Source: Amphiscolops sp. MND2022 (lineage: Eukaryota). From it: a DNA stretch of 64,000 bases. The stretch is taken from the NCBI GenBank assembly GCA_964187785.1, contig OZ076419.1, positions 51,150,001 through 51,214,000 on the forward strand. The letters are read 5' to 3'. This document shows positions 1-64,000 of this stretch, one piece after another. The notes below the pieces were generated by a model. The model saw only the letters and a program-made list of their open reading frames with translations. It was not told the DNA's origin and did not search any database. Numbering within the stretch: position 1 is the first letter of the stretch; the number at the start of each line of letters is the position of its first letter. A program made the position numbers and the translations under genes.

Positions 1-37
1 GCGGTCATCTCTCTGCCTTCAATTTCTAAAGTTTCTA

Positions 38-508
38 CTGACAGCGCTAATTTGAAAAACCCGATAATTTCCCAAGTTGCCGCATCACACAGAGGTGTGA
101 CGTTCGCACAATGACAAGTGCCGAATAAATTTTTTAGGTAGGTTTTGGAGAATTTCTACAAGGTTGCAAAAATTAAAGAAATACAAATGAAGTATATTTG
201 TCAAAATCTCACAAGGGCAAAAAAACGTAAAAATAGGGACTATTTTGGACCTTATTGTTATCCACCAGAATCTAAACGAATGGAAAATTTTAATGAAATG
301 ATTCAAGTTTACAATTTACATCTGGCATCACGCAAAAAGTAATAATACAGGTTATTGCATGACGTAATGTACAGAATATGTCACACTGTATACTTTTAAT
401 CTGTGAAAAAAACTTTAGAGTTCCCCTTCAAGACATGAAAGTCAGATCCTATGCGGTTTTCGAGCGTTCTGTCGCTTCACACATGGCGTTTCACATCTGA
501 CCTTAAGA
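38..508 (+). repeat. Copy 1 of a ~470-510 bp direct duplication of intronic DNA (copy 2 at 894-1403)
   Basis: ctgacagcgc..tttgaaaaacccgataatttcccaagttgccgcatcac through catctgaccttaaga recurs almost identically at 894-1403; copy 1 differs by an indel near 97-108. Confidence 0.9.
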
Positions 509-515
509 TCATCTG

Positions 516-893
516 ATCTCCGATAACGGTACACCTAAACCTTCTGTACTAATCAAGTTGGTTCGACTCCTGTCGGTACCATTCAAGTACTAAACATCAT
601 TGAATTGACATTTTTGTCGGTACGCCCCTTTTCTGACTAACCAAAAAGCTTTCTTTTGGTTCAACTTTTCTGTTGGTACAACTCATTTCATAGTTTTTTT
701 TAAAATAAATTCATTGCCTTCTTTAAACGATTCAGTTTGTATTTTAATGATTTTTTTGTATTTTTGTTTTTTTTTGTATCATTCTTCTCGTCGTCGAAAA
801 AATTGATGATTGCTTTCATTCGCCAATATATATTTTTCATCTCCTAATCAATGTTTTCAACCGAAAGTCTTGCAACTATATTTTTTTGTTTTG
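516..893 (+). repeat. Templated copy of 2900-3275 (5' leader of retroelement E0)
   Basis: atctcc(g/a)ataacggtacacctaaacc...tttttttgttttgc is near-identical to 2900-3275. Confidence 0.9.
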
Positions 894-1403
894 CTGACAG
901 CGCTGATTTGAAAAACCCGATAATTTCCCAAGTTGCCGCATCACGCAGAGGTTTGAGTAGGGTTAACACTTTCCACAGTTAGTGTTTAATCAATCTGCAA
1001 AACAATGACAAGTGCCGAATAAATTTTTTAGTGAGGTTTTGGAGAATTTCTACAAGGTTGCAAAAATTAAAGAAATACAAATGAAATATATTCGTCAAAG
1101 TCTCACAAGGGCAAAAAAAACGTAAAAATAGGGACTATTTTGTACCTTATTGTTTTCCACCAAAATCTAAACGAAATGAAAACTTTAATGAAATGAATCA
1201 AGTTTACAATTTACATCTGGCATCACGCAAAAAGTAATAATACAGGTTATTGCATGACGTAATGTACAGAATATGTCACACTGTATACTTTTATTCTGTG
1301 AAAAAAACTTTAGAGTTCCCCTTCAAGACATGAAAGTCAGGTCCTATGCTGTTTTCGAGCGTTCTGTCGCTTCACACATGGCGTTTCACATCTGACCTTA
1401 AGA
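894..1403 (+). repeat. Copy 2 of the direct duplication
   Basis: Near-identical to 38-508. Confidence 0.9.
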
Positions 1404-2037
1404 CATGTTACTAATGTGAGAGTGTAGCATTATATGTACTAAGAACACTCATGCACATGAAAAGCAACAATGGCGGCAAAGGACTCTGATGGCGGCAATT
1501 TATCGAAGTTGTTCGAAAAAGATTATCGATAGGTCTTTGAGCTGTCTCGGAATTTCAATTACGTACTAGCTAGACTCACAGTATTCCAAAAGCTATTGCA
1601 GTTGGCGAGCCACTCTATAGAAAGAAACTTAGTTGTTGATTTGATTTTCAGGATTTGCTTTGACGAAATTCGAAGTTTCATCTTGCAATTTTTAGAGTAA
1701 GACACACTTCCGATTGGTATTCAGTGGTTACAATTAGGATTTTGGAGTGGATAATATCGAATGGAGTGCCTCTAAAAATATAGGACCCTTCTTGAGCTTT
1801 TTCCATGAACTATTTGTTAGACGAATAAGTAGATTTAATTAGAAGTTAATGTAACCTAGAATGCAAAATGCTTTTCATTTGTCTGGTATGGGTCTCGAGT
1901 AAACACCACGAATTTCCTATTCTAATCTTTCTTTTTTAAAAGCTTCAAAAAGTTTTGAGAAACCAGTGCTCTCAGTTGTGGATTCGAACACTGGAATCAT
2001 TTTTTGACCTGATTACTACGATTTGAATTGCTCTAAC

Positions 2038-2221
2038 CCCCACGTAGAGTTTTCCTTAGCGAAAGCAATGATGTTGGCAGCCTTGCCACTGCCCTTGACA
2101 ATGACCACCGGAGTTCCCACATCAAGGCAGCGCTTCACTGTTCGCAAGTGATCGGGTCCGCCCTCCAAAAGAACACAGACTGCGTGGGACGACTGCGGAC
2201 ATGCTCGACAAAACGAGTCGG
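2038..2221 (-). CDS. TRPM-like channel exon (C-terminal half of SLOG domain); 3' boundary uncertain (2038 or 2044)
   Basis: Acceptor tattttcag|CC (phase 1). Reads DSFCRACPQSSHAVCVLLEGGPDHLRTVKRCLDVGTPVVIVKGSGKAANIIAFAKENS, matching the TRPM VxxxxEGGP...PVVVxxGSGRAAxxxAFA pattern. Phase matches the donor at 43276. Confidence 0.8.
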
Positions 2222-2820
2222 CTGAAAATAAAGAAAATTTTCCATGTTATCTGTGTTCTTTCATCGTTTCAGGGCTAACCTTCGGACGAACGAACAAAAA
2301 CTAAATAAAATATAAATTATAAAAATTTTCCGATATATACACAAAATGCCCAGTTTCAAGAAGCTAAGTTTCAGCAGCCATTTCAATTTCAAGTTTCGGA
2401 CGAATGGTCCCATTTTGTTTTTTTTTTCAGTCTTCTGTGACCATTTTGGACAACTGCTTCAAAAATGACCTCCGTTCACCAATCATAGCTCGTTTCTTCA
2501 TCGCATATCTTTTTCAGTTGATATACCTATACTCTTATATTCAATCATCATCAACCACCCTTCATATGGATGTCTAATTTTGAATTATGTATCCTGAATT
2601 TTAATGTGCCCAATTTAAATTCAATACCATACTTTATACTGTAAAGCAATTATCCGATTTATAACCGTTCACAAGTCAGATAAAGTCTTCACAATCAAGT
2701 TGTCACCGCTTTCAAAGACCTAATAGCTGCAGCTCTGTTAGAGTTAAAGTACTTCACATCCCGATACTGAAATGATCTAAAATAATGTAACCATCCAAAC
2801 CCAAAAACAAGTACTTTAAC

Positions 2821-2832
2821 TGGTGCGACCAG
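2821..2832 (+). promoter_or_regulatory. Putative primer-binding site of E0, overlapping an AACT LTR end by 1 nt
   Basis: gtactttaacTGGTGCGACCAG; the TGG start is complementary to the tRNA CCA end. Confidence 0.5.
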
Positions 2833-3676
2833 TTCATCTCCCTTCTTTCCCTCCTCCCTTGTTCTACAACTTTCTGTACTAACCATCCTTTGGTTCGATA
2901 TCTCCAATAACGGTACACCTAAACCTTCTGTACTAATCAAGTTGGTTCGACTCCTGTCGGTAACATTCAAGTACTAAACATCGTTGAATTGACATTTTTG
3001 TCGGTACGCCCTTTTCTGACTAACCAAAAGCTTTCTTTTGGTTCCACTTTTCTGTTGGTACAACTCATTTCATAGTTTATTTAAAAAATAAATTTATTGC
3101 CTTCTTTAAACGATTCAGTTTGTATTTTAATGATTTTTTGTATTTTTGTTTTTTTTTGTATCATTCTTCTCGTCGTCGAAAAAATTGATGATTGATTTCA
3201 TTCGCCAAAATATATTTTTATCTCTTAATCAATGTTTTCAACCGAAAGTCTTGCAACTATATTTTTTTGTTTTGCAAATGCTTGTTTTTTTCATGCTTCA
3301 TGTTGAAAAAAGAGTCACATCCCTTTTCCACTTATTTCGAACTTTTCATGAATTCTCCCCATTCCCATCATCCCATAGTCTTTTTTTCATAACTCCACTT
3401 TATCATCATCAACCACTACTTTATTTTCCCAAACCTCAATCAATTTTTCAAACTCTTTCCTACTATCCTCCCTCTCTCCTTTCATATATTTATATTTTTC
3501 TTTGTTTCAAATTCAAACCCTTCCAACCTCTTTCACAACTCCTGATAATCACATTTTTATCCATCTCCCAATTACATATTTCCATTCTCTCCTCATTTAT
3601 CACACTGAAAATAAATTCCCCAAACCCCATCAAAATTTTTATCCACTCCCCACTGAAACTTCTCTTCACCTCAATA

Positions 3677-5900
3677 TGAAATTAGACCGATTTTGGCTAA
3701 TGTTTTATCGTCATCGTCATTCATGATGAATGACCAACCTCCTCCTTTACTCCCGCTCCCCCTTTTCGGTTGATGATACCCATCATGGTCTTTCACGCGA
3801 AACCGCTCCACTTTTAACCAAATTCCTTGAAAAAACTCCTTTCTTTAACTCAACTGATTCTCTTTCTTTTGAAACATACCCTGAAGATCTTTACACTACA
3901 CTTCTTATACTTGAACATCTGTACTCATATCGAAGGTTACATAGAGACACATTCTTTAGTAGAAACTCTTGACGAATACTCATTTTCCATTCCTTTCATC
4001 TCTCCTCTTAATTCCAATGGAACCTTTTGTAAAACCATCGACCCCACGACGTTCCAAATTCCTATTCCTAATGTTCTCACCAAATTTCTCAAACATCTCT
4101 TAGAAAAGAATAACCTCTTACCTCAACATGCTTTCACTCCGCTAACAAGCACTCCTCCAAAAAGAAACTCTTTTTAACCTCACCAACATTGAACAACTTC
4201 GCACTATTGAAAATGAAGTCCCACCATTGGCTTACTACCAATATTTTTCACATTCACCATTTCCAGTATCAATTTATTTCACAATCTCACTTTAGATCAA
4301 CAAATGAAAGAACAATTTCGAATCTACTCACATTTTTTTGGAAAATTGTTTAGACACACCTACCAACTTATTTGGGATTCTAAATATCAAGACGCTTGCA
4401 AAAACTTCCCTTCTCATTTCTCTAAAGATGAACTCCTACCTTTCCTAGCTACCTCTGATAATCATTATTTTTAATTCTATAACCTCCGCGATTTTAGTGT
4501 AAGTAATTTTAAATACCTCATCTATGATAATCATAGTTTTGAGGAAAGTCTTGTATTTCCTCCTCCTGTAAGACCATACGCAACGCGTACTCCTCAAACT
4601 ACTTCCTTTGACACTACTACTGATCTCTAATTACAAACCGTTCCTTGTGCTTGTAATGTTTTATTGAACACAGTTTTGGTAATCATTCTCCAAATTTTCA
4701 TCCTCTTCCTCCTCCTCCTCCTCCTCCTCCTCCTCCTCCTCCTCCTCCTCCTCCTCCTCCTCATCCTTCTACTCTTCCTCCTCCTCCTTTAAAGAACCCC
4801 ATCACTACTCAACCTTCAACTTCTCACTCACCACACCAATATAACACTCCTTATAACTCTCCTTCACCACCAAATCCTATTACTACCCAACCTTCTAACT
4901 CTCAAATTCATCAAACTCTTCTTCCAATCCCTCTTTCTTTTCCTAATGAAATCACTATTCAACCTCAAGCTCACTCGCCTCAAACATTATTACCAACAAC
5001 TCTTTCTTCTAATCCTAACCCTCCATCATCTTTTCCTGAATGTCAAAACCCTCCGTCGACACTACTTCCTTCTTCTTTACCTTCTCCCCCTACATCTAAT
5101 GACCCATACGCATCACTACATCCCGGTTTTCATAAGTATCCTCCATCCTCTTTTCAACCTCCTACGCTCCCTCCTAACCCCCCCACCATGTAGTTTTACC
5201 TATCCGTTCAATCCACCTTCTTTTCAACCTCCGCCACCAGTTTTTTAAATGAAACCTTCTGTTCCTTTTGCTTCCTATTCAAATCCATTGAAATTTTGAT
5301 GGCTTGGATCAAACGTACCCTCCTGAGGAGCTTTTAGGTCATCAGTGGTAGTGTAACGTTTCAAAATGGACCTCAACTCCTCGTAGTCTCTTGAAAGGTA
5401 AAAGATTTTGCCATCTCTGGTGGACTCTGAAGATATTACACTTGAACAAAAGTAAAACACAAAGATTTTTCTCTTGAGGTTAATACTCTCTCTCAAAACG
5501 CCACTGTTAAAGATAATTCCTCAGAATCTCGACAAATACATGCTGTAGATCCCAATAATATATCTATACCTCAATTCAAACAATATTGCTCCTTTTGCCA
5601 TAAAATAAACCAATATGTCTCCACTTGTTATCGAAGTCTCAATAAACTTAAAGAATCTGAACCTAATTCAAAATCACCTACTCCTTCTTTCTATCAACAT
5701 TTTAAAACATCATCCAACAGAAATAATAACAAAGTTCCTCTTTATCGTAAATGAAGTAATAATAATCATTATCGATAGTTCTCTCCAGAATATCGACATA
5801 AGTCTCAGATCAAAAAATCTACACAAAAAATGATTCGAACCCATTTTTAGTTATTTGGTGATGACTAATTCACACTTCGTATTCAAAATAAAGGTAACAT
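3677..5900 (+). pseudogene. gag: E0 gag-like relic
   Basis: Fragmented ORFs, a Pro-rich segment, then PFASYSNPLK/FDGLDQTYPPEE near 5260-5330; multiple frameshifts. Confidence 0.5.
4708..4762 (+). repeat. (CCT)n microsatellite (poly-Pro in the E0 gag-like region)
   Basis: About 18 consecutive cct units seen directly. Confidence 0.95.
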
Positions 5901-6439
5901 TGTCACATATACTCCTCTCGATTCATTTGTTTCAGTCTGTATCATTCTTTTTAAACAAGTATAAAAAACCTATAAAGAATAAAGTAAAAACATTGCTTCA
6001 TAAGAACCCTTTTTAAAACGAAACTGAGTTGTATGAAGATGATGTTCCTGTCAAACAAAACTCACAGTCACCTCTCCAACATCATTCAATTCATACCCTC
6101 CTCTCTCAAATCCAATACGGCTATAACAATAAATCTCACCTTTCTCAAGTTATCTTTACCAATACAACAATCTTTTCAGTTCCAAACTCTGATGATTCTG
6201 CTCATACCAACTCCATAATACAAACGCCTATTAAACCTACGTCTACCCAGTTGTTGCCATTTTTTGATCCATTCTATTTTGCCATTGCAAAACCTTTGAA
6301 AACTTTTGCTGAAGACCTTACACTTTGTTTCCAGAGCTAACTCAATTCTCTATACATATTACAAGCAATTGCAACATTTATTTACTGACCAGTATTATCC
6401 AATTACACCCAACTCCACAATAACTTTATAAACACTCAA

Positions 6440-7775
6440 CCCTCCTTTAGCCAAACTCGCATTTCTTTGCCACTTCTTTCTGCTGGTTTCGATAAAAGTC
6501 ATTCACATGGTCAATCCGGCGAAAAACTCTTTATTAGAACTTTCTACCACTTTTATTATTTTCCCCGTTTACTTTTATGGTGGTTTTCTCCTCCTTTACT
6601 GCTTTATGAAAACGCAACTCATTTTAATTTATCGAATCTCCATGGACACTAAAGGACTTATTTCTCCTTCTTCACGAAGATTTACATATTTTTGTAATCA
6701 TTGACGCTTTTAGTTATTTTGTTGCTCTCATATTTCCGAATATGTTATCCAAACACGTCTCTGTCATTAGATTTTTGAATTTGACCCACCTCAATATCTC
6801 GTCACTGATCGTGGTACTGAATAAATTAATCAAGAAACAGACCAAAATTGCTGTCTTTCTCTCTTTAATGTTAATCAGTTGAAGTCCAAAACGTAATCTT
6901 GAAACAGACGTCAATTTATTTTTACAAAATCCTCCTACTAATTTGTCATTTCAAACCGAATGTATACTTATGCTCACAACTTTACTCCTCTTTTTGAACC
7001 TGAACAATCCCCATATCAAATTGTTTTCTTTACACACCCTCGTATTCCATTGACGTTTCTCTCAATTTATTACGTGACTCTTCTAAAAATGGTATTGTAA
7101 CATTATGTTCATCACTTCTACATCATATAAATTTTAGTGACCAAGAGGTCAATCACTTTTTCAACTCAATCCTCGACAAACCTTTCTCCTTAGTGCTTTT
7201 ATCAGCTGAGCCTGCAGTATTGGCAAATATATTCTATTGTTCATCGTCATATAATCAACAAATTAAACTGACAAAACTCCACATTTGAAACCACTCAATT
7301 GAAACAACTTCCTCTGAACACTTTTGTTATACACACTAATTTTAAACCTGCTAAATTCTCCAACAAACGTAAAACCCTCCGAATTGACTTGTACAATCTT
7401 ATTCAACATCTCGTCGATGTTACTTATGAACTTATGGCCCAAGATGGCTCCACTTTTCCCACTCATCGCAATCATACTCTGTCATATTATCCTGAAGAAC
7501 CAAAGATTTGCTCTCATCTCCGTCAATACCATTTTACACCCCCACTTCTTAACATTAATGATACTGACTCCTATCAAGGTATTCTTTTTACCTCACCTCA
7601 ACTTGAATCTGACACCGCCTTTGACTATTTCAATCCACACACCACTATTAACACCTTTGCACAGCCCAAGCTACTCGCAGACCTCCACGCAATAGATAAA
7701 ATCTTCGATATATACCGTACACTTCGATATACCGTACTTCGATATAAACCCTACACCTTCTCTTGCAAGCATTAA
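6440..7775 (+). pseudogene. pol: E0 integrase relic
   Basis: DKSHSHGQSGEK..YYFPRL (zinc-binding region), RISMDTKGLISPSS..DAFSYFV, VTDRGTE, and C-terminal TYELMAQDGSTFPTHRNH..YYPEEP. No YxDD RT found upstream. Confidence 0.75.
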
Positions 7776-8299
7776 TTCCTCATTAATAAGACATCACGCT
7801 CAATCTCTTTCGTCTGACTCTCTATCTTCTCACGAAAATGTTCAGACATTTTTTCTTCTGATAACCGCCTTCTGAAATTGACTTAACCATTGATCAAAAT
7901 TCTACTCCACTTACACCCAATCGTGTTGATTATCCTCTGATTCTCGACGATACTCGTGTCTCTAGTTCATGTCAAGATCCCCTCGATTTTTATTTCTTGT
8001 CACTCATAAATTAAAATCTAATACTCAAATTTCAAACAAACGTCGTCGTACAGAATTTCACTGATTAGATGATGCAAACCTTGAAGTTAAATTAGAAATC
8101 ACTGTTGAATTTCATAATTAATGTCCTCATCCAAGTCCGTCACATACAACTGTGAATTTTAAGTCCTTGCCACATCCGTTCTTTGCCACTAATCTCACAC
8201 TTTTCAAAAGTGATCTTCCTCCTTTCCCTCTTCTTCACGGTTCTATCATTTTCTTCAGTCAAATTCTAAAGAAATACTGCTCAATTTCAACTTTCCTCC

Positions 8300-10030
8300 A
8301 TATGAATTCTCACTCTAAATACTTTTTTCTTTTCCCCTTCCTCCACCTCAAATACTTCACCGTTCTCATCCTTTCGCTTGACTTCTCTACTGATGTAGTA
8401 GAACCTAACGATCCTCACAATTCTGACCTATTGGTTTCCCACTATGATTGTTCTAAACAACAAAACCTCCGTCAATTTAGTTTAACTCGAGCAACCTTGT
8501 GCTCAAGCCCTTTCAGCCTTAGGAAGCACTTGTGCCATTGCTACTGTTATTGTCCGCGCAGAAGATAAACGCCTCAAGGCATAGACCTATGAAGCTTATA
8601 TTAAACGTGAAACGTTAAAAAAGTTTGCGCCCAATCCGATTATAAAAACCGTCGTCAAGATCATAGTGACTATCATCAAAATACCATGAAATGTCCTCGT
8701 ACTTTGATCCTACGGAATGCGAACATGCTATTTGTCACCTAATTGGAAATGATTTTCCTCAACACAATGCTTCCGATTATAGTAACTCCTTCACCTTCTT
8801 TATCGATGTTCAAGAACAACGCCTTCTTGAAAGTAAACAACCTCCTTTTCGTATAGCTAAGCGTAACATTTTTCTTTATGGTGCTTTTGCTTGGATACCG
8901 AACTCTCAACATGTTTTGAACTCAACTCGTAATTAAAGAAAAGGGTGTTGTTTGGGACCGCAATGAGTATATAATTGAAAAAGATGGTCGGTCTTTAAGT
9001 TACTAAGATATTGAAAGAACCAAATAGTTCTTTTGGTTCCCTAAAAACTATTATTATTCTTTTCCATTCACTCTTTATTGGACGTATTTCTAAACTCGAT
9101 AACCGTTATTGGCTTGAAACTGAACTCTTCTTCAATAATACTTAATCTATTGTTCCCCCTGAACCTCCTTACCGTGATTCCAAATCTCAAATCCGCTCTC
9201 TCCTTTTTCCTGCTCTCAACTCCTCTAACATTTTTGCCACTATTGATTATGAAGCTCCTATAAAATATTCTCGCAAGGTCGGTTGAAAATCCACAACTGG
9301 CTGCCTGGCGTTTGACTTACCTCGCCATCTCTCTCCTTAATATCTAGCTGAACAATGTTATGACAAAATCCATTTTAACTACCTTGATACTGTCATTTAT
9401 GTTGACACTATCACTCCTCAAACCTTTGAATATGCTAATCAAAGACCATGTGAAAACAACCCACAAAAGTTCTTGCTCTTGACCGTGACACCGATCAATA
9501 TCATTATAATGTCTTAACTCCTTAAATTACTAAAGAAGCCCCTCGTCTACTCTTTGAACCCCAACCATATTTAACACCTTTACTGCTCAAGATGCATGTA
9601 TTTATTCTCAAAAAAACTCAAACAATTTTGGAACCGTGTTCTCGTCACCAAACATTCTGATAAAACATTCCAACTTCTTGATAAAGTTCTTAGTTAGAAT
9701 TTATGAGTAAAAAATCGTCTGAACTCCTCCCAATTAATCCCTTTGGATCTGTTCGATTTATTCTCCAGGACTATAAGTTAAACTTAGCTCCTTTTTTCAC
9801 ACCTGAAAGGTTCACCGATGCTTTCATTACACTCATTGGTTGCCCATGTTATCTTTTAACCCAATGTGGAACTTATTTTCCACTGCTCGTCTTCTTCGAT
9901 TTGCTTTCAACACACTCTTTGGTTTTTACCGCTCTTTCGAAGCTACGAAAAGTCATAAAAAATCTCCCTTTTTCTGCTTTTGGCTTTGGATTTTTTGGAA
10001 CCGTAACCAAATCAATGATGACTGCTATAA
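8300..10030 (+). pseudogene. E0 env-like glycoprotein relic
   Basis: Hydrophobic leader (YFFLFPFLHLKYFTVLILSL), then HYDCSKQQNLRQFSLTR..QPC..IATVIVRA, a DPTEC segment, and a late hydrophobic TM-like segment (DAFITLIGCPCYLLTQCG). Lies downstream of integrase; frameshifted. Confidence 0.55.
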
Positions 10031-11260
10031 TTGAATCTCCCGATTCGAACTCAGATTTCGTTGATTCTGATACAGCTCCGCCTTCTTGTCATTCTAGAAC
10101 TACAGTTAGCCCAAGGTTAAAACTTTCTAAATTTTTTAAAAACAAACCCTTAGAATAATCCAAAAATTGAAGTCTTGAAACTAACTAAAAACGCCATGCA
10201 AAGATCCTCACAAAAAAAGTATCCTTCTGTTACTAACCTTTCTCCACGTTACCCTCTTATTAGTATTCCCCAATTTATTGGAAATAATTGAGCCCCTGCT
10301 CCTAAAACAAACTTACATGGTATTCATTCTAATAATCTTTCTCCTCGTCATTTCCAACTACCTCCATTGTCTTCTGCTCCTGATCTACAAAATACTACTT
10401 GTCCTGAAGACACCATTTTTGACAACTCCTCCAATGATTCTCACTTACACAATGTATGGAAATCCACCAACAATTCTCCTCCTACTCAACCACCTGTAAA
10501 ATTTATTGACATTCCATCAACTTCTGTCAATAGTATATTCAATCATCCCGAAAGCCTTGTCAAAAATTATTAATCCTGTCGCTTTACACCTGGTTAAAAT
10601 TAAGCCTATTTCTTCTATAATTTTCTACACTTCTCTTTGTTTCCTAATGCTCATCTTCCTCTTTGTTCAGTTTCTGTTTCATAACCGCTAAACTCGCATT
10701 CCTTTCTCAAATCTTTCGCATCAAAATTGTTCGTCTTTTTACTATCTTCTGTATTCGAATTGTCTTGCTTGCACTTGTCTATAATCTTTTGATCACCAAT
10801 TATTTTTATCACTATCATTCCTTCTACTTATTATATTGTATAAAGTTACTTACTACAGTATCACTTTACCGTAAACTTCTCTACAATCCTTAAGAACTTA
10901 ATAAGTTTTTTAAAATCATAATTTTTGTCTCCACTCGAGTACTCTTTTGTTTTTAGTCAAAAAATGATTTCATCTACTTGCGGAAAAGAACTTCTCTCTA
11001 GTATCGCATCTCTGTCACCACCTTTTTCGCTCAAATCTGGTACCCTTGAACCCTCCCATTTATCTGATCCGATTAATCCTGAGATCAGTCCTACTCCTGA
11101 ACTCACTATCCCTGAAATTCAATCTTCCTCTTCAACCCATACTTCCACTGTACATATTCAAACTATTTCTTCTACTCTTAAAACTCGCCACTCGCCTACT
11201 CCCCCACCTGAAAACATTCAACTCACTTTTGTTAATGTCACATATACTGTTCATTCTAAG

Positions 11261-11707
11261 AACAAGTCGGGAACGGCCCGAGTCGGCGCCATATGTAAGG
11301 CTCAAAAATATCAAAAGGACTTCAAAATGTCAAAGTTATGGTAAATTGGGGGACCCTTCTATGAAAAAAAGACCCTTTGGTAATTTTCAACATCCATTCT
11401 GTCGCAGATCATCAAAACATTGAAGGGGGACCCTATTGGGATTTTTTTTCCGAAAAAAAGTCGCACAATGACGGAGGAAAATTGAAAGGGGGGACCCTTT
11501 AGTCTCGCCCGGGAATGAATGTTACGCGGAAAAAAATAAAAACCTTTTTGGTTTAGATCCCTGGGCCAACAGTTGAAATTTGAAATTTTGTAGAACTTTT
11601 GATAGAACTCTTTTGGTCAGTTCAGGTGGTCTTAAAAAAACACTGATAAAAAGCCATGATTATAGTCGACTCTTTTCTTAAGAAAAACGCCGACTAAATA
11701 AAAAAAG
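11261..11707. mobile_element. Non-autonomous Helentron/DINE-1-like (HINE) insertion inside E0
   Basis: Starts AACAAG + hairpin TCGGG-aacgg-CCCGA + subterminal AGTCGGCG. Far end has CGCCGACT with an adjacent inverted repeat (tagtcg..ttttctt/aagaaaa..cgacta). Internal gggggacccttt repeats; A-rich flanks. Same family at 46763 and 47184. Confidence 0.6.
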
Positions 11708-14700
11708 ATAACTTTCATGATCCTCTTTTTATTGACTCTGCTATTGGACCTCCTATACTCCAAACAGTGAGAAATCCTTCTCAAACCAATACTATGACTG
11801 CTGAAATTCCCCGCACTTACCCGCAATTCAAAGTTGATCTCTTTCATTGTACATGATTCGTACCACGTATAAATTACAATTTCCACAGGACCGTGACTTC
11901 GATCAATATGTTGCCTACGCCTCCCAAAACAACTCTCATTTTGGCATAATGAATGTTTACGCTTTTTCCAATTTCGATTCAAGTTTTTAAAACAAACTCA
12001 TCATGAGTTTACCACTAACCCCCTTGATATTACAACTGCTCCCCCTGCTTAAAAACTCCATCATCAAACACATCGTCTCTTTCTAGAACAAAACCATCCA
12101 CAAAATTTGATTTTCCAAAACCACAAATTTACTTCAGCTTTCTCTCACCAGTCTCACTACTCCTTAACCCACCTCTACACCGTCGACCGTCGGCACAATA
12201 CGTAATTATGACCCGGTCAAACAATACTATATACGCGTTCCATGCCACGACCCTACCCGTCCTCTTTTTGTTCCTCAAGAAGCCTCAATCCTAACGATGA
12301 TTCCTTATAACCACTCATGTTCCCATTAGTTTTGCAAACTTCTTCCCGAAAACGAATAAATTAGACCAAACTCATCTTGATGACCACTCTCGCTCTCTTT
12401 ATACCTCGCTTGTACATAAAAACTACTCCATGTAACATATTCCTTCATAACCGCCAAACTTTCTTCTTTTATTTTGAAAAAAAAAACAAAACAAATACTT
12501 ACCAGCCACCACTAATATTCCTGATGAAATCAACAGCACTCTTCCTAAAGGTGTGTCCCTCTATACACAAATCTTGAATTTTCAACTGTACCTCATACTG
12601 TCAGTCCTAATGTTTGCAACAACTCTGTTTCTTGTCCAACCGACAAATTTGTCACTGAAAATCTAAATCTTTTCTGCCCATACGTTGAAGTTTCTCCTAC
12701 TACTGATTCTTGTCATTTTCAATCACATTTTTGACACGTACCGTAATAATCAAAGTCTTATTCAGCTCCACAGCAATGCTATCCAAACTCTGACTTTATC
12801 TGCAATTCATGTTGCGGATTTTCTAAAAAACCTTGATCTTCTTGAAACTCTAACTCAAATCGCTAATTTTTCTCAAACTTGCCTCCTTTTTAATTTCACT
12901 CCTTCTTTTTAAGTCTTCACTCATCTCCGCAATTTCATTTTACACGTTTTCAGCCATCAGGTAACAAACAAAAAATTCTTTTCAAAAGTTCTTCTTTCAA
13001 AAAATCTTTTCAAAAAACCGCTTTCACTTCCTCTTTTCTCATCATTTTGACAGCCTCAGCCTTATCATTAACTGCTCTTTCATTCACCTCTTCACTTCTC
13101 ACCAATGCAAACTTTGTCATTTCTCCTATCGTCTAAATGGCAGTTTTATATTGACATCTCGAACAATTACTATGATGATCACTTTTACAGTTTGACATTT
13201 TTGATCTCGCATCTTTTGTTCAATCATTTCATTTTAATTTTATCACATTTTCACAAACACCTCACTTGTACCTTATTCAAAAAGTGACAAAATCCGTATA
13301 TCGTTAACTTTTTCCTATCAAAACAAAATTGTTTCTTTTCATCAAAATTGTTTTTTTTTCATTTTTTCCATTTTGATTCATTTTCACTAGTAACTTTCTC
13401 TAGTTCACTCGTTGTTTTCAAGCAATTGGCATGTATAATAGTCTATGAATCCTCCCAATACCTCTATTATCAAACAGTTTGAAATTTCCAATAAATCTGA
13501 ATCAAAATAAGAGTGGAATCTTCCCATGGTTACTCTATCGTTGAAACATTGAGGCCGCTTTATGAAAACGTTTTATTTGGGACCCAGTTTATGAAAGTAT
13601 CTTGGATTCGTTTTTCATATTCTTCACCTCTTCGCCTCCTATCATAAAATTTATTCACAACACGACACAAACACATTTTAAACTAACCCCTAACAAAATT
13701 ATGTACATCTACAATAACATTAATCAAAGTTTTGTTTCAGTTATCACACTTACTCTTCATCTTCCGATAATGACATCTCTCTCATCTTCAACTCCTTAGC
13801 TGTCCTCCACGCTGGCGTACCCCATCTCAACAAGTTGGAGTCTCTTATGTCAGCGCCTGTTGCTTCACCTTAATCCATCTTCACTCTGCCCACATCCACT
13901 GTCATTTCCACTGTGTCTGCAAGTACGATATCTTAAACTTCGCGACTGCCACCCATTTCGTCACTGCTGCCCAGTGACACCCCGTCTTCAACATTTGCGC
14001 CTCTTCCTTTTTTGGCGCAAGATGTTGTTGCTGTTTTGACCCTTTTATCAACAAATCTCCGCAGTTCGTCAACTAACTCATGATTTGCAACAACGAAACC
14101 CCCGCCATCCAAAACGTCCACAGCTGGCCTCAGGTGAAGCTGGCTCGCTGACAAAAAAATAGTTCACACGGCTGCATATAACCAGAAACTAAATCAGGAT
14201 AAAAACGCTTTGAAACTTTTTGAACATTAAAACGATCAACTTCTCTCTGAACAAACTAATGAACTTAATGAAAACATCAAAATAATGCAGATACTACTAA
14301 GAATCATTTCAAACCCAGCCTCTAAACTAACAAAGTTCAAATCGCCGCTGTTTACACTACCCCTCCTTTTTTGCCACTCCATATCCAAATTTCACCTCCA
14401 TTAAGTGCCATAATTGCGAAAAATCCATCCAGTGCTATCCTGCTGATGCTGGCATTTACCCAATAATTATTGAACATATACATCTTTTTTCCCACTCCCC
14501 TCACCCCCTGCGCTAATCCGTACTAAATTCGAAACAACTACACCCCACGCCGCGAAATTCACTATATTATCTTGCCCCTTTGATAACATCTCTTCAAGAT
14601 GTTGTTTAACACTTTGATTGGCATGTAATAAACAAAAAAAAACTTTAATTTTAAACCGTGTAAACTTTTTTCCCACTGATCCAATTTCTTTCCTTAACCT

Positions 14701-14756
14701 CTTTTTTCCTCTCTTCATGTTTATACTTCTCAGGAAAGTTCAGAAATATATTTGGT

Positions 14757-16091
14757 TGTTACGACTCTTTATCGGGGTAGTTTGTAGTGCCGCCGTATTT
14801 GTTTTAACGGGCGTTGACGTTAGAGCAATGGAGATGATTTCAGTCTCAGAATTAGAATGTTGTATATTTAGTTGAGCAGATTGTTTTTTCTTAGACTGTG
14901 CTACAAGTTTCATTTTTCTTTTTGGTTTTCTAATTCCGAACATCCAGCAGGATCAATGATTCACCAAGACATTGTGTTAGCATAAATTTTGGAACACAGG
15001 GATAACGGAAACCTCATGTTGCCTTTGGTACATTTTAATATATAAGGTGGCAAACACCGTAAAGTATCATCTCCTAAAAGGTAAATGGCAACGTAAAATC
15101 AACGTAACTTCTTTATTGTGAATATAGCCTGGTTTAGCATTCATTGCTAATGTCAAGGTTTTCTAATCCTATCTTACAGTACAGGTTTTCATGGAGTAAA
15201 ACTATTCTTAAATTACATGAAGCAACAAGTAAAAAAGGAATCACATTCGAAAATCCTCTGAGTTGTTTTTTCTTGGTTTTGATTTCATAATTCAATCCGT
15301 AGACGCTCCGCACATTTTCGGATTAGGCAGATTCTTTCAATCCTTCAATTTGCTCCGTAACTGCTTCGTACGTATTAAGATTAGTCGTCGCTAAGCGGTG
15401 GTCGACGGAGATGTAGGGGAGCGCGAATTCACTTTCACTAAGCTAGTTGGCGTTGCTATGGTGACGTTCTTATTAGATCATGTTTGCGTCTTATTGGAAT
15501 GAGCTCAAATATTTCAGCTAGGGGACAACGCTATTGGTCCGTATAAAGAGAAACACCAGCTACTGGCTGAACAGAGTGACGCTGTGATTACGATGTAATT
15601 CTTTGCTTAAATCAATTGACTGTACTTTAAGTGAATTCTGACAACTACTTTTAATCTTTGGAAAATAATCCACTGCATTTTGTATGTTTTTTCATTTTAG
15701 ATCGCATGAACTGCGTTATAAATACGGAGGTTTTTTTGCTCCTGCTATTTCAGGGTGGAAAAGAACCAATTTTCTGCGACTCAATTTATTTCTGTTTTGT
15801 TATTTAGATTGGCATGTTAAAATTCAGAAGATGAGACCGGAAATAAAAATACTCACGTGTAACAATTAGACTGGAAGTTTTAGCTAGATCAAGATCCTTC
15901 GCTAAACTGTTCCGTAACGCTTACGTTGTTTTATTGTTCAAAATATTGCCAGCCAATAGTTTAGCTGTACTGTAAGTGGAATTTTTTAGTTCTAAGATTA
16001 AACGTACTTGCTGTATCCATGCCTGTTCCTCTTGAAAATCCTGGAATGCCTGGTCAGCAAGTGTATTTACGGCCGGGAGCGGGACGTGACG
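14757..16091 (-). repeat. E1 3' LTR (with ~880 bp internal deletion relative to the 5' LTR)
   Basis: Aligns to 26644-26820 and 27700-28861; ends tgttacgac.. and ..gggacgtgac(g). Confidence 0.8.
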
Positions 16092-16099
16092 AGGCGCCT

Positions 16100-16715
16100 C
16101 TCGCTTTGAAAGCAGGTAGTCCGTTGCAGTGAGGGATTTCTTTAACTACCGTTACAGGTTGTTTTCGGCACCTAGTTATTTTGGTCGATGTAAGTCTGCT
16201 CCCTCGGCCGACCAACGTATAGAGAGACCGGCTCTCTCAAGTTAAGTTCCACGTTTCTTCTAATTCAGCAACTGACGGGTCATCTAGGTCATTTAGTTTG
16301 TCAATCTTCTGAGGAGGTTCGTATTCCGTGGGGCTCACGTTGGTTATGTCCCTTAGAACAGGTGTGGGCTCTAAAGGGGGCAATTGTAGAGGCGATTCGG
16401 GCTCTTTGAAGTAGCTGCTCTCTGAATTGACTCTACCGTGGCTTTCCACAACAAATTCGTCCTCGCCAGGACTAGAGTCAACTGCGGCAGGTTGGAAGCA
16501 TGGTCCGAATTTTCGCAGCAATGTTCCGGGTTCAAAAGTTGAAGCGGTTTCGTCTGCCCTCGCTTCGCTTCCTTTTTTGCCACCGTGGATACTACGCTCA
16601 GGTTCAGTGCCGCGATCATATTCAGCAGATAAAATTTAATAGGCCTGCTCTGGTGTAGTGGGGCTTCTTCTTCATCTGACGAGATGTTGATGATTGAATT
16701 AAGCAGACTGCCCAT
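16100..16715 (-). pseudogene. E1 3' sense accessory ORF (ORF3) relic
   Basis: Fragments MGSLLNSIINISSDEEE and an acidic/Pro-rich 16237-16521 frame, in the same position as E2 ORF3 (VIDISSGSED). A frame upstream of the LTR reads into it (AFKARGASSRP). Confidence 0.4.
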
Positions 16716-17126
16716 TTTTGTGTTTTCAGTAGTGCGAAGGCTTTGTTTTTGATTTTCACGTGCAGATTAGGTTTAGCTAGCCAAGCTGATTTTATTGACT
16801 TTTGACCGGCAAATGACCGTTTGAGTTTTCCTTTTCTGTGATGTTTCCTGTATTTTCAATGGTTGATTTCCCTTCGGTTTCGTTCCGGTTCGTCTTGACT
16901 TTGTTGAAAGCGTTTTGCTTCCGTCTGCACTGATTGGCTAACAAATGAAGGGAAAAGTTTTTAGTTTAATCTTCGTTTTCTTCTGCTACGTCGTTATGAC
17001 GTCGTCAATTTTCGTCAAGGAATTACTACCACGTGACGTCATTATTTAAAAGTTGTTTCTTCTTTTCTAAGTGTTCTTTTCTTTTTCAGATTCCTTTGAG
17101 GAGTTCGTTATTCTTTGTTTGTGGAG

Positions 17127-20100
17127 ATGGGAGACGAAGAATCAGTTCCCCCTACAGGCCCTACTTTGGGATTTGTCAGTGGGAATGAAACCGTGTTTGG
17201 ATACAGTGATGACGACATGATTCCGTCTGGGTCCCAGGTTGGTAAAATCTTTCTGACTTCCATGGGTAATAGACGTTTGTTTTTGGTGATCAGCCTTTGT
17301 AGTCTTACACGAATACCTGACGCGTCTGAACCAGATTTTGATTTTCAGTAACTCAACCTGTTGCTTCTTCGACTGTTCCCGGAGACAATGCGGAGGGGTC
17401 CTGCCCAGCTACAGTGGAATTGTTTAAGACTTCCACTACTGTCTTGCCCTCTATTTGTGACGTTTTGCCAGCTGTCCGGACTTGTTCCGTTAATGAGACA
17501 TTAACTTCGTGTTAACTGTTCCCGAGCTTGTGACTTCTCACCCTGTTACGGTTAGCAGTTATGCCGTTGTTCCATCGTCAGTTCCTGTTTTAGCTGATTC
17601 TCGGTAAGGGGGTGTTGATACTACCCCTAGCTGTCTACCGATAGCGAGTCTCAATGAGGTCTCAATGAGGTGAGACCGATCCCTCCGCCGAAAAGTAGTC
17701 GGGTGAGTTGATGGGTATATTCTGATCATTATCACTCTAGGGCGAGGTGTAACGTGCAATATTGTTCCTGGTTTGTGTGTTATTAGGGTCGGAAGGGCGT
17801 TCCGCTGGAAAACCGGTCGTGAATTTGTACCACCTCCTTCGAGCCCTCCACCGTTGACGCGAGCACCTGGAGGCTGGAACAGACTGCTCTTGTTGGCGGT
17901 ATGATGTTCAATTCTGAGGATTTGATGCGATTTAGTCAGTGTTTGGTAGATGAGGCGGAGAATCAGACTATCCGGAGCGGTATGTTTTCAATTTAGTTGT
18001 TGTTGATGGGCTTGTTGAATTTGATTATCTTCTGTTCGTTGGGCTTGTCTTTGATTGCTTGTGTTGGATTGTGGGTTTTCCTCTTTCCTCGAAAAAATTG
18101 TATAAGTGTATGTTATAGGTTTCCGTGAACTCAGCGAAAAGGTTGAGAGCCAACTGAACAAGAAAGTGCCTAAAAAGTACAGTAGTCACAAGTTGTTGCA
18201 TCGTCGCATGATGGATCTCCATCCTGCCTATAGAAGCTTCGTGAGTGGGGCAAAGAACGGCCAGGCAACTTCCATTGTCTGGTATGTCGTCGTGATGTGG
18301 CTATGAAGGCGCATGGTTCTGGCGAATTTGGTCGACCTTCCGAATCCGATAAGCATTGGTTCAAAGATGTAACCTATAGGGTGCAAATGGGCTTACCTGT
18401 GCTTAATCGCCTAATGGAGCCTATGGAGTTGACTGAGAGTCAGTTAGCTGAGTATCGAGCTAAGCCTTTTGAAGATCGCGGTGAAGTATATCCTTTTCCT
18501 GAAGACCTTCTGTCAAAGCATTCCCGCGTTGAATCTAAAGTTTCATTCATGACCTTCGTATTATGCCTGGGTGAACTTTTTCGCATTTTCGCAGTGGCGG
18601 GGTTTTACTTCCTTGCGGCGACTGTGGGGGCATTTTTGTTCGTCTTTGGGTGATCGGAAGACTGAATTGGTTCTGAATTTGAGACGTTCGGAGACCGTGG
18701 TATAGTATTTTTCTTTGTTTCCGATTGTTTTACGTTCTATGTTGTTTCAGTTTTGGTTGGTTTGTTAAAATTACGCGCATTGTACTGCTTGTTGGTAATG
18801 GTATTTGTATTTTTAGTAGATTCTGTGCCATCCCTGGCCCCTCGTGTGTTGTGGTTGATGGCCAAGCATCTTACATCCTTCAGAGGGTATAGTTTGCAGT
18901 TCGAGAAGTCGTCGTTCGTGGAGTATTGTTATGTATTTTGTTGGTAAGACAACCATTTGAGAAAGGTGTGTGTTGGTAAAGAGTCTTTGGAACAGCCCGT
19001 CCCCATTGCGGAGCTGGAGCCTCTGTCGCGAGTTGTGTGTAGTCATCCCTCTAAACTGTTGTCGATTGCCAATTCTGGTGCGAGTCCATCATTGGTCCGT
19101 CTTCTGGGAAAAACCAGCGAGGATGGTCGTGGTTTCGTTGTCTATCAGGCCTTCAGTGAAGACATTTTCTTGCAGTGCTTCCGACAGGTCCACCAGGATG
19201 TCTTGCGTTTGGTGGAAGTGGTGACGATTGTCGACTATGTTGTACAGCGTCTAAAGATTGCTTTGTACGAGAAATGGGCGGAGGATAAAACAGTGTTGCG
19301 CAAATATATTCGGCAAGGTTTGGTCAATTTTGGTGACTATCGTACTCTGCTGACTGAGTTGATCGATCTGCTGGGCTGTCGATTCGGCCCTATATTTGCT
19401 GCACTGGGAATCCCGAAGCGGAAGAAAAAGCAGATAGTATAGCATGTTTGGTTGTTATGAATTGGGGTAGGCCTGGTTTGTGAGTGACTTTGGCTTGCTT
19501 TTCGATGAGAGTACCAGACTTGCATCTAACTGCCAATGATATGATTACATATCGATTCGGGCTGTTACGTTTCGTGAACGATACCTGTAAGTTTTGTGTT
19601 GAGACTGGTGGATTGTGTTTGGGTGTTTGATTGTGTCTGCTTTTCTATCTTCTGTTCCGGCTGTTGTTCGTGACTTGCGTTTTGGTCCTGGATTCCTAAG
19701 TTGATTTATAGTTTGTCTGTTTTAGTTTTCAACAACTTTGAGAAGTGACGACAGTGCCGGGAGGATTACGGGTTTCACGATTATGGCGAACTATTTCATT
19801 TCGTCTACTGCCTCTTGATGAAAACTCGGGACATTTCTAGTTTGCATGCTATCCACAATTGGGAAGAGTATAAGGATCACGAAAAGCTTGCTCAATTCCC
19901 TATTGCTCTCATTGAATCTTTCCTTTAGAACTGTGCCTTTGGGCGATCACTGTCTGCTGGTAAAACGACTGAAGTCCGACAATTACGTGGGCGCTGCAGG
20001 GAGTGCCTTGATCGTTTAGTGTTCGTCATTTTGAGTAATTCCGCAGTTTCATCGAGAGTCGCACGCAGCCTGAGCTGTTTTTGTGCCGCGATTATGCTCG

Positions 20101-20870
20101 AAGGGGATGATCACACAGTATTGCGTCTTTTTGCTGAGTTGACTAGTGTGCTAGAGGCTTGTGGACTGTTAGCTTCTGATGAGGCGAAGCCAGCAGTTGA
20201 GCAGTTCGGCAGCTACATCGTGGAGAAGCGGAGACAGCACGATTGTTCCAATACATCTGCTAGTGAGATTGTCCATGTGGTGGAGTACTTACTACGTGAT
20301 TTCAGTCTCCAGGCACGTCATCATGTTTGCCGTTTTTTGAAGCTGTGTTTTGTTGTTATGGGGTGTTCTTGCTGAGTTCGTCGGCAGGTAACCTTTGATG
20401 TGGGACGCAGTTAGATCAATGAAGACGTTTATCAAGACTGCCTCCGAATTGTGCAAAGTTACGTTTTGAGTCCTGGGTTTTGTCCATAGTCAGTTTTTAC
20501 AGAGTCAACGATGGGTGCAGTTCGCGATGCCATTGAGAGTGCTGGGATGTTTTCCGTTACGCCTACTTATAAAGTTTGGAAGGACGTTTGTGATTCCGGA
20601 CTGAAATTGTTTGTGGCTCAGTGTAAGAAGTCATATGATATATATTTCTTGGAACGTCGTAAATCTTATGAGCATCATTATGTGGATTGCAATAGAGCAG
20701 TACTACCAGTTCAGATAAGAAGAGTTCCAGGGGCGATGTTCAAAAGTTGAGATCTGTGAGAAAAACAGCATCTTCTTCGGCAAGGCCCTCGGTAATAGTG
20801 CTGGTAGTCAAAAAAAGAAGAAACCACCGAAAACTGATGATCCGGACGTCGTTCATCGAGTAAAGTGATG
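17127..20870 (+). pseudogene. E1 antisense BED-finger/hAT-like cargo gene, decayed
   Basis: ATG 17127 (MGDEESVPP); FHCLVCRRDVAMKAHGSGEFGR.SESDKHW (18270-18360); MAKHLTSFRGYSLQFEK (18858-18910); FGDYRTLLTELIDLLG; and SRVARSLSCFC..ARHHVCRFLKLC (20019-20375). All are collinear with the intact E3 antisense protein. Confidence 0.85.
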
Positions 20871-20890
20871 ACTAGAGTATTTCAAGGACT

Positions 20891-23800
20891 TCATTGGATG
20901 CTTGGGTTTTCTATAGGCGGTGGAGACAAAATATAGGGGTTGTCGCTGACGTCCAGATTAATTGACGTAACATTGTCGGATGATGTTCTATCCTCTTCAG
21001 TATTTTCAACTGTGACTGTTTTAACTACTTCATTTTCCGATGTAATTGCGTCATCTTCTGTTTTGTCCGTGATTTCTGTGATTGTAGTTTCTTCTGGTGT
21101 TTTTGCTGTAGGTGTTCCGAACAGAACTTCTCCGAATTCGGTTTCCCAAGCTTGCGCGCACCAATCATTGTGAGTTGTTTTAACCTCTGGATCTGGAAGA
21201 TAATCTTCCCCTTTGACTGTTACGTCAGGTACTCGCTGATTGGGCGCATATAACATTAGGCCACTTCTATAGAGGGTTTGTGTGTATGTTGTACCCGTTC
21301 TGCGCACGAGGTAATTTTTATTTGGAAGCACTTTGACTACTATATAAGGTCCAGTCCAAATGCAATCATTGAAGGCGAATTTCATTGACTGGTTTTCAGC
21401 TTTCGGGGTGAGAACGTGGCACTAGTCGTTGACTTTGAGTGGCGTGGCGGTTGCTTTCTTGTCATAACATCCTTTGTACTAGATGTAGAACTGCATTAGG
21501 TTATCTTTGCGACTTGGTAAATTTCTGCTATCTGTTTCTGTATTTCGTCCGTCAGATCTTGGTTATTTTCTTTCTTCCATTCTGGTTTTAGTCCTAGTTT
21601 GATCTCCAGAATTTTATACGGAATTCGTCCGTGGAACACTGTTGTAGGTTCGCAGCCCCAACTTCCATGGTAGCTTGTATTGTAATTCATGACTGCTATT
21701 TGTACATATTTGTGACACATTTAACGTCGTTCCCTCATTGTTTTTTAGCGAAGTCTTGAGAGAAGCATAAGTTCGTTCGAGTATGCCAATTGCTTGAGCG
21801 TGTTTTGTTGATGCGTGGATCATCCGTATGTCAAGTGTTTGGGCTATCTGGTTGACTATTTCTGATCGGAATTGTGATGCTTTATCACTCAGTATGACCG
21901 TCGGTAGGTAGAAGTGTCTTCTCCTTACGTCGATGATGCGACGCGCTACTGTTTTGGCGATCATATCTTGTGTCGGGTAGGCGAAACGGTAGCGTGAAAA
22001 AACATCCATCATCGTTTTGATATATTGGTATCCGTCTGATGAGGGTAGATTTGGAAGTATGTCAATTTCCAGACAATCTTTTGGTCCCATCGTGAATTCA
22101 GTGTGTTGCTCATCAATTTGGGACGTATCTGTCTCGTGTCGATTCTCTTGTTAGCGATACAGTCTGGACAGCTGGTTACCCAAGCTCTGATTTTCCGTGC
22201 TAGTCCCGGGAAGTAATACTTGGCTCTGTATTCCTGTATCATCTTCGTCTTTCCTGGATGTTTATTTGTTTTCCCATGCAGAGTGGACAGAAGTTCGGGG
22301 ACTATAGGTTTTGGTATTATTATTTGAAGGCGGGTGACCGTTCCATCATCTCCGTAGTATTTCCGCATGAGTACGCCATCTTTCATATTTATTCTTTCTT
22401 CAAGGCGTAATAAGTTCCTCGCTGTTCCGTTTTGAGAAGGTCTTTGTCGTATTCTTTGACTTGTAATCGCAGTTTGAGCACTTTGAGGAGTGGATCTGGG
22501 TCTTACTCGATTCTGATGCGAGCGATGTCTTTGATGGCTCCGAACGTGTAGACTGCGTAGTTGAGCGGTACTTTGATGACTTCAGTAACTTTCGTTGATA
22601 GTTCTTGTTCGTTGTCGTCAGTAGCACGTTGTTTGCTAAGTGCTTTTCTAGCAAAAATTACTTGTTCCGGTTCATCTTCTTCATCTGTTAGGAAGAAAAA
22701 TTGTTCTTCCTCGGCAACGTGTGTCGCTTGGAGGTTTACTTCTTTGGTTGACGTTAGAATGTCGTCTCGTAGCTTCAGTTGAATTTTTTTGGGAGTCAGT
22801 TCCAGTCGGGAGAGGAAATCTGCTGCCGTATCTTGTGAGCGTCCTACGTGCATGATACGGAAATTGAACTCTAAGACGTAGTCGAAGGCATTCCACAGTC
22901 CAGGTGGTGTTGTTTTCGTTTGGAAAAACCTGGTGACTGAACTGTTATGAACTGTTATCTGTTCGTACAAGTGTCGGTAACGATGTTTCCCACAGGACGT
23001 GACTATATTCGAGAAAAGCGTGATATATAGCAAGAAATTCTTTGCAGTATATAGACATTTTTAATTGGGCTGGTGAGAAGACACGTGATCCGAACGCTAG
23101 TGGTGCAAAAGTTTTTCTTTTTGAGAGGAGTTTCCGTTCATCGTTTTCCTCTTTCATGAGCGCATAACCTGATGCACGGAAGCTCGCATCGGTCATAAGG
23201 ACGTATTGCTTTCCAGCTACGGGATGTCGCAGTGCTAGCCCACACGTTTCCGATAGGCTGGCGTTGCTTTCTTTGAAGTTGTCGACTAGTGCTTCGGAAG
23301 TTCTGATTTTGGCGTCCGCTTTTAGGAGTTCGTACAGACCGATGAGTTTTTTTCTGAGACAAGCGGTATGTAGTTGCGATAGTAGTTTACTAACGGATGT
23401 ATTTTTGGACCTGCTTCTTTGATTTTGGGAAACGTACCCTGGACAGAAAACATTGGACTTTTTGGTCTTGCGGCGCCACTCCGTCAGGGGTGATTGTTCT
23501 GCCAAAAAAATTCAACTTGGGTTAATCCAAAGTGGCCTTTCTCGATTGCAAGTTTGAGACCTGCATCTCCTATGCACTTGAAGACTGCTCTGATGTTTTT
23601 GATGAGCTGTTCCGTTTTATTTGCGGCGATCCCGATGTGATCGACATATTGTGCACACTGATTTGCTTTGATGACTGAGTCAAGGTTCTCACGCATGAAA
23701 CTCTAAGCAAGCAATTCTACTGACCTTCGATCTGCCATTTGAAGGCAGTGATAGGCTTGGGAGCAGTCAAGTTTACAGAACTGTTTTTTCCCTGCTAGGG

Positions 23801-25600
23801 GTTGTGCCGCGTCTGAAAGGGTGCTGTTGTTGTTAATATAGTAATCCGCGATGAGTGCGTTGATCGTGCGCAGATCCACCAATAGTCTCAGCTTGCCGTT
23901 GGGTTTCCGTTGGGCGAACATAGTGCTTGCATATTTTGAGAAACGTAGTGTCGTGATGCTTCCATATCAGTGCATGAGGGTTAGCTCTGCCGTCAGGTCT
24001 TCTTTGAGATTGATCGGGACTGGTATGCTCTGAGTGTAAACAGGTTTGTCATCTTTTGGAGTTAAGCTAACTTTGAATTGCGTGTTCATCCCGATGTCAA
24101 GTCTATGGCGGCCGAAAATTTCGTTGAATTCTACTATTGTATCTTATAGGCTTTCTCGGTCTTCCCCCGTGATGAGTGAGTCAGTCCATTAAAACATTGA
24201 GAGGAATCTCTTTCGTGATTCTTCAATTTCGGTTGGATCAAATTTCACGAGTTCAGCTACTTCCCTAGTTCTTTTAAAAATCGTTTCTGTATCGGTGAGC
24301 GTTCTTTTGTGTTTCCAGGTTTTCTGGTGTTGGGAACCAGAATTCTTCTTCGTTATCTTCGAGGGGGGTTCTACTTGCATCAAGGCGTTGATGTACGTTA
24401 CAACATTGTCATGTTCTGTTAATAGATTGAGTGCTGCTATGTCAACTGGACGGATCATTTTCGTTGCTTGTGGCCAATTTCTTGTCTCTGGCAGTTGTTA
24501 TTGCCGGGGCTACTATGAGTTTTGCACACTCGTCAAACTGTTGTAGGGGTTGTATAGTCCCAGTTATTGGGTGATCATTACTCACAGGAATTGACGCGAT
24601 TATGAAACGCGTAGATTGGGCGGATGTGGTGTGGTTACTTCCCGTCTTGATGGTGATGGGTTCTGGGTTGCCCTTCTGCGTTTCGTCTGTGAGCGCCATC
24701 GTGATTTGGATCTTTAGAAAGTCGATGGTGCCTTGTGCGGTGTCAAGTATTGCGGCGTGCTTTGGTAAGAACGCCAATCCTTTGATAGGGAACGACGTTT
24801 GATTCATAAAAATGAACGTTTCTTTGAAGGTGTAGTCTCCGATTTTGAACCGCATTGTGTACGTCGCAACGGGTTGTTCCAGTTCAGCGTTAGCATATTG
24901 TACTTTAAAAAGGGGATGTGGTGCTTTGTTTATGATGCATTGGTTTGCATTTTTGTTTGTTTTTTTCGGCGTCCCTTTCACTGGTGGCATTTATGTACGC
25001 ACCTGAATCTACTAACGCGTCGATTTTGACGTTGTTGAATTCAACCGGTAGGAAGAACATTCTTTTCTTCCCTCTGTATCTTCCCTCTGTTGTTTCGCCT
25101 GACGTGACCAAATCGTTTTGTCTTCAATGCAGATGATGTCGTCTGCCTTTATTGGTGTGGACGTTACGGTGACGGGCACTGACGGAGTCGGTTCTGACTT
25201 TTTCAGAATTGGTGGGGGAATTCTGGTACCGCTTCAAGGCATGTTTGTGGATTGGCAATCTCTATTTTGAAAGATTGGGTGTTTGCGTCGTAGATTGTCA
25301 GCTCATTCCAAGGGTCACAACGGTAGTCCGTATCACAAATACAAATCCTGTCGGTTTTCGATTCTGGCAGCGGTCTTTTGAGGGTGGCATAATTATCGGG
25401 TGAATCCGTTATCCATTGGGGGAGTGGCTTTGGATCATCCGGGTGTCAAGCGTTGTGCCGGAGAATCATGCCTACGTTCCAACGTCGCTGCCAGTCTTGT
25501 GTTGATTCTTTATTGCATTCAGTCATTAAATCTTCTTCATTACGATTTGGGGGGTCTTCGATTGGGTACGCCCTCGCGTCTACCTTTTCCACAAAACGTA
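20891..25600 (-). pseudogene. pol: E1 pol (PR, RT, RNase H, IN), many frameshifts, C-terminus deleted
   Basis: LVDSGAYIN (protease), FAQRKPNGKLRLLVDLR, QYVDHIG (YVDD mutated), LMTDASF..EFLAI, LHGKTNKHPG..CPDC, EIDILP..LSDKASQF..GILERT. Confidence 0.93.
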
Positions 25601-25612
25601 GGCGCGGCGATT

Positions 25613-27020
25613 TTAGTTTTTTTGGCGGGGAGGACGAGGTGGGTACGGGTTGTTCTCTAATCTTGTTGGTGAGAATTGTGAATTCACGATTCTTTTTCCT
25701 AGGGTCGTTCGCCGCATTAGCTCCGTCCCAGCCATTTTCATTTTTATGCATTTTTCCGCAAGGGTCGCATTTAGGCTTGTGAACGTCTGTTTTATTTCTG
25801 TCGACGTTATGCGTTTTTGTTGCATAATATCTTTCGTTCCTAAGTCGGCAGCACTGGGCCTTATAGTGGCCGTATTTGCCACAATGAAAGCAGTAACCTC
25901 GTTGTTGTTGTTGTTGTTGTTTTTCATCTTCCGTCGTTACTGCGTCTACTGTGTTTAAGGGGATTAGGGTTGCTTCGTCGGGCGCCTCTAATCCGTTCAA
26001 TCTCATTTCTCGTCCGAGATGCAAGACTATATCGTTATAGGGATTGTCTTCTAGATACGCCCGGTTGAGAATCTGTTTGACATGATCCGGCATTTTAGCG
26101 TAGTTTGCCTTGTCTATGAATTTTTGTGCTTCAGAACCGAAGGCTTCTTTAGCTGTTTTCTGGGGGACATAAAAAAGTGTGCAATTTTTGTTTTGTGGGA
26201 TCAAAATGCAGAGCGTCCCACTCGCATCTTGCTTTTGCGGAGGATTGGAAATCCCCGAAACGACGATTGAATGCCGTTTTGACCTCTTCTAAGTTATCTT
26301 CTTTGGTATCAACAAATTGCAATACGCTTGGAGTGCGTTTATTCTGAGCTGCGGGTGAAAATAACGTATTTTTTGTATCTCAGTGAGGTGAGGGTACATT
26401 TTGATGTTGTTTCGAAATAAGTCTTCGAAAAGTTCGAACTTCTCTGACTTATTGTTGAAGACGGGTAGCGAAGCAGTGAGTGCTTTTGGCATTGGGAGCA
26501 AGTTGGCTGATGGAACGGTTTGCGGTTGTAGTGCGAACAAAGGTCTAGATGTTGAAGGCGGTCTCTTTATTCTCTGATTGCACGTTGTTGTTTCGGCCTC
26601 TTCGTAGGTTGATTTGTGGAATCATTGAGGCCTCCTGTCACCATGTGACGACAGTTTATTGGGGTAGTTTTCAGTGCACCCGTATTTGTTTTAACAGGCG
26701 TTGAGTTTCGAGCAACGGGGATATTTTCAGTCTCAAAATCAGATTCTTGTATATTTAGTTGAGCAGATGGCTTTTTTAGTAGACGGGGATACATGTTTCA
26801 TTATTTCTTTTTGGTTTTCAGCTAATGGTTTAGCTATGTCAGACATTATTTTTTCCACAACGAGGTTTTTATCTCTTCTAAGTTTCCAGGTTCAACTCTT
26901 AGAGGTTTTGCTAGGTCCAGCTATGAGATTTTCACACTGGTTATTTTCAGTTTCACAAGCTTCAAACTCTCCAGAAACTAGTTCAGCTACAGCCTTCCTC
27001 TTTTGACTTCTAGTTGTCAT
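25613..27020 (-). pseudogene. gag: E1 gag, frameshifted; start MTTRSQ inside the 5' LTR
   Basis: ATG at 27020, NCRHMVTG across the PBS, SEKFELFEDLFRNNIKMYP, CFHCGKYGHYKAQC knuckle, and A AAA AAC TAA end near 25613. Confidence 0.88.
26630..26643 (-). promoter_or_regulatory. E1 primer-binding site TGGTGACAGGAGG
   Basis: Immediately follows the LTR end ..GTCGTCACA; same PBS core as E2 and E3. Confidence 0.85.
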
Positions 27021-28861
27021 TTTTCAGGTGAAAATTAGAGAGTCTTCGGAAAGAAGTGAACTCTTCGAAGAAGATTTTTAGTTTAATGTTGGAACAACGG
27101 AACAGTTGATTACAAAGCAATTACAAAACTAACCAAAAATATATGCAAGTTCAACATTTTTATACTTCCTCAGCATCATTTGCTCCTCAGCTAACAATTC
27201 CTAAGTATCATAAAAAACGGGTTTGTTCACAAAAATCCGTTGTGATTCGAAGCATTTCGTTCCTGCGTCATGAAATCAGGTTTCAATATACCTAGATGCG
27301 TCAGTACTTTGTAATTTTTGTTCAGTCAATCTCATTTCCTGTTTCAATTCAAACCGCGGCAAAATAAGAGTCTAGCTGACATTTTCATCGACGAATGTAC
27401 GCCGGCGTGATCAATGAGTCAATTACCAAGATAGGAAGTTTGAAATTCCAAACAAAAGTATGACAAGCAAAAATGGTGACGTTGATAGAACGGAATAATT
27501 ATCTTCGGGGTTTTAAAAATGTGTAGAAAAAATCGGAGGAAACAAATGATGTTGAATCAACAAAGCTACTTGTCATAAAACGCAAAACACTACAAAACTG
27601 TAGTTACCAACAAATTCTGTACAATGCTTGTTTGCTTATTAAAACAATTCTACACAAATTAAAATAGGAGAAAACATATCAGCATCAGAAAAAAACTTTC
27701 CGACATCCAGCAGGATCAATGTCTCACCAAGACATTGAGTTAGCACACTTTTTGGAGTACTGGAATAACGGAAACCTTACGTTGCCTTTGGAACATTTTC
27801 ATATATAAAGTGGCAAACACCGTAAACTATCATCTTCTAAAAGGTAAATTGCAACGTAAGATCAACTTAAATTCTTTTTTGTGAATATAGCTCTGGTTTA
27901 GCTTTCAATGCTAATGTCAAGGTTTTCTAATCCATTCTTACAGTACAGCTGTTCCTGGAGTAAAACTATTCTTACATTACATGAAGCGACAAGTACTTAA
28001 GGAATCGAAAATCCTCTGAGTTGTTATTTCATGGTTTTGATTTTCAAATTCAATCTGTTGACGCTCCGTACATATTAAAATTAGGCAGGTTCTTACAATC
28101 TTACAATTTGCTCCGTAACTGCTCCGTACGTAATAAGATTAGGCGTCGCTAAGCTGTGGTCGACGAAGATATAGCGGAGCGCCAAGGCATTCATTCACTT
28201 TCACATTGCTAGTCGGCGTTGCTATGGTAACGTTCTTATCAGATCAAGTTTGGGTCTTATTGGAGCGCAAATAATTCAGCTAAGAGACAACGCTATTGGT
28301 CTGTATAAATAGAAACACCAGCTACTGGATGAACGGAGTGACGCTGTCATTACGTTGTAATTATTTGCTTAAATTATCTGACTGTACTTTAAACGAATTC
28401 TGCAACTACTTTTAATCTTTGGAAAAAATTCCACTGTCTTTTTTATGTCTTTTCATTTTAGATCGCATGGACTCCGTTATAATTACGGACTTATGTTTTT
28501 GCTCCTACTATTTCAGGGTGGAAAAGAACCAATTTTCTGGGACTAAACTTAAATGTGTTTTGTTATTTAGATTGGCATGTGCATATTCAGAAGATGAGAA
28601 CGGAAATACGAATAGTCACTTGTAACAATTAGAATCAGACCGGAAGTTTTAGCTAGATCAAAATCATTCCATAAATTGTTCAGTAACGCTTACGTAATTT
28701 TAATGTTCAAAACATTGCCTTCCAATAGTTTATCTGTACTGTAATAGGAATTATTTAGTTCTAAGTTTAAACGTACTTGCTGTATCCATCGCCTGTTTCT
28801 CTTGAAAATCTTGGAATGGCAGCACAGCAAGTGTATTTACGTCCGGGAGTGGGACGTGACA
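26644..28861 (-). repeat. E1 5' LTR (2218 bp), TG...CA
   Basis: Begins TGTCACGTCC and ends GTCGTCACA before the PBS; homologous to 14757-16091 and ~49660-51593. Confidence 0.85.
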
Positions 28862-28968
28862 TTGATCACACTCTCAAATACGTTCTCAAAACTTTTCTAG
28901 CAAAAACCACGGAACTAATATTTTTCGACGAAATTGTGCTAACACATTTAGCAACTAATGAAAATATC

Positions 28969-30526
28969 TGTCGCATCCCCCAAGATGCGATGGTTCCGGA
29001 GTGCAACTCTAGAAAGGAACAAGTACTGGAACCTTTTCTATAGACTCACACAAACTCTAATAAACTCATTGTGAACATGTTTTTGTACTTCGTTACTTTC
29101 AAAAGGTCATGTAAATATCATTTCTATACTTTGCTTACCATGAAGAAACACCCATTATAGTGCTTATGTACCTTGGATTCCTGATTAAGAGCAAATTCAT
29201 TTCATTTGCTATTCTGCAAATTCATTTTCAACCTATTTTCATCACAAATCTGATATTTCACCGCTTAATCATATGAACTATAAGTTTCCGATGCATCCAA
29301 ATCAACTCCGTAATAAGTTGTGCTTTAGCATAGTACTATTATACGGTACTATGCGGATCGAGGTGTGACGTATACTCGTCACCATACGTTTTTGGTAATA
29401 CCATTATGCGGCATTATACGTTTCAAGGCGTGATGTATATGCGGCATTAGACGTCTTTTGTAGTAACATTATGCGGCATCTAGCGGATCGAATAGGAATG
29501 ATTATACGTCATTATGCGGTTCTCGCAGGACTTATTAAATGATCCCAGGACGCGTTCTAACAGCATTTAGAAAGTGTTTTCAGCCATATTTGGAAGTTAT
29601 TTTGAGATATTTTTCCAGGGTTTTGCAGTTTCTTGTCCATAACCACTTCCCATGATGTCATGTAAATGTGCTATTTTTATAATATGATGTCATCTGACGC
29701 AATTCTATTTTGTGCTGGTTTTCATGATGATTCTAATAAAAAGGAGTGTCATGATTTTTAAATATATTTCGTTTTGTAATATAATTGGAAGAATTCATAA
29801 CAAGATTTGCCTTTCATCAAAAACAGTTGCTTTTCAAATGATTGTAAACCTCTTCGTTTTCATCACTGTAAACTCTACAACCTTGTTCTTTTGAGATATC
29901 AAAGTTAATTCAAATTCTTCCCCAAAAGCCAGAAAACATTTTCACTTGACACGAGATGGGAAATAGACGTAATAGAAGGTCCAGGAGACTAGAAACTCCT
30001 TCTCCAGAGAGGAGTGTAGAAAGGACCCAAATAGAAACGCCAAATGCAGGTAATATAACTTTAACTAATCATAATACTGTTGTCCAAGAAAATTTAGGTG
30101 AAAACAACATAGGAGTACAATTGGTCGAACCCAGTCAAATCAGCACCGAGATTCAAGCTTGGACCCAAATATTTGAACAAAAGAACAACGATAGAATAGA
30201 GAAAATGAGAGAAGAAATGGACAATAAACTTGAAACCATTCTCAGAGAAATAAAATCCAATAAAAGCGCTTCAGTAGCAACAAACCCAAGGTCAGAAACT
30301 AATGAAATGCAAGATCCTCAACCATCGGGATCCAGAACAATAAGGTCTATAGGAGTTCATGCATCCAACAATGAGAACTCAGAAACTGAAGACGAGGATT
30401 TTCCTCTTAAGGCTTCGAAAGCAAAAGACTTAAGACAACCCGCAAAACCTATATATGAGTCAGATGTAGATGTTACAATTCATTCGGACGAAGAATCTGA
30501 TGCGGAGCCGATAGAGGATTATCACA
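28969..30526 (+). repeat. E2 5' LTR (1558 bp)
   Basis: TG..CA; identical to 41629-43148 apart from about ten substitutions seen by eye and one ~38 bp indel. Confidence 0.96.
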
Positions 30527-31638
30527 TGGTGACAGGAGCCAACCGAAAACTCCATAGACAAAGCTCACAAAAATTAAACGACACAATTGGATCCCACGCA
30601 GACCATAGCTTGCCAAATTTGACAACACAATCTTTTGACCCAGTGAATCAAATTGCAATTGCCATCGAGAAATTGGCGAACAAAAACCCAGCACAATCAC
30701 TATTCCATCCTAAAAATACTCTCACATTCAACGGAAAAAATGAGAAAAATGAAAAATTTGAATACTTCGAAGACTTGTTCCACACAACACTTCGAATGCA
30801 ACCAAACCTAACGGAAGACATGAAAATTAACCATTTTCATGCCCATCTCCGAGGTTTGGCACTAAAAACATTTAAAAACATACAAAGGACACCGACAACA
30901 ACTTTAGAAGACATTCTCAAAGTTTTCCGACGGAAATACGTAAAACCGGAGTCCAGCGCATCTGCCAAACACCGATTCAATAGACTCTTCTTCGATCCAG
31001 AAAATCAAAAACTCCCGGATTTCATAGAAGAACTCCAAGAAAGTGCTGAAAAAGCGTTTGGGGAGAACGCCCACCACATGATAGAGAACTTACTCTACGC
31101 GAAAATGCCTCCCCATCTTAAGAAGTCCATCAATCAAGCATATCTTGAAAATGGTACTTACGACCAAATCGTTAAAAACCTTGAACGAGAAATGGAACTC
31201 AACGGTCTAGAGGCTGACAAACCTCTCGTCAAAACCCAAATGACTGTTACTAAAAAAGAACAAACTACCGAAAAAACTAACAAAAAACAAAACGACAAAG
31301 CCAAAAAACAAACTCCCAAAACAGTACCGGATAAGACCCTCAAGAATGATCAATGCCGTTACTGCAAAGAAACAGGACACATGATGACTGATTGTCCCAA
31401 ATTAGCTAAACGACGCAAACTTGAGGCTGATCCGGATGCTGAAAAATGTCAGACTTGCAACACACCAGGTCATGATGAAGAAAACTGCTACTTTGGTGCC
31501 AATATGGAGAATCGCCCACTGAAATGGAACCTGACAGAAGCACAAAAGAAAATTATAGAAGAATACAAACAAGCCAAAAAACCAATCAGACCAAGATCAG
31601 AACGATCTCAACAATCCTCATCGAAGGATTTAAACTAG
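29956..31638 (+). CDS. gag: E2 Gag (560 aa), initiating inside the LTR
   Basis: Open ORF; capsid-like EKFEYFEDLFHTTLRMQP..FRRKYVKPES; two CCHC knuckles CRYCKETGHMMTDC and CQTCNTPGHDEENC. Confidence 0.95.
   Translation: MGNRRNRRSRRLETPSPERSVERTQIETPNAGNITLTNHNTVVQENLGENNIGVQLVEPSQISTEIQAWTQIFEQKNNDRIEKMREEMDNKLETILREIKSNKSASVATNPRSETNEMQDPQPSGSRTIRSIGVHASNNENSETEDEDFPLKASKAKDLRQPAKPIYESDVDVTIHSDEESDAEPIEDYHMVTGANRKLHRQSSQKLNDTIGSHADHSLPNLTTQSFDPVNQIAIAIEKLANKNPAQSLFHPKNTLTFNGKNEKNEKFEYFEDLFHTTLRMQPNLTEDMKINHFHAHLRGLALKTFKNIQRTPTTTLEDILKVFRRKYVKPESSASAKHRFNRLFFDPENQKLPDFIEELQESAEKAFGENAHHMIENLLYAKMPPHLKKSINQAYLENGTYDQIVKNLEREMELNGLEADKPLVKTQMTVTKKEQTTEKTNKKQNDKAKKQTPKTVPDKTLKNDQCRYCKETGHMMTDCPKLAKRRKLEADPDAEKCQTCNTPGHDEENCYFGANMENRPLKWNLTEAQKKIIEEYKQAKKPIRPRSERSQQSSSKDLN
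30527..30540 (+). promoter_or_regulatory. E2 primer-binding site TGGTGACAGGAGCC (tRNA-Leu-like, inferred)
   Basis: Directly after the LTR CA, and absent after the 3' LTR where the TSD follows instead. Complement ends ..CTCCTGTC-A-CCA, resembling Leu tRNA acceptor stems. Confidence 0.85.
31629..31635 (+). promoter_or_regulatory. E2 gag-pol -1 frameshift slippery site T TTA AAC
   Basis: Canonical X XXY YYZ heptamer immediately before the gag TAG; pol is in the -1 frame. Confidence 0.8.
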
Positions 31639-34600
31639 AAACGCCACGCCTTTACAAAAAATCTCCACAAAAACCAAACTCACCTGATGACTGGCAGCAT
31701 CAGTTGAGCCCAAAACCCTTAAAAGCAACACTCGTCCAAAAAGACCTGATAACAGAAACTTCTCAACAATCATTGACCGAATACCACACTGAAGACTTAT
31801 ACGAACTCCTCCGTGATTCACCGGACAACTACTTCATCAAACAACAAACCCACCCCGAAATTGACTCAAAACCCGATATTCACCACAATTCCCCCGTTAA
31901 AAATTATGTCACCATAAACACCTCTTGCGATGATAAAAAACAACCTCTACTAAATGAGGATCTCTCTGAACACCTACAATTCGACAAAGAACGAAGTTTG
32001 TCATACCTTCCAATTTCAACATCTTTGACACTGAAGCGAAAACGACACATGTACTACATACCGATGGACTTCGAAAAACTCACACTTGATGGTCTTATTG
32101 ATACTGGAGCTCTCACCAGTGCAATCTCCGAACAAGACCTCAACAAAATCAAGCTGCTGGCAAACGAAGCAATTAAAGAAACCGGTCCTCCACCAAACTT
32201 CCAAATTATGGTGGCAAATGGACAACTAGAAGTCCCCATTGGTACAGTATTACTAGAATTCGAAGTCGCAGACTTCATGTTAAAAGAAAACTTCATCATT
32301 ATGAAAAACCTACCAAACCCCTTAATCGGATTATGTTTCCTTCGAAGGAACAATGCAATTTTTGATGTCAATCAAGGCATCTTAACTTTTCCCTACCTCT
32401 CGATGCAGCTCAAGCCTGATACTCAAACAGCAATACGACAAGCAACACCATTGTTTGCCGAAAATACCTATACCCTACAACCAGGGAAACACTTGCCAAA
32501 GCAAGCAAAATGCCTCATCTGATGGATCATGATGCGACAGGAATTGTCACACCATCACAACAATTTGAAAACTACGATAGCATATTTATCACATCATCAC
32601 TCAGCACAGTCAATAATAATGCTATCGGGTATCAAATCATCAATTTTTCGGAATTGCCATATACAATAACCCTTGACACCCATCTAGCGGACTTTAAAAT
32701 TCTCACCCCGGAACAAATCAAACCCATCCAACCCGTAGACCCAGCAGTACTATCTTTCATGATACAACAAGAGGAAACTACGGAAGTATACATCAACGAA
32801 CTCCTCAAAGTACCACAACCAAATTCTGAACAAGAATCGTACTGGTTTCCTACCCCGGAAGACCCAGGCGATCCCGCAACATATACACCAATACAACAAC
32901 GTATATACAACGAACTCCTTGAGTTAAAAGAACTCGAAAAACTGAACCCACATGATAATGAAACATCCAGGAAAACATTCCTCTCAAATTTCGACTGGAC
33001 AGATACAACACTTAGTTCAGAAGAACGACAAGAGATTGAAGATCAACCGCGAGTTCAAAGTGAAATTAACGCCAAATGACGACAGACCAGCTTATAGTCA
33101 AAGTTTACCGACTCCCATTAACCTCAAAGATGACATCACAGTAGAACTTGCGCTCCTACATAAATATGGTATAATCACAACCTTACCATTTTCCAAATAT
33201 GCCAGCCCAATTTTTGCACAGCGCAAACCTAATGGGCGCCTTAGGCTCCTCGTAGACCTCCGGAAAATTAATAATCTCATCACTGAAGATTATGCAAACA
33301 ATAACCACCCGGTAAGCACTTTATCTGATGCAGCCCAACACATGGCAGGGAAAAAACTTTTCTGCAAATTGGACTGCTCTCAGGCTTACCACTGCCTTCA
33401 AATGGCAGATTACCAATCTATCCAGATGCTTGCTTTTAATTTCGCAAGCAGAACATTTGCTTATCGTCGCCTTGCTCAGGGCCTCAGCCGATCACTTTCT
33501 GCATTCTCAAGCTTTATGAGGGAATACCTGGACAGAGCAATCAAAGCTGACCAATGTGCCCAATATGTTGATGACATTGGCATTGCAGCAAACGACACAA
33601 AACAATTGTACATCAACATCAAAACCGTCTTTGAATGCATCAGAAACGCTGGATTAAAACTTTCCATGTCCAAATGTCATTTTGGAGTTAAACAAGTCGA
33701 TTTCCTGGGTCGCACCATCACACCAGATGGAGTTGCCCCTCAGGCCGACAAAGTAAAAGATTTCCTAGCAAAACTCCGACTTCCTAAATCCAAGAAGGCA
33801 TTACAAAGGTATATTGGGTTCTTAAATTATTACCGGAACTATATACCACGCCTCTCAGAACGTCTGACCCCGTTTTTTAAACTCCTCAAAGAAACCTCTA
33901 ATTTCTACGTACCAACAAATTTAGTAGAAGACTTCACCAACCTCAACAAACTCTTGGAAAATTCTTGTCAGTTAGCGCTAAAACAACCTCTAAAAAACAA
34001 ACAACTTATCGTCATGTCCGATGCAAGCTTCACAGCAGCAGGATATGCCATCATGATAGAAGATGACCCCAACCAGAAATTACAATCCAAACGTAAAACA
34101 TACGCACCCATTGCGTTTGGATCAAAAACTTTCAACCCAACACAGACGAAAATGTCGATCTATGCAAAAGAATTTCTTTCCATATATTTTGCATTCGTCG
34201 AATTTGGACACCTCATGTGGGGGAGCACCTTCCCAATCATCGTGTTCACTGACAATCGATCAGTAACCCGGTTTTTTCAAACGAAAATGATTCCTCCAGC
34301 GCTTTGGAATGCATGTGACTATGTATTACAATACAATTTTGTAATCGCCCATGTAACTGGATCGATGAACACAGCCGCCGATTTTTTATCTAGAACCGAA
34401 GTTAACCCAACCGGGAAGCTCGAAATGACAATTCGCAACGATATCCACACAAAAGCAATTGAAGTGAATATACAATCAACTGGAATTGTCGAAGAAGAAC
34501 AAATTTACATCCTTCCTGATGAAGAAACTGATGAAAATCAACTTTGGGAAGAAAAACAAAACACTCGCAATCAAGCACAAAACGAAACTCACAATGACCC

Positions 34601-36453
34601 AGAGAACGACGTCTCTGAATTACAGCAATTTCACAGACCTACATCCGGATTGATCTCCTGCTCCTCTGGACACTTCAAGGACAATGCGAGGATACGCCTT
34701 GAACAGAACAATGACATAGTCCTTCGAAACCTGAGAGCCAAAATAGAAGGCGAACCGTTTGATGAAAATGAATTAGCTTCCGATTTCAGATATCAACACT
34801 ACTTACAAAACATAACACGAATCGAGATTAAACACGAAGTTCTCACACGAAAATACTATACAGATACAGGAATGATCTCGCATTATCAAATCCTCTTACC
34901 AGTCCAACTTCTTGAAGAACTACTTCAGGCCCTGCATGGCCATAACTCAAACCATCCAGGAATCACTAAGATGATTCAAGAAGCACGCCAAAAATATTAC
35001 TACCCATGTATGGCTAAATACATCAAAAAATGGGTCAGTAATTGTCAGGTTTGCATTCAAACAAAACGCATTAATAATGACCTCCTCAGAACTGAACTCC
35101 TAAACTGCCCTGAATGGGATCTTGGTCCGGAAGACATCCTGCAAATGGATATTTTGCCAAACCTCCCCCCAAGTGGAGGCTATGATCATATCATCACAGC
35201 AATAGATGTCTTCTCAAGATACTTGTTTGCCTATCCTGTGACCCACATTACTGCTACGGCAGTATCAAAAGTCATTATGGATATATTATGCAAACACACT
35301 TATCTTCCAACAACTATAATCACGGATCTGGGTACTCAATTCAATGCACAAATAACCCACGAAATTGCTGCAGTACTCGGAATTGAACTCAAACATGCTA
35401 CAATGAAACATGCGCAAACAATAGGTCTCCTGGAAAGAACTCATGCCTCAGTTAAAACACACCTAAAAGCCGCGACAGGCGAATATAGGAACAACTGGCA
35501 TAAATATCTTCCTCTGGCAGTCCTAAACCACAATACTACATACCATGCATCACTCGGGTGTGAACCCTCACGAGTTTTTCATGGACGCATACCACACAAT
35601 ATTCTAGACTATAAACTTGGATATAATCCCAATCCAAGATATCAACCGCAAACCGACATAGCAGACGAAACACAAAAGCGCATGAGAATATTTCTAGACC
35701 AAACTAAGAAGAACATCATGCAATCTTACCTTAAATACAAAGCCTACTATGATCGCAAAGCAAACGCAGCACCGCTAGAAACGACGGACTATTGTTACAT
35801 TCTGAACCCAAAAGCAGACACACAAGCGACGAAAATCCCGTTCCGAGAATTTAGATGGTGCGGACCATATAAAGTTGAAAAAATCCTCCCAAACAATAAC
35901 TACATAGTTAGAAGACTTGGAACTAACAAAACAAAACTCCTTCATAGGATTCGTTTGCGCAAATTTACTCCGCAAGCTCCCTTAGCAGACATTTTTGTCC
36001 GTGAAACTGACTGGCAAAAAGATGATCAAATGCCAATAACAAATGATGACTTATACGCACAAGCGTGGAACACGAATTTTGGATCTAGCCCGTTTGACGA
36101 TGATCCAGTAGAAAATTCACAAAATAATGATGATGTTGAATATACTCCGATTCAAATAACAGACGAAAACCGCCCTCCCTCCCCTAGTTCTTCGAAAAAT
36201 AGTGGGGGAGCCCAGTGGAACAGACCACTGAACCTAAAAAAAAACGAATAATGAAAATTTACAAGAGACCCATGATGATGAAGCAGAAAACCCACAAAAA
36301 GACAGAAATATAACACCCGAAATTGATGCCCAAAATATCCCAGAAAACCCTGAAAACATCCCATCGCAAGAAGAACCCATAAATACCCGTAGTGAGAAAT
36401 ACAACTTACGTCCTAACCCCAACCCAAATTACTCTGACACATACATATATTAA
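31630..36453 (+). pseudogene. pol: E2 pol (PR, RT, RNase H, IN) with at least three lesions
   Basis: LIDTGALTSAI, QYVDDIG, MSDASF, LHGHNSNHPG..CQVC, QMDILP..ITDLG..LERT, and YNLRPNPNPNYSDTYIY* at 36453. Lesions: frameshift ~32505, deletion ~33050 (the ILVEFHDIFARHRFDIG segment seen in E3 is missing), frameshift ~36205-36245. Confidence 0.93.
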
Positions 36454-36680
36454 AAACAATACCTACTTCCAGACTCAATCTATCACTAAGAAAACAATTG
36501 CAGAGGAAATTTTCCTTAATACTACCCTCCCATCATGTGTAACTTAACATACGCAAGTCTCTCCTTCACTCTGGAGAACGACTTCATTTCTCGCCCAAAT
36601 AAATACATGGCGGAAAATTTACAAATCTATCATTAGCTCAAAACAAACATAAATAAACAGTTTGCAAACAGATACAACAA

Positions 36681-37789
36681 TTAGTTTTTCTTGCTTTTCA
36701 ATGTCTTGCACCGAACATCTGTTGAACCTCCTTCTTGCTCACCACTGGAGCAACGGTTGAGGAAAACATTAACCCGACTCAGAGTAGGGTCTGGCGACGG
36801 GGAACTGTTGACACTACTACGTCGGCTAACACTAGGAGTGGTGGTGGTAGAGCTAACAGCAGGCTTCTCCAGCCTCAAAACGGCCTTACGATATCCAGCT
36901 TCCAGTTTGCCGACTAACGCGGATCTTCGGGAACTGCTCGCTTTGGAAAAATTCCAGATGGAAAACTTCTTATCAGACAGCAAATCAGTCCCTCGTCCCA
37001 ACAAACGGAAGGCACGACTAATAGCCTTTGAATCTTTAAACAGACTAGAGACATGAGGCACAGTTTGGTAGGAAATTTGCAGGCTAACAACACAAGAATT
37101 AAAAGAGCTCTTATCGGATTCAAGTGTAGGCATTGGTACATCGAATACAGGTGGCACTTCCACCGTCGGTGACAAGCACAAACAAGAATATCTAAACAGT
37201 AACAGAAGTTCCGGCCTCGACTGAATTTCGTAATGAGTAGCTATAAAGGATACCCAATCTTCATACTCAGGAATGTTTTCTGTTCTCATCTTTGAAACGA
37301 ATGACCGGTACTGACTAATCACTCGCACCTTCTCAGTAGAAGAAAGCATCCCAGCAGCCACAAAGTGGGAAGATAGCTTCTCAATAGCTGTGGCGTAAAC
37401 CTCTTCAGGGCTCTCAAAGACTACAGGGGAATCAAATGCGGATAAACCCCTGAGCAAATTAGATTTGACGATCTCGTGGGTCAATAACTGCTTACAAAAA
37501 GATTTGCAGAAGCTAATTGACTGCGCAATAAATTTACTGGGTCGGGATAACTTGCTGGTGAGAACCAAACGATGATAATCTTCATTGAGCACAAATTCAT
37601 CGTTGCTTTTAAAAGGCAATTTAGTAGCATCCAATTCCAGTCCGAGATAAGTATCCCAATCTGAGACGCTACCCAGAATACGATCAGGAAGGATACTCTG
37701 CAGCTGTGAGTAGGTAAACACGGCAAATTGGTTGAATAACCTGAAGCCACTGTCTATCTGTTTTTGGGTCTCTGGGAAGGCTGAATTAT
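36681..37789 (-). CDS. E2 antisense cargo gene, terminal exon (hAT C-terminal-like domain)
   Basis: Acceptor tgtttcag|AT (phase 1), open to stop 36681. SAFPETQKQIDSGFRLFNQF..SNLLRGLSAFD..SRPELLLLFRYSCLCL aligns with E3 exon 5 (TSFVPHLVERRDHGFHIYRQL..SDIVKGMGAFD..TRPHLARIFRLCCLCL). Confidence 0.85.
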
Positions 37790-38048
37790 CTGAAACAACA
37801 TGAGATATTCAAAAAATGAGTGATTAAATACAATAAAATGATCTTCATAACGAGTCAAACCCTACATCAAGAAGAAATAAGTCAGATCAGACCATGACTC
37901 ATGACTGAGCTTACAGTTCGTATTATTCATTGTTATTCTCGCATCAAACAATTGTTACTGCTGGTAACACTGAATACAAGTATTAGACGTCATCCTACGG
38001 TTCGAGGTGAAGCGTATATACGTCACTCCACAAAATTGCTGAGTACAT

Positions 38049-38165
38049 TATGCGTCATTATGCGGTTCAAGGTCTGACGACTATGCGTCACTATGCGGAA
38101 TTGCATAGTGGACTATGCGTCACTATGCGGAATTGCAAATTGATCTATACGTCACTATGCGGAAT
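38049..38165. repeat. Four TATGCGTCA(C/T)TATGCGG-type units at ~32 bp spacing
   Basis: Seen directly; related motifs occur in the E2 LTRs and at 39566-39810. Confidence 0.9.
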
Positions 38166-38247
38166 CGCACGTTAAGCTGATGCGTCTCTTAACAATCAAT
38201 ACAGCGATGTCGTTGACGTGGAAAATAATTGAATAATGCGTTGTAGT

Positions 38248-38941
38248 TTACCCACAAGTCAGAATAAATCCAACAACTGGCTCATTTCCTGCGGTAGCTG
38301 GTCGGGTAATGCTCCCCCATGAATCTTGTTGACTCATTCCTCCTTCCTGGACGGGACTACTGGGAATCAAAGGATTGGGTAATGAACCATCAGTCCCAGT
38401 GACGAACTGACTAAACCTCGGCGAAAGAATACGGGATGTTCCAGGGGCGTCTAAATCCGTAAAAAAACCCTTGAGCAAAACTATGGCAATCCTCATCCAT
38501 GGGTTTCGAAGTAGGAGCTATCTTAAGTTGAGTTGTACCAGGCTCTAGTAACGAACTTTCCTCAGTTCGGAGGGTCTCCTCACGAATTATTGGAGGGCCT
38601 TCGGTCAGCGCCGGCTCACTGGAGTTTTCTTTTGTAGCTCCTTCGTCAATTTGCAGGTCAGGTGTGCTGGGCGATTCTTGAGGAAGTGTTCGATTCAAAG
38701 TTCGTGGTGCGGCAACTCGTAACGCAGTATAGATTTTGTCCGGGGAACTGATAGGAGTAGCTTGAGTTGTTCCTTGTCCAACTGAAACAAGCGTTTTAAA
38801 CAAGCGTTTGAAAATGAAGTAAACTTCGCAAGTGAAACCTGTTCCAATTCTTCTAGAATCCGGACGCGGGGACCGGAAGTTAAAAAAGGAACGGAAATCA
38901 CTTAGAAAACTGAATAGGAAGCGCTTCAAAAGTTTGAACAT
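38248..38941 (-). pseudogene. E2 antisense cargo gene, Ser/Pro/Glu-rich 5' exon relic (probable 1-bp indel in the T7 run at 38461-38467)
   Basis: Overlapping ORFs 38411-38941 and 38248-38496 join at GFF; composition and position match the disordered N-terminus of the E3 antisense protein. Confidence 0.5.
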
Positions 38942-39565
38942 GGCTTTGAAAATTATCTAAGCCTTTTCAATTTTGCAGGCCTGGCCAGTCTCGCAAAAAT
39001 CACAAATTCAAAACAAATTTATCAATCTAAAACCAAAAGAAACGAGTTGGACTAACGGGAAGAAAGTTCAGGCAGTTCTTCAGGGTTCCAAAAATCATCA
39101 CGTTGTAATGGATTGTAGTCCTTCCGTGATCTGCGTTTTTCGCTCTGATCGGCTTCAGAATTCACATCCATGATGAGGCAGTCGTACCAAAACAATTTAG
39201 AACTCCCACGAGAATTATAAAGGCAAAATAAACTCTAATGGGGAGAATACCGTAGTAAGCAATGATATAATCAATCTGGGAAGAAACCAGGGAAGAGAAA
39301 GTTACTGAAAAGTTGACTCTGCAAAGACTAAAATACTTTACTGAAACTGAGACTTAAATGTGACTCTTACAATGAAAATGATCAAGCAGTAAGGCGTGGC
39401 GTAATATAGCAAACAAAGGCAAAAAAGCAAATGAGACAGATTTGCGCAAATGTGCAAAACAAATACTATGATCTGATTGGCTAATTAAATGTCAATCACG
39501 TCTGCCAGCGTGATTGATTGACTCATTATACAACACCAATGCATAGATGTTATTTTGGTTGAAAG

Positions 39566-39810
39566 TATACGGCAGTATGCGGATTGCAGATACAAAGTAT
39601 ACGGCAGTATGCAGATTGCAAAAGAAGAATATGCGGCAGTATGCGGATCGAGTGAAGACGTGTATGCGGCAGTATGCGGATTGTGGAAGAAGAATATGCG
39701 GCAGTATGCGGATCGAATGAAGACGTGTATGCGGCAGTATGCGGACTGTGAAAGAAGAGTATGCGGCAGCATGTGGATTGTGAAAGAAGAGTATGCGGCC
39801 ATATGCGGTT
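39566..39810. repeat. Minisatellite of 8 units (~32-33 bp), core TATGCGGCAGTATGCGG
   Basis: Seen directly. Confidence 0.95.
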
Positions 39811-40643
39811 CTCGCTGCACAACTTTAATAGAATGGATTAATGCAGTTCGTGATTAGAAACGAACAGATGAAGAAGTATTACATAATACTTTGATGAAAA
39901 TTAAAACATTCTCAAAAATAAACACCTGTGTTATTGTTGATGCCTAGTATACATGATACCTAGTCCTATGCTGAATTTAGCTAATTTAGTGGATTCTGAG
40001 CTAAAGGGGTCTTTTAGAAGTTTAGGGACAAAACAATTGAAGTCATTGAACATCATCTGTTAAATCACCAATCCATTCACCCTTTTAAAATGCGGGACTA
40101 GATTTATTACATATTTTTTACTTAAAATTAGTGTTTGAGCAAAATATGTAGTTAAACTAAAGGTGGAATATGTTTCATAACTCTTTTCACCATTTCATAA
40201 AATTGGTCATGAAGAATTAAATAAATTTCCCCCCCCCTAAACTTTTCAAGGAAGCCGCTATGGAAGTTTTTGACAACTTTGATGTCCCGTTGAGTTTTGT
40301 TTGTATATCATTTAATCGCCTAGAAGTTGATGTATTTTCTAGTGATAAATGATGAATCGTTTAAGTGTTAAGCAAAACACCTTTTACGGAAATTGTTTAC
40401 GAATCATCACAAGTGGGTCTCATGACTTGATGTCTAATAAAACCCTTATAAAGGAAAAAGAAGGAATTCAAAAAGCGTGACTCTCAAATTTTTCGCGGGT
40501 TTTGTCAAAAGCAATAGGAGAAAGATCATCAATCACCATATGGTCTTTAACAATTCAAAACTCAGTCGCCTTTTGAAATAACTGATAATTTGTTACCTGA
40601 AGAAACTCACCCATCGATTTCAATCATAACATTTTCTGGCAAA

Positions 40644-41672
40644 ATGAACAAGTTACAATTTAACTTTGAAGAAGACAGCCTTTATTCACCTCTGTCCCCC
40701 GATGTGATCGATATATCCAGTGGTTCCGAAGATGCTTTTTCGATCGCCCCTGGTAACACCCAGCAACTAGAGGAAAAATTCAGAGTAAATCCGGCAGGAA
40801 GTAACTTGAAGGCTGCATTTGTCGGGTCATCTCTGGCGACCTTGTACCCCAACTCAACTGTGCCCCAAGGGAATCATGAAACTACAGTGACAGGAGGCTC
40901 ACAAATAGAAAAGAATCTTATGGAACTGATGAATGAACCCCGGGATGAACCCACAGATTCCCCGGCATCATTCGTCGACAGTGAGTTTGAAGAAAGTAAT
41001 CTGTTTCCCTGGATGGACAACAGAGGCTCGACCCAGGACACAAATCACTATGGTCGGCCATGCGTTAGAGTAATGCCAGTTCTAAGGGAAAACCAGGACG
41101 AGAGTGGAGTTCTGCCGACTCCAATGTCCGAACAAACACCCAATGGAGGCCCCAATCCATCAGTTATGCAGAACACACTAACAAACGACACCATGGAATA
41201 TGAACCGCATGATGTCGGGGCTCAGTTGCAGATTCCGGTTTCGAGGAACATGCAGGGGTTCAGCCTGTCCCCAATGTTGTTCCCAATGCAGATAACGGAC
41301 ACAGCCCAAGAAATGCACCGAGCGCCGTTGATTATGCAGCAAACAGCGCAGATTGGTTTCCCTTTCAATACAGTTCACAGTTCTAATGTGTTACTAATTC
41401 CGGCCAGTGAGAGACAGGGCATCCGACTTCTGCCGACAGTTATGCCGAATGTGGCGGGGTATTGTGAACTATGCGGCAAATGCTTTGACCAAGTTGCATT
41501 GGAGACCCTCGGCCAATACTTGGTTGCCACTGAGTATGAAAGTGAGACTGTTAAAGAAAGAAAAATGAGGTCAAAAGCCTTTATCCACGGGTTCCAGGCA
41601 GCCTTGTTCCTTTTTAAAAATGCGGGACTGTCGCATCCCCCAAGATGCGATGGTTCCGGAGTGCAACTCTAG
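40644..41672 (+). CDS. E2 ORF3: sense accessory protein (342 aa from the first ATG), stop inside the 3' LTR
   Basis: Long open ORF; acidic/Pro/Met-rich body with C-terminal GYCELCGKCFDQVALE..FQAALFLFKNAGLSHPPRCDG. The last 44 nt lie within the LTR (starts 41629). Confidence 0.75.
   Translation: MNKLQFNFEEDSLYSPLSPDVIDISSGSEDAFSIAPGNTQQLEEKFRVNPAGSNLKAAFVGSSLATLYPNSTVPQGNHETTVTGGSQIEKNLMELMNEPRDEPTDSPASFVDSEFEESNLFPWMDNRGSTQDTNHYGRPCVRVMPVLRENQDESGVLPTPMSEQTPNGGPNPSVMQNTLTNDTMEYEPHDVGAQLQIPVSRNMQGFSLSPMLFPMQITDTAQEMHRAPLIMQQTAQIGFPFNTVHSSNVLLIPASERQGIRLLPTVMPNVAGYCELCGKCFDQVALETLGQYLVATEYESETVKERKMRSKAFIHGFQAALFLFKNAGLSHPPRCDGSGVQL
41616..41627 (+). promoter_or_regulatory. Weak polypurine-tract candidate aaaaatgcggga
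   Basis: Purine-rich and 1 nt upstream of the 3' LTR TG, but contains pyrimidines. Confidence 0.35.
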
Positions 41673-43148
41673 AACGGAACAAGTACTGGAACCTTTTCTA
41701 TAGACTCACACAAACTCTAATAAACTCATTGTGAACATGTTTTTGTACTTCGTTACTTTCAAAAGGTCATGTAAATATCATTTCTATACTTTGCTTACCA
41801 TGAAGAAACACCCATTATAGTGCTTATGTACCTTGGATTCCTGATTAAGAGCCCCTATTTTCATCACAAATCTGATATTTCACCGCTTAATCATATGAAC
41901 TATAAGTTTCCGATGCATCCAAATCAACTCCGTAATAATTTGTGCTTTAGCATAGTACTATTATACGGTACTATGCGGATCGAGGTGTGACGTATACTCG
42001 TCACCATACGTTTTTGGTAATACCATTATGCGGCATTATACGTTTCAAGGCGTGATGTATATGCGGCATTAGACGTCTTTTGTAGTAACATTATGCGGCA
42101 TCTAGCGGATCGAAAAGGAATGATTATACGTCATTATGCGGTTCTCGCAGGACTTATTAAATGATCACAGGACGCGTTCTAACAGCATTTAGAAAGTGTT
42201 TTCAGCCATATTTGGAAGTTATTTTGAGATATTTTTCCAGGGTTTTGCAGTTTCTTGTCCATAACCACTTCCCATGATGTCATGTAAATGTGCTATTTTT
42301 ATAATATGATGTCATCTGACGCAATTCTATTTTGTGCTGGTTTTCATGATGATTCTAATAAAAAGGAGTGTCATGATTTTTAAATATATTTCGTTTTGTA
42401 ATATAATTGGAAGAATTCATAACAAGATTTGCCTTTCATCAAAAGCAGTTGCTTTTCAAATGATTGTAAACCTCTTCGTTTTCATCACTGTAAACTCTAC
42501 AACCTTGTTCTTTTGAGATATCAAAGTTAATTCAAATTCTTCCCCAAAAGCCAGAAAACATTTTCACTTGAGACGAGATGGGAAATAGACGTAATAAAAG
42601 GTCCAGGAGACTAGAAACTCCTTCTCCAGAGAGGAGTGTAGAAAGGACCCAAATAGAAACGCCAAATGCAGGTAATATAACTTTAACTAATCATAATACT
42701 GTTGTCCAAGAAAATTTAGGTGAAAACAACATAGGAGTACAATTGGTTGAACCCAGTCAAATCAGCACCGAGATTCAAGCTTGGACCCAAATATTTGAAC
42801 AAAAGAACAACGATAGAATAGAGAAAATGAGAGAAGAAATGGACAATAAACTTGAAACCATTCTCAGAGAAATAAAATCCAATAAAAGCGCTTCAGTAGC
42901 AACAAACCCAAGGTCAGAAACTAATGAAATGCAAGATCCTCAACCATCGGGATCCAGAACAATCAGGTCTATAGGAGTTCATGCATCCAACAATGAGAAC
43001 TCAGAAACTGAAGACGAGGATTTTCCTCTTAAGGCTTCGAAAGCAAAAGACTTACGACAACCCGCAAAACCTATATATGAGTCAGATGTAGATGTTACAA
43101 TTCATTCGGACGAAGAATCTGATGCGGAGCCGATAGAGGATTATCACA
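41629..43148 (+). repeat. E2 3' LTR (1520 bp), carrying a copy of the Gag N-terminal ORF
   Basis: Near-identical to 28969-30526 and followed by the TSD atatc. The ORF at 42578 repeats the first ~190 aa of Gag. Confidence 0.96.
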
Positions 43149-43275
43149 ATATCTCAGCTTGTAATGAAACGAAAGAGAAAATGCAATGGATCTTGTTTCT
43201 GTGCAACTTAACTCTGGCACAACATATGGGAGATTTTCCATTTTTCTGATAAAAAAAACAAACAGTGTGACTTAC

Positions 43276-43540
43276 TACCTTGATCTTCAGGTGAATGTAG
43301 ATAACAGACATTTTCTATCTTCGAGGACGCACAACTCTCAAACTTGATCCTCAAGTCAATCTCCGCCCCAAAGTCGCCCTCTGACCCATCATCCACGAAC
43401 ACGAAGTGACTATGGTTAGGGTTCAAGAGAACGTCTGTCGATTTGTCCTGCTTCTTCAATGGATATTCTACGTGTTTATATTCCCGTCCAGTATCAAAGA
43501 TCACAACATCTTCTTTAGGGGCGTGAGAAATGTTTGCACG
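43276..43540 (-). CDS. TRPM-like channel exon (SLOG domain)
   Basis: Acceptor tttattttag|CGT (phase 0), donor GGT A|GTAAGT (phase 1). Reads LLNPNHSHFVFVDDGSEGDFGAEIDLRIKFE, the hallmark TRPM LNxxHSHFILVDxGTxxxxGxExxLRxxLE motif. Confidence 0.9.
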
Positions 43541-44737
43541 CTAAAATAAAATGATCGTTGCTTTGATATCTGCAATGAATTTTGATTGAATATATTTTCC
43601 CTCAACAGAAACTTTCCCTCAGCAAAGTTTGGTATATAAAACTGGTGAAGTTTGTATTTGTTCACTTCTTATCAACTGGAAAACTTCCGTCTGATCGAGA
43701 ACTTCGTATTTCTATTGTTTCGTTTTTCTCTACACTTTAACAATCGCCATCATGTTTTTCACAAGGTTAACAAGTGATTGAATGCGTAATATTGGCGTTG
43801 TAAGGTCGTAACACCGACCGGTACTAATGCAGAATAAATTTACTGCAGAGCTGAATCGAATTCTTGATTGTGGGTGATCGCTCAAATCAACAGTATGCCT
43901 TAAAAGATGAAATTACTGTGTAACTGCAACCGGTCAGAGTAAATGAAAGTCAAGGTAGTAGTTTGCTTGTCTTCTTATTTCGTCTTGTCGTCGGCTCCGA
44001 TTTGAGAGCGGCTTTATTTTCGGTTTTATTTTTTTTTCGTTCTAAAGTTCGTTCGGTTATACGAATGGCTACCAATATTTGCAAGTACCGCTGGCTAGTA
44101 CCAAATAGTTCACATTACGAGACACATCCCGGTGAAATGTCACGCAGCGTAATTGGTGTTATCCGTAAAATGGCGCGTAGTTAGTGAAAAGTGGAAGTTG
44201 ATTCAAAAATGCACTATTCCGTAATTCAGGCAAATTTTGAATAACTTCCACTTATTACAAGTATAGCGATCCGCAATTTGCAAAGTTTGACTAACTTACA
44301 CCATGTTTATATGCATTCAAAATGCAGTGTTCATTTCAATTCTAATTCAAACCACCACAGCGTTAAACAGTAAAGATAAACAGAACCACCTGTAACTATA
44401 GATTCAGAGTGTAGGTAGTCACATTGTGTAAAAACTATGTCTGGTGTCAAATAGTCAACTACTGTATATTCCGCTGGTGTAAACTTGTCATTTTGCGAAG
44501 CTGTGTCAACCACTGTAACGTCGTCCTAACAATGCGTGTAATGTGTGACAAGTAGAAACCTTCCAAAAAAACTCGTGAATCGATTGAATAAAAATCGAAC
44601 TAGCAGGAGCGTGTTAGTTCGTTACCGGGAAGTGCCTCGGAATGCACTTGACGTGTTTCATAACTGACGACGGCGGCGGCCAATAGAATACTGTTTGCAA
44701 CAGAACTGTGAAAAAAATCAGTAGAAAGTGTTTTAAC

Positions 44738-44847
44738 CTTTTCGTCTGTTTCTTCCTGCTCAAGGTCTCCGATTTCCTCGGATGCTGGATTGCTGAAATC
44801 TGTACACTCATTAGGATGATCATCCTCATTGATTGATGTGTTGTCAC
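44738..44847 (-). CDS. Candidate acidic TRPM-like exon bridging phase 1 to phase 0
   Basis: ttttttcag|GT GAC..GAA AAG|GTTAAA; encodes DNTSINEDDHPNECTDFSNPASEEIGDLEQEETDEK. Restores frame between the 45225 and 43540 exons; no family motif. Confidence 0.35.
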
Positions 44848-45224
44848 CTGAAAAAAGCTTACATCTCCTTCCACGGGTACTGTATACAAAAAAAGGCTAG
44901 GATCTTCTCTGCAAGGGCATAAATATGAAGGCAAGGTAACGGATTGTTTGGATACAAAGCGGTTGATATTTGCGATGGATACTAAAGATCGAGGGCCTAG
45001 ATGTGTATTACAATACATATAGTCCAAACGCTATTTAAAGACCGGTTGAAATTCTGCAGTTTAATTTGCAACAGAGTAAATTTCCCGGAAAAAATTCCGG
45101 CAAAAAATGAAAATTCCGCAAATGTTCCCGGCAACAGAGTTACAATGAATCAGCAAAATATTGGGTGCAACTATAGTTTCCTTTCATTTATAATTCAAGA
45201 CTAACATACTTTTTTGCAACTTAC

Positions 45225-45377
45225 TTTGTGAAACAGGCCCGTGGTCTCCTATGGCTTTGCATACGAGGTCGTCTCTACCATAAATCACTCCCCAAGGGAC
45301 GAAGCCGATAACAGTCAATATGTTTCTAACCAAATCCGACTCTTCAGCTACAGCGTCACCGACGTACGACGTCACAC
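45225..45377 (-). CDS. TRPM-like channel exon
   Basis: catttcag|GT GTG..CAA A|GTAAGT; reads (G)VTSYVGDAV..TVIGFVPWGVIYGRDDLV, matching GVxxHVGDA..xIGIAPWGxIxNRxxL. Confidence 0.88.
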
Positions 45378-46762
45378 CTGAAATGTGAGGGAATTAGCAG
45401 ATCAGATCATATTTTTCTGATCCTTCCAAGCGGTAGTTAAACATGGAACAAGGTCCGAATATCATTATGTCGCCATCAATTGCGCTGAAATTTTTGTCCA
45501 ATAAAATCATTGATGTCGACATAATCCTAGCTATCCATCATAAGTTGCTGATTTTAATTTACCGTAGATAAAAATTGCGTTAAAACAGGGGCTTTCCCAT
45601 ACAATGCTAGCTTGTTTCAGGGGTGAAATTTTGACAAAGGAATATCAAAAGAATCCGGAGAACATTGCTGCATATTTGGAAACAACTCTTGAGACAATCC
45701 TCTAGGTATTAGAAGCCATATCAATTTCCTTCATTCGCAAAAGACGTTTTTTCAAGCAAAACTGTTGTTTTCGCGTTTAGGGGGTGTCAAGAAACATGGC
45801 TCATCCTTTCTTCTCCCCATTTTGCAAACAAAACAGGAAATATATGGCGTACTCATTTTTGCGTATTCAAAAGAGTCTCATATTGTGAAAATGGAGCGTT
45901 AGTAAAATGGAGTAAAACTGAGAGAGCATAAAAAAGGTTTGAGAAGATCACAATGTTAAACAAAGTTTCAAATGTACTGTGGTGACTCGGTCCATTTTTT
46001 AGACTGAAACGAGACGCCAAAATCGAAATCTTGTACAACATGAAACATCCGATGTTGCCTGTTCCTTTTTTGATATTTTTTTTAATTATCGCCGATCAAT
46101 GCGAAGACACTATGCAATTTGAAACTAGGATTTTTGGTACAAAATATAGAAAAAATTTGATGTTGAAAACCATAAATTGAAGCTACAACCTCTTCGCGAA
46201 TAAATTTCTGGAGAAATACAACCACATTTTAACGTTCGTCAGGTTGCTTTTTTTATTAGTCGATCAGTTAGTTTTTCGCATTCCATTAGCAAAACAAAGG
46301 AAAAGAAAGAAAAGGCGCAGTGTTACAGTGATATCTTTCATGCACTGTTAAAAAAACAAGAGGAATATTTGGAAGGGGGAGTTTTCAGAGTAAAAATAAC
46401 ATTTTACTAACTGAAATTGTCTTCACGAAAATGATTTTGTTGTTTTTCCGGTCATTTTTGTTACACAAAGAAGTTACACAAAACGGAAGTTATCCAAGGA
46501 TGTAACCCTTCAGGCTCAAAAACCGCGTTTTCTTTTGTGTACTGAAATCATCAAATACCACAGCGAACCTTTAGAGAAAACAAAAAAATGGAAAATGTCT
46601 CAGAGCAGAACAAAACAGTGTCACTTCAACAATTTTTCAGAAAACTATTATCAGTCCCACAGGACCAAAAACTAACCACCCGTAAGACTCGTAAAACATT
46701 TTTCTTTACCAGAAGGTCTCATCGATCCAAAACAACTGCCTCAAACCCATCATTTTAAAGTT

Positions 46763-47183
46763 AACAAGACGGGAACGTCTCAAGTCGGCGCTATATCTAA
46801 GGCTCAAAAAGCGCAAAACATTTTTTTGGAAAAAAACTTGAAATTTTCGAAAAAAAAATTCTTTCGGAAAATGTCGCACAGTGCCGAAAAATGTAAAAGG
46901 GGGACACTTTTTGATTTATAAACACGCATTCTGTAGCAAAATAACAAGAAACTCAAAGGGGGGACCCTTTGGGGACATTTAAAAAATTCCGAAAAAAAGT
47001 CGCACAGTGCCGAAAAAAATCAAAGGGGGACCCTTTAGTCCCGTCCAGGCTCGTAGGTAATGTTTAAAAAGTAAAAAACCAAGGGGGGGATCCTTTGGAA
47101 AAATTTACATGCGTTTCCCTGGTATTTAGTTTCCTTTAGTTAAACGTTAACGTTCGTCGCTTCGAGTCTGTCTTAAATAAAAA
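46763..47183. mobile_element. HINE-like repeat, copy A
   Basis: AACAAG-gacgggaacgtc-aagtcggcgc start; internal gggggacccttt and aaaagtcgcacagtgccgaaaaa subrepeats as at 11261. Confidence 0.6.
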
Positions 47184-47720
47184 AACAAGACGAGAACGTC
47201 TAAAGTCGGCGCCATATCTAAGGCTCAAAAAGCGTAAAATACTTTTTTTGGAAAAAAATTGAAATTTTTGAAAAAAAAATTTCTTTCAAAAGAAGTCGCA
47301 TAGTGCCGAAAAATGTAAAAAGGGGGACCCTTCTGGATTTATTAACAAACATTCCGTTTTGTTTTCGAAAAAAAAATTCGAAAAAAAAATTTTCGAAAAA
47401 AAGTCGCACAGTTCCGAAAAAAATCCAAAGGGGGGACCCTTTGGGCACGTCCGGTTTTGTATGTTTCCTTGAAAAAGTAAAATGAAAGGGGGGACCCTTT
47501 GGAGTAAAGTTTGCCTTGGGCGGACTTGGCCCAGGTGCTCTGCGCAGAATTGAGAATTGTAAAAAGTGGACCGATCAGTGTGAGGATTGTAGTCTGAAGA
47601 AAAAAAGAAAAAAAAGTCACTGCTATAGTCGGGCATTTTTCCTTAAAAGGAAAACGCGCCGACTAAAAACGAGTGACTGTAGTAGTCGGGCTGTTTTCTT
47701 AGTAAAGCGCCGACTAAAAA
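47184..47720. mobile_element. HINE-like repeat, copy B (tandem with A)
   Basis: AACAAG..aagtcggcgccatat start; ends with two tagtcgg..gcgccgacta hairpin blocks. Confidence 0.65.
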
Positions 47721-47883
47721 CAGCGCATGAATCGAACCGAACGTTCACAGAAAGCGACTCACGTCTTGCATAGAAACTAGCTTAAACATCTAGGCCACGA
47801 GAAAAGCAATTTGCTACGATTCTAGTAACTACGCGCAAAATGTGTTTCCAGAAGCAAGGTTTCTACCTAATTGTAGGGCTAAC

Positions 47884-48097
47884 CATTGTTAGTTCCCCCA
47901 GTAATGATCCATGCGCCTGTATTTTTGGCGGCGGCCATCAATCCCTTTTTGAACAGCCGACACAAATCGGGGGCCAGTTTGAAGTTTTCGCTTCCTCCCG
48001 TCACCGATATGATGATATTTGGTGTCTTCACTTGCCATGTTTTGGTACAAAGTTCGTAAAGGTCCTCGGGTTCCGTATCTGGGCTCACTCTGATGTA
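47884..48097 (-). CDS. TRPM-like channel exon (start of SLOG domain)
   Basis: tttttcag|TAC ATC AGA..AAC AAT G|GTTAG; reads YIRVSPDTEPEDLYELCTKTWQVKTPNIIISVTGGSENF..FKKGLMAAAKNTGAWIITGGTNNG, a classic TRPM N-terminal motif set. Confidence 0.93.
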
Positions 48098-49659
48098 CTG
48101 AAAAAGTCATGTCATAACCAACATGACCTAAAGATCTGCTACGGTGGCTTGAAATGAACCAATCGGAACTTAGTTGGTGCATCCTGACTTCCCGACCAAA
48201 GCTTGCTAGTCATAAACAATCGTGTTAAAAACCACAACTTCCAGACAATCATTATAAACACTATGATCCAGAACTGTGGCAACGTGCAGTCTATAGTCTG
48301 GACCATGTATGGTTCTCTCTATGCAGACAAGCGTAGTTTGGTCATTAAACCCAGACAAACCAGAGTTTTGGATTATTCCTATCTCGGAAGGCTATTTTCA
48401 CCTCAAAACCGGATTCAAAAAAACAAAGTTACCACGTTTACAAACCATGGAGGGTTTTGACTGACAAGGACTTCATTCAAAATATGTGATAAAAAACCTC
48501 ATCACCGGTTCTACACTAAGCTTTAACACATTTTTTTCCGAAGTTTTCGCGAGAGTTGCCAACCAGGGCAATCCACTTTGTTTTTATGATTCGCCACTGA
48601 TCATGATTTCGGCCACGAAGAATAATGATTGCACACATTGCTTACCATATAAGCGTGCTCATTAAAGCATCAGTTAGGAAGTCTCGTTTTCTTTGAGTGT
48701 TGCCACACCCTAGTCACAATATGATCCGTTTGTGAGCGAAACATTCTCTTCAAGTAAACGATGGAACAATATTCGAAGTGTTGGGGAAAAAAGTAACCAA
48801 TCTGCCCCGGAAAAAAGCAAAATTCTACAAATCGATGAAAAAACAACTGTAACGACAGTTTTTTTCACCAAAGAAAATGACATGAAGATCAACGACAACG
48901 CTGAAGAACGCTGACGTCAGAACGGAAAAACCAACGATCGGGTTCAACAAACTTGATTAGGAATTTAAAACGATAACGCAAAGCTGAAGAATTGACTTTT
49001 TACGTGTAAAGGAAAAGTTCCCCCGGAAGTTCATTGTTTGTGTATCTTTCATATGCTTGCTTTGACAGAATTGATTAAAATGGTCAATCATGTGGAATCC
49101 CACAAATACACCACGAGTCCCAGCTTTTATTGACGCTGCAGATTTTGTGATTCATGTTGACATGATATATATAGTAGTAGAACCAAGAATTTTTTGTGAC
49201 CAATTTTGGGACTTCAAGACTTTAAAATTGGATCTGTGAGCTTTTTACATCCCATGTTTTGCACTCACGGCGAATCTGCACTGATCTGTACAGATCCTGC
49301 CTGATATTCCAGGATTTGTTGAAAATTTAGCAGTCGTAAATACAGTTTTCAAACAGACATTAGTGAAATAAAAAGTGATCTGCAAGATGAACACGCTTTT
49401 ACTTTCAAGTTTTGAAAGACTTCTGAAGTTCCAGGTGAAAACTGCCTGAAAAGTTTTTCAGAACGCCTTTGAAGATCTGTTAGGATTCTTGCAGACCTGC
49501 CCTTATCCTGTCGAATCCGTGCCACAAATTTTACTAAACCTCAAGGGAATAAGGCTCACAGATCTTTACAGATTCTGAACGAGCTCGACATGGGACTGAT
49601 ACTAGAATCAAGTACAGGCCGGAGAATGAAATTAGGGACGTCTTTAAAAATCCGAAGAA

Positions 49660-51593
49660 CACTTTTTCGCGGACTCAGAATCAGAGTCTTGATTGTTCAG
49701 ATGAACAGGCTGTTTTTACTCAAAAGTGCTAACAACTTAAGCATTTCCTTTTGATTTTCTGCTTATATCTTTGTTAGATCAGACAAGATTTCTTTTCTCA
49801 AAGATGTTTTTATCTCATCAAGATTTTCGGGTTCAAATCTAAGAGTTTTGCTAGGTCCAGCTACTAACTTTTCAGATAAGTCATTTTCAACTACGGAGGC
49901 TTCAAGTTCTCCGGAAACTAATTCAGCTACAGCTTTTCTCGTTTGACTTCTAGTTGTCATTTTTGAATAGAGAAAAAAGAAGGTCTTTGAAAATGGAAAG
50001 GTCTTCAAAAAGCGCTGATGATTCAAAATATTTCAGCCCAGCATCATAAAATCAGGCAACGAAATTCCTACTTGCGTCGCTATTCCGTAAAATTTTGTTG
50101 AAATAATTTTTGTTCAGGCAATCCCATTTCCTGTTTGAGCTTCAAAATTGCGGTAAAAAAGTCTAGCTGACATTTTCATCAACGTAGGCACCGGCGTGAT
50201 CAATTAGTCAATTTCCAACTTAGGAAAACTGAGATTCCAAGCAAAAGTATGACTGGCCAAAACGATGATGGAACTAAAGCGGAGCAAAGAAATTCGGAAA
50301 TGGAAACATTTAGACATTGAAAGGAACAAACGATGCTGGGATAACGTACTTCACTTACTGTTAATGACATTAAATACTATTGCACTGGTTAAGGTACCAT
50401 TCAAACCAATACCAAATTGTACTATTCTACGTGAATAAAATAAACAACAACATAACTTGACATTAACGAAAACACTCCGTTACTTTGAGATGGTACAAAT
50501 CCAAATAACAAAACAAACACAGCTTTAGTAGCACCGCATGATTATGATCAATTGTATAGTGAGCATAGAGGCCTTGGCTCAAGGAATTACACTTCGGAAA
50601 AATAATGACCTTACGTTGTGATTTCGGTCCTTCAATTGCATTATAAGTTATGCACAGGATAAGATATCTGATTATACCTTTCTTTGAAACATGTTATTCG
50701 CAACGTAAGGTAAACGTAGCCCTTGTAATTACCACTAAAAATGCAATTCAATATAGCACACAATTCAAGGATACTTTCATCATATTCTGACTTATAGTAC
50801 AGTTTTGTTATGATGGATCATATTCACAAAGTACGTTGTTCTCCTGTAAAATCGTTCTTAGGATTACCAACAAGCTTCTTTTCATATTCATCATTTTACA
50901 ATCCGCTCCGTAGATGCTCCGTACGTATTAAGATTAGTTATAGCTGAGCAACGGAATACAATTTCAGAATCTGCTCCGTAGTCGCTCCGTACGTATTAAG
51001 ATTAGGTATAGCTGAGCAGCGGCGGCTGACGGAGAGAGAGCGGAGAGCGTAGTCGATTTCATTCTCTTTTTCTTGGCTAGTTGGCGTTGCTACGGGCAAC
51101 CAAGCACGATTCTATTAGCTTGAGCTCAAATAATTCAGTTAAGAAGCGACGCTATTGGTCCTTAAAAATAGAAACACCCGTTATTAGCTTAGCTGAGTGA
51201 CGATGTCATAACGTTGTAATTATTTGCTTAAAATCACTTGACTGAGACTTTAAGTGGATATTGACAGCTACATTAATACTGGTAAACAACTCCTCTATAC
51301 TATTTTGTATGTTCTTTTCATTTTAGATTGTAGGAACTCCGTTGGGATCGCGGAGTTAAATATTATTTTCAATGTTTCATTTTAGTGTGGAGAAGAAAGA
51401 AATGATCCCATTTAGGAAAATGTTTCTGTTTTAGTATTTAGATTAGTATGGAAATTTCAGAAGACAAAACCGGAAATTAAGAATAACGTTACGTGTGAAA
51501 ACATTAAACCGGAAGATTTAGTTAGCTCTAAAATCATTTCGAAAAATACTCCGTAACGCTTACGTTGGATCTCGTGTTCAGAAAATTATCTAC
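49660..51593 (-). mobile_element. Truncated LTR of the E1 family (with Gag N-terminal fragment MTTRSQTRKAV at 49960), interrupted by E3
   Basis: Collinear with 26720-28720; homology stops at 51593 where E3 begins; no PBS on the left. Confidence 0.8.
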
Positions 51594-53092
51594 TGTCGCA
51601 GGCGGCCGCCTGTGACGGAATATTATACCAAGTTGGACCCGAAGACGATGACACTAATCCCGGACCGGGTGTTTTGCCTATTTGAGAGAAAAACTCCGCA
51701 ATACGTTAATTATTTAGTTAACAATCTCCTCATGCATTTTAGTTCATTCATTCTTATTCATCTCTACATGTAAATATGAAGTCTTATTAATGTGACTCAA
51801 GGTCATTTTGACGGCATGAATAATTATATTTTGGTGCAATCTTATGTAAATTAGTTGTTACATCGCATTAATAATAATAATGTGAACTAGTACCAAAAGG
51901 TGCAAAACGCTGTACAAGCAGTTAATTTGATTGACGTTAATAATAACAATAGAAAGCAAGATGACTATTCAAGTGAATGGAAACGCGTTCAACTGGTATG
52001 CTGCTGCCGTCTAGTTGATGCGTAGTCACTTCGCTTCTAACCAATCACGGCGCTACATTTAGTTATAGTTCAATGCCGTCATGCGGACGTTAGGTCCAAT
52101 TAGTTAACGCATGTAGTGTTAAATCTGTAGTTGCATGAAAATCACCGTTAGCATGTACCTGTTATTAACCAGTATGTTGCTTCTATTTATAGGACCTATG
52201 ACGTGTAGTCATATGTCACCTCCGTTGCTATATTTAGAATTGTGACGTAATAGTTATTTTTAATAATGATGTCATTACTATTTTTACCCAATGACACCCT
52301 AAATATTGAGTGTCATGCTGTAGTTGCTATATATATGCAAAATTCCAGTAGGGGATTCATTCATTGTGATAACCTCAATATAAACCGTTCTGATATACAC
52401 TTTCGATTCAACAATCTATTATTGAACAAAACCATCTTTTGATATGCCTTCAACTAGAAGACAAAAGGCGAAAGAGAAACGTTCAAGACAATCTGACATA
52501 ATGTCTGATATTGAAAATCTAGATGTGATGCTAGGAAATTACTCAAACAGCGAAATTAGGGACCAAAACACGGTAGATCAAATAGAAATTGACCCTGAGT
52601 CAAGTAGACGGCAACAAGGTTTCAGTCATGAAGAAAGCAACTATAGATCCCTTTTGAATACAAATTTGAGTGAGAATAGTGAAATTACAGTAGAAACTAG
52701 CAGAGCAATTAGTTCAGAAATTTCTTCACAGATGTCAAGGAAATTGGAAGAAATGAAATCTGACCTAAATTCCCATATTATGGAGGTAATAAACTCTGCT
52801 ATTGATGAAAAAATACTACCGAGCATTGAAAATGTCATAGTAAATCACAGGGAGTGTAAAAACGCAAAATTGGACCTTCGGTCAGATGGACGGCATCCGA
52901 GTAGAAACGTCCCTATGGACGAGAATTTGGACCTTGGGTCATATGGACGGCATAAAATTAAATTTGGCCAACAGGTCCAGGACTCAAGAGAGAATTTTCC
53001 TAGACTAAGCAAGACAACAAATAACCATTCAAACCATCAAATGGAATGTTCGGGTGATTCTGAACAGAGTGAAAATGATGAAGGTTATGACA
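51594..53092 (+). repeat. E3 5' LTR (1499 bp)
   Basis: Starts TGTCGCAGGC (same TGTCGCA start and LS....CDG coding remnant as the E2 LTR) and ends GGTTATGACA before the PBS. The partner LTR is outside the window. Confidence 0.75.
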
Positions 53093-54240
53093 TGGTGACA
53101 GGAGCCAACCTTACTCCACATGTAGTCCCTGAATTTCTGACCGGACGTCCCACGCAGTCCAGAAATAAAATTCCCCATCAACAATGCGTCAACGATGACA
53201 CATTAGATACCACTCTCCCGGCACAAATTCCCTCAAACCCTATCAATGACCGGGAAATGCAGCCCCAAACACCTTTAGACCCCATAAACAGACTTGCCGA
53301 TGTCATTATGGGAATGAACAACAAATCATCAGCACAAACACTGATGGTACGACCAGTCAATACTGCCACACTCACATTTGACGGCAAATCTGAAAAATTT
53401 GAACTGTTTGAAGACCTTTTTCACACGGTGATAAAGATGCAACCCGAGATGACGGAAGCAATGAAAATTAATCACTTTCATTCACTGTTGCGCAAAAATG
53501 CCCTGCAAACCTTCCGCAACATCAGTTCAGCAAATAGACAAACCTTAGAAGACGTACTAGCTGTGTTTCGTAGGAAATATGTCAAACCTGAATCCCAGGC
53601 AACTGCCAAACATAAATGGCACAAATTGGTATTTGACCCAAACACGATGAAATTGCCCGATTTTCTCGAGGAACTCAATCAGGGCGCCGAAAAAGCCTTT
53701 GGCGAGCACGCACAAGCCATGATTGACAGTCTGCTATACGCAAAACTCCCACCGAAACTCAAACGTTCAGTCAACATGGCGCGATTAGAGAATGCCACCT
53801 ATGAAGAAATTGTCACTCATCTCGAACGAGAACTGGAGTTGAACGGACTTGAGGAAGGTGATGACATTCCCGTTCCCACAATGTCTACAGCCCCGACAGC
53901 CACACGACCGGGTCAAGGACTCCTTTCATCAGGCATTGACCCAGGAATAACTTGCAACTACTGCAAAAAACCTGGACATGTCAAAGACGATTGCCGAAAA
54001 CTAAAACGAAAGGAAGAGCAAAAACGCAATGAAGGCTCGAGTACCAAAAAAGAGTACCCAAAGTGCCCGACTTGTGACAAAACCAATCACCCGGCGGAGA
54101 GATGTTGGAAAGGCGCTGGAGCCCACCTCAAGCCCAAAAACCTCAAATTGGATAGTCCAAAGGATGACGACACGACCAGTAGTCGTGATGACCCTACCAA
54201 TAAACCCACAACTTCTATCCTTAAAAACTCAAAAAACTAG
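52444..54240 (+). CDS. gag: E3 Gag (598 aa), initiating inside the LTR
   Basis: SEKFELFEDLFHTVIKMQP..FRRKYVKPES; knuckles CNYCKKPGHVKDDC and CPTCDKTNHPAERC. Confidence 0.96.
   Translation: MPSTRRQKAKEKRSRQSDIMSDIENLDVMLGNYSNSEIRDQNTVDQIEIDPESSRRQQGFSHEESNYRSLLNTNLSENSEITVETSRAISSEISSQMSRKLEEMKSDLNSHIMEVINSAIDEKILPSIENVIVNHRECKNAKLDLRSDGRHPSRNVPMDENLDLGSYGRHKIKFGQQVQDSRENFPRLSKTTNNHSNHQMECSGDSEQSENDEGYDMVTGANLTPHVVPEFLTGRPTQSRNKIPHQQCVNDDTLDTTLPAQIPSNPINDREMQPQTPLDPINRLADVIMGMNNKSSAQTLMVRPVNTATLTFDGKSEKFELFEDLFHTVIKMQPEMTEAMKINHFHSLLRKNALQTFRNISSANRQTLEDVLAVFRRKYVKPESQATAKHKWHKLVFDPNTMKLPDFLEELNQGAEKAFGEHAQAMIDSLLYAKLPPKLKRSVNMARLENATYEEIVTHLERELELNGLEEGDDIPVPTMSTAPTATRPGQGLLSSGIDPGITCNYCKKPGHVKDDCRKLKRKEEQKRNEGSSTKKEYPKCPTCDKTNHPAERCWKGAGAHLKPKNLKLDSPKDDDTTSSRDDPTNKPTTSILKNSKN
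53093..53106 (+). promoter_or_regulatory. E3 primer-binding site TGGTGACAGGAGCC
   Basis: Identical to the E2 PBS; follows ..TATGACA. Confidence 0.88.
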
Positions 54241-57200
54241 ATTTGCCACGACTCCATATTAATGAAAAATTACGTATCAGACAATATATAATATCTGATC
54301 CTCCTACTATATATTATACTGAATATCACTCTTCAATTAAAGAAACTTCATCAGCTGACTGGCAGCAGCAGGTGAAGCATTTGCCTACTCACTTACACAA
54401 ACCGGACCTTCAGTCCGACAGACAGCACTCTAATACTACGACCATTCGCCCCCTTCCCCTAATTGATAACTACAACCCATATTATCCTGACCCGGACTTC
54501 GGATTCGACCCCTATTGGGACATTCAAATCTACAACCAACATCAGCTACATTTCTACAAAAACTTTACCAAAAACATTGCAGATATCGAACATGATCAAC
54601 CCCATATTGATCAGATGCTGAACACAAAACTATCCTCGGCCTCTGTTGACCCCTGGCAAAATGTGTGGATTAACACCAATTCACCAATCCAGGAGGAAAC
54701 AACCGAGCAACTTCCACACAATGGACCTTTGGTCACATTGACGGCAACAGTGGAAGAACGCTTTGTGAATACGCTGATCTCACGAAACGGTGAACCTGAC
54801 TACGTCCCGTTGACGACCAACTTGGGACTCAAATACAAAAGACGGATGCTCTACTTCCCCATGGATTTTGGCGAACTAACTTTAGATGGCCTTGTAGACA
54901 CGGGAGCCCTATCTAGCGCTATCCCAGAAGCTGATCTACGTAAAATCCGATTGTTAGCCCCTCAGTCAATAATTAAAGAGGGCCCGGCACCCAACTTCCA
55001 GATTATGGTAGCCAATGGACAGCTGGAGACTCCAAAGAGCACTGTTGAACTCAAATTCGAAGTCGGGGACATCGATTTCCATGAGATCTTCATCGTTATG
55101 GAAAAACTCACAAGTCCGTTAATTGGTCTCTCGTTCCTGCAACGGAACAATACCATACTGGACATGCGTCAAGGAGTTTTAAACTTCCCTTTCTTCTCCA
55201 TGCAATTGAAAACAGCTGACCACAAGTACACTAATGTCATGGAACCTATCTGTGCACGGGAGGACATAACTATTCCCCCCAACGACAGACATATGGTTTC
55301 CATGTTCTCACAACTATATGACGACACAAACGTCACTGGAATTATTCAACCGAGCAACGACCTTGCAGAAGATGGTGATATAACCTTCTGCGCCGCTCTA
55401 GTCACGCTGACCCAAGGTCAGGTATCAATCCATGTCAATAATTTCACTGACCAACCGTACACCCTCAAAAGAGGTGCGCACATTGCCAATTTCTCTGTCC
55501 TCACACCAGAGCAGATGAAATACGTCAAACCCATTGATCCTGTGACCACTTGGCACCTTTTAAAGGATAACCCGGAAAATGCTGCCTATTATGCCAGTAG
55601 CCTGATCAAATCTCCGAAAACTAGTGATGATAGTGAGAACTATTGGTTCCCTACTCCAGAAGAACCAGGAGATCCCCAAACTCACACACCAATACAACAA
55701 AGAATCCTTAGGGAACTACGAAATCTCCAAGATTTAGAGAAACTCAACCCTCTCGATGACCTCGAATCGCGAAAGCAATTCCTTGCTAACTTCGACTGGA
55801 CAGACTCGACGCTAAATCCAGCCGAAATTGCCCAAATTGAAGAATTACTTGTTGAATTTCACGATATTTTCGCACGACACCGCTTTGATATAGGTATGAA
55901 CGAGGACTTCAAGGTCACTTTGACCCCTAAAGATGACTCTCCTGCCTATAGTCAAAGCTTACCTACTCCTATCAACCTCAAAGAAGATATCCTTGTAGAA
56001 CTAGCACTACTACATCGATATGGGATTATAACAACTCTCCCATTTTCCAAATATGCAAGTCCCATCTTTGCCCAGAAAAAACCTAACGGCAAACTTCGAC
56101 TCCTGGTTGACCTCCGAAAGATCAACAACCTGATTTCTGACGATTACATCAACAACAACCATCCTGTCAGCACACTAACGGATGCTGCGCAGCACATGGC
56201 AGGTAAACGATTATTTTGCAAACTTGATTGTTCTCAAGCATACCACTGCCTTCAAATGGCTGACCAGAGGTCAATCGAGATGCTGGCATTCAATTTTGCC
56301 AGCAGAACCTTTGCCTATCGTAGACTTGCCCAAGGTCTAAGCAGAGCGCTGTCCGCATTTTCGAGCTTTATGCGCGAATATCTGGATAAAGTGATAAAAG
56401 CTGACCAATGCGCTCAGTACGTAGACGATATTGGGATAGCTGCAAACGACGCTACTCAGCTCATCAACAACCTTCGAGCAACGTTCCAGTGCATCAGGAC
56501 CGCTGGCCTCAAACTAACGATGCACAAGTGCCATTTCGGAGCCAAGGAAATCGACTTCCTGGGACGTACCATCACTCCTGAAGGGGTGCGACCACAACGA
56601 CCCAGGGTCCAGAATTTCTTGGAAAAGACCAAATTCCCTAAATCCAAGAAAGCCCTTCAAAGATACTTGGGATTCCTGAACTACTACCGTAACTACATTC
56701 CTAGACTCTCAGAAAAACTCACACCGTTTTTCAAGTTATTGAAAAGTGATGCCAAAGTCATGGTGACACCCGATCTGTTAGAAAAATTCACCGAGATCAA
56801 CAAAGCTCTTGACCGATGTTGTGAACTGGCGCTCAAACAACCTCTACCCGACAAACAGATAGCCCTGATGACAGACGCTAGTTTTTCGGCAGCAGGTTAT
56901 GCAGTTCTCATCGAGGACGATCCGATGGAAAAATATACTTCGACGCGAAAAGCCTTCGCACCTGTAGCATATGGATCCAAGACCTTTAGTCCAGCCCAAC
57001 TGAAGATGTCCATTTATGCCAAAGAATTCCTAGCAATATTCTTTGCATTCAAAGAGTTTGGCCATATCTTCTGGGGGACCCCGAAACCGGTGATAATACT
57101 AACAGACAACAAGTCAGTCACTCGCTTTTTTCAAACAAAAATCATTCCACCCACATTGTGGAACGCGTGTGACTACGTTATGCAATTCAGTTTCACAATA

Positions 57201-59420
57201 GCCCATATACCTGGCAAAAACAATACTGCCGCTGACTACTTGTCACGTCTAGAAATCTGTCCCAAAGAAAAACTCATACTCCGGATACGAGAAGATATTT
57301 CCACCACACCAATCGAACTCAACGTCCAATCAGCGGGAGTTACTGAAGAGGAACAGATCTTCTATACGGACGATGATGAAGAAACAGAAGAACAAATCTG
57401 GAAACGCAAACAAGACGCCAGGTCAAACCCAATGAATCAACCTCCTGATATTTTGTTAGATCATCTTAGCACTCATGATAATACACAATTCCAAACTCAA
57501 AATATACAAAAACTGGCAAAACCAACCACCATGGCTATAGAACAACAGAACGATCTTATCTTACATCAATTACGACTCAAACTGCAAAAAGAAGAATACT
57601 CTGAAACCATCTTACAGCAAGATTCGCGCTACCGACATTACTGCCGTCAAATTGACCGTCTGTCCGTACATGATGACATCATTTTCAGAGACTACTACGA
57701 TGAAACAGGCAGTGTCCAATTCCGCCAGGCATTATTACCGAAACATCTAGTCACAGAATTACTTCAATCACTACATGGTTCCGCGAACAAACACCCGGGA
57801 ATCTCAAAAATGCTGCACGAAATTCGACGAAAATACTACTTTCCTGGAATTGCCAAAACTGTCAAAAAGTGGGTCCAAGGGTGCGAAATTTGTATAAAAG
57901 ACAAAAGAATCAATAATGCATCCATAACACCTGAATTACTCAATTTACCTGAATGGGATTTTGGCCCAGAAGATGCCTTACAAATTGACATTCTGCCCAA
58001 CTTACCCCCCAGTGGAGGTTATGAAAATGTCATAACGGCTCTGGACGTGTTTTCGAGATATCTTTTTGCCTACCCAGTAACGGACGCTTCGGCCATCAAT
58101 ACGGCAAAGGTCATTATTGATATCATGACAAAACATTCCTACTTGCCGACTACACTCATCACCGACAAAGGCACTGCCTTTACGTCCAAACTACTAGAAG
58201 AAATTACCAAAATTTTAGGAATTCACCTTCGGTGCGCGACCACAAAGCATCCGCAGACGATAGGCAAACTAGAACGCACTCATGCCAGCCTCAAGGGCAA
58301 CCTTAAAATGGCATCAGGTGAATACAGGCGTCAATGGCACAAATATCTCCCATTGGCCGTCCTTAATTATAACACGACCTATCATTCAAGTCTTGGATGC
58401 GAACCCACCCGAATTTTTCACGGAAGAGTACCCTATAATATCTTAGACCATCGGTTAGGATTAAACCCTAACCCAAAGATCACTCCAACGACTGATTTTG
58501 CTGAAGAATTTCAAAGACGCACGCAAATATTAATTGATCAAACAAAGAAAAACATCATGCAATCATATTTAAAGTACAAGGAATATTATGACCGAAAGGC
58601 TAAAGCAGCTCCTCTACAACAAGGAGATTTTTGCTTCATTTTACAACCTCTAGCTGACCATCAAGGCTCTAAAATTCCTTTTCGTGAATTTCGTTGGATC
58701 GGACCGCACGTCATTGAAAAAGTTTTACCTAACGACAACTATATTGTTCGTAAACTTAGTACTAACAAAACGCAGCTATTACACCGAATACGCCTTAGAA
58801 AATACACTCCAAATACTACCCCACCAGACATTCGTCCCGAAGGAAATTTACAAGCAGACGATGAAATTATTATTCCACAGGATGATCTGTACATCATTTC
58901 ATGGGAAACCAATTTTGACGATTTCGCTCCTAATTCTGAAAATCGGACTGTTACTAATGAACTCCCTACCTATTCCGATGAACAGGATGCCATAATCACA
59001 GATTTGGACCTACGGTCCACGCGACGGCAAACAAATACTGACGCCGCTCACGCTGATGATACTGATAGTGACTCACGTTCAAACGAAATAAACGAAGCGG
59101 ACCTTCGGTCCGCGCGACGGCAATCAAATACTGAGGCTGATAATACGGAGCAGTACTCAAGAAATGCACACAACGAAGACCGTCAGTCCGCTAGACGGCA
59201 ACAAAGGACCGAATTTGAAAACGATGAATTGACAAATCAGGACCTACCTAGAGATGAAAATTCAGAATTTTCAACTTCTGGGGGGAACGATACAACCGTG
59301 CCCGATGTATTAATTGAAGAAACTGATGATTGTGTTGTAGAAAATGAAAGTCCTAGGGGAGGGAGATATAACTTACGCCCCAATCCTACCCCCAACTTTA
59401 CTGACGAATACAGATACTAG
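54225..59420 (+). CDS. pol: E3 Pol: protease, dUTPase-like insert, RT, RNase H, integrase (GPY/F)
   Basis: Uninterrupted 1725+ aa ORF: DTG at 54897, YVDD at 56418, TDASF..EFLA..TDNKS..ADYLS, HHCC (LHGSANKHPG..CEIC), QIDILP..ITDKG..LERT, WIGPH. Confidence 0.98.
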   Translation, partial: KLKKLDLPRLHINEKLRIRQYIISDPPTIYYTEYHSSIKETSSADWQQQVKHLPTHLHKPDLQSDRQHSNTTTIRPLPLIDNYNPYYPDPDFGFDPYWDIQIYNQHQLHFYKNFTKNIADIEHDQPHIDQMLNTKLSSASVDPWQNVWINTNSPIQEETTEQLPHNGPLVTLTATVEERFVNTLISRNGEPDYVPLTTNLGLKYKRRMLYFPMDFGELTLDGLVDTGALSSAIPEADLRKIRLLAPQSIIKEGPAPNFQIMVANGQLETPKSTVELKFEVGDIDFHEIFIVMEKLTSPLIGLSFLQRNNTILDMRQGVLNFPFFSMQLKTADHKYTNVMEPICAREDITIPPNDRHMVSMFSQLYDDTNVTGIIQPSNDLAEDGDITFCAALVTLTQGQVSIHVNNFTDQPYTLKRGAHIANFSVLTPEQMKYVKPIDPVTTWHLLKDNPENAAYYASSLIKSPKTSDDSENYWFPTPEEPGDPQTHTPIQQRILRELRNLQDLEKLNPLDDLESRKQFLANFDWTDSTLNPAEIAQIEELLVEFHDIFARHRFDIGMNEDFKVTLTPKDDSPAYSQSLPTPINLKEDILVELALLHRYGIITTLPFSKYASPIFAQKKPNGKLRLLVDLRKINNLISDDYINNNHPVSTLTDAAQHMAGKRLFCKLDCSQAYHCLQMADQRSIEMLAFNFASRTFAYRRLAQGLSRALSAFSSFMREYLDKVIKADQCAQYVDDIGIAANDATQLINNLRATFQCIRTAGLKLTMHKCHFGAKEIDFLGRTITPEGVRPQRPRVQNFLEKTKFPKSKKALQRYLGFLNYYRNYIPRLSEKLTPFFKLLKSDAKVMVTPDLLEKFTEINKALDRCCELALKQPLPDKQIALMTDASFSAAGYAVLIEDDPMEKYTSTRKAFAPVAYGSKTFSPAQLKMSIYAKEFLAIFFAFKEFGHIFWGTPKPVIILTDNKSVTRFFQTKIIPPTLWNACDYVMQFSFTIAHIPGKNNTAADYLSRLEICPKEKLILRIREDISTTPIELNVQSAGVTEEEQIFYTDDDEETEEQIWKRKQDARSNPMNQPPDILLDHLSTHDNTQFQTQNIQKLAKPTTMAIEQQNDLILHQLRLKLQKEEYSETILQQDSRYRHYCRQIDRLSVHDDIIFRDYYDETGSVQFRQALLPKHLVTELLQSLHGSANKHPGISKMLHEIRRKYYFPGIAKTVKKWVQGCEICIKDKRINNASITPELLNLPEWDFGPEDALQIDILPNLPPSGGYENVITALDVFSRYLFAYPVTDASAINTAKVIIDIMTKHSYLPTTLITDKGTAFTSKLLEEITKILGIHLRCATTKHPQTIGKLERTHASLKGNLKMASGEYRRQWHKYLPLAVLNYNTTYHSSLGCEPTRIFHGRVPYNILDHRLGLNPNPKITPTTDFAEEFQRRTQILIDQTKKNIMQSYLKYKEYYDRKAKAAPLQQGDFCFILQPLADHQGSKIPFREFRWIGPHVIEKVLPNDNYIVRKLSTNKTQLLHRIRLRKYTPNTTPPDIRPEGNLQADDEIIIPQDDLYIISWETNFDDFAPNSENRTVTNELPTYSDEQDAIITDLDLRSTRRQTNTDAAHADDTDSDSRSNEINEADLRSARRQSNTEADNTEQYSRNAHNEDRQSARRQQRTEFENDELTNQDLPRDENSEFSTSGGNDTTVPDVLIEETDDCVVENESPRGGRYNLRPNPTPNFTDEYRY
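54231..54237 (+). promoter_or_regulatory. E3 -1 frameshift slippery site A AAA AAC
   Basis: Canonical heptamer directly before the gag TAG; the pol frame (-1) is open from 54225. Confidence 0.82.
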
Positions 59421-59647
59421 TTAGAACATGTAAATTCACTGGCCCGACTCAACACCTTTTGACTCTCCAATTATCTTTTTATGGGCCTCGACTGACTTGT
59501 AGTCCACAATAACAGATCAAACACAGGCATCATAACGACACAACTGTACAAACAGACTGCAAATAATGATAAAATAAAAAATTCAAGACTGACAGACAAA
59601 CGAAAGATACATAAATACAACTAAAAACAAATGTACATATAGTACAA

Positions 59648-60777
59648 TTAAGTGTCTTTAACAGATGAACTAGAAGGCAATTCGCTATCCGATGGCCGCT
59701 TGACAGGAGAGTTCTTGGTACTGGAGGAAGGAAGACTTTTCGAGCTTTTGGTGCATCTCAGTCCCTTGAATCGTAGCCTTCTAGTGTCTTTTTTCTTCCC
59801 CTTCAATGCAGGCTGTAAAGCAGTCCGAATTTCCGCCCAGTTGAATAAATCCAAGCCGTCCCAGGGACAGTAGGTATCAGTGAAAGCAGTACCACCAAAC
59901 GTAGGCTCAAAAGCAAGGAAACCCTTGATTGATGCAGGAGTGGTAAGAGCTTCGATGCTGCGCCCAACATTTGTGAAGTAAGACTGGACGGGCAAAATTG
60001 AATCCACTAGCTGGCATTTGGGGTCATCGGTACGCACAGACCCAAATTTCACTGTAGGCATGGGGGTATAATCCTGGTCCAAGCAAAGGCAACAGAGTCT
60101 AAATATCCGTGCCAAATGGGGACGCGTCAACAGAGTAACATGGCCCGAAATGAAGGACACTGCGTCAATGATAATGACTCTGGGTTGATCGAGGTCAGGA
60201 AACTCTTTACGGAGCTCATCAAGGAACGATAGGTATTCCTCGGTGTAGATTGACTCGTCGTCAGCTTGACAATACCCTCGTGAATGAAAACTGCGGAAGA
60301 GCTGTTTGAAGCAGTATAAAGCCTGACTCAAGGGAGAACGGAAAATTACATCTAGATCAAAGGCACCCATACCCTTCACGATGTCCGAAGTTAATTGCAA
60401 GTTGCTCTGTGCGGCTTGAAATAAATACGCAACGTAACTGCGGCCCAACCGTCCAAACTCCTCTTTATTGGCTTTTATTAATTTGGGCAAATTGGCTCTA
60501 CTAGCTTTCTTGTCGCTCAGCTCCTTCTCAGCTTTTACTTTGCAGGCAGTATTGAGACGCCGCTCCAGTTTAGATCTAACAATGAAATCGGTCACGGATA
60601 AAGCCTGGGCATCTGAAATTGACACATTGAGAATTCCAGTCAAGTCGGATTCTAATGGCAAACTCTTGGACTTGATACAGCGTCTACCAAGTTTAAACAA
60701 GTACTGGCAAAGTTGGCGGTAGATGTGGAACCCATGGTCACGCCGCTCAACCAGGTGTGGAACGAAACTGGTAGTAT
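59648..60777 (-). CDS. E3 antisense cargo gene exon 5
   Basis: Acceptor ttgcttgtttag|AT (phase 1); in frame with ORF 59648-60700 to the stop. Confidence 0.85.
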
Positions 60778-60847
60778 CTAAACAAGCAAAGTATAAAGTA
60801 AAGTTAGCACTATCGCATGAGCTGACTAGCCATCAAGTCTTACTAAC

Positions 60848-60929
60848 AATCTCTGACTAAGCGATGAAACAATTCTAGTCGGCAAAGGAACATCTCGTCC
60901 TGTATCATGGCCCGCTCCAAGTTTTGGGG
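60848..60929 (-). CDS. E3 antisense cargo gene exon 4
   Basis: tgttgttttag|CCC..GAT T|GTTAGT; reads PQNLERAMIQDEMFLCRLELFHRLVRD; bridges phase 0 to phase 1. Confidence 0.65.
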
Positions 60930-61000
60930 CTAAAACAACAAGTAATACCGTCAAAATGGAGAAGGTTGGACTGAAGGTCATTTCGACGGCAGGAACTTAC

Positions 61001-61135
61001 TTGCTTGCGAACACCCATCATTTCATGCGGAGGAGCATGCGTGTTCAAGTACTCGAGTACTTTAGGCCAATTGGCAAGCAGTTCTTGACACAGAGTTGGG
61101 AGTGTAGCAAGTTCAAGTTGACAAGTGCGCACAGC
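61001..61135 (-). CDS. E3 antisense cargo gene exon 3
   Basis: caattttccag|GCT..AAG CAA|GTAAGT; reads AVRTCQLELATLPTLCQELLANWPKVLEYL. Confidence 0.8.
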
Positions 61136-61208
61136 CTGGAAAATTGAATTTATTGAGCCACATGAAAATTTTAATCCTAGGAATATATCTCTAAAGAAGG
61201 ATTATAAC

Positions 61209-61694
61209 CTTGGCGAGGACAGGGGTCATTAGCGTCCAGTCACAGTCCAGACATCCACCCAAGAAGACAATCAGATACCTCAACACTGAGTGAAAGTCAA
61301 TGCGCCCGAAAACACTATAGCTCTCCCTGTGCATCAGTCGGGCTATAGAGAAGTCCTCGAACCTGAGAGGGCGCTGGAGTCCATATTTGGAGTACGGGGA
61401 ATTATCGACCAACTGTATAGTTTCAAGAGTACTTCCAGAACAGCATACGAGATTTGGACTTGTCGAGAGCGCAGCCATGACATGACTAATCAGGCTCAAT
61501 TCTGCTGAGGACTGGCTTAAAACTCTTCCAGTTCTTTTGAGGTAAACTCGGCACAGTTCGCCATTTCTCCAGAAACGTATGAAGACAAGAAGGAACACCC
61601 CCTGCTTCACAAACTCCAAGGAGTATTCTCCTGAGGCAACCACATGTTCAGCAATGTCGCGTATGACTTGGAGGAAAAGGTGATGGAAGAGTGC
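61209..61694 (-). CDS. E3 antisense cargo gene exon 2
   Basis: attgctttcag|GCA..GCC AAG|GTTATA; reads ALFHHLFLQVIRDIAEHVVASGEYSLEFVKQG..RIDFHSVLRYL. Confidence 0.82.
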
Positions 61695-61787
61695 CTGAAA
61701 GCAATACGAAAATTAAGTGTTGTACCAAGGCATAACTGCACAACTTATGTAGACACAAGGTCAATGGGACCAGAAAAGGTTACTTAC

Positions 61788-63914
61788 CGACAAACGTTCC
61801 TTGCTCCAGTCGAAGTCAGTAAAAAGTGATTGGTGATTCACTATGACGCCGACATCACGCCAGAAGTTTCTGAGGGTACTGATGTCACCGAAACTCCGGA
61901 GATAATTGCCAAGAACTGATATTTGAATCTTAGCACGACTATCGGATGAAGATGCCATGTAGTCCGTCCCACGGATATAATTTTCGTAAAAAGGCAACTT
62001 CTCTCCAATGTCCACTAACGGTTCGTCAATAAAGTGCTCTAACTCTTGCTCAAGCTGATAAGGTGTAAGCAACTTTCCATCTCTCCCTCGGACATGGTGT
62101 CTGACTGTACCGGTAACTGGGTCTTCAACCGAGAGGTGCTCATACCTCCACCGTTGGTCTTTCCGGAGGTGCCGTTCGGATTGATGGTGGCGTAAAATTT
62201 CTCTAGCGCCTCTACCGTAGATCGAAATATTGCCCTTACAGATCTGGCAATAAAATTTGTAAGGGTTCCAGCGAGGGTCTACTGGGCCAGACACAAAAGT
62301 TTTGGTCCACTCCATGCCCTTGAAGTAGGACTCCTTCATTATTTTGCACCCTCTGGGGACTTGATGTTTGCTCGTCCCAACTTTCCGTGCAGGAGTTTTC
62401 CGTGCCTTTTTTGATTTGGCAGGTTTAGTCCTTTCAGCAATGGCTTCTGCTTTCAACCCAGCTAGGGTTTGGGCTCCGGGACTTTCCAACTGGTTAGTTC
62501 GCTCTTGGGACCCTGGGTCACTCCGACTGCATCCAGGTGGTCCTTTTGGAGGAGGAGTAACTGGCTGACTTTCCAAATCAGAATGTTCATAGGAGTAACC
62601 GAGGCTGGAGAAATTATCGTCGCTCCTCAACGCTCCACTAGTATCACTTCCGTGGCCCGACAGCAGGCCCGAACGTGAACCGACACTACTAGCTCTACTC
62701 CCTGGTCTTCGGGTCTTGGTAACGGAATCAGGGGTTGGATGGGAACCTCCAAGACTGAGTCTACTGGCCTGCTGGATTAGGCTCTCCATGGTCTTTAGTG
62801 AAGTTTTGACGGCTTCATCCGCCACGGCTTTCAGGATACTACACACTTGGCCCTCATTTAGTGCTAAAGTCTGATGACCTGCAGGCAAATGCACTGGACT
62901 GGAAGATTCAAAGAATTCCTTGATTAGGGCACGGCTGCTAGCACCCAATCGCGGCTCCTGGGGAGCTGTTTCAGGGAAGTCTACGGAAGTATTGCTGGCG
63001 GAATCGAAGACTCTGAACACATTAGTACTCGCTGGATCGCACAAGGCTTGAGCAACAGTTGACCCGACTGCCCCTTCTGAGTCTTGACCAGTGCTACTGG
63101 AAATCCTAGCAGGGGTTCCTTGTTTGCCTCTGTGTTCGTAACTGGAGGTTTGGACATCATCTGTGAACTCACCTTCACTCTCAGAAACTGACGGACACTC
63201 AGTCCCTTGCGCAGCACCAAACTCTCCTCGTGTCTCATTGATGCTGAGTTTCAGGGTTTTCGCTTCAGGCGGACCGTACCTGGACCGTAGGTTACTCTTC
63301 AACGGTACTTCTGGGGAATCCAGGAAAGCAACTCTAGGATAGGGATCTGTATCCATGTCTTCCAAGCCTGCTTCGCCCTGCTGGGGAGCCAATTCCATTG
63401 TTGCACTTTCACTGAACTTTTCAGAGTTGCCGTCGGATTGACCATGGGTCCCCGCCTCTGAAGAACAGCCCAATTGTCGCCACTTCCTGGCAATATACTC
63501 GCCACAACTCTCATCAGTACTGCTACTCTCAGCTTGTAAAGTGCCGGACATAAAAAGAGGAGTGGTACAAGCTTCGGACGGGGTTTTAGAAGGCCCCCCT
63601 AACTCTTGTTGGGAATTGTTTTGGGCCAAGTTCTCATCTGACACATCCCCCACCGTTGCTTCAGCCTGTGGATTATCGTGGGAAATCTCAACTGCTTCTT
63701 CATGCACAGTGGACCCGGATTCTCCTATGACGGAACCACGGATTGAGGCATTCACAGTAGGCTGATTCTCAGTAGTTGCTATTGCAGTAACAAATGAATC
63801 GTTACTGTCCATCTTTTCATCATCAGCTCCACGCCGGGGAGGTTGGCCATTTGATTCATTGCCTAAACGGAATGAAATAAATAAACGCGGTTCACTTCCA
63901 GAATATGAATCCAT
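61788..63914 (-). CDS. E3 antisense cargo gene exon 1 (disordered N-terminus + BED-type zinc finger); start could be the ATG at 63812
   Basis: 709 open codons ending TCG|GTAAGT; FYCQICKGNISIYGRGAREILRHHQSERH. ATG 63914 sits just after a GTAAG and before a ccgtttag acceptor, so it may be intronic. Confidence 0.88.
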
Positions 63915-64000
63915 CTTACCGCTTCAAATCAAATTCTTCCGGAAGTTCATTTGACACAATGTTCATGCTGACGACAAAACATTTCACGATGGAGGAAGTA

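Follow-up and report, generated by a model that had tools for sequence, protein, structure and literature searches.

The gene on the minus strand at positions 59648..63914 of the window (the whole stretch of DNA analysed, 64,000 nucleotides) is, with a probability that we put at roughly 0.6, a genuine accessory gene of a Ty3/Gypsy LTR retrotransposon family, coding for a nuclear trans-acting factor. Sequence comparison confirmed the five-exon gene as real, conserved and more than a product of chance. The extra genes of LTR retrotransposons show how such elements gain regulatory functions towards a retrovirus-like complexity. Antisense extra ORFs have been documented mainly in plants (Retand, Grande and RIRE2) and in deltaretroviruses, and their functions are largely unknown. 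New here are a Gypsy carrier probably from a marine animal, a large multi-intron antisense gene under clear purifying selection, an undescribed protein family, intron presence that varies by lineage, and the separate exchange of gag-pol and the accessory gene.

A five-exon gene opposite pol and its carrier element

Five minus-strand exons of the element, here called E3, join into one 3960-nt frame of 1319 codons with a single terminal stop, as found by an ORF and splice check:

61788..63914, minus strand: exon 1, 709 codons (ORF and splice check)
61695..61787, minus strand: intron 1, 93 nt, GTAAGT..CAG
61209..61694, minus strand: exon 2, 162 codons, conserved domain (38 homologues, alignment A2)
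61136..61208, minus strand: intron 2, 73 nt, GT..AG
61001..61135, minus strand: exon 3, 45 codons, with a conserved Trp (LLANW)
60930..61000, minus strand: intron 3, 71 nt, GT..AG
60848..60929, minus strand: exon 4, 82 nt
60778..60847, minus strand: intron 4, 70 nt, GT..AG
59648..60777, minus strand: exon 5, 376 codons and the stop (85 homologues)

All four introns (93, 73, 71 and 70 nt) run from GT to AG with pyrimidine-rich 3' ends, and an in-frame stop lies three codons 5' of the ATG at 63914. The original prediction of an intact five-exon antisense gene for 1319 aa was thereby reproduced in its exon and intron coordinates and its frame. L001, a copy on another contig, agrees with it, having the same five-exon structure, GT-AG at all introns and an intact frame of 1301 aa. 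Exons 2-5 are identical in length between E3 and L001 and the introns of L001 differ (94/68/69/76 nt), with 0 gap columns in exons 2-5 of the alignment vs 30 in the introns. Intron 1 is absent in the L009 and L004 lineages, in which continuous ORFs cross the exon 1/2 junction gap-free, and in P0310 it is read in frame as a 30-aa insert. Intron 3 is absent in L004, where a continuous ORF runs across the 3/4 junction with no gaps, and intron 4 is absent in both L004 and L009, the 4/5 junction being spanned gap-free by the L004 ORF. The position of intron 2 is interrupted in all lineages examined. This sequence conservation suggests that the gene is spliced and translated. No canonical AATAAA follows the antisense stop within the 227-nt spacer that separates it from pol.

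The carrier is a Ty3/Gypsy LTR retrotransposon by its LTRs, primer binding site, target-site duplications and order of pol domains. Its parts in E3, together with the related features of two other elements in the window, E1 and E2, are as follows:

51594..53092, plus strand: E3 5' LTR, TGTCGCA...GACA
53093-53110: E3 primer binding site TGGTGACAGGAGCCAACC, directly after the 5' LTR
52444..54240, plus strand: E3 gag ORF, intact, 598 aa, starting inside the 5' LTR
54243..59420, plus strand: E3 pol, intact, 1725 aa (Pfam)
59421..59647, no strand: 227-nt spacer between the pol stop and the antisense stop, tail-to-tail
18234-18650, 18948-19439 and 19761-20468, plus strand: diverged collinear homologue in E1, antisense to E1 pol
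36684..37790, minus strand: homologue in E2, C-terminal domain only, 346-aa ORF
40590..41672, plus strand: E2 "ORF4", sense, between the start of the antisense gene and the 3' LTR, which it enters

Pfam placed the E3 pol domains in the order protease, dUTPase, RT, RNase H and integrase, which is the Ty3/Gypsy order (protease, RT, RNase H, integrase) with a dUTPase added after the protease; the L001 counterpart of E3 gag gave a weak Pfam match to DUF1759. E2 occupies 28968-43148, with LTRs at 28968-30526 and 41628-43148 (TGTCGCA...CACA). E2 and L001 share the sequence TGGTGACAGGAGCCAACC as primer binding site, the LTRs are ~1.5 kb in both, and 5-bp target-site duplications enclose the antisense gene (ATATC in E2, TCCCC in L001). 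A tandem arrangement of elements sharing one LTR, with repeats that include the gag start, was considered and rejected on inspection of the repeat ends, because the repeats are true ~1.5 kb LTRs ending in ..ACA, with a primer binding site and 5-bp duplications; the gag start falls inside them because the gag ORF opens within the LTR.

The antisense gene lies tail-to-tail with pol in all 11 copies with visible flanks (E1, E2, E3, L001, L002, L003, L004, L006, L007, L008 and L009), which come from at least two assemblies. This bears out the view that the cassette is a family trait of the LTR element, its position next to pol being kept throughout. A spacer comparable to that of E3, about 215-260 nt, occurs in L001, L006, L007 and L009. 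Collinear homologues had been claimed for both E1 and E2. The claim stood for E1, with three collinear segments (profile E 2e-9 and 1e-6; tblastn 5e-7), and fell short for E2, which has only the C-terminal domain, 46% identical to the copy on JGI metagenome contig L005. ORFs homologous to ORF4 occur in L001 and L003 (40% identity, E 1e-41), with the E2 C-terminus matching at E 5e-9; the E3 equivalent would lie beyond the window end. A Pfam scan found no domain in E2 ORF4 or in other ORFs of the window, and Rfam and tRNA scans of the window gave no matches. A Fringe-domain gene neighbours the L008 copy, and this gene and the intron style indicate that the host is probably an animal.

An undescribed protein family and its possible transposase ancestry

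The predicted protein consists of an acidic disordered N-terminus, a basic stretch, a Cys2-His2 finger and a conserved core of ~750 aa. Residues 1-495 are acidic, Ser-rich and disordered (pI 4.65), and exon 1 also encodes a Lys-rich stretch, the zinc finger and ~125 conserved residues; there are 139 homologous exon 1 ORFs, and clusters with up to 137 members. Two features of exon 1 were delimited:

62349..62429, minus strand: basic Lys/Arg-rich stretch before the finger, aa 496-522
62169..62309, minus strand: zinc finger module W536..F540..C556-x2-C559-x16-H576-x5-H582

The basic stretch, which appears similar to a nuclear localisation signal, lies in a region (aa 496-535) with a pI of 10.6 and 25% Lys, and aligned homologues carry it as well. 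Across an alignment of 14 sequences, among them the distant L004 and L009, the W, the F, the two Cys and the two His of the finger never vary. The disordered N-terminus and the conserved Cys2-His2 finger after it had been foreseen, and both held. The H-x4-H spacing given for the finger did not: the actual pattern is C-x2-C-x16-H-x5-H, the invariant His being the first of an "HH" pair. The domain encoded by exon 5 is all-helical, with an RPHLxRIFRLxCLCLD motif and then a basic Ser/Lys tail.

A search of 1.84 billion cluster representatives placed at least 822 clusters, at 50% identity, in the family, whose sources include ENA analyses ERZ25074608 and ERZ26696514, JGI sample 3300000422 and one MGnify protein. 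The 150 matches listed were all ORF fragments, no longer than 420 aa; none of them was annotated and no full-length spliced model was present. By its sequence, the antisense protein represents a new, undescribed zinc-finger protein family. Pfam, PDB and Foldseek searches found no domain of known activity in it beyond a generic C2H2-like finger.

The protein had been described as a BED-finger, catalytically dead hAT transposase. As an explanation, the adoption of a dead hAT-superfamily transposase (BED finger, RNase H-like core, helical insertion and hAT C-terminal domain) as a DNA-binding accessory seems to us possible but doubtful; it bears on where the gene came from and can stand beside the accessory-gene explanation. 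The domain order may match that of hAT proteins (Hermes; ZBED, ZNF862 and GTF2IRD2 type), in which a Cys2-His2 finger, a strand-rich domain and a helical region follow one another. In E3 the finger with its preceding W and F is followed by ~125 aa, a domain predicted as three strands-helix-strand-helix, ~300 helical residues and a conserved C-terminal motif. The usual size of hAT transposases takes in the ~770 aa of the structured part. The finger pattern W-x3-F...C-x2-C-x16-H-x5-H is also compatible with BED.

Against this origin, neither profile nor structure searches found a defining hAT domain. Unlike hAT transposases and their domesticated relatives, the gene resides in a class I element and does not stand alone as a gene or transposon. 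With Pfam, zf-BED (PF02892), DUF4371, DUF4413 and Dimer_Tnp_hAT gave no match up to E 10 (up to E 1 for the L008 and L009 C-terminal ORFs) in all exon pieces, 73 aligned family members and the ORFs of four distant copies. Likewise, PF05699, DUF4371 and DUF4413 were unmatched in 24 members of alignment A1, the exon pieces and the C-terminal ORFs of L004, L005, L008 and L009. The finger matched weak generic C2H2 models instead, with zf-C2H2_ZN292 found in 19/30 members (best E 5e-5, below cutoff), and in profile searches of the PDB it matched only BCL11A C2H2 fingers, at sub-significant level. Sequence and profile searches of the PDB with the antisense protein yielded no significant match and no transposase.

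AlphaFold2 models of two single exons, 2 and 5, served as Foldseek queries. The exon 2 model, of low confidence (pLDDT 52), comprises a helix, three strands, a helix, a strand and a helix. Its best matches were sub-significant (best E 0.019; E 0.02-0.1), and several of them are RNase H-like, including retroviral integrase cores, RNase HI and actin-like ATPases, which speaks weakly for the hAT origin; no hAT transposase such as Hermes was annotated among the top 50 for either model. The exon 5 model (pLDDT 64) contains helices only and had no structural match in the PDB (best E 2.6) or BFVD. Alignment A2 shows no conserved acidic triad in exon 2 and no conserved acidic residue after the fourth strand, the latter a point against hAT origin. 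In keeping with the predicted degeneracy of the catalytic landmarks, no such triad is visible, as in domesticated hAT proteins, and any nuclease activity therefore looks lost. At what we take to be the position of the hAT "DESTD" block, L004 has ENTGE and L009 has EDTVE, acidic motifs that offer a lead only, and E3 has VKQGV.

The exon 2 domain may thus be an RNase H-like fold that lacks a conserved acidic triad, and a DDE-type (RNase H-fold) transposase may be the ancestor of the core. The BED assignment and the hAT ancestry were not confirmed by Pfam, by PDB profile searches or by Foldseek with the exon 2 and exon 5 models. The fuller proposal, that a Ty3/Gypsy lineage adopted a dead hAT-like transposase as a spliced antisense, module-traded nuclear regulator or anti-silencing factor, is tentative and slightly less probable than hAT origin itself. 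If the transposase ancestry is true, a class I element has recruited a class II protein.

Selection and exchange between lineages

Comparison of E3 with L001 points to strong purifying selection on the antisense gene between active lineages. Non-synonymous differences (pN) amount to 0.26 for the N-terminus and 0.08-0.12 for the core, at a saturated pS of ~0.8. Counted by codon position, the two copies differ in exons 2-5 by 0.18, 0.07 and 0.57, in agreement with this. The dN/dS check that had been suggested for the gene thus gave non-synonymous change far below synonymous change, with pS saturated. In L006 and L007 the antisense gene is frameshifted and pol is broken too. Selection on the gene would accordingly work via the element, the gene staying intact together with gag-pol and the two decaying jointly in dead copies.

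E3 and L001 are 95-99% identical in gag-pol vs 59-76% in the antisense gene, and the comparison of E3 with L006 and L007 gives the opposite pattern, the antisense gene being closer than gag-pol. On these identities E3 is a mosaic, with gag-pol matching one lineage and the antisense gene another; the gene behaves as an exchangeable module that recombines between element lineages.

That an ancestral element picked up a host gene on a single occasion, and that this gene has since been a passenger without use to the element, is an improbable account of these observations. LTR elements are known to capture genes (PMC11963269), and no function is known for the antisense gene. In addition, E2 lost most of the gene while its LTRs are still ~97% identical overall (99-100% over the first 560 nt); as only the C-terminal third is kept there, the gene is not required in cis for every copy. 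However, captured passengers are usually limited to one or a few copies (PMC11963269), and here position and orientation are kept in lineages only 23-29% identical (L004, L005 and L009). The strong purifying selection between active lineages and the swapping and retention of the module through recombination also argue against a passenger, as do the listed homologues, which are short unnamed ORFs without source annotation, and the placement of 11/11 readable copies within elements. A class II transposon nested in the element, or a host gene merely flanked by elements, is scarcely credible, having nothing in its favour beyond the motif-based transposase resemblance first noted, while the cassette lacks terminal inverted repeats (tested in L001), lies within LTR units bounded by 5-bp rather than 8-bp target-site duplications, keeps the same position and distance from pol in 11/11 copies, and shares one mosaic recombination history with the element.

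Proposed function and related antisense genes

In the accessory-gene explanation that we favour, the element runs from a 5' LTR (~1.5 kb) through gag, pol and the converging antisense gene to a conserved intergenic block, after which come a fourth ORF in sense orientation and finally the 3' LTR. The block next to the gene is defined as follows:

63915..64000, minus strand: conserved non-coding block 5' of the ATG, containing ACTTCCGGAAG and ending at the window edge

Identity between E3 and L001 is 84.5% in this block vs 66% in exon 1, and the block is kept from about -170 to -1 in L001, L003, L006 and L007, making it a candidate internal promoter or 5' UTR. Transcription probably starts from the gene's own internal promoter in this block directly 5' of the ATG, and the transcript, once its four introns had been spliced out, would be translated to give a protein of ~1300 aa. 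Introns antisense to the genomic RNA stay through retrotransposition, as is established for retroelements; those of the antisense gene persist in each new copy because they lie on the strand opposite the genomic RNA and so are not spliced out. The basic stretch suggests nuclear localisation. The protein is most likely nuclear and trans-acting, binding nucleic acid or chromatin and raising the fitness of the element; by analogy with plant antisense ORFs and retroviral antisense proteins, it might control transcription of the element or counter host silencing. The gene family offers a tractable system for what such genes do for an element.

The closest known system is found in plants, in the extra ORFs that Retand and Grande elements carry in antisense. 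These Ty3/Gypsy antisense ORFs (aORF-3R) comprise Grande GENE23, Retand ORF4/TRP28 and that of RIRE2; GENE23 has its own promoter, and the plant aORF-3R are suspected to be nuclear or DNA-binding (PMC7264820, PMC11963269). As in plants, the place of the gene is between pol and the 3' LTR, on the strand opposite to gag-pol, and most copies of the various lineages have it; the position is that of an aORF-3R in 11/11 copies with visible flanks. The long pol-to-3' LTR region of the plant elements can hold tandem repeats, and E2 has a tandem-repeat array at 39561-39808. Unlike the plant proteins, to which it has no sequence relation (Transposase_28/TRP28, PF04195, was unmatched in every Pfam scan of the antisense family), the E3 protein is far larger (~1300 aa) and comes from a gene split into five exons by four conserved introns; its probable host is an animal, and a further sense ORF follows the antisense gene.

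HBZ of HTLV-1 is small, belongs to the bZIP proteins and has its transcription start in the 3' LTR, whereas the E3 protein is a 1319-aa zinc-finger protein that has no bZIP and likely uses an internal promoter; the two are not homologous. HBZ and HTLV-2 APH-2 are antisense, spliced, nuclear regulators from an LTR retroelement (PMC11963269), and E3 resembles them in carrying a predicted spliced antisense gene.

In the open-access literature, no spliced antisense zinc-finger gene was found in a Gypsy element of an animal, an absence that does not by itself prove novelty. CERV, an accessory protein of the C. elegans Gypsy element Cer1, is nuclear and acts in export of the genomic RNA; it is apparently encoded on the sense strand and made via splicing of the genomic transcript (PMC10309623). 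The E3 gene is antisense and its sequence is unrelated to that of CERV, and the two have in common that each provides an accessory protein to an animal Ty3/Gypsy element, in E3 probably so.

Exon-intron structure of the antisense gene

The original prediction had joined five minus-strand segments (59648-63914) of E3, a Ty3/Gypsy-type LTR element, into one antisense gene. Joined, these segments indeed gave one frame of 3960 nt (1319 codons), stopped only at its end. The four introns between them (93, 73, 71 and 70 nt) are all of the GT-AG type, and the 3' end of each is rich in pyrimidines. An in-frame stop lies three codons 5' of the ATG at 63914. The same five exons, with every intron GT-AG and an intact frame of 1301 aa, were found in L001, a homologous copy on another contig whose DNA diverges from E3 by ~30%. 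Exons 2-5 are identical in length in the two copies and the introns of L001 differ (94, 68, 69 and 76 nt); their alignment has 0 gap columns over the 1833 positions of exons 2-5 and 30 in the four short introns, and differences in exons 2-5 amount to 0.18, 0.07 and 0.57 at the three codon positions, respectively. Furthermore, a 440-aa ORF of the copy L009 and a 300-aa ORF of the copy L004 run uninterrupted, with no insertion, over the E3 exon 1/2 junction, and P0204, a 419-aa ORF of L004, is continuous over the exon 3/4 and 4/5 junctions. In the homologue P0310, intron 1 stays in the reading frame, giving a 30-residue insert. Several independent comparisons of copies (lengths, gaps, codon positions and continuous ORFs) show, at the level of genomic sequence, a real spliced gene rather than an accidental ORF chain.

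Intron content varies among lineages, E3 introns 1, 3 and 4 being absent from L009 (L009:822-3963) and L004 (L004:7593-11260).

The carrier element and the position of the gene in it

The elements in the window that bear on the gene are the following.

51594-53092: E3 5' LTR; the 3' part of E3 extends past the window end
52444-54240, plus strand: E3 gag, 5' of pol
54243-59420, plus strand: E3 pol, domain order protease, dUTPase, RT, RNase H, integrase (Pfam)
55248-55493 (pol aa 336-417): dUTPase domain PF00692, between protease and RT (E 5.8e-6, passing the Pfam cutoff)
28968-43148: E2; its 5-bp duplication is ATATC

At ~1.5 kb the LTRs are unusually long; they start with TGTCGCA and finish with ..ACA, and the 5' copy is directly followed by a primer binding site, TGGTGACAGGAGCCAACC, that is common to the elements. 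Since the gag ORF opens inside the LTR, ~650 nt (E3) or ~570 nt (E2) from the LTR end, this site falls within the gag reading frame. In the L001 element the 5-bp duplication is TCCCC. With LTR ends, primer binding site and 5-bp duplications thus located, the antisense gene sits within the integrated LTR unit. The start of the LTR is palindrome-like (TGTCGCA...TGCGA/TGTGA; 51594-53110 and 28968-30544). That the repeats spanning the gag start are tandem copies was ruled out by inspection of the repeat ends (LTR ends, TGGTGACAGGAGCCAACC and 5-bp duplications).

The antisense gene and pol stand tail-to-tail, separated by a spacer of 227 nt in E3 and ~215-260 nt in L001, L006, L007 and L009. As a cassette, the gene occupies the same place beside pol in every copy with visible flanks, namely E1, E2 and E3 in the window, L001, L002, L003, L006, L007 and L008 from ENA analysis ERZ25074608, and L004 and L009 from ERZ26696514; L005, a 4-kb JGI metagenome contig, is a further relative with flanks too short for a position call. 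A nested DNA transposon was an alternative; inverted repeats around the cassette were looked for in L001 and none was found. Collinear homologues had been predicted in both E1 and E2; this was borne out for E1, with three diverged collinear segments on the correct strand, and in E2 for the C-terminal domain only.

Further features were observed in the window and in neighbouring copies.

40590-41672, plus strand (L001:4669-5493 and L003:5828-6706, both minus strand): fourth ORF, on the sense strand, 270-360 aa
39561-39808: tandem repeat array of E2, periods 32, 65 and 97 nt, motif GTATGCGGCA, in the pol-to-3'LTR region
14757-16090, 26644-28860 and 49674-51587: related LTR-like repeats
L008:1089-1436, minus strand: Fringe-domain (PF02434) gene fragment near the L008 element copy; on this evidence the host is probably a metazoan

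The fourth ORF lies between the antisense gene start and the 3' LTR, which its final ~30 codons overlap, and is directed away from the antisense gene, with a gap of ~1.5 kb in L001 and L007; its product is acidic with a C-x2-C-G-K motif, and a Pfam scan found no domain in it. The E2 repeat array occupies the site where the antisense gene would be expected to have its 5' part; comparable arrays in the same region are described in the plant Retand literature. Repeats 14757-16090 and 26644-28860 share ~86% identity and lie on either side of E1, which is on the minus strand; E2 starts ~100 nt past 26644-28860. The third repeat, just 5' of E3, is ~70% identical to both and appears to derive from an E1-like element, as a fragment or solo LTR. 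At 2001-14000, GC skew is strongly negative (-0.3 to -0.5) over ~12 kb at 36% GC; no long ORF with a Pfam domain was found there, only a weak Tc3-type HTH match (10925-11341).

Selection on the gene and its exchange between elements

The antisense gene is kept by selection and belongs to the retrotransposed unit. In the comparison of the two intact copies (E3 and L001), synonymous sites are saturated, pS being ~0.8; pN is 0.26 for the N-terminal region against 0.08-0.12 for the structured core. In L006 and L007, which belong to the E3 subfamily, the antisense gene is frameshifted and pol is likewise broken, indicating that the fate of the gene is tied to that of the element; such joint decay is expected of an element gene, not of a host-domesticated gene.

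In a sliding comparison (51594-64000), E3 and L001 are 95-99% identical in gag-pol and 59-76% in the antisense gene, and their LTRs only 57-64%; against L006 and L007, the corresponding values for E3 are 75-91% in gag-pol and 89-95% in the antisense gene. Identity changes near the LTR end and near the pol stop. E3 is therefore a mosaic, recombinant element and the accessory gene an exchangeable module, which may have been exchanged by template switching while co-packaged RNAs are reverse transcribed.

Relatives at 90% clustering numbered 85 for exon 5, 38 for exon 2 and 139 for exon 1, with at most 137 members per cluster. The exon 5 profile matched at least 822 clusters at 50% identity, and among the matches listed all are unnamed ORF fragments.

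Ancestry and possible role of the protein

The protein comprises the following parts, in order.

aa 1-495: acidic, Ser-rich (pI 4.65), fast-evolving
after aa 1-495: Lys-rich stretch (pI 10.6)
W536, F540, C556-x2-C559-x16-H576-x5-H582: finger, with no variation in these residues, the most distant copies included
between finger and exon 2 domain: conserved region of ~125 residues
exon 2 domain, exons 3-4, then a helical exon 5 domain with RPHLxRIFRLxCLCLD
after the exon 5 domain: basic Ser/Lys C-terminal tail

Residues ahead of the finger number ~95 in L009 and ~535 in E3.

The original prediction had read this product as a BED-finger, catalytically dead hAT-transposase-like protein. Pfam was run on the exon pieces, on 73 members of the family alignments and on ORFs from four distant copies, and zf-BED, DUF4371, DUF4413 and Dimer_Tnp_hAT gave no match at E up to 10 (up to 1 in one scan); the finger was matched by generic C2H2 models alone, under their cutoffs. 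The C-terminal hAT domain, a defining feature, was among those tested for and not found, and profile searches of the PDB found nothing. Modelled with AlphaFold2, exon 5 (pLDDT 64) consists of helices only and had no match in PDB or BFVD. The low-confidence model of exon 2 (pLDDT 52) has a helix, three strands, a helix, a strand and a helix, a predicted order shared with RNase H-like folds. Foldseek gave this model only sub-significant hits (best E 0.019), among them UvrC, RNase HI, actin-like ATPases and retroviral integrase cores; no annotation as hAT transposase occurs in the top 50. The predicted loss of catalysis agrees with the alignment of exon 2 homologues, in which no acidic triad is conserved. 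At what we take to be the position of the hAT DESTD block, distant lineages have ENTGE or EDTVE, which is a lead rather than a test. Given the Pfam, PDB, Foldseek and acidic-triad results, transposase ancestry is a possibility that we consider rather doubtful, and hAT membership finds no support in them. We rate the product as a new protein family.

The closest known counterparts are retroviral antisense proteins and, in plants, the additional antisense ORFs of Retand, Grande and RIRE2 elements (PMC7264820, PMC11963269); the E3 gene shares position, orientation and a suspected nuclear role with them, but differs in sequence, size and intron structure. No animal counterpart was found in the open-access literature.

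A block at ~-170 to -1 5' of the ATG, which includes ACTTCCGGAAG, is conserved between lineages, to a higher degree than coding exon 1, and is a candidate internal promoter. Introns antisense to the genomic RNA stay unspliced in it, and are thus inherited by every new copy. The protein would enter the nucleus and bind nucleic acid, where it might regulate the element or counter host silencing.

Follow-up and report, generated by a model that had tools for sequence, protein, structure and literature searches.

We propose that Ty3/gypsy elements of this genome carry an old antisense cassette, i.e., a spliced, protein-coding gene lying against pol, which likely derives from a disarmed hAT-type transposase. 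Taken as a whole, this is our best explanation, and we give it a probability of about 0.75. Comparative alignment shows the predicted splice junctions to be conserved across five element families. The analysis is based on a stretch of 64,000 nucleotides (the window, to which coordinates refer unless a locus is named) and on genome searches of the 1.07-Gb assembly.

Element E3 and its antisense gene

The window holds three related LTR elements, E1, E2, and E3. E3 is a young ~16-kb element running from 51594 to the window-equivalent position 67574, with LTRs of 1,499 nt (TG..CA) showing 2 differences between them and a 5-bp TSD (TCTAC); the 5' LTR lies at 51594..53092 (+) and the 3' LTR outside the window, at L031:7076-8574 (window-equivalent 66076-67574, +). 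Its assignment to Ty3/gypsy is based on the two LTRs, the TSD, a TGG-starting PBS-like site that begins at 53093 within gag (+), and gag followed by the PR-RT-RH-INT order of Pfam matches on pol. The gag gene (52444..54240, +) starts within the LTR and has a DUF1759-like match and a CCHC knuckle, and the uninterrupted pol (54225..59420, +) encodes protease, dUTPase, RT, RNase H, and integrase in the gypsy order.

Several other features of these elements and their surroundings were observed. The gag frame (52444-53110) continues past the end of the LTR and over the PBS-like site, and the 3' LTR thus holds ~216 gag codons; the 18-nt PBS-like sequence is identical in E2 and E3. The dUTPase domain sits between protease and RT, at residues 342-423 of pol (~55250-55490). 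A sense ORF with a CxxC motif enters the 3' LTR in both E3 (L031:6304-7167, +) and E2 (40551-41672, +); these ORFs, of 287 and 373 codons from stop to stop, respectively, are divergent from the antisense gene and gave zero matches in a Pfam scan. Between E2 and E3 lie exons of a TRPM-like host gene (43280-43510 and ~47870-48100, -), the former matching a SLOG domain (E 2e-12) and the latter apparently frameshifted; the SLOG exon, of TRPM type, indicates an animal genome. Another repeat family (14934-16090, 27698-28860, and 50880-51587), possibly a preferred insertion target, immediately precedes E2 and E3, lies next to E1, and interrupts locus L115 as well. Finally, positions 3000-15000 form a long tract that is skewed toward C and T and contains degraded ORFs; it probably represents one more old element, on the minus strand.

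The antisense gene of E3 lies on the minus strand. Exon 1 (61788..63914) encodes a long low-complexity N terminus followed by a CxxC..H..H zinc finger, and exon 2 (61209..61694, 486 nt) encodes a predicted RNase H-like alpha/beta domain; between them is intron 1 (61787-61695, GTAAGT..TTTCAG, 93 nt, phase 0). Intron 2 (61208-61136, GTTATA..TTCCAG, 73 nt, phase 0) leads to exon 3 (61001..61135, 135 nt), intron 3 (61000-60930, GTAAGT..TTTTAG, 71 nt, phase 0) to exon 4 (60848..60929, 82 nt), and intron 4 (60847-60778, GTTAGT..GTTTAG, 70 nt, phase 1) to a last exon (59648..60777) predicted to be all-helical. Splicing the four introns out in silico leaves a single frame that stays open for 1,319 codons, from the ATG at 63914 to the stop at 59648. 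Since 4,284 alternative four-intron GT-AG chains likewise give an open frame, this frame alone is weak proof, and it is the comparative test that decides.

Among 18 E3-family copies of the genome, 72 to 100% identical in the last exon, the GT..AG ends of introns 1, 3, and 4 were retained in 18/18; for intron 2, the count was 17/18, owing to one deletion. Length changes were seen in 48 of 72 intron cases, mostly not in multiples of three, compared with 5 of 90 exon-segment cases. When the deleted copy and two near-duplicates were excluded, the terminal GT/AG dinucleotides were invariant in 8/8 cases among nine divergent copies, against 13/255 in the interior, and exon 2 identity by codon position was 0.83/0.92/0.43. 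Conserved GT..AG ends, a free interior, and a restored frame are the hallmarks of spliceosomal (U2) introns. On this comparative evidence, we consider it near certain that the four antisense introns are real, at the very positions where the sequence-only reading had placed four short canonical introns. Their shortness holds for E3 (70 to 93 nt) but does not extend to the E2 family, whose intron 4 spans 445 to 774 nt and contains tandem repeats.

At the other end of the gene, the donor at window-equivalent 64059 is conserved and points to one more 5' intron, which would follow a 16-nt first coding exon and cover 63863..64000 and beyond (-) as an alternative to the start at 63914. This probable intron showed GT..AG ends and an open frame in 16/16 sequences, with a length of 191 to 197 nt; the frame from the ATG at 63914, a possible alternative start, was intact in 14/16. 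A shorter candidate at 63919-63863 was dropped because its donor is not conserved. Just upstream of this ATG, a strongly conserved noncoding block (63920-64000 and beyond, in L031) includes the palindromic CTTCCGGAAG and is possibly an antisense promoter.

Shared introns, selection, and exchange of the cassette

E2 (28969..43147, +; TSD ATATC) is older than E3, with frameshifted gag and pol and with LTRs (~28969-30525 and ~41629-43147) that are 96.9% identical. Its last exon (36681..37789, -) is homologous to that of E3, with the acceptor ending at 37790, and is preceded by a remnant (37790..38956, -) composed of the 3' part of a long intron 4, a 32-nt tandem array (38079-38169), a deletion point near 38268, and the 5' part of exon 1. 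A deletion of ~2 kb, which begins in exon 1 and ends in intron 4, has left only the last acceptor visible in this copy. The sequence-only reading had noticed that the acceptors of E3 (60777) and E2 (37789) share the ag|AT phase and an equivalent protein position; both are indeed phase 1 and fall in the same alignment column. Its claim of one intron position shared between elements was correct as to the sharing but understated the extent, which amounts to four positions with the E2 family and three with the E1 family.

In the E2 family, the acceptor corresponding to 37790 was retained in 20/20 further loci, and the upstream exons with all four introns were present in 19 of 20 other loci. Exon 2 was 486 nt long in 18/19 of these, and exons 3 and 4 were 135 and 82 nt long in 19/19, exactly as in E3; all eight splice dinucleotides were canonical in 16/19. 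Related 32/65-nt tandem arrays occur in this family within intron 4 (that at 38079-38169), upstream of the antisense gene (39561-39808), and in or beside the LTR (~41940-42140). In the window, the E1 element lies on the minus strand with a degraded antisense gene (18100..20800, +) in which the intron-1 donor (18700) and the intron-4 donor (19587) are recognizable. In the E1 family, introns 1, 3, and 4 and the 82-nt exon 4 recur, and intron 2 is precisely missing, with a fused exon of 621 nt (486 + 135) in 18/19 aligned loci. Intron 2 is present in E3, E2, and two further families, for which the 486/135/82 layout was the best model in 5/6 loci; a third further family (P0139) may have intron 2, as profile breaks suggest, the enumeration having covered introns up to a set maximum length.

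An alignment of intron positions across family members had been put forward as a check. In a joint alignment limited to intact models (copies with stops, frameshifts, or noncanonical ends being left out), the junctions occupied identical columns in every model, i.e., 14/14 for E3, 15/15 for E2, and 10/10 for E1 with its three introns. Protein identity between families is only 20 to 22% (~22% for E2 versus E3), and shared intron positions at this level of divergence show that the cassettes of the different families go back to a common ancestor. The last-exon profile yielded 951 clusters at 50% identity. One homologue searched in this assembly at E 1e-60 gave no match, and the lineage may thus extend to other genomes.

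The gene was antisense to pol in 40/40 loci checked, always between pol and the 3' LTR, and introns were present in very young, dispersed copies; introns therefore do persist in an antisense gene of a retroelement, as originally claimed. No intact processed copy appeared among the 682 matches listed, the top candidates of six last-exon searches, in which the longest open frame was 510 aa. Median dN/dS was 0.090 (E3), 0.040 (E2), and 0.079 (E1 family) for unsaturated pairs only (5/91, 3/105, and 5/45, respectively), showing the predicted cassette protein to be under purifying selection. With such values (0.04 to 0.09) and a constant antisense orientation, the gene belongs to the aORF-3R class of antisense ORFs of LTR elements. 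The junctions could be real and yet serve mainly an antisense RNA, acting through dsRNA or small-RNA self-regulation, the protein being secondary. Such a role has been discussed in the literature for plant aORFs, and multiexonic noncoding antisense RNAs are described for Arabidopsis Copia elements in a preprint (bioRxiv 2024.04.02.587720). Nevertheless, the strong protein-level constraint and the zinc ligands invariant across families (three ligands of the CxxC..H..H motif in 39/39 models) make an RNA-centered role highly improbable, and we retain a selected protein gene.

The E3, E2, and E1 families are each monophyletic in both the RT tree and the cassette tree (the latter built from the antisense protein with FastTree), which supports a deep common descent of the cassette with the element families. 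Within families, the picture is different. In the E3 family, 11/21 pairs had an RT distance at four-fold sites below 0.15 but a saturated cassette distance above 0.5, and 5/45 pairs of the E2 family combined near-identical RT with a saturated cassette; the sampled E1 family gave no such signal (0/28 pairs). In five copies, high identity to E3 breaks off at 59530, 59680, 59698, 59737, and 59750, respectively; one copy regains it at 64679. Altogether, these comparisons show that cassettes have been exchanged within families among near-identical pol backbones and inherited vertically only between families. The long vertical inheritance deduced by the sequence-only reading is thus borne out between families, by shared positions and monophyly, but not within them.

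The pol-side breakpoints are scattered over ~220 nt (59530 to 59750), partly inside the coding end, which fits template switching better than transposition, and cassettes would then move by switching between copackaged RNAs. Movement as a block between backbones would also be expected of a nested DNA transposon, still mobile or passively carried, in which introns need no special explanation, and the genome contains many free hATs (150 PF05699 matches). Such a hitchhiker would hardly keep one place and orientation in 40/40 loci, a dN/dS below 0.15, and breakpoints so spread, some of them coding. Moreover, its catalytic acids are not conserved (see below), and at two loci none of the 25 longest inverted repeats listed per locus brackets the gene, a search that very short TIRs could escape. 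We therefore regard a hitchhiking transposon as very unlikely and favor a cassette retained by the element and exchanged by template switching.

Predicted protein and its origin

A weak C2H2 match was the only Pfam match of the antisense protein, which presents the N-terminal zinc-finger feature of hATs through its CxxC..H..H motif, a resemblance at the level of the zinc ligands rather than of the BED type. Pfam scans of the antisense gene found no PF05699, and scans of exons and alignments found no PF04195. PDB sequence searches with the protein gave 0 matches, and profile searches and hhalign against the free hAT ORFs of this genome found nothing above reversed controls. Full-length spliced proteins of 658 to 2000 aa were not found, which is weak evidence, and no named host homologue was found.

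A resemblance to hATs had been seen by eye before any folding. The order and spacing of zinc finger, RNase H-like strands, and helical insertion are similar to those of free hATs of this genome. Folding was done on single exons. The exon 2 model (mean pLDDT 53, low confidence) shows a helix, three strands, a helix, and a strand, i.e., an RNase H-like core, for which Foldseek ranked Hermes second (E 0.012, TMq 0.39). In VIA, exon 2 aligned with Hermes over 104 residues from Hermes residue 149 (Z 7.7, rmsd 2.7), the longest alignment among the rows listed, below actin/Hsp70-like and CoaX folds (Z 8 to 9.4). The last-exon model (pLDDT 69) aligned with Hermes residues 367 to 609 over 184 residues (rmsd 6.8) with a Z of 4.5 that is within noise, and all other VIA rows aligned 91 residues or fewer; Foldseek and realignment found nothing significant for this exon. 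Foldseek gave no match at E 0.001 for the exon models. The two Hermes matches, each weak alone, are colinear with the gene order.

Catalytic positions were placed by eye according to the residue roles that we take to hold for Hermes. No acidic residue is common to all families at the equivalent strands, and the position equivalent to the TRW motif is not conserved; the protein thus lacks the hAT DDE triad and TRW as mapped. From the predicted folds, the case for a hAT transposase devoid of catalytic residues is weak to moderate, and activity as a transposase appears very improbable.

The source of a real spliced antisense gene could instead be a host gene or another RNase H-like protein. The negative sequence tests against hATs and the higher VIA Z scores of the actin-like and CoaX folds speak for such a capture. 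It is countered by the independent and colinear recovery of Hermes from two separate exon models, by the hAT-like order of zinc finger, strands, and helical insertion, and by the failure to find a named host homologue. We consider a non-hAT source unlikely, and on the modeled folds and motif order the antisense protein is probably of hAT-transposase ancestry. As a separate observation, one free hAT-like ORF (L170:6040-7566), whose zinc finger is of the Spin-doc type, lies beside a BEL/Pao-like pol.

As regards function, we give roughly even odds to the antisense protein, as modeled, being a nuclear zinc-finger DNA-binding accessory factor that acts on the element's own DNA, in transcription or antisilencing. 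The 32/65-nt arrays of the E2 family would be candidate binding sites, an idea weakened by the fact that no comparable tandem array was found in the E3 family. More tentatively, and with somewhat more doubt than confidence, a retrotransposon lineage may have domesticated a cut-and-paste transposase, introns included, in antisense orientation and may now swap its diverged DNA-binding alleles as specificity cassettes. Near-identical backbones would then exchange disarmed alleles, e.g., for sequence-specific self-activation or antisilencing. Old cassette alleles swapped among young backbones suggest a testable arms race.

Intron retention and comparison with known systems

The sense-strand ends of the four intron segments are CT..AC. 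In the genomic (+) RNA, these segments would therefore not be spliceosome substrates and would be copied intact by reverse transcription, while splicing of the gene likely takes place on a separate antisense transcript and the genomic RNA would stay unspliced. LTR ends and PBS are needed for retroelement replication, and the antisense mRNA, which would lack both, should not be reverse-transcribed as a genome. The CT..AC ends together with an antisense mRNA unfit for replication would account for intron retention. Antisense orientation is sufficient for introns to be kept, though perhaps not necessary. We propose that an ancestral gypsy element received a backwards insertion of an intron-containing hAT, which was then kept. 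The cassette would represent a natural, multifamily case of a multi-intron protein gene passed on through reverse transcription, in which a single intron (intron 2) was cleanly gained or lost while the gene resided in a retroelement. Its conserved exon-intron structure would also date the cassette where the sequence is nearly saturated.

The statement that sense-strand introns are lost on reverse transcription of spliced RNA was too absolute, as spliced env-like messages of barley Bagy2 (PMC7264820) and spliced gag messages of Arabidopsis Copia elements (bioRxiv 2024.04.02.587720) coexist with unspliced genomes. The same preprint reports multiexonic antisense transcripts of Arabidopsis Ty1/Copia elements that are conserved across related LTR families; they resemble our case in being spliced and conserved but differ in being noncoding, LTR-initiated, and from Copia rather than gypsy elements. 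HBZ of HTLV-1 is a spliced protein-coding antisense gene of an LTR retroelement that encodes a regulator; it belongs, however, to a retrovirus, encodes a bZIP protein, and has alternatively spliced first exons, its start being in the 3' LTR (PMC1459196). By comparison, the E3-type gene has several internal coding introns kept across families at ~20% identity and starts ~2 kb before the 3' LTR. Given the HBZ, Copia, and Bagy2 precedents, intron retention, antisense or sense, is not a new principle. In the literature covered, from which subscription papers are largely missing, neither a multi-intron coding antisense gene nor a hAT-derived gene has been described in a gypsy element.

The hAT transposases (Hermes, PDB 2bw3/4d1q/8edg) and domesticated hAT proteins share with the E3-type gene a zinc finger and, by weak to moderate structural matches of the predicted folds, RNase H-like strands and a helical region in the same order. 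In the latter, no DDE triad, TRW motif, PF05699, or TIRs were seen, and it is housed in a retrotransposon instead of the host genome. A functional analogy, and only that, is offered by the VANC antisilencing factors of VANDAL transposons, which are encoded by captured accessory genes serving the element; VANC is an unrelated MAIN-like protein with a DNA transposon as host (PMC13547354).

The closest positional counterparts are the antisense ORFs known between pol and the 3' LTR in plants and fungi, whose origin is called obscure and whose introns go unmentioned in the accessible portions of the two sources (PMC7264820; PMC11963269). There, the Retand paper does not contain the word "intron," and the aORF review only urges that antisense and spliced transcripts be looked for. 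The plant aORFs, including TRP28 of Retand, have the same position and orientation, are conserved and present in most copies, lie near tandem arrays, and have a proposed nuclear or DNA-binding role. Unlike the present gene, TRP28 has a PF04195 domain; here, the host is an animal and at least four spliceosomal introns are conserved. Both aORF papers report that no similarity to other TEs was found and considered, without being able to support it, an origin such as the one that is probable here. The cassette may thus show concretely how an antisense accessory ORF can arise, namely, from a nested DNA transposon.
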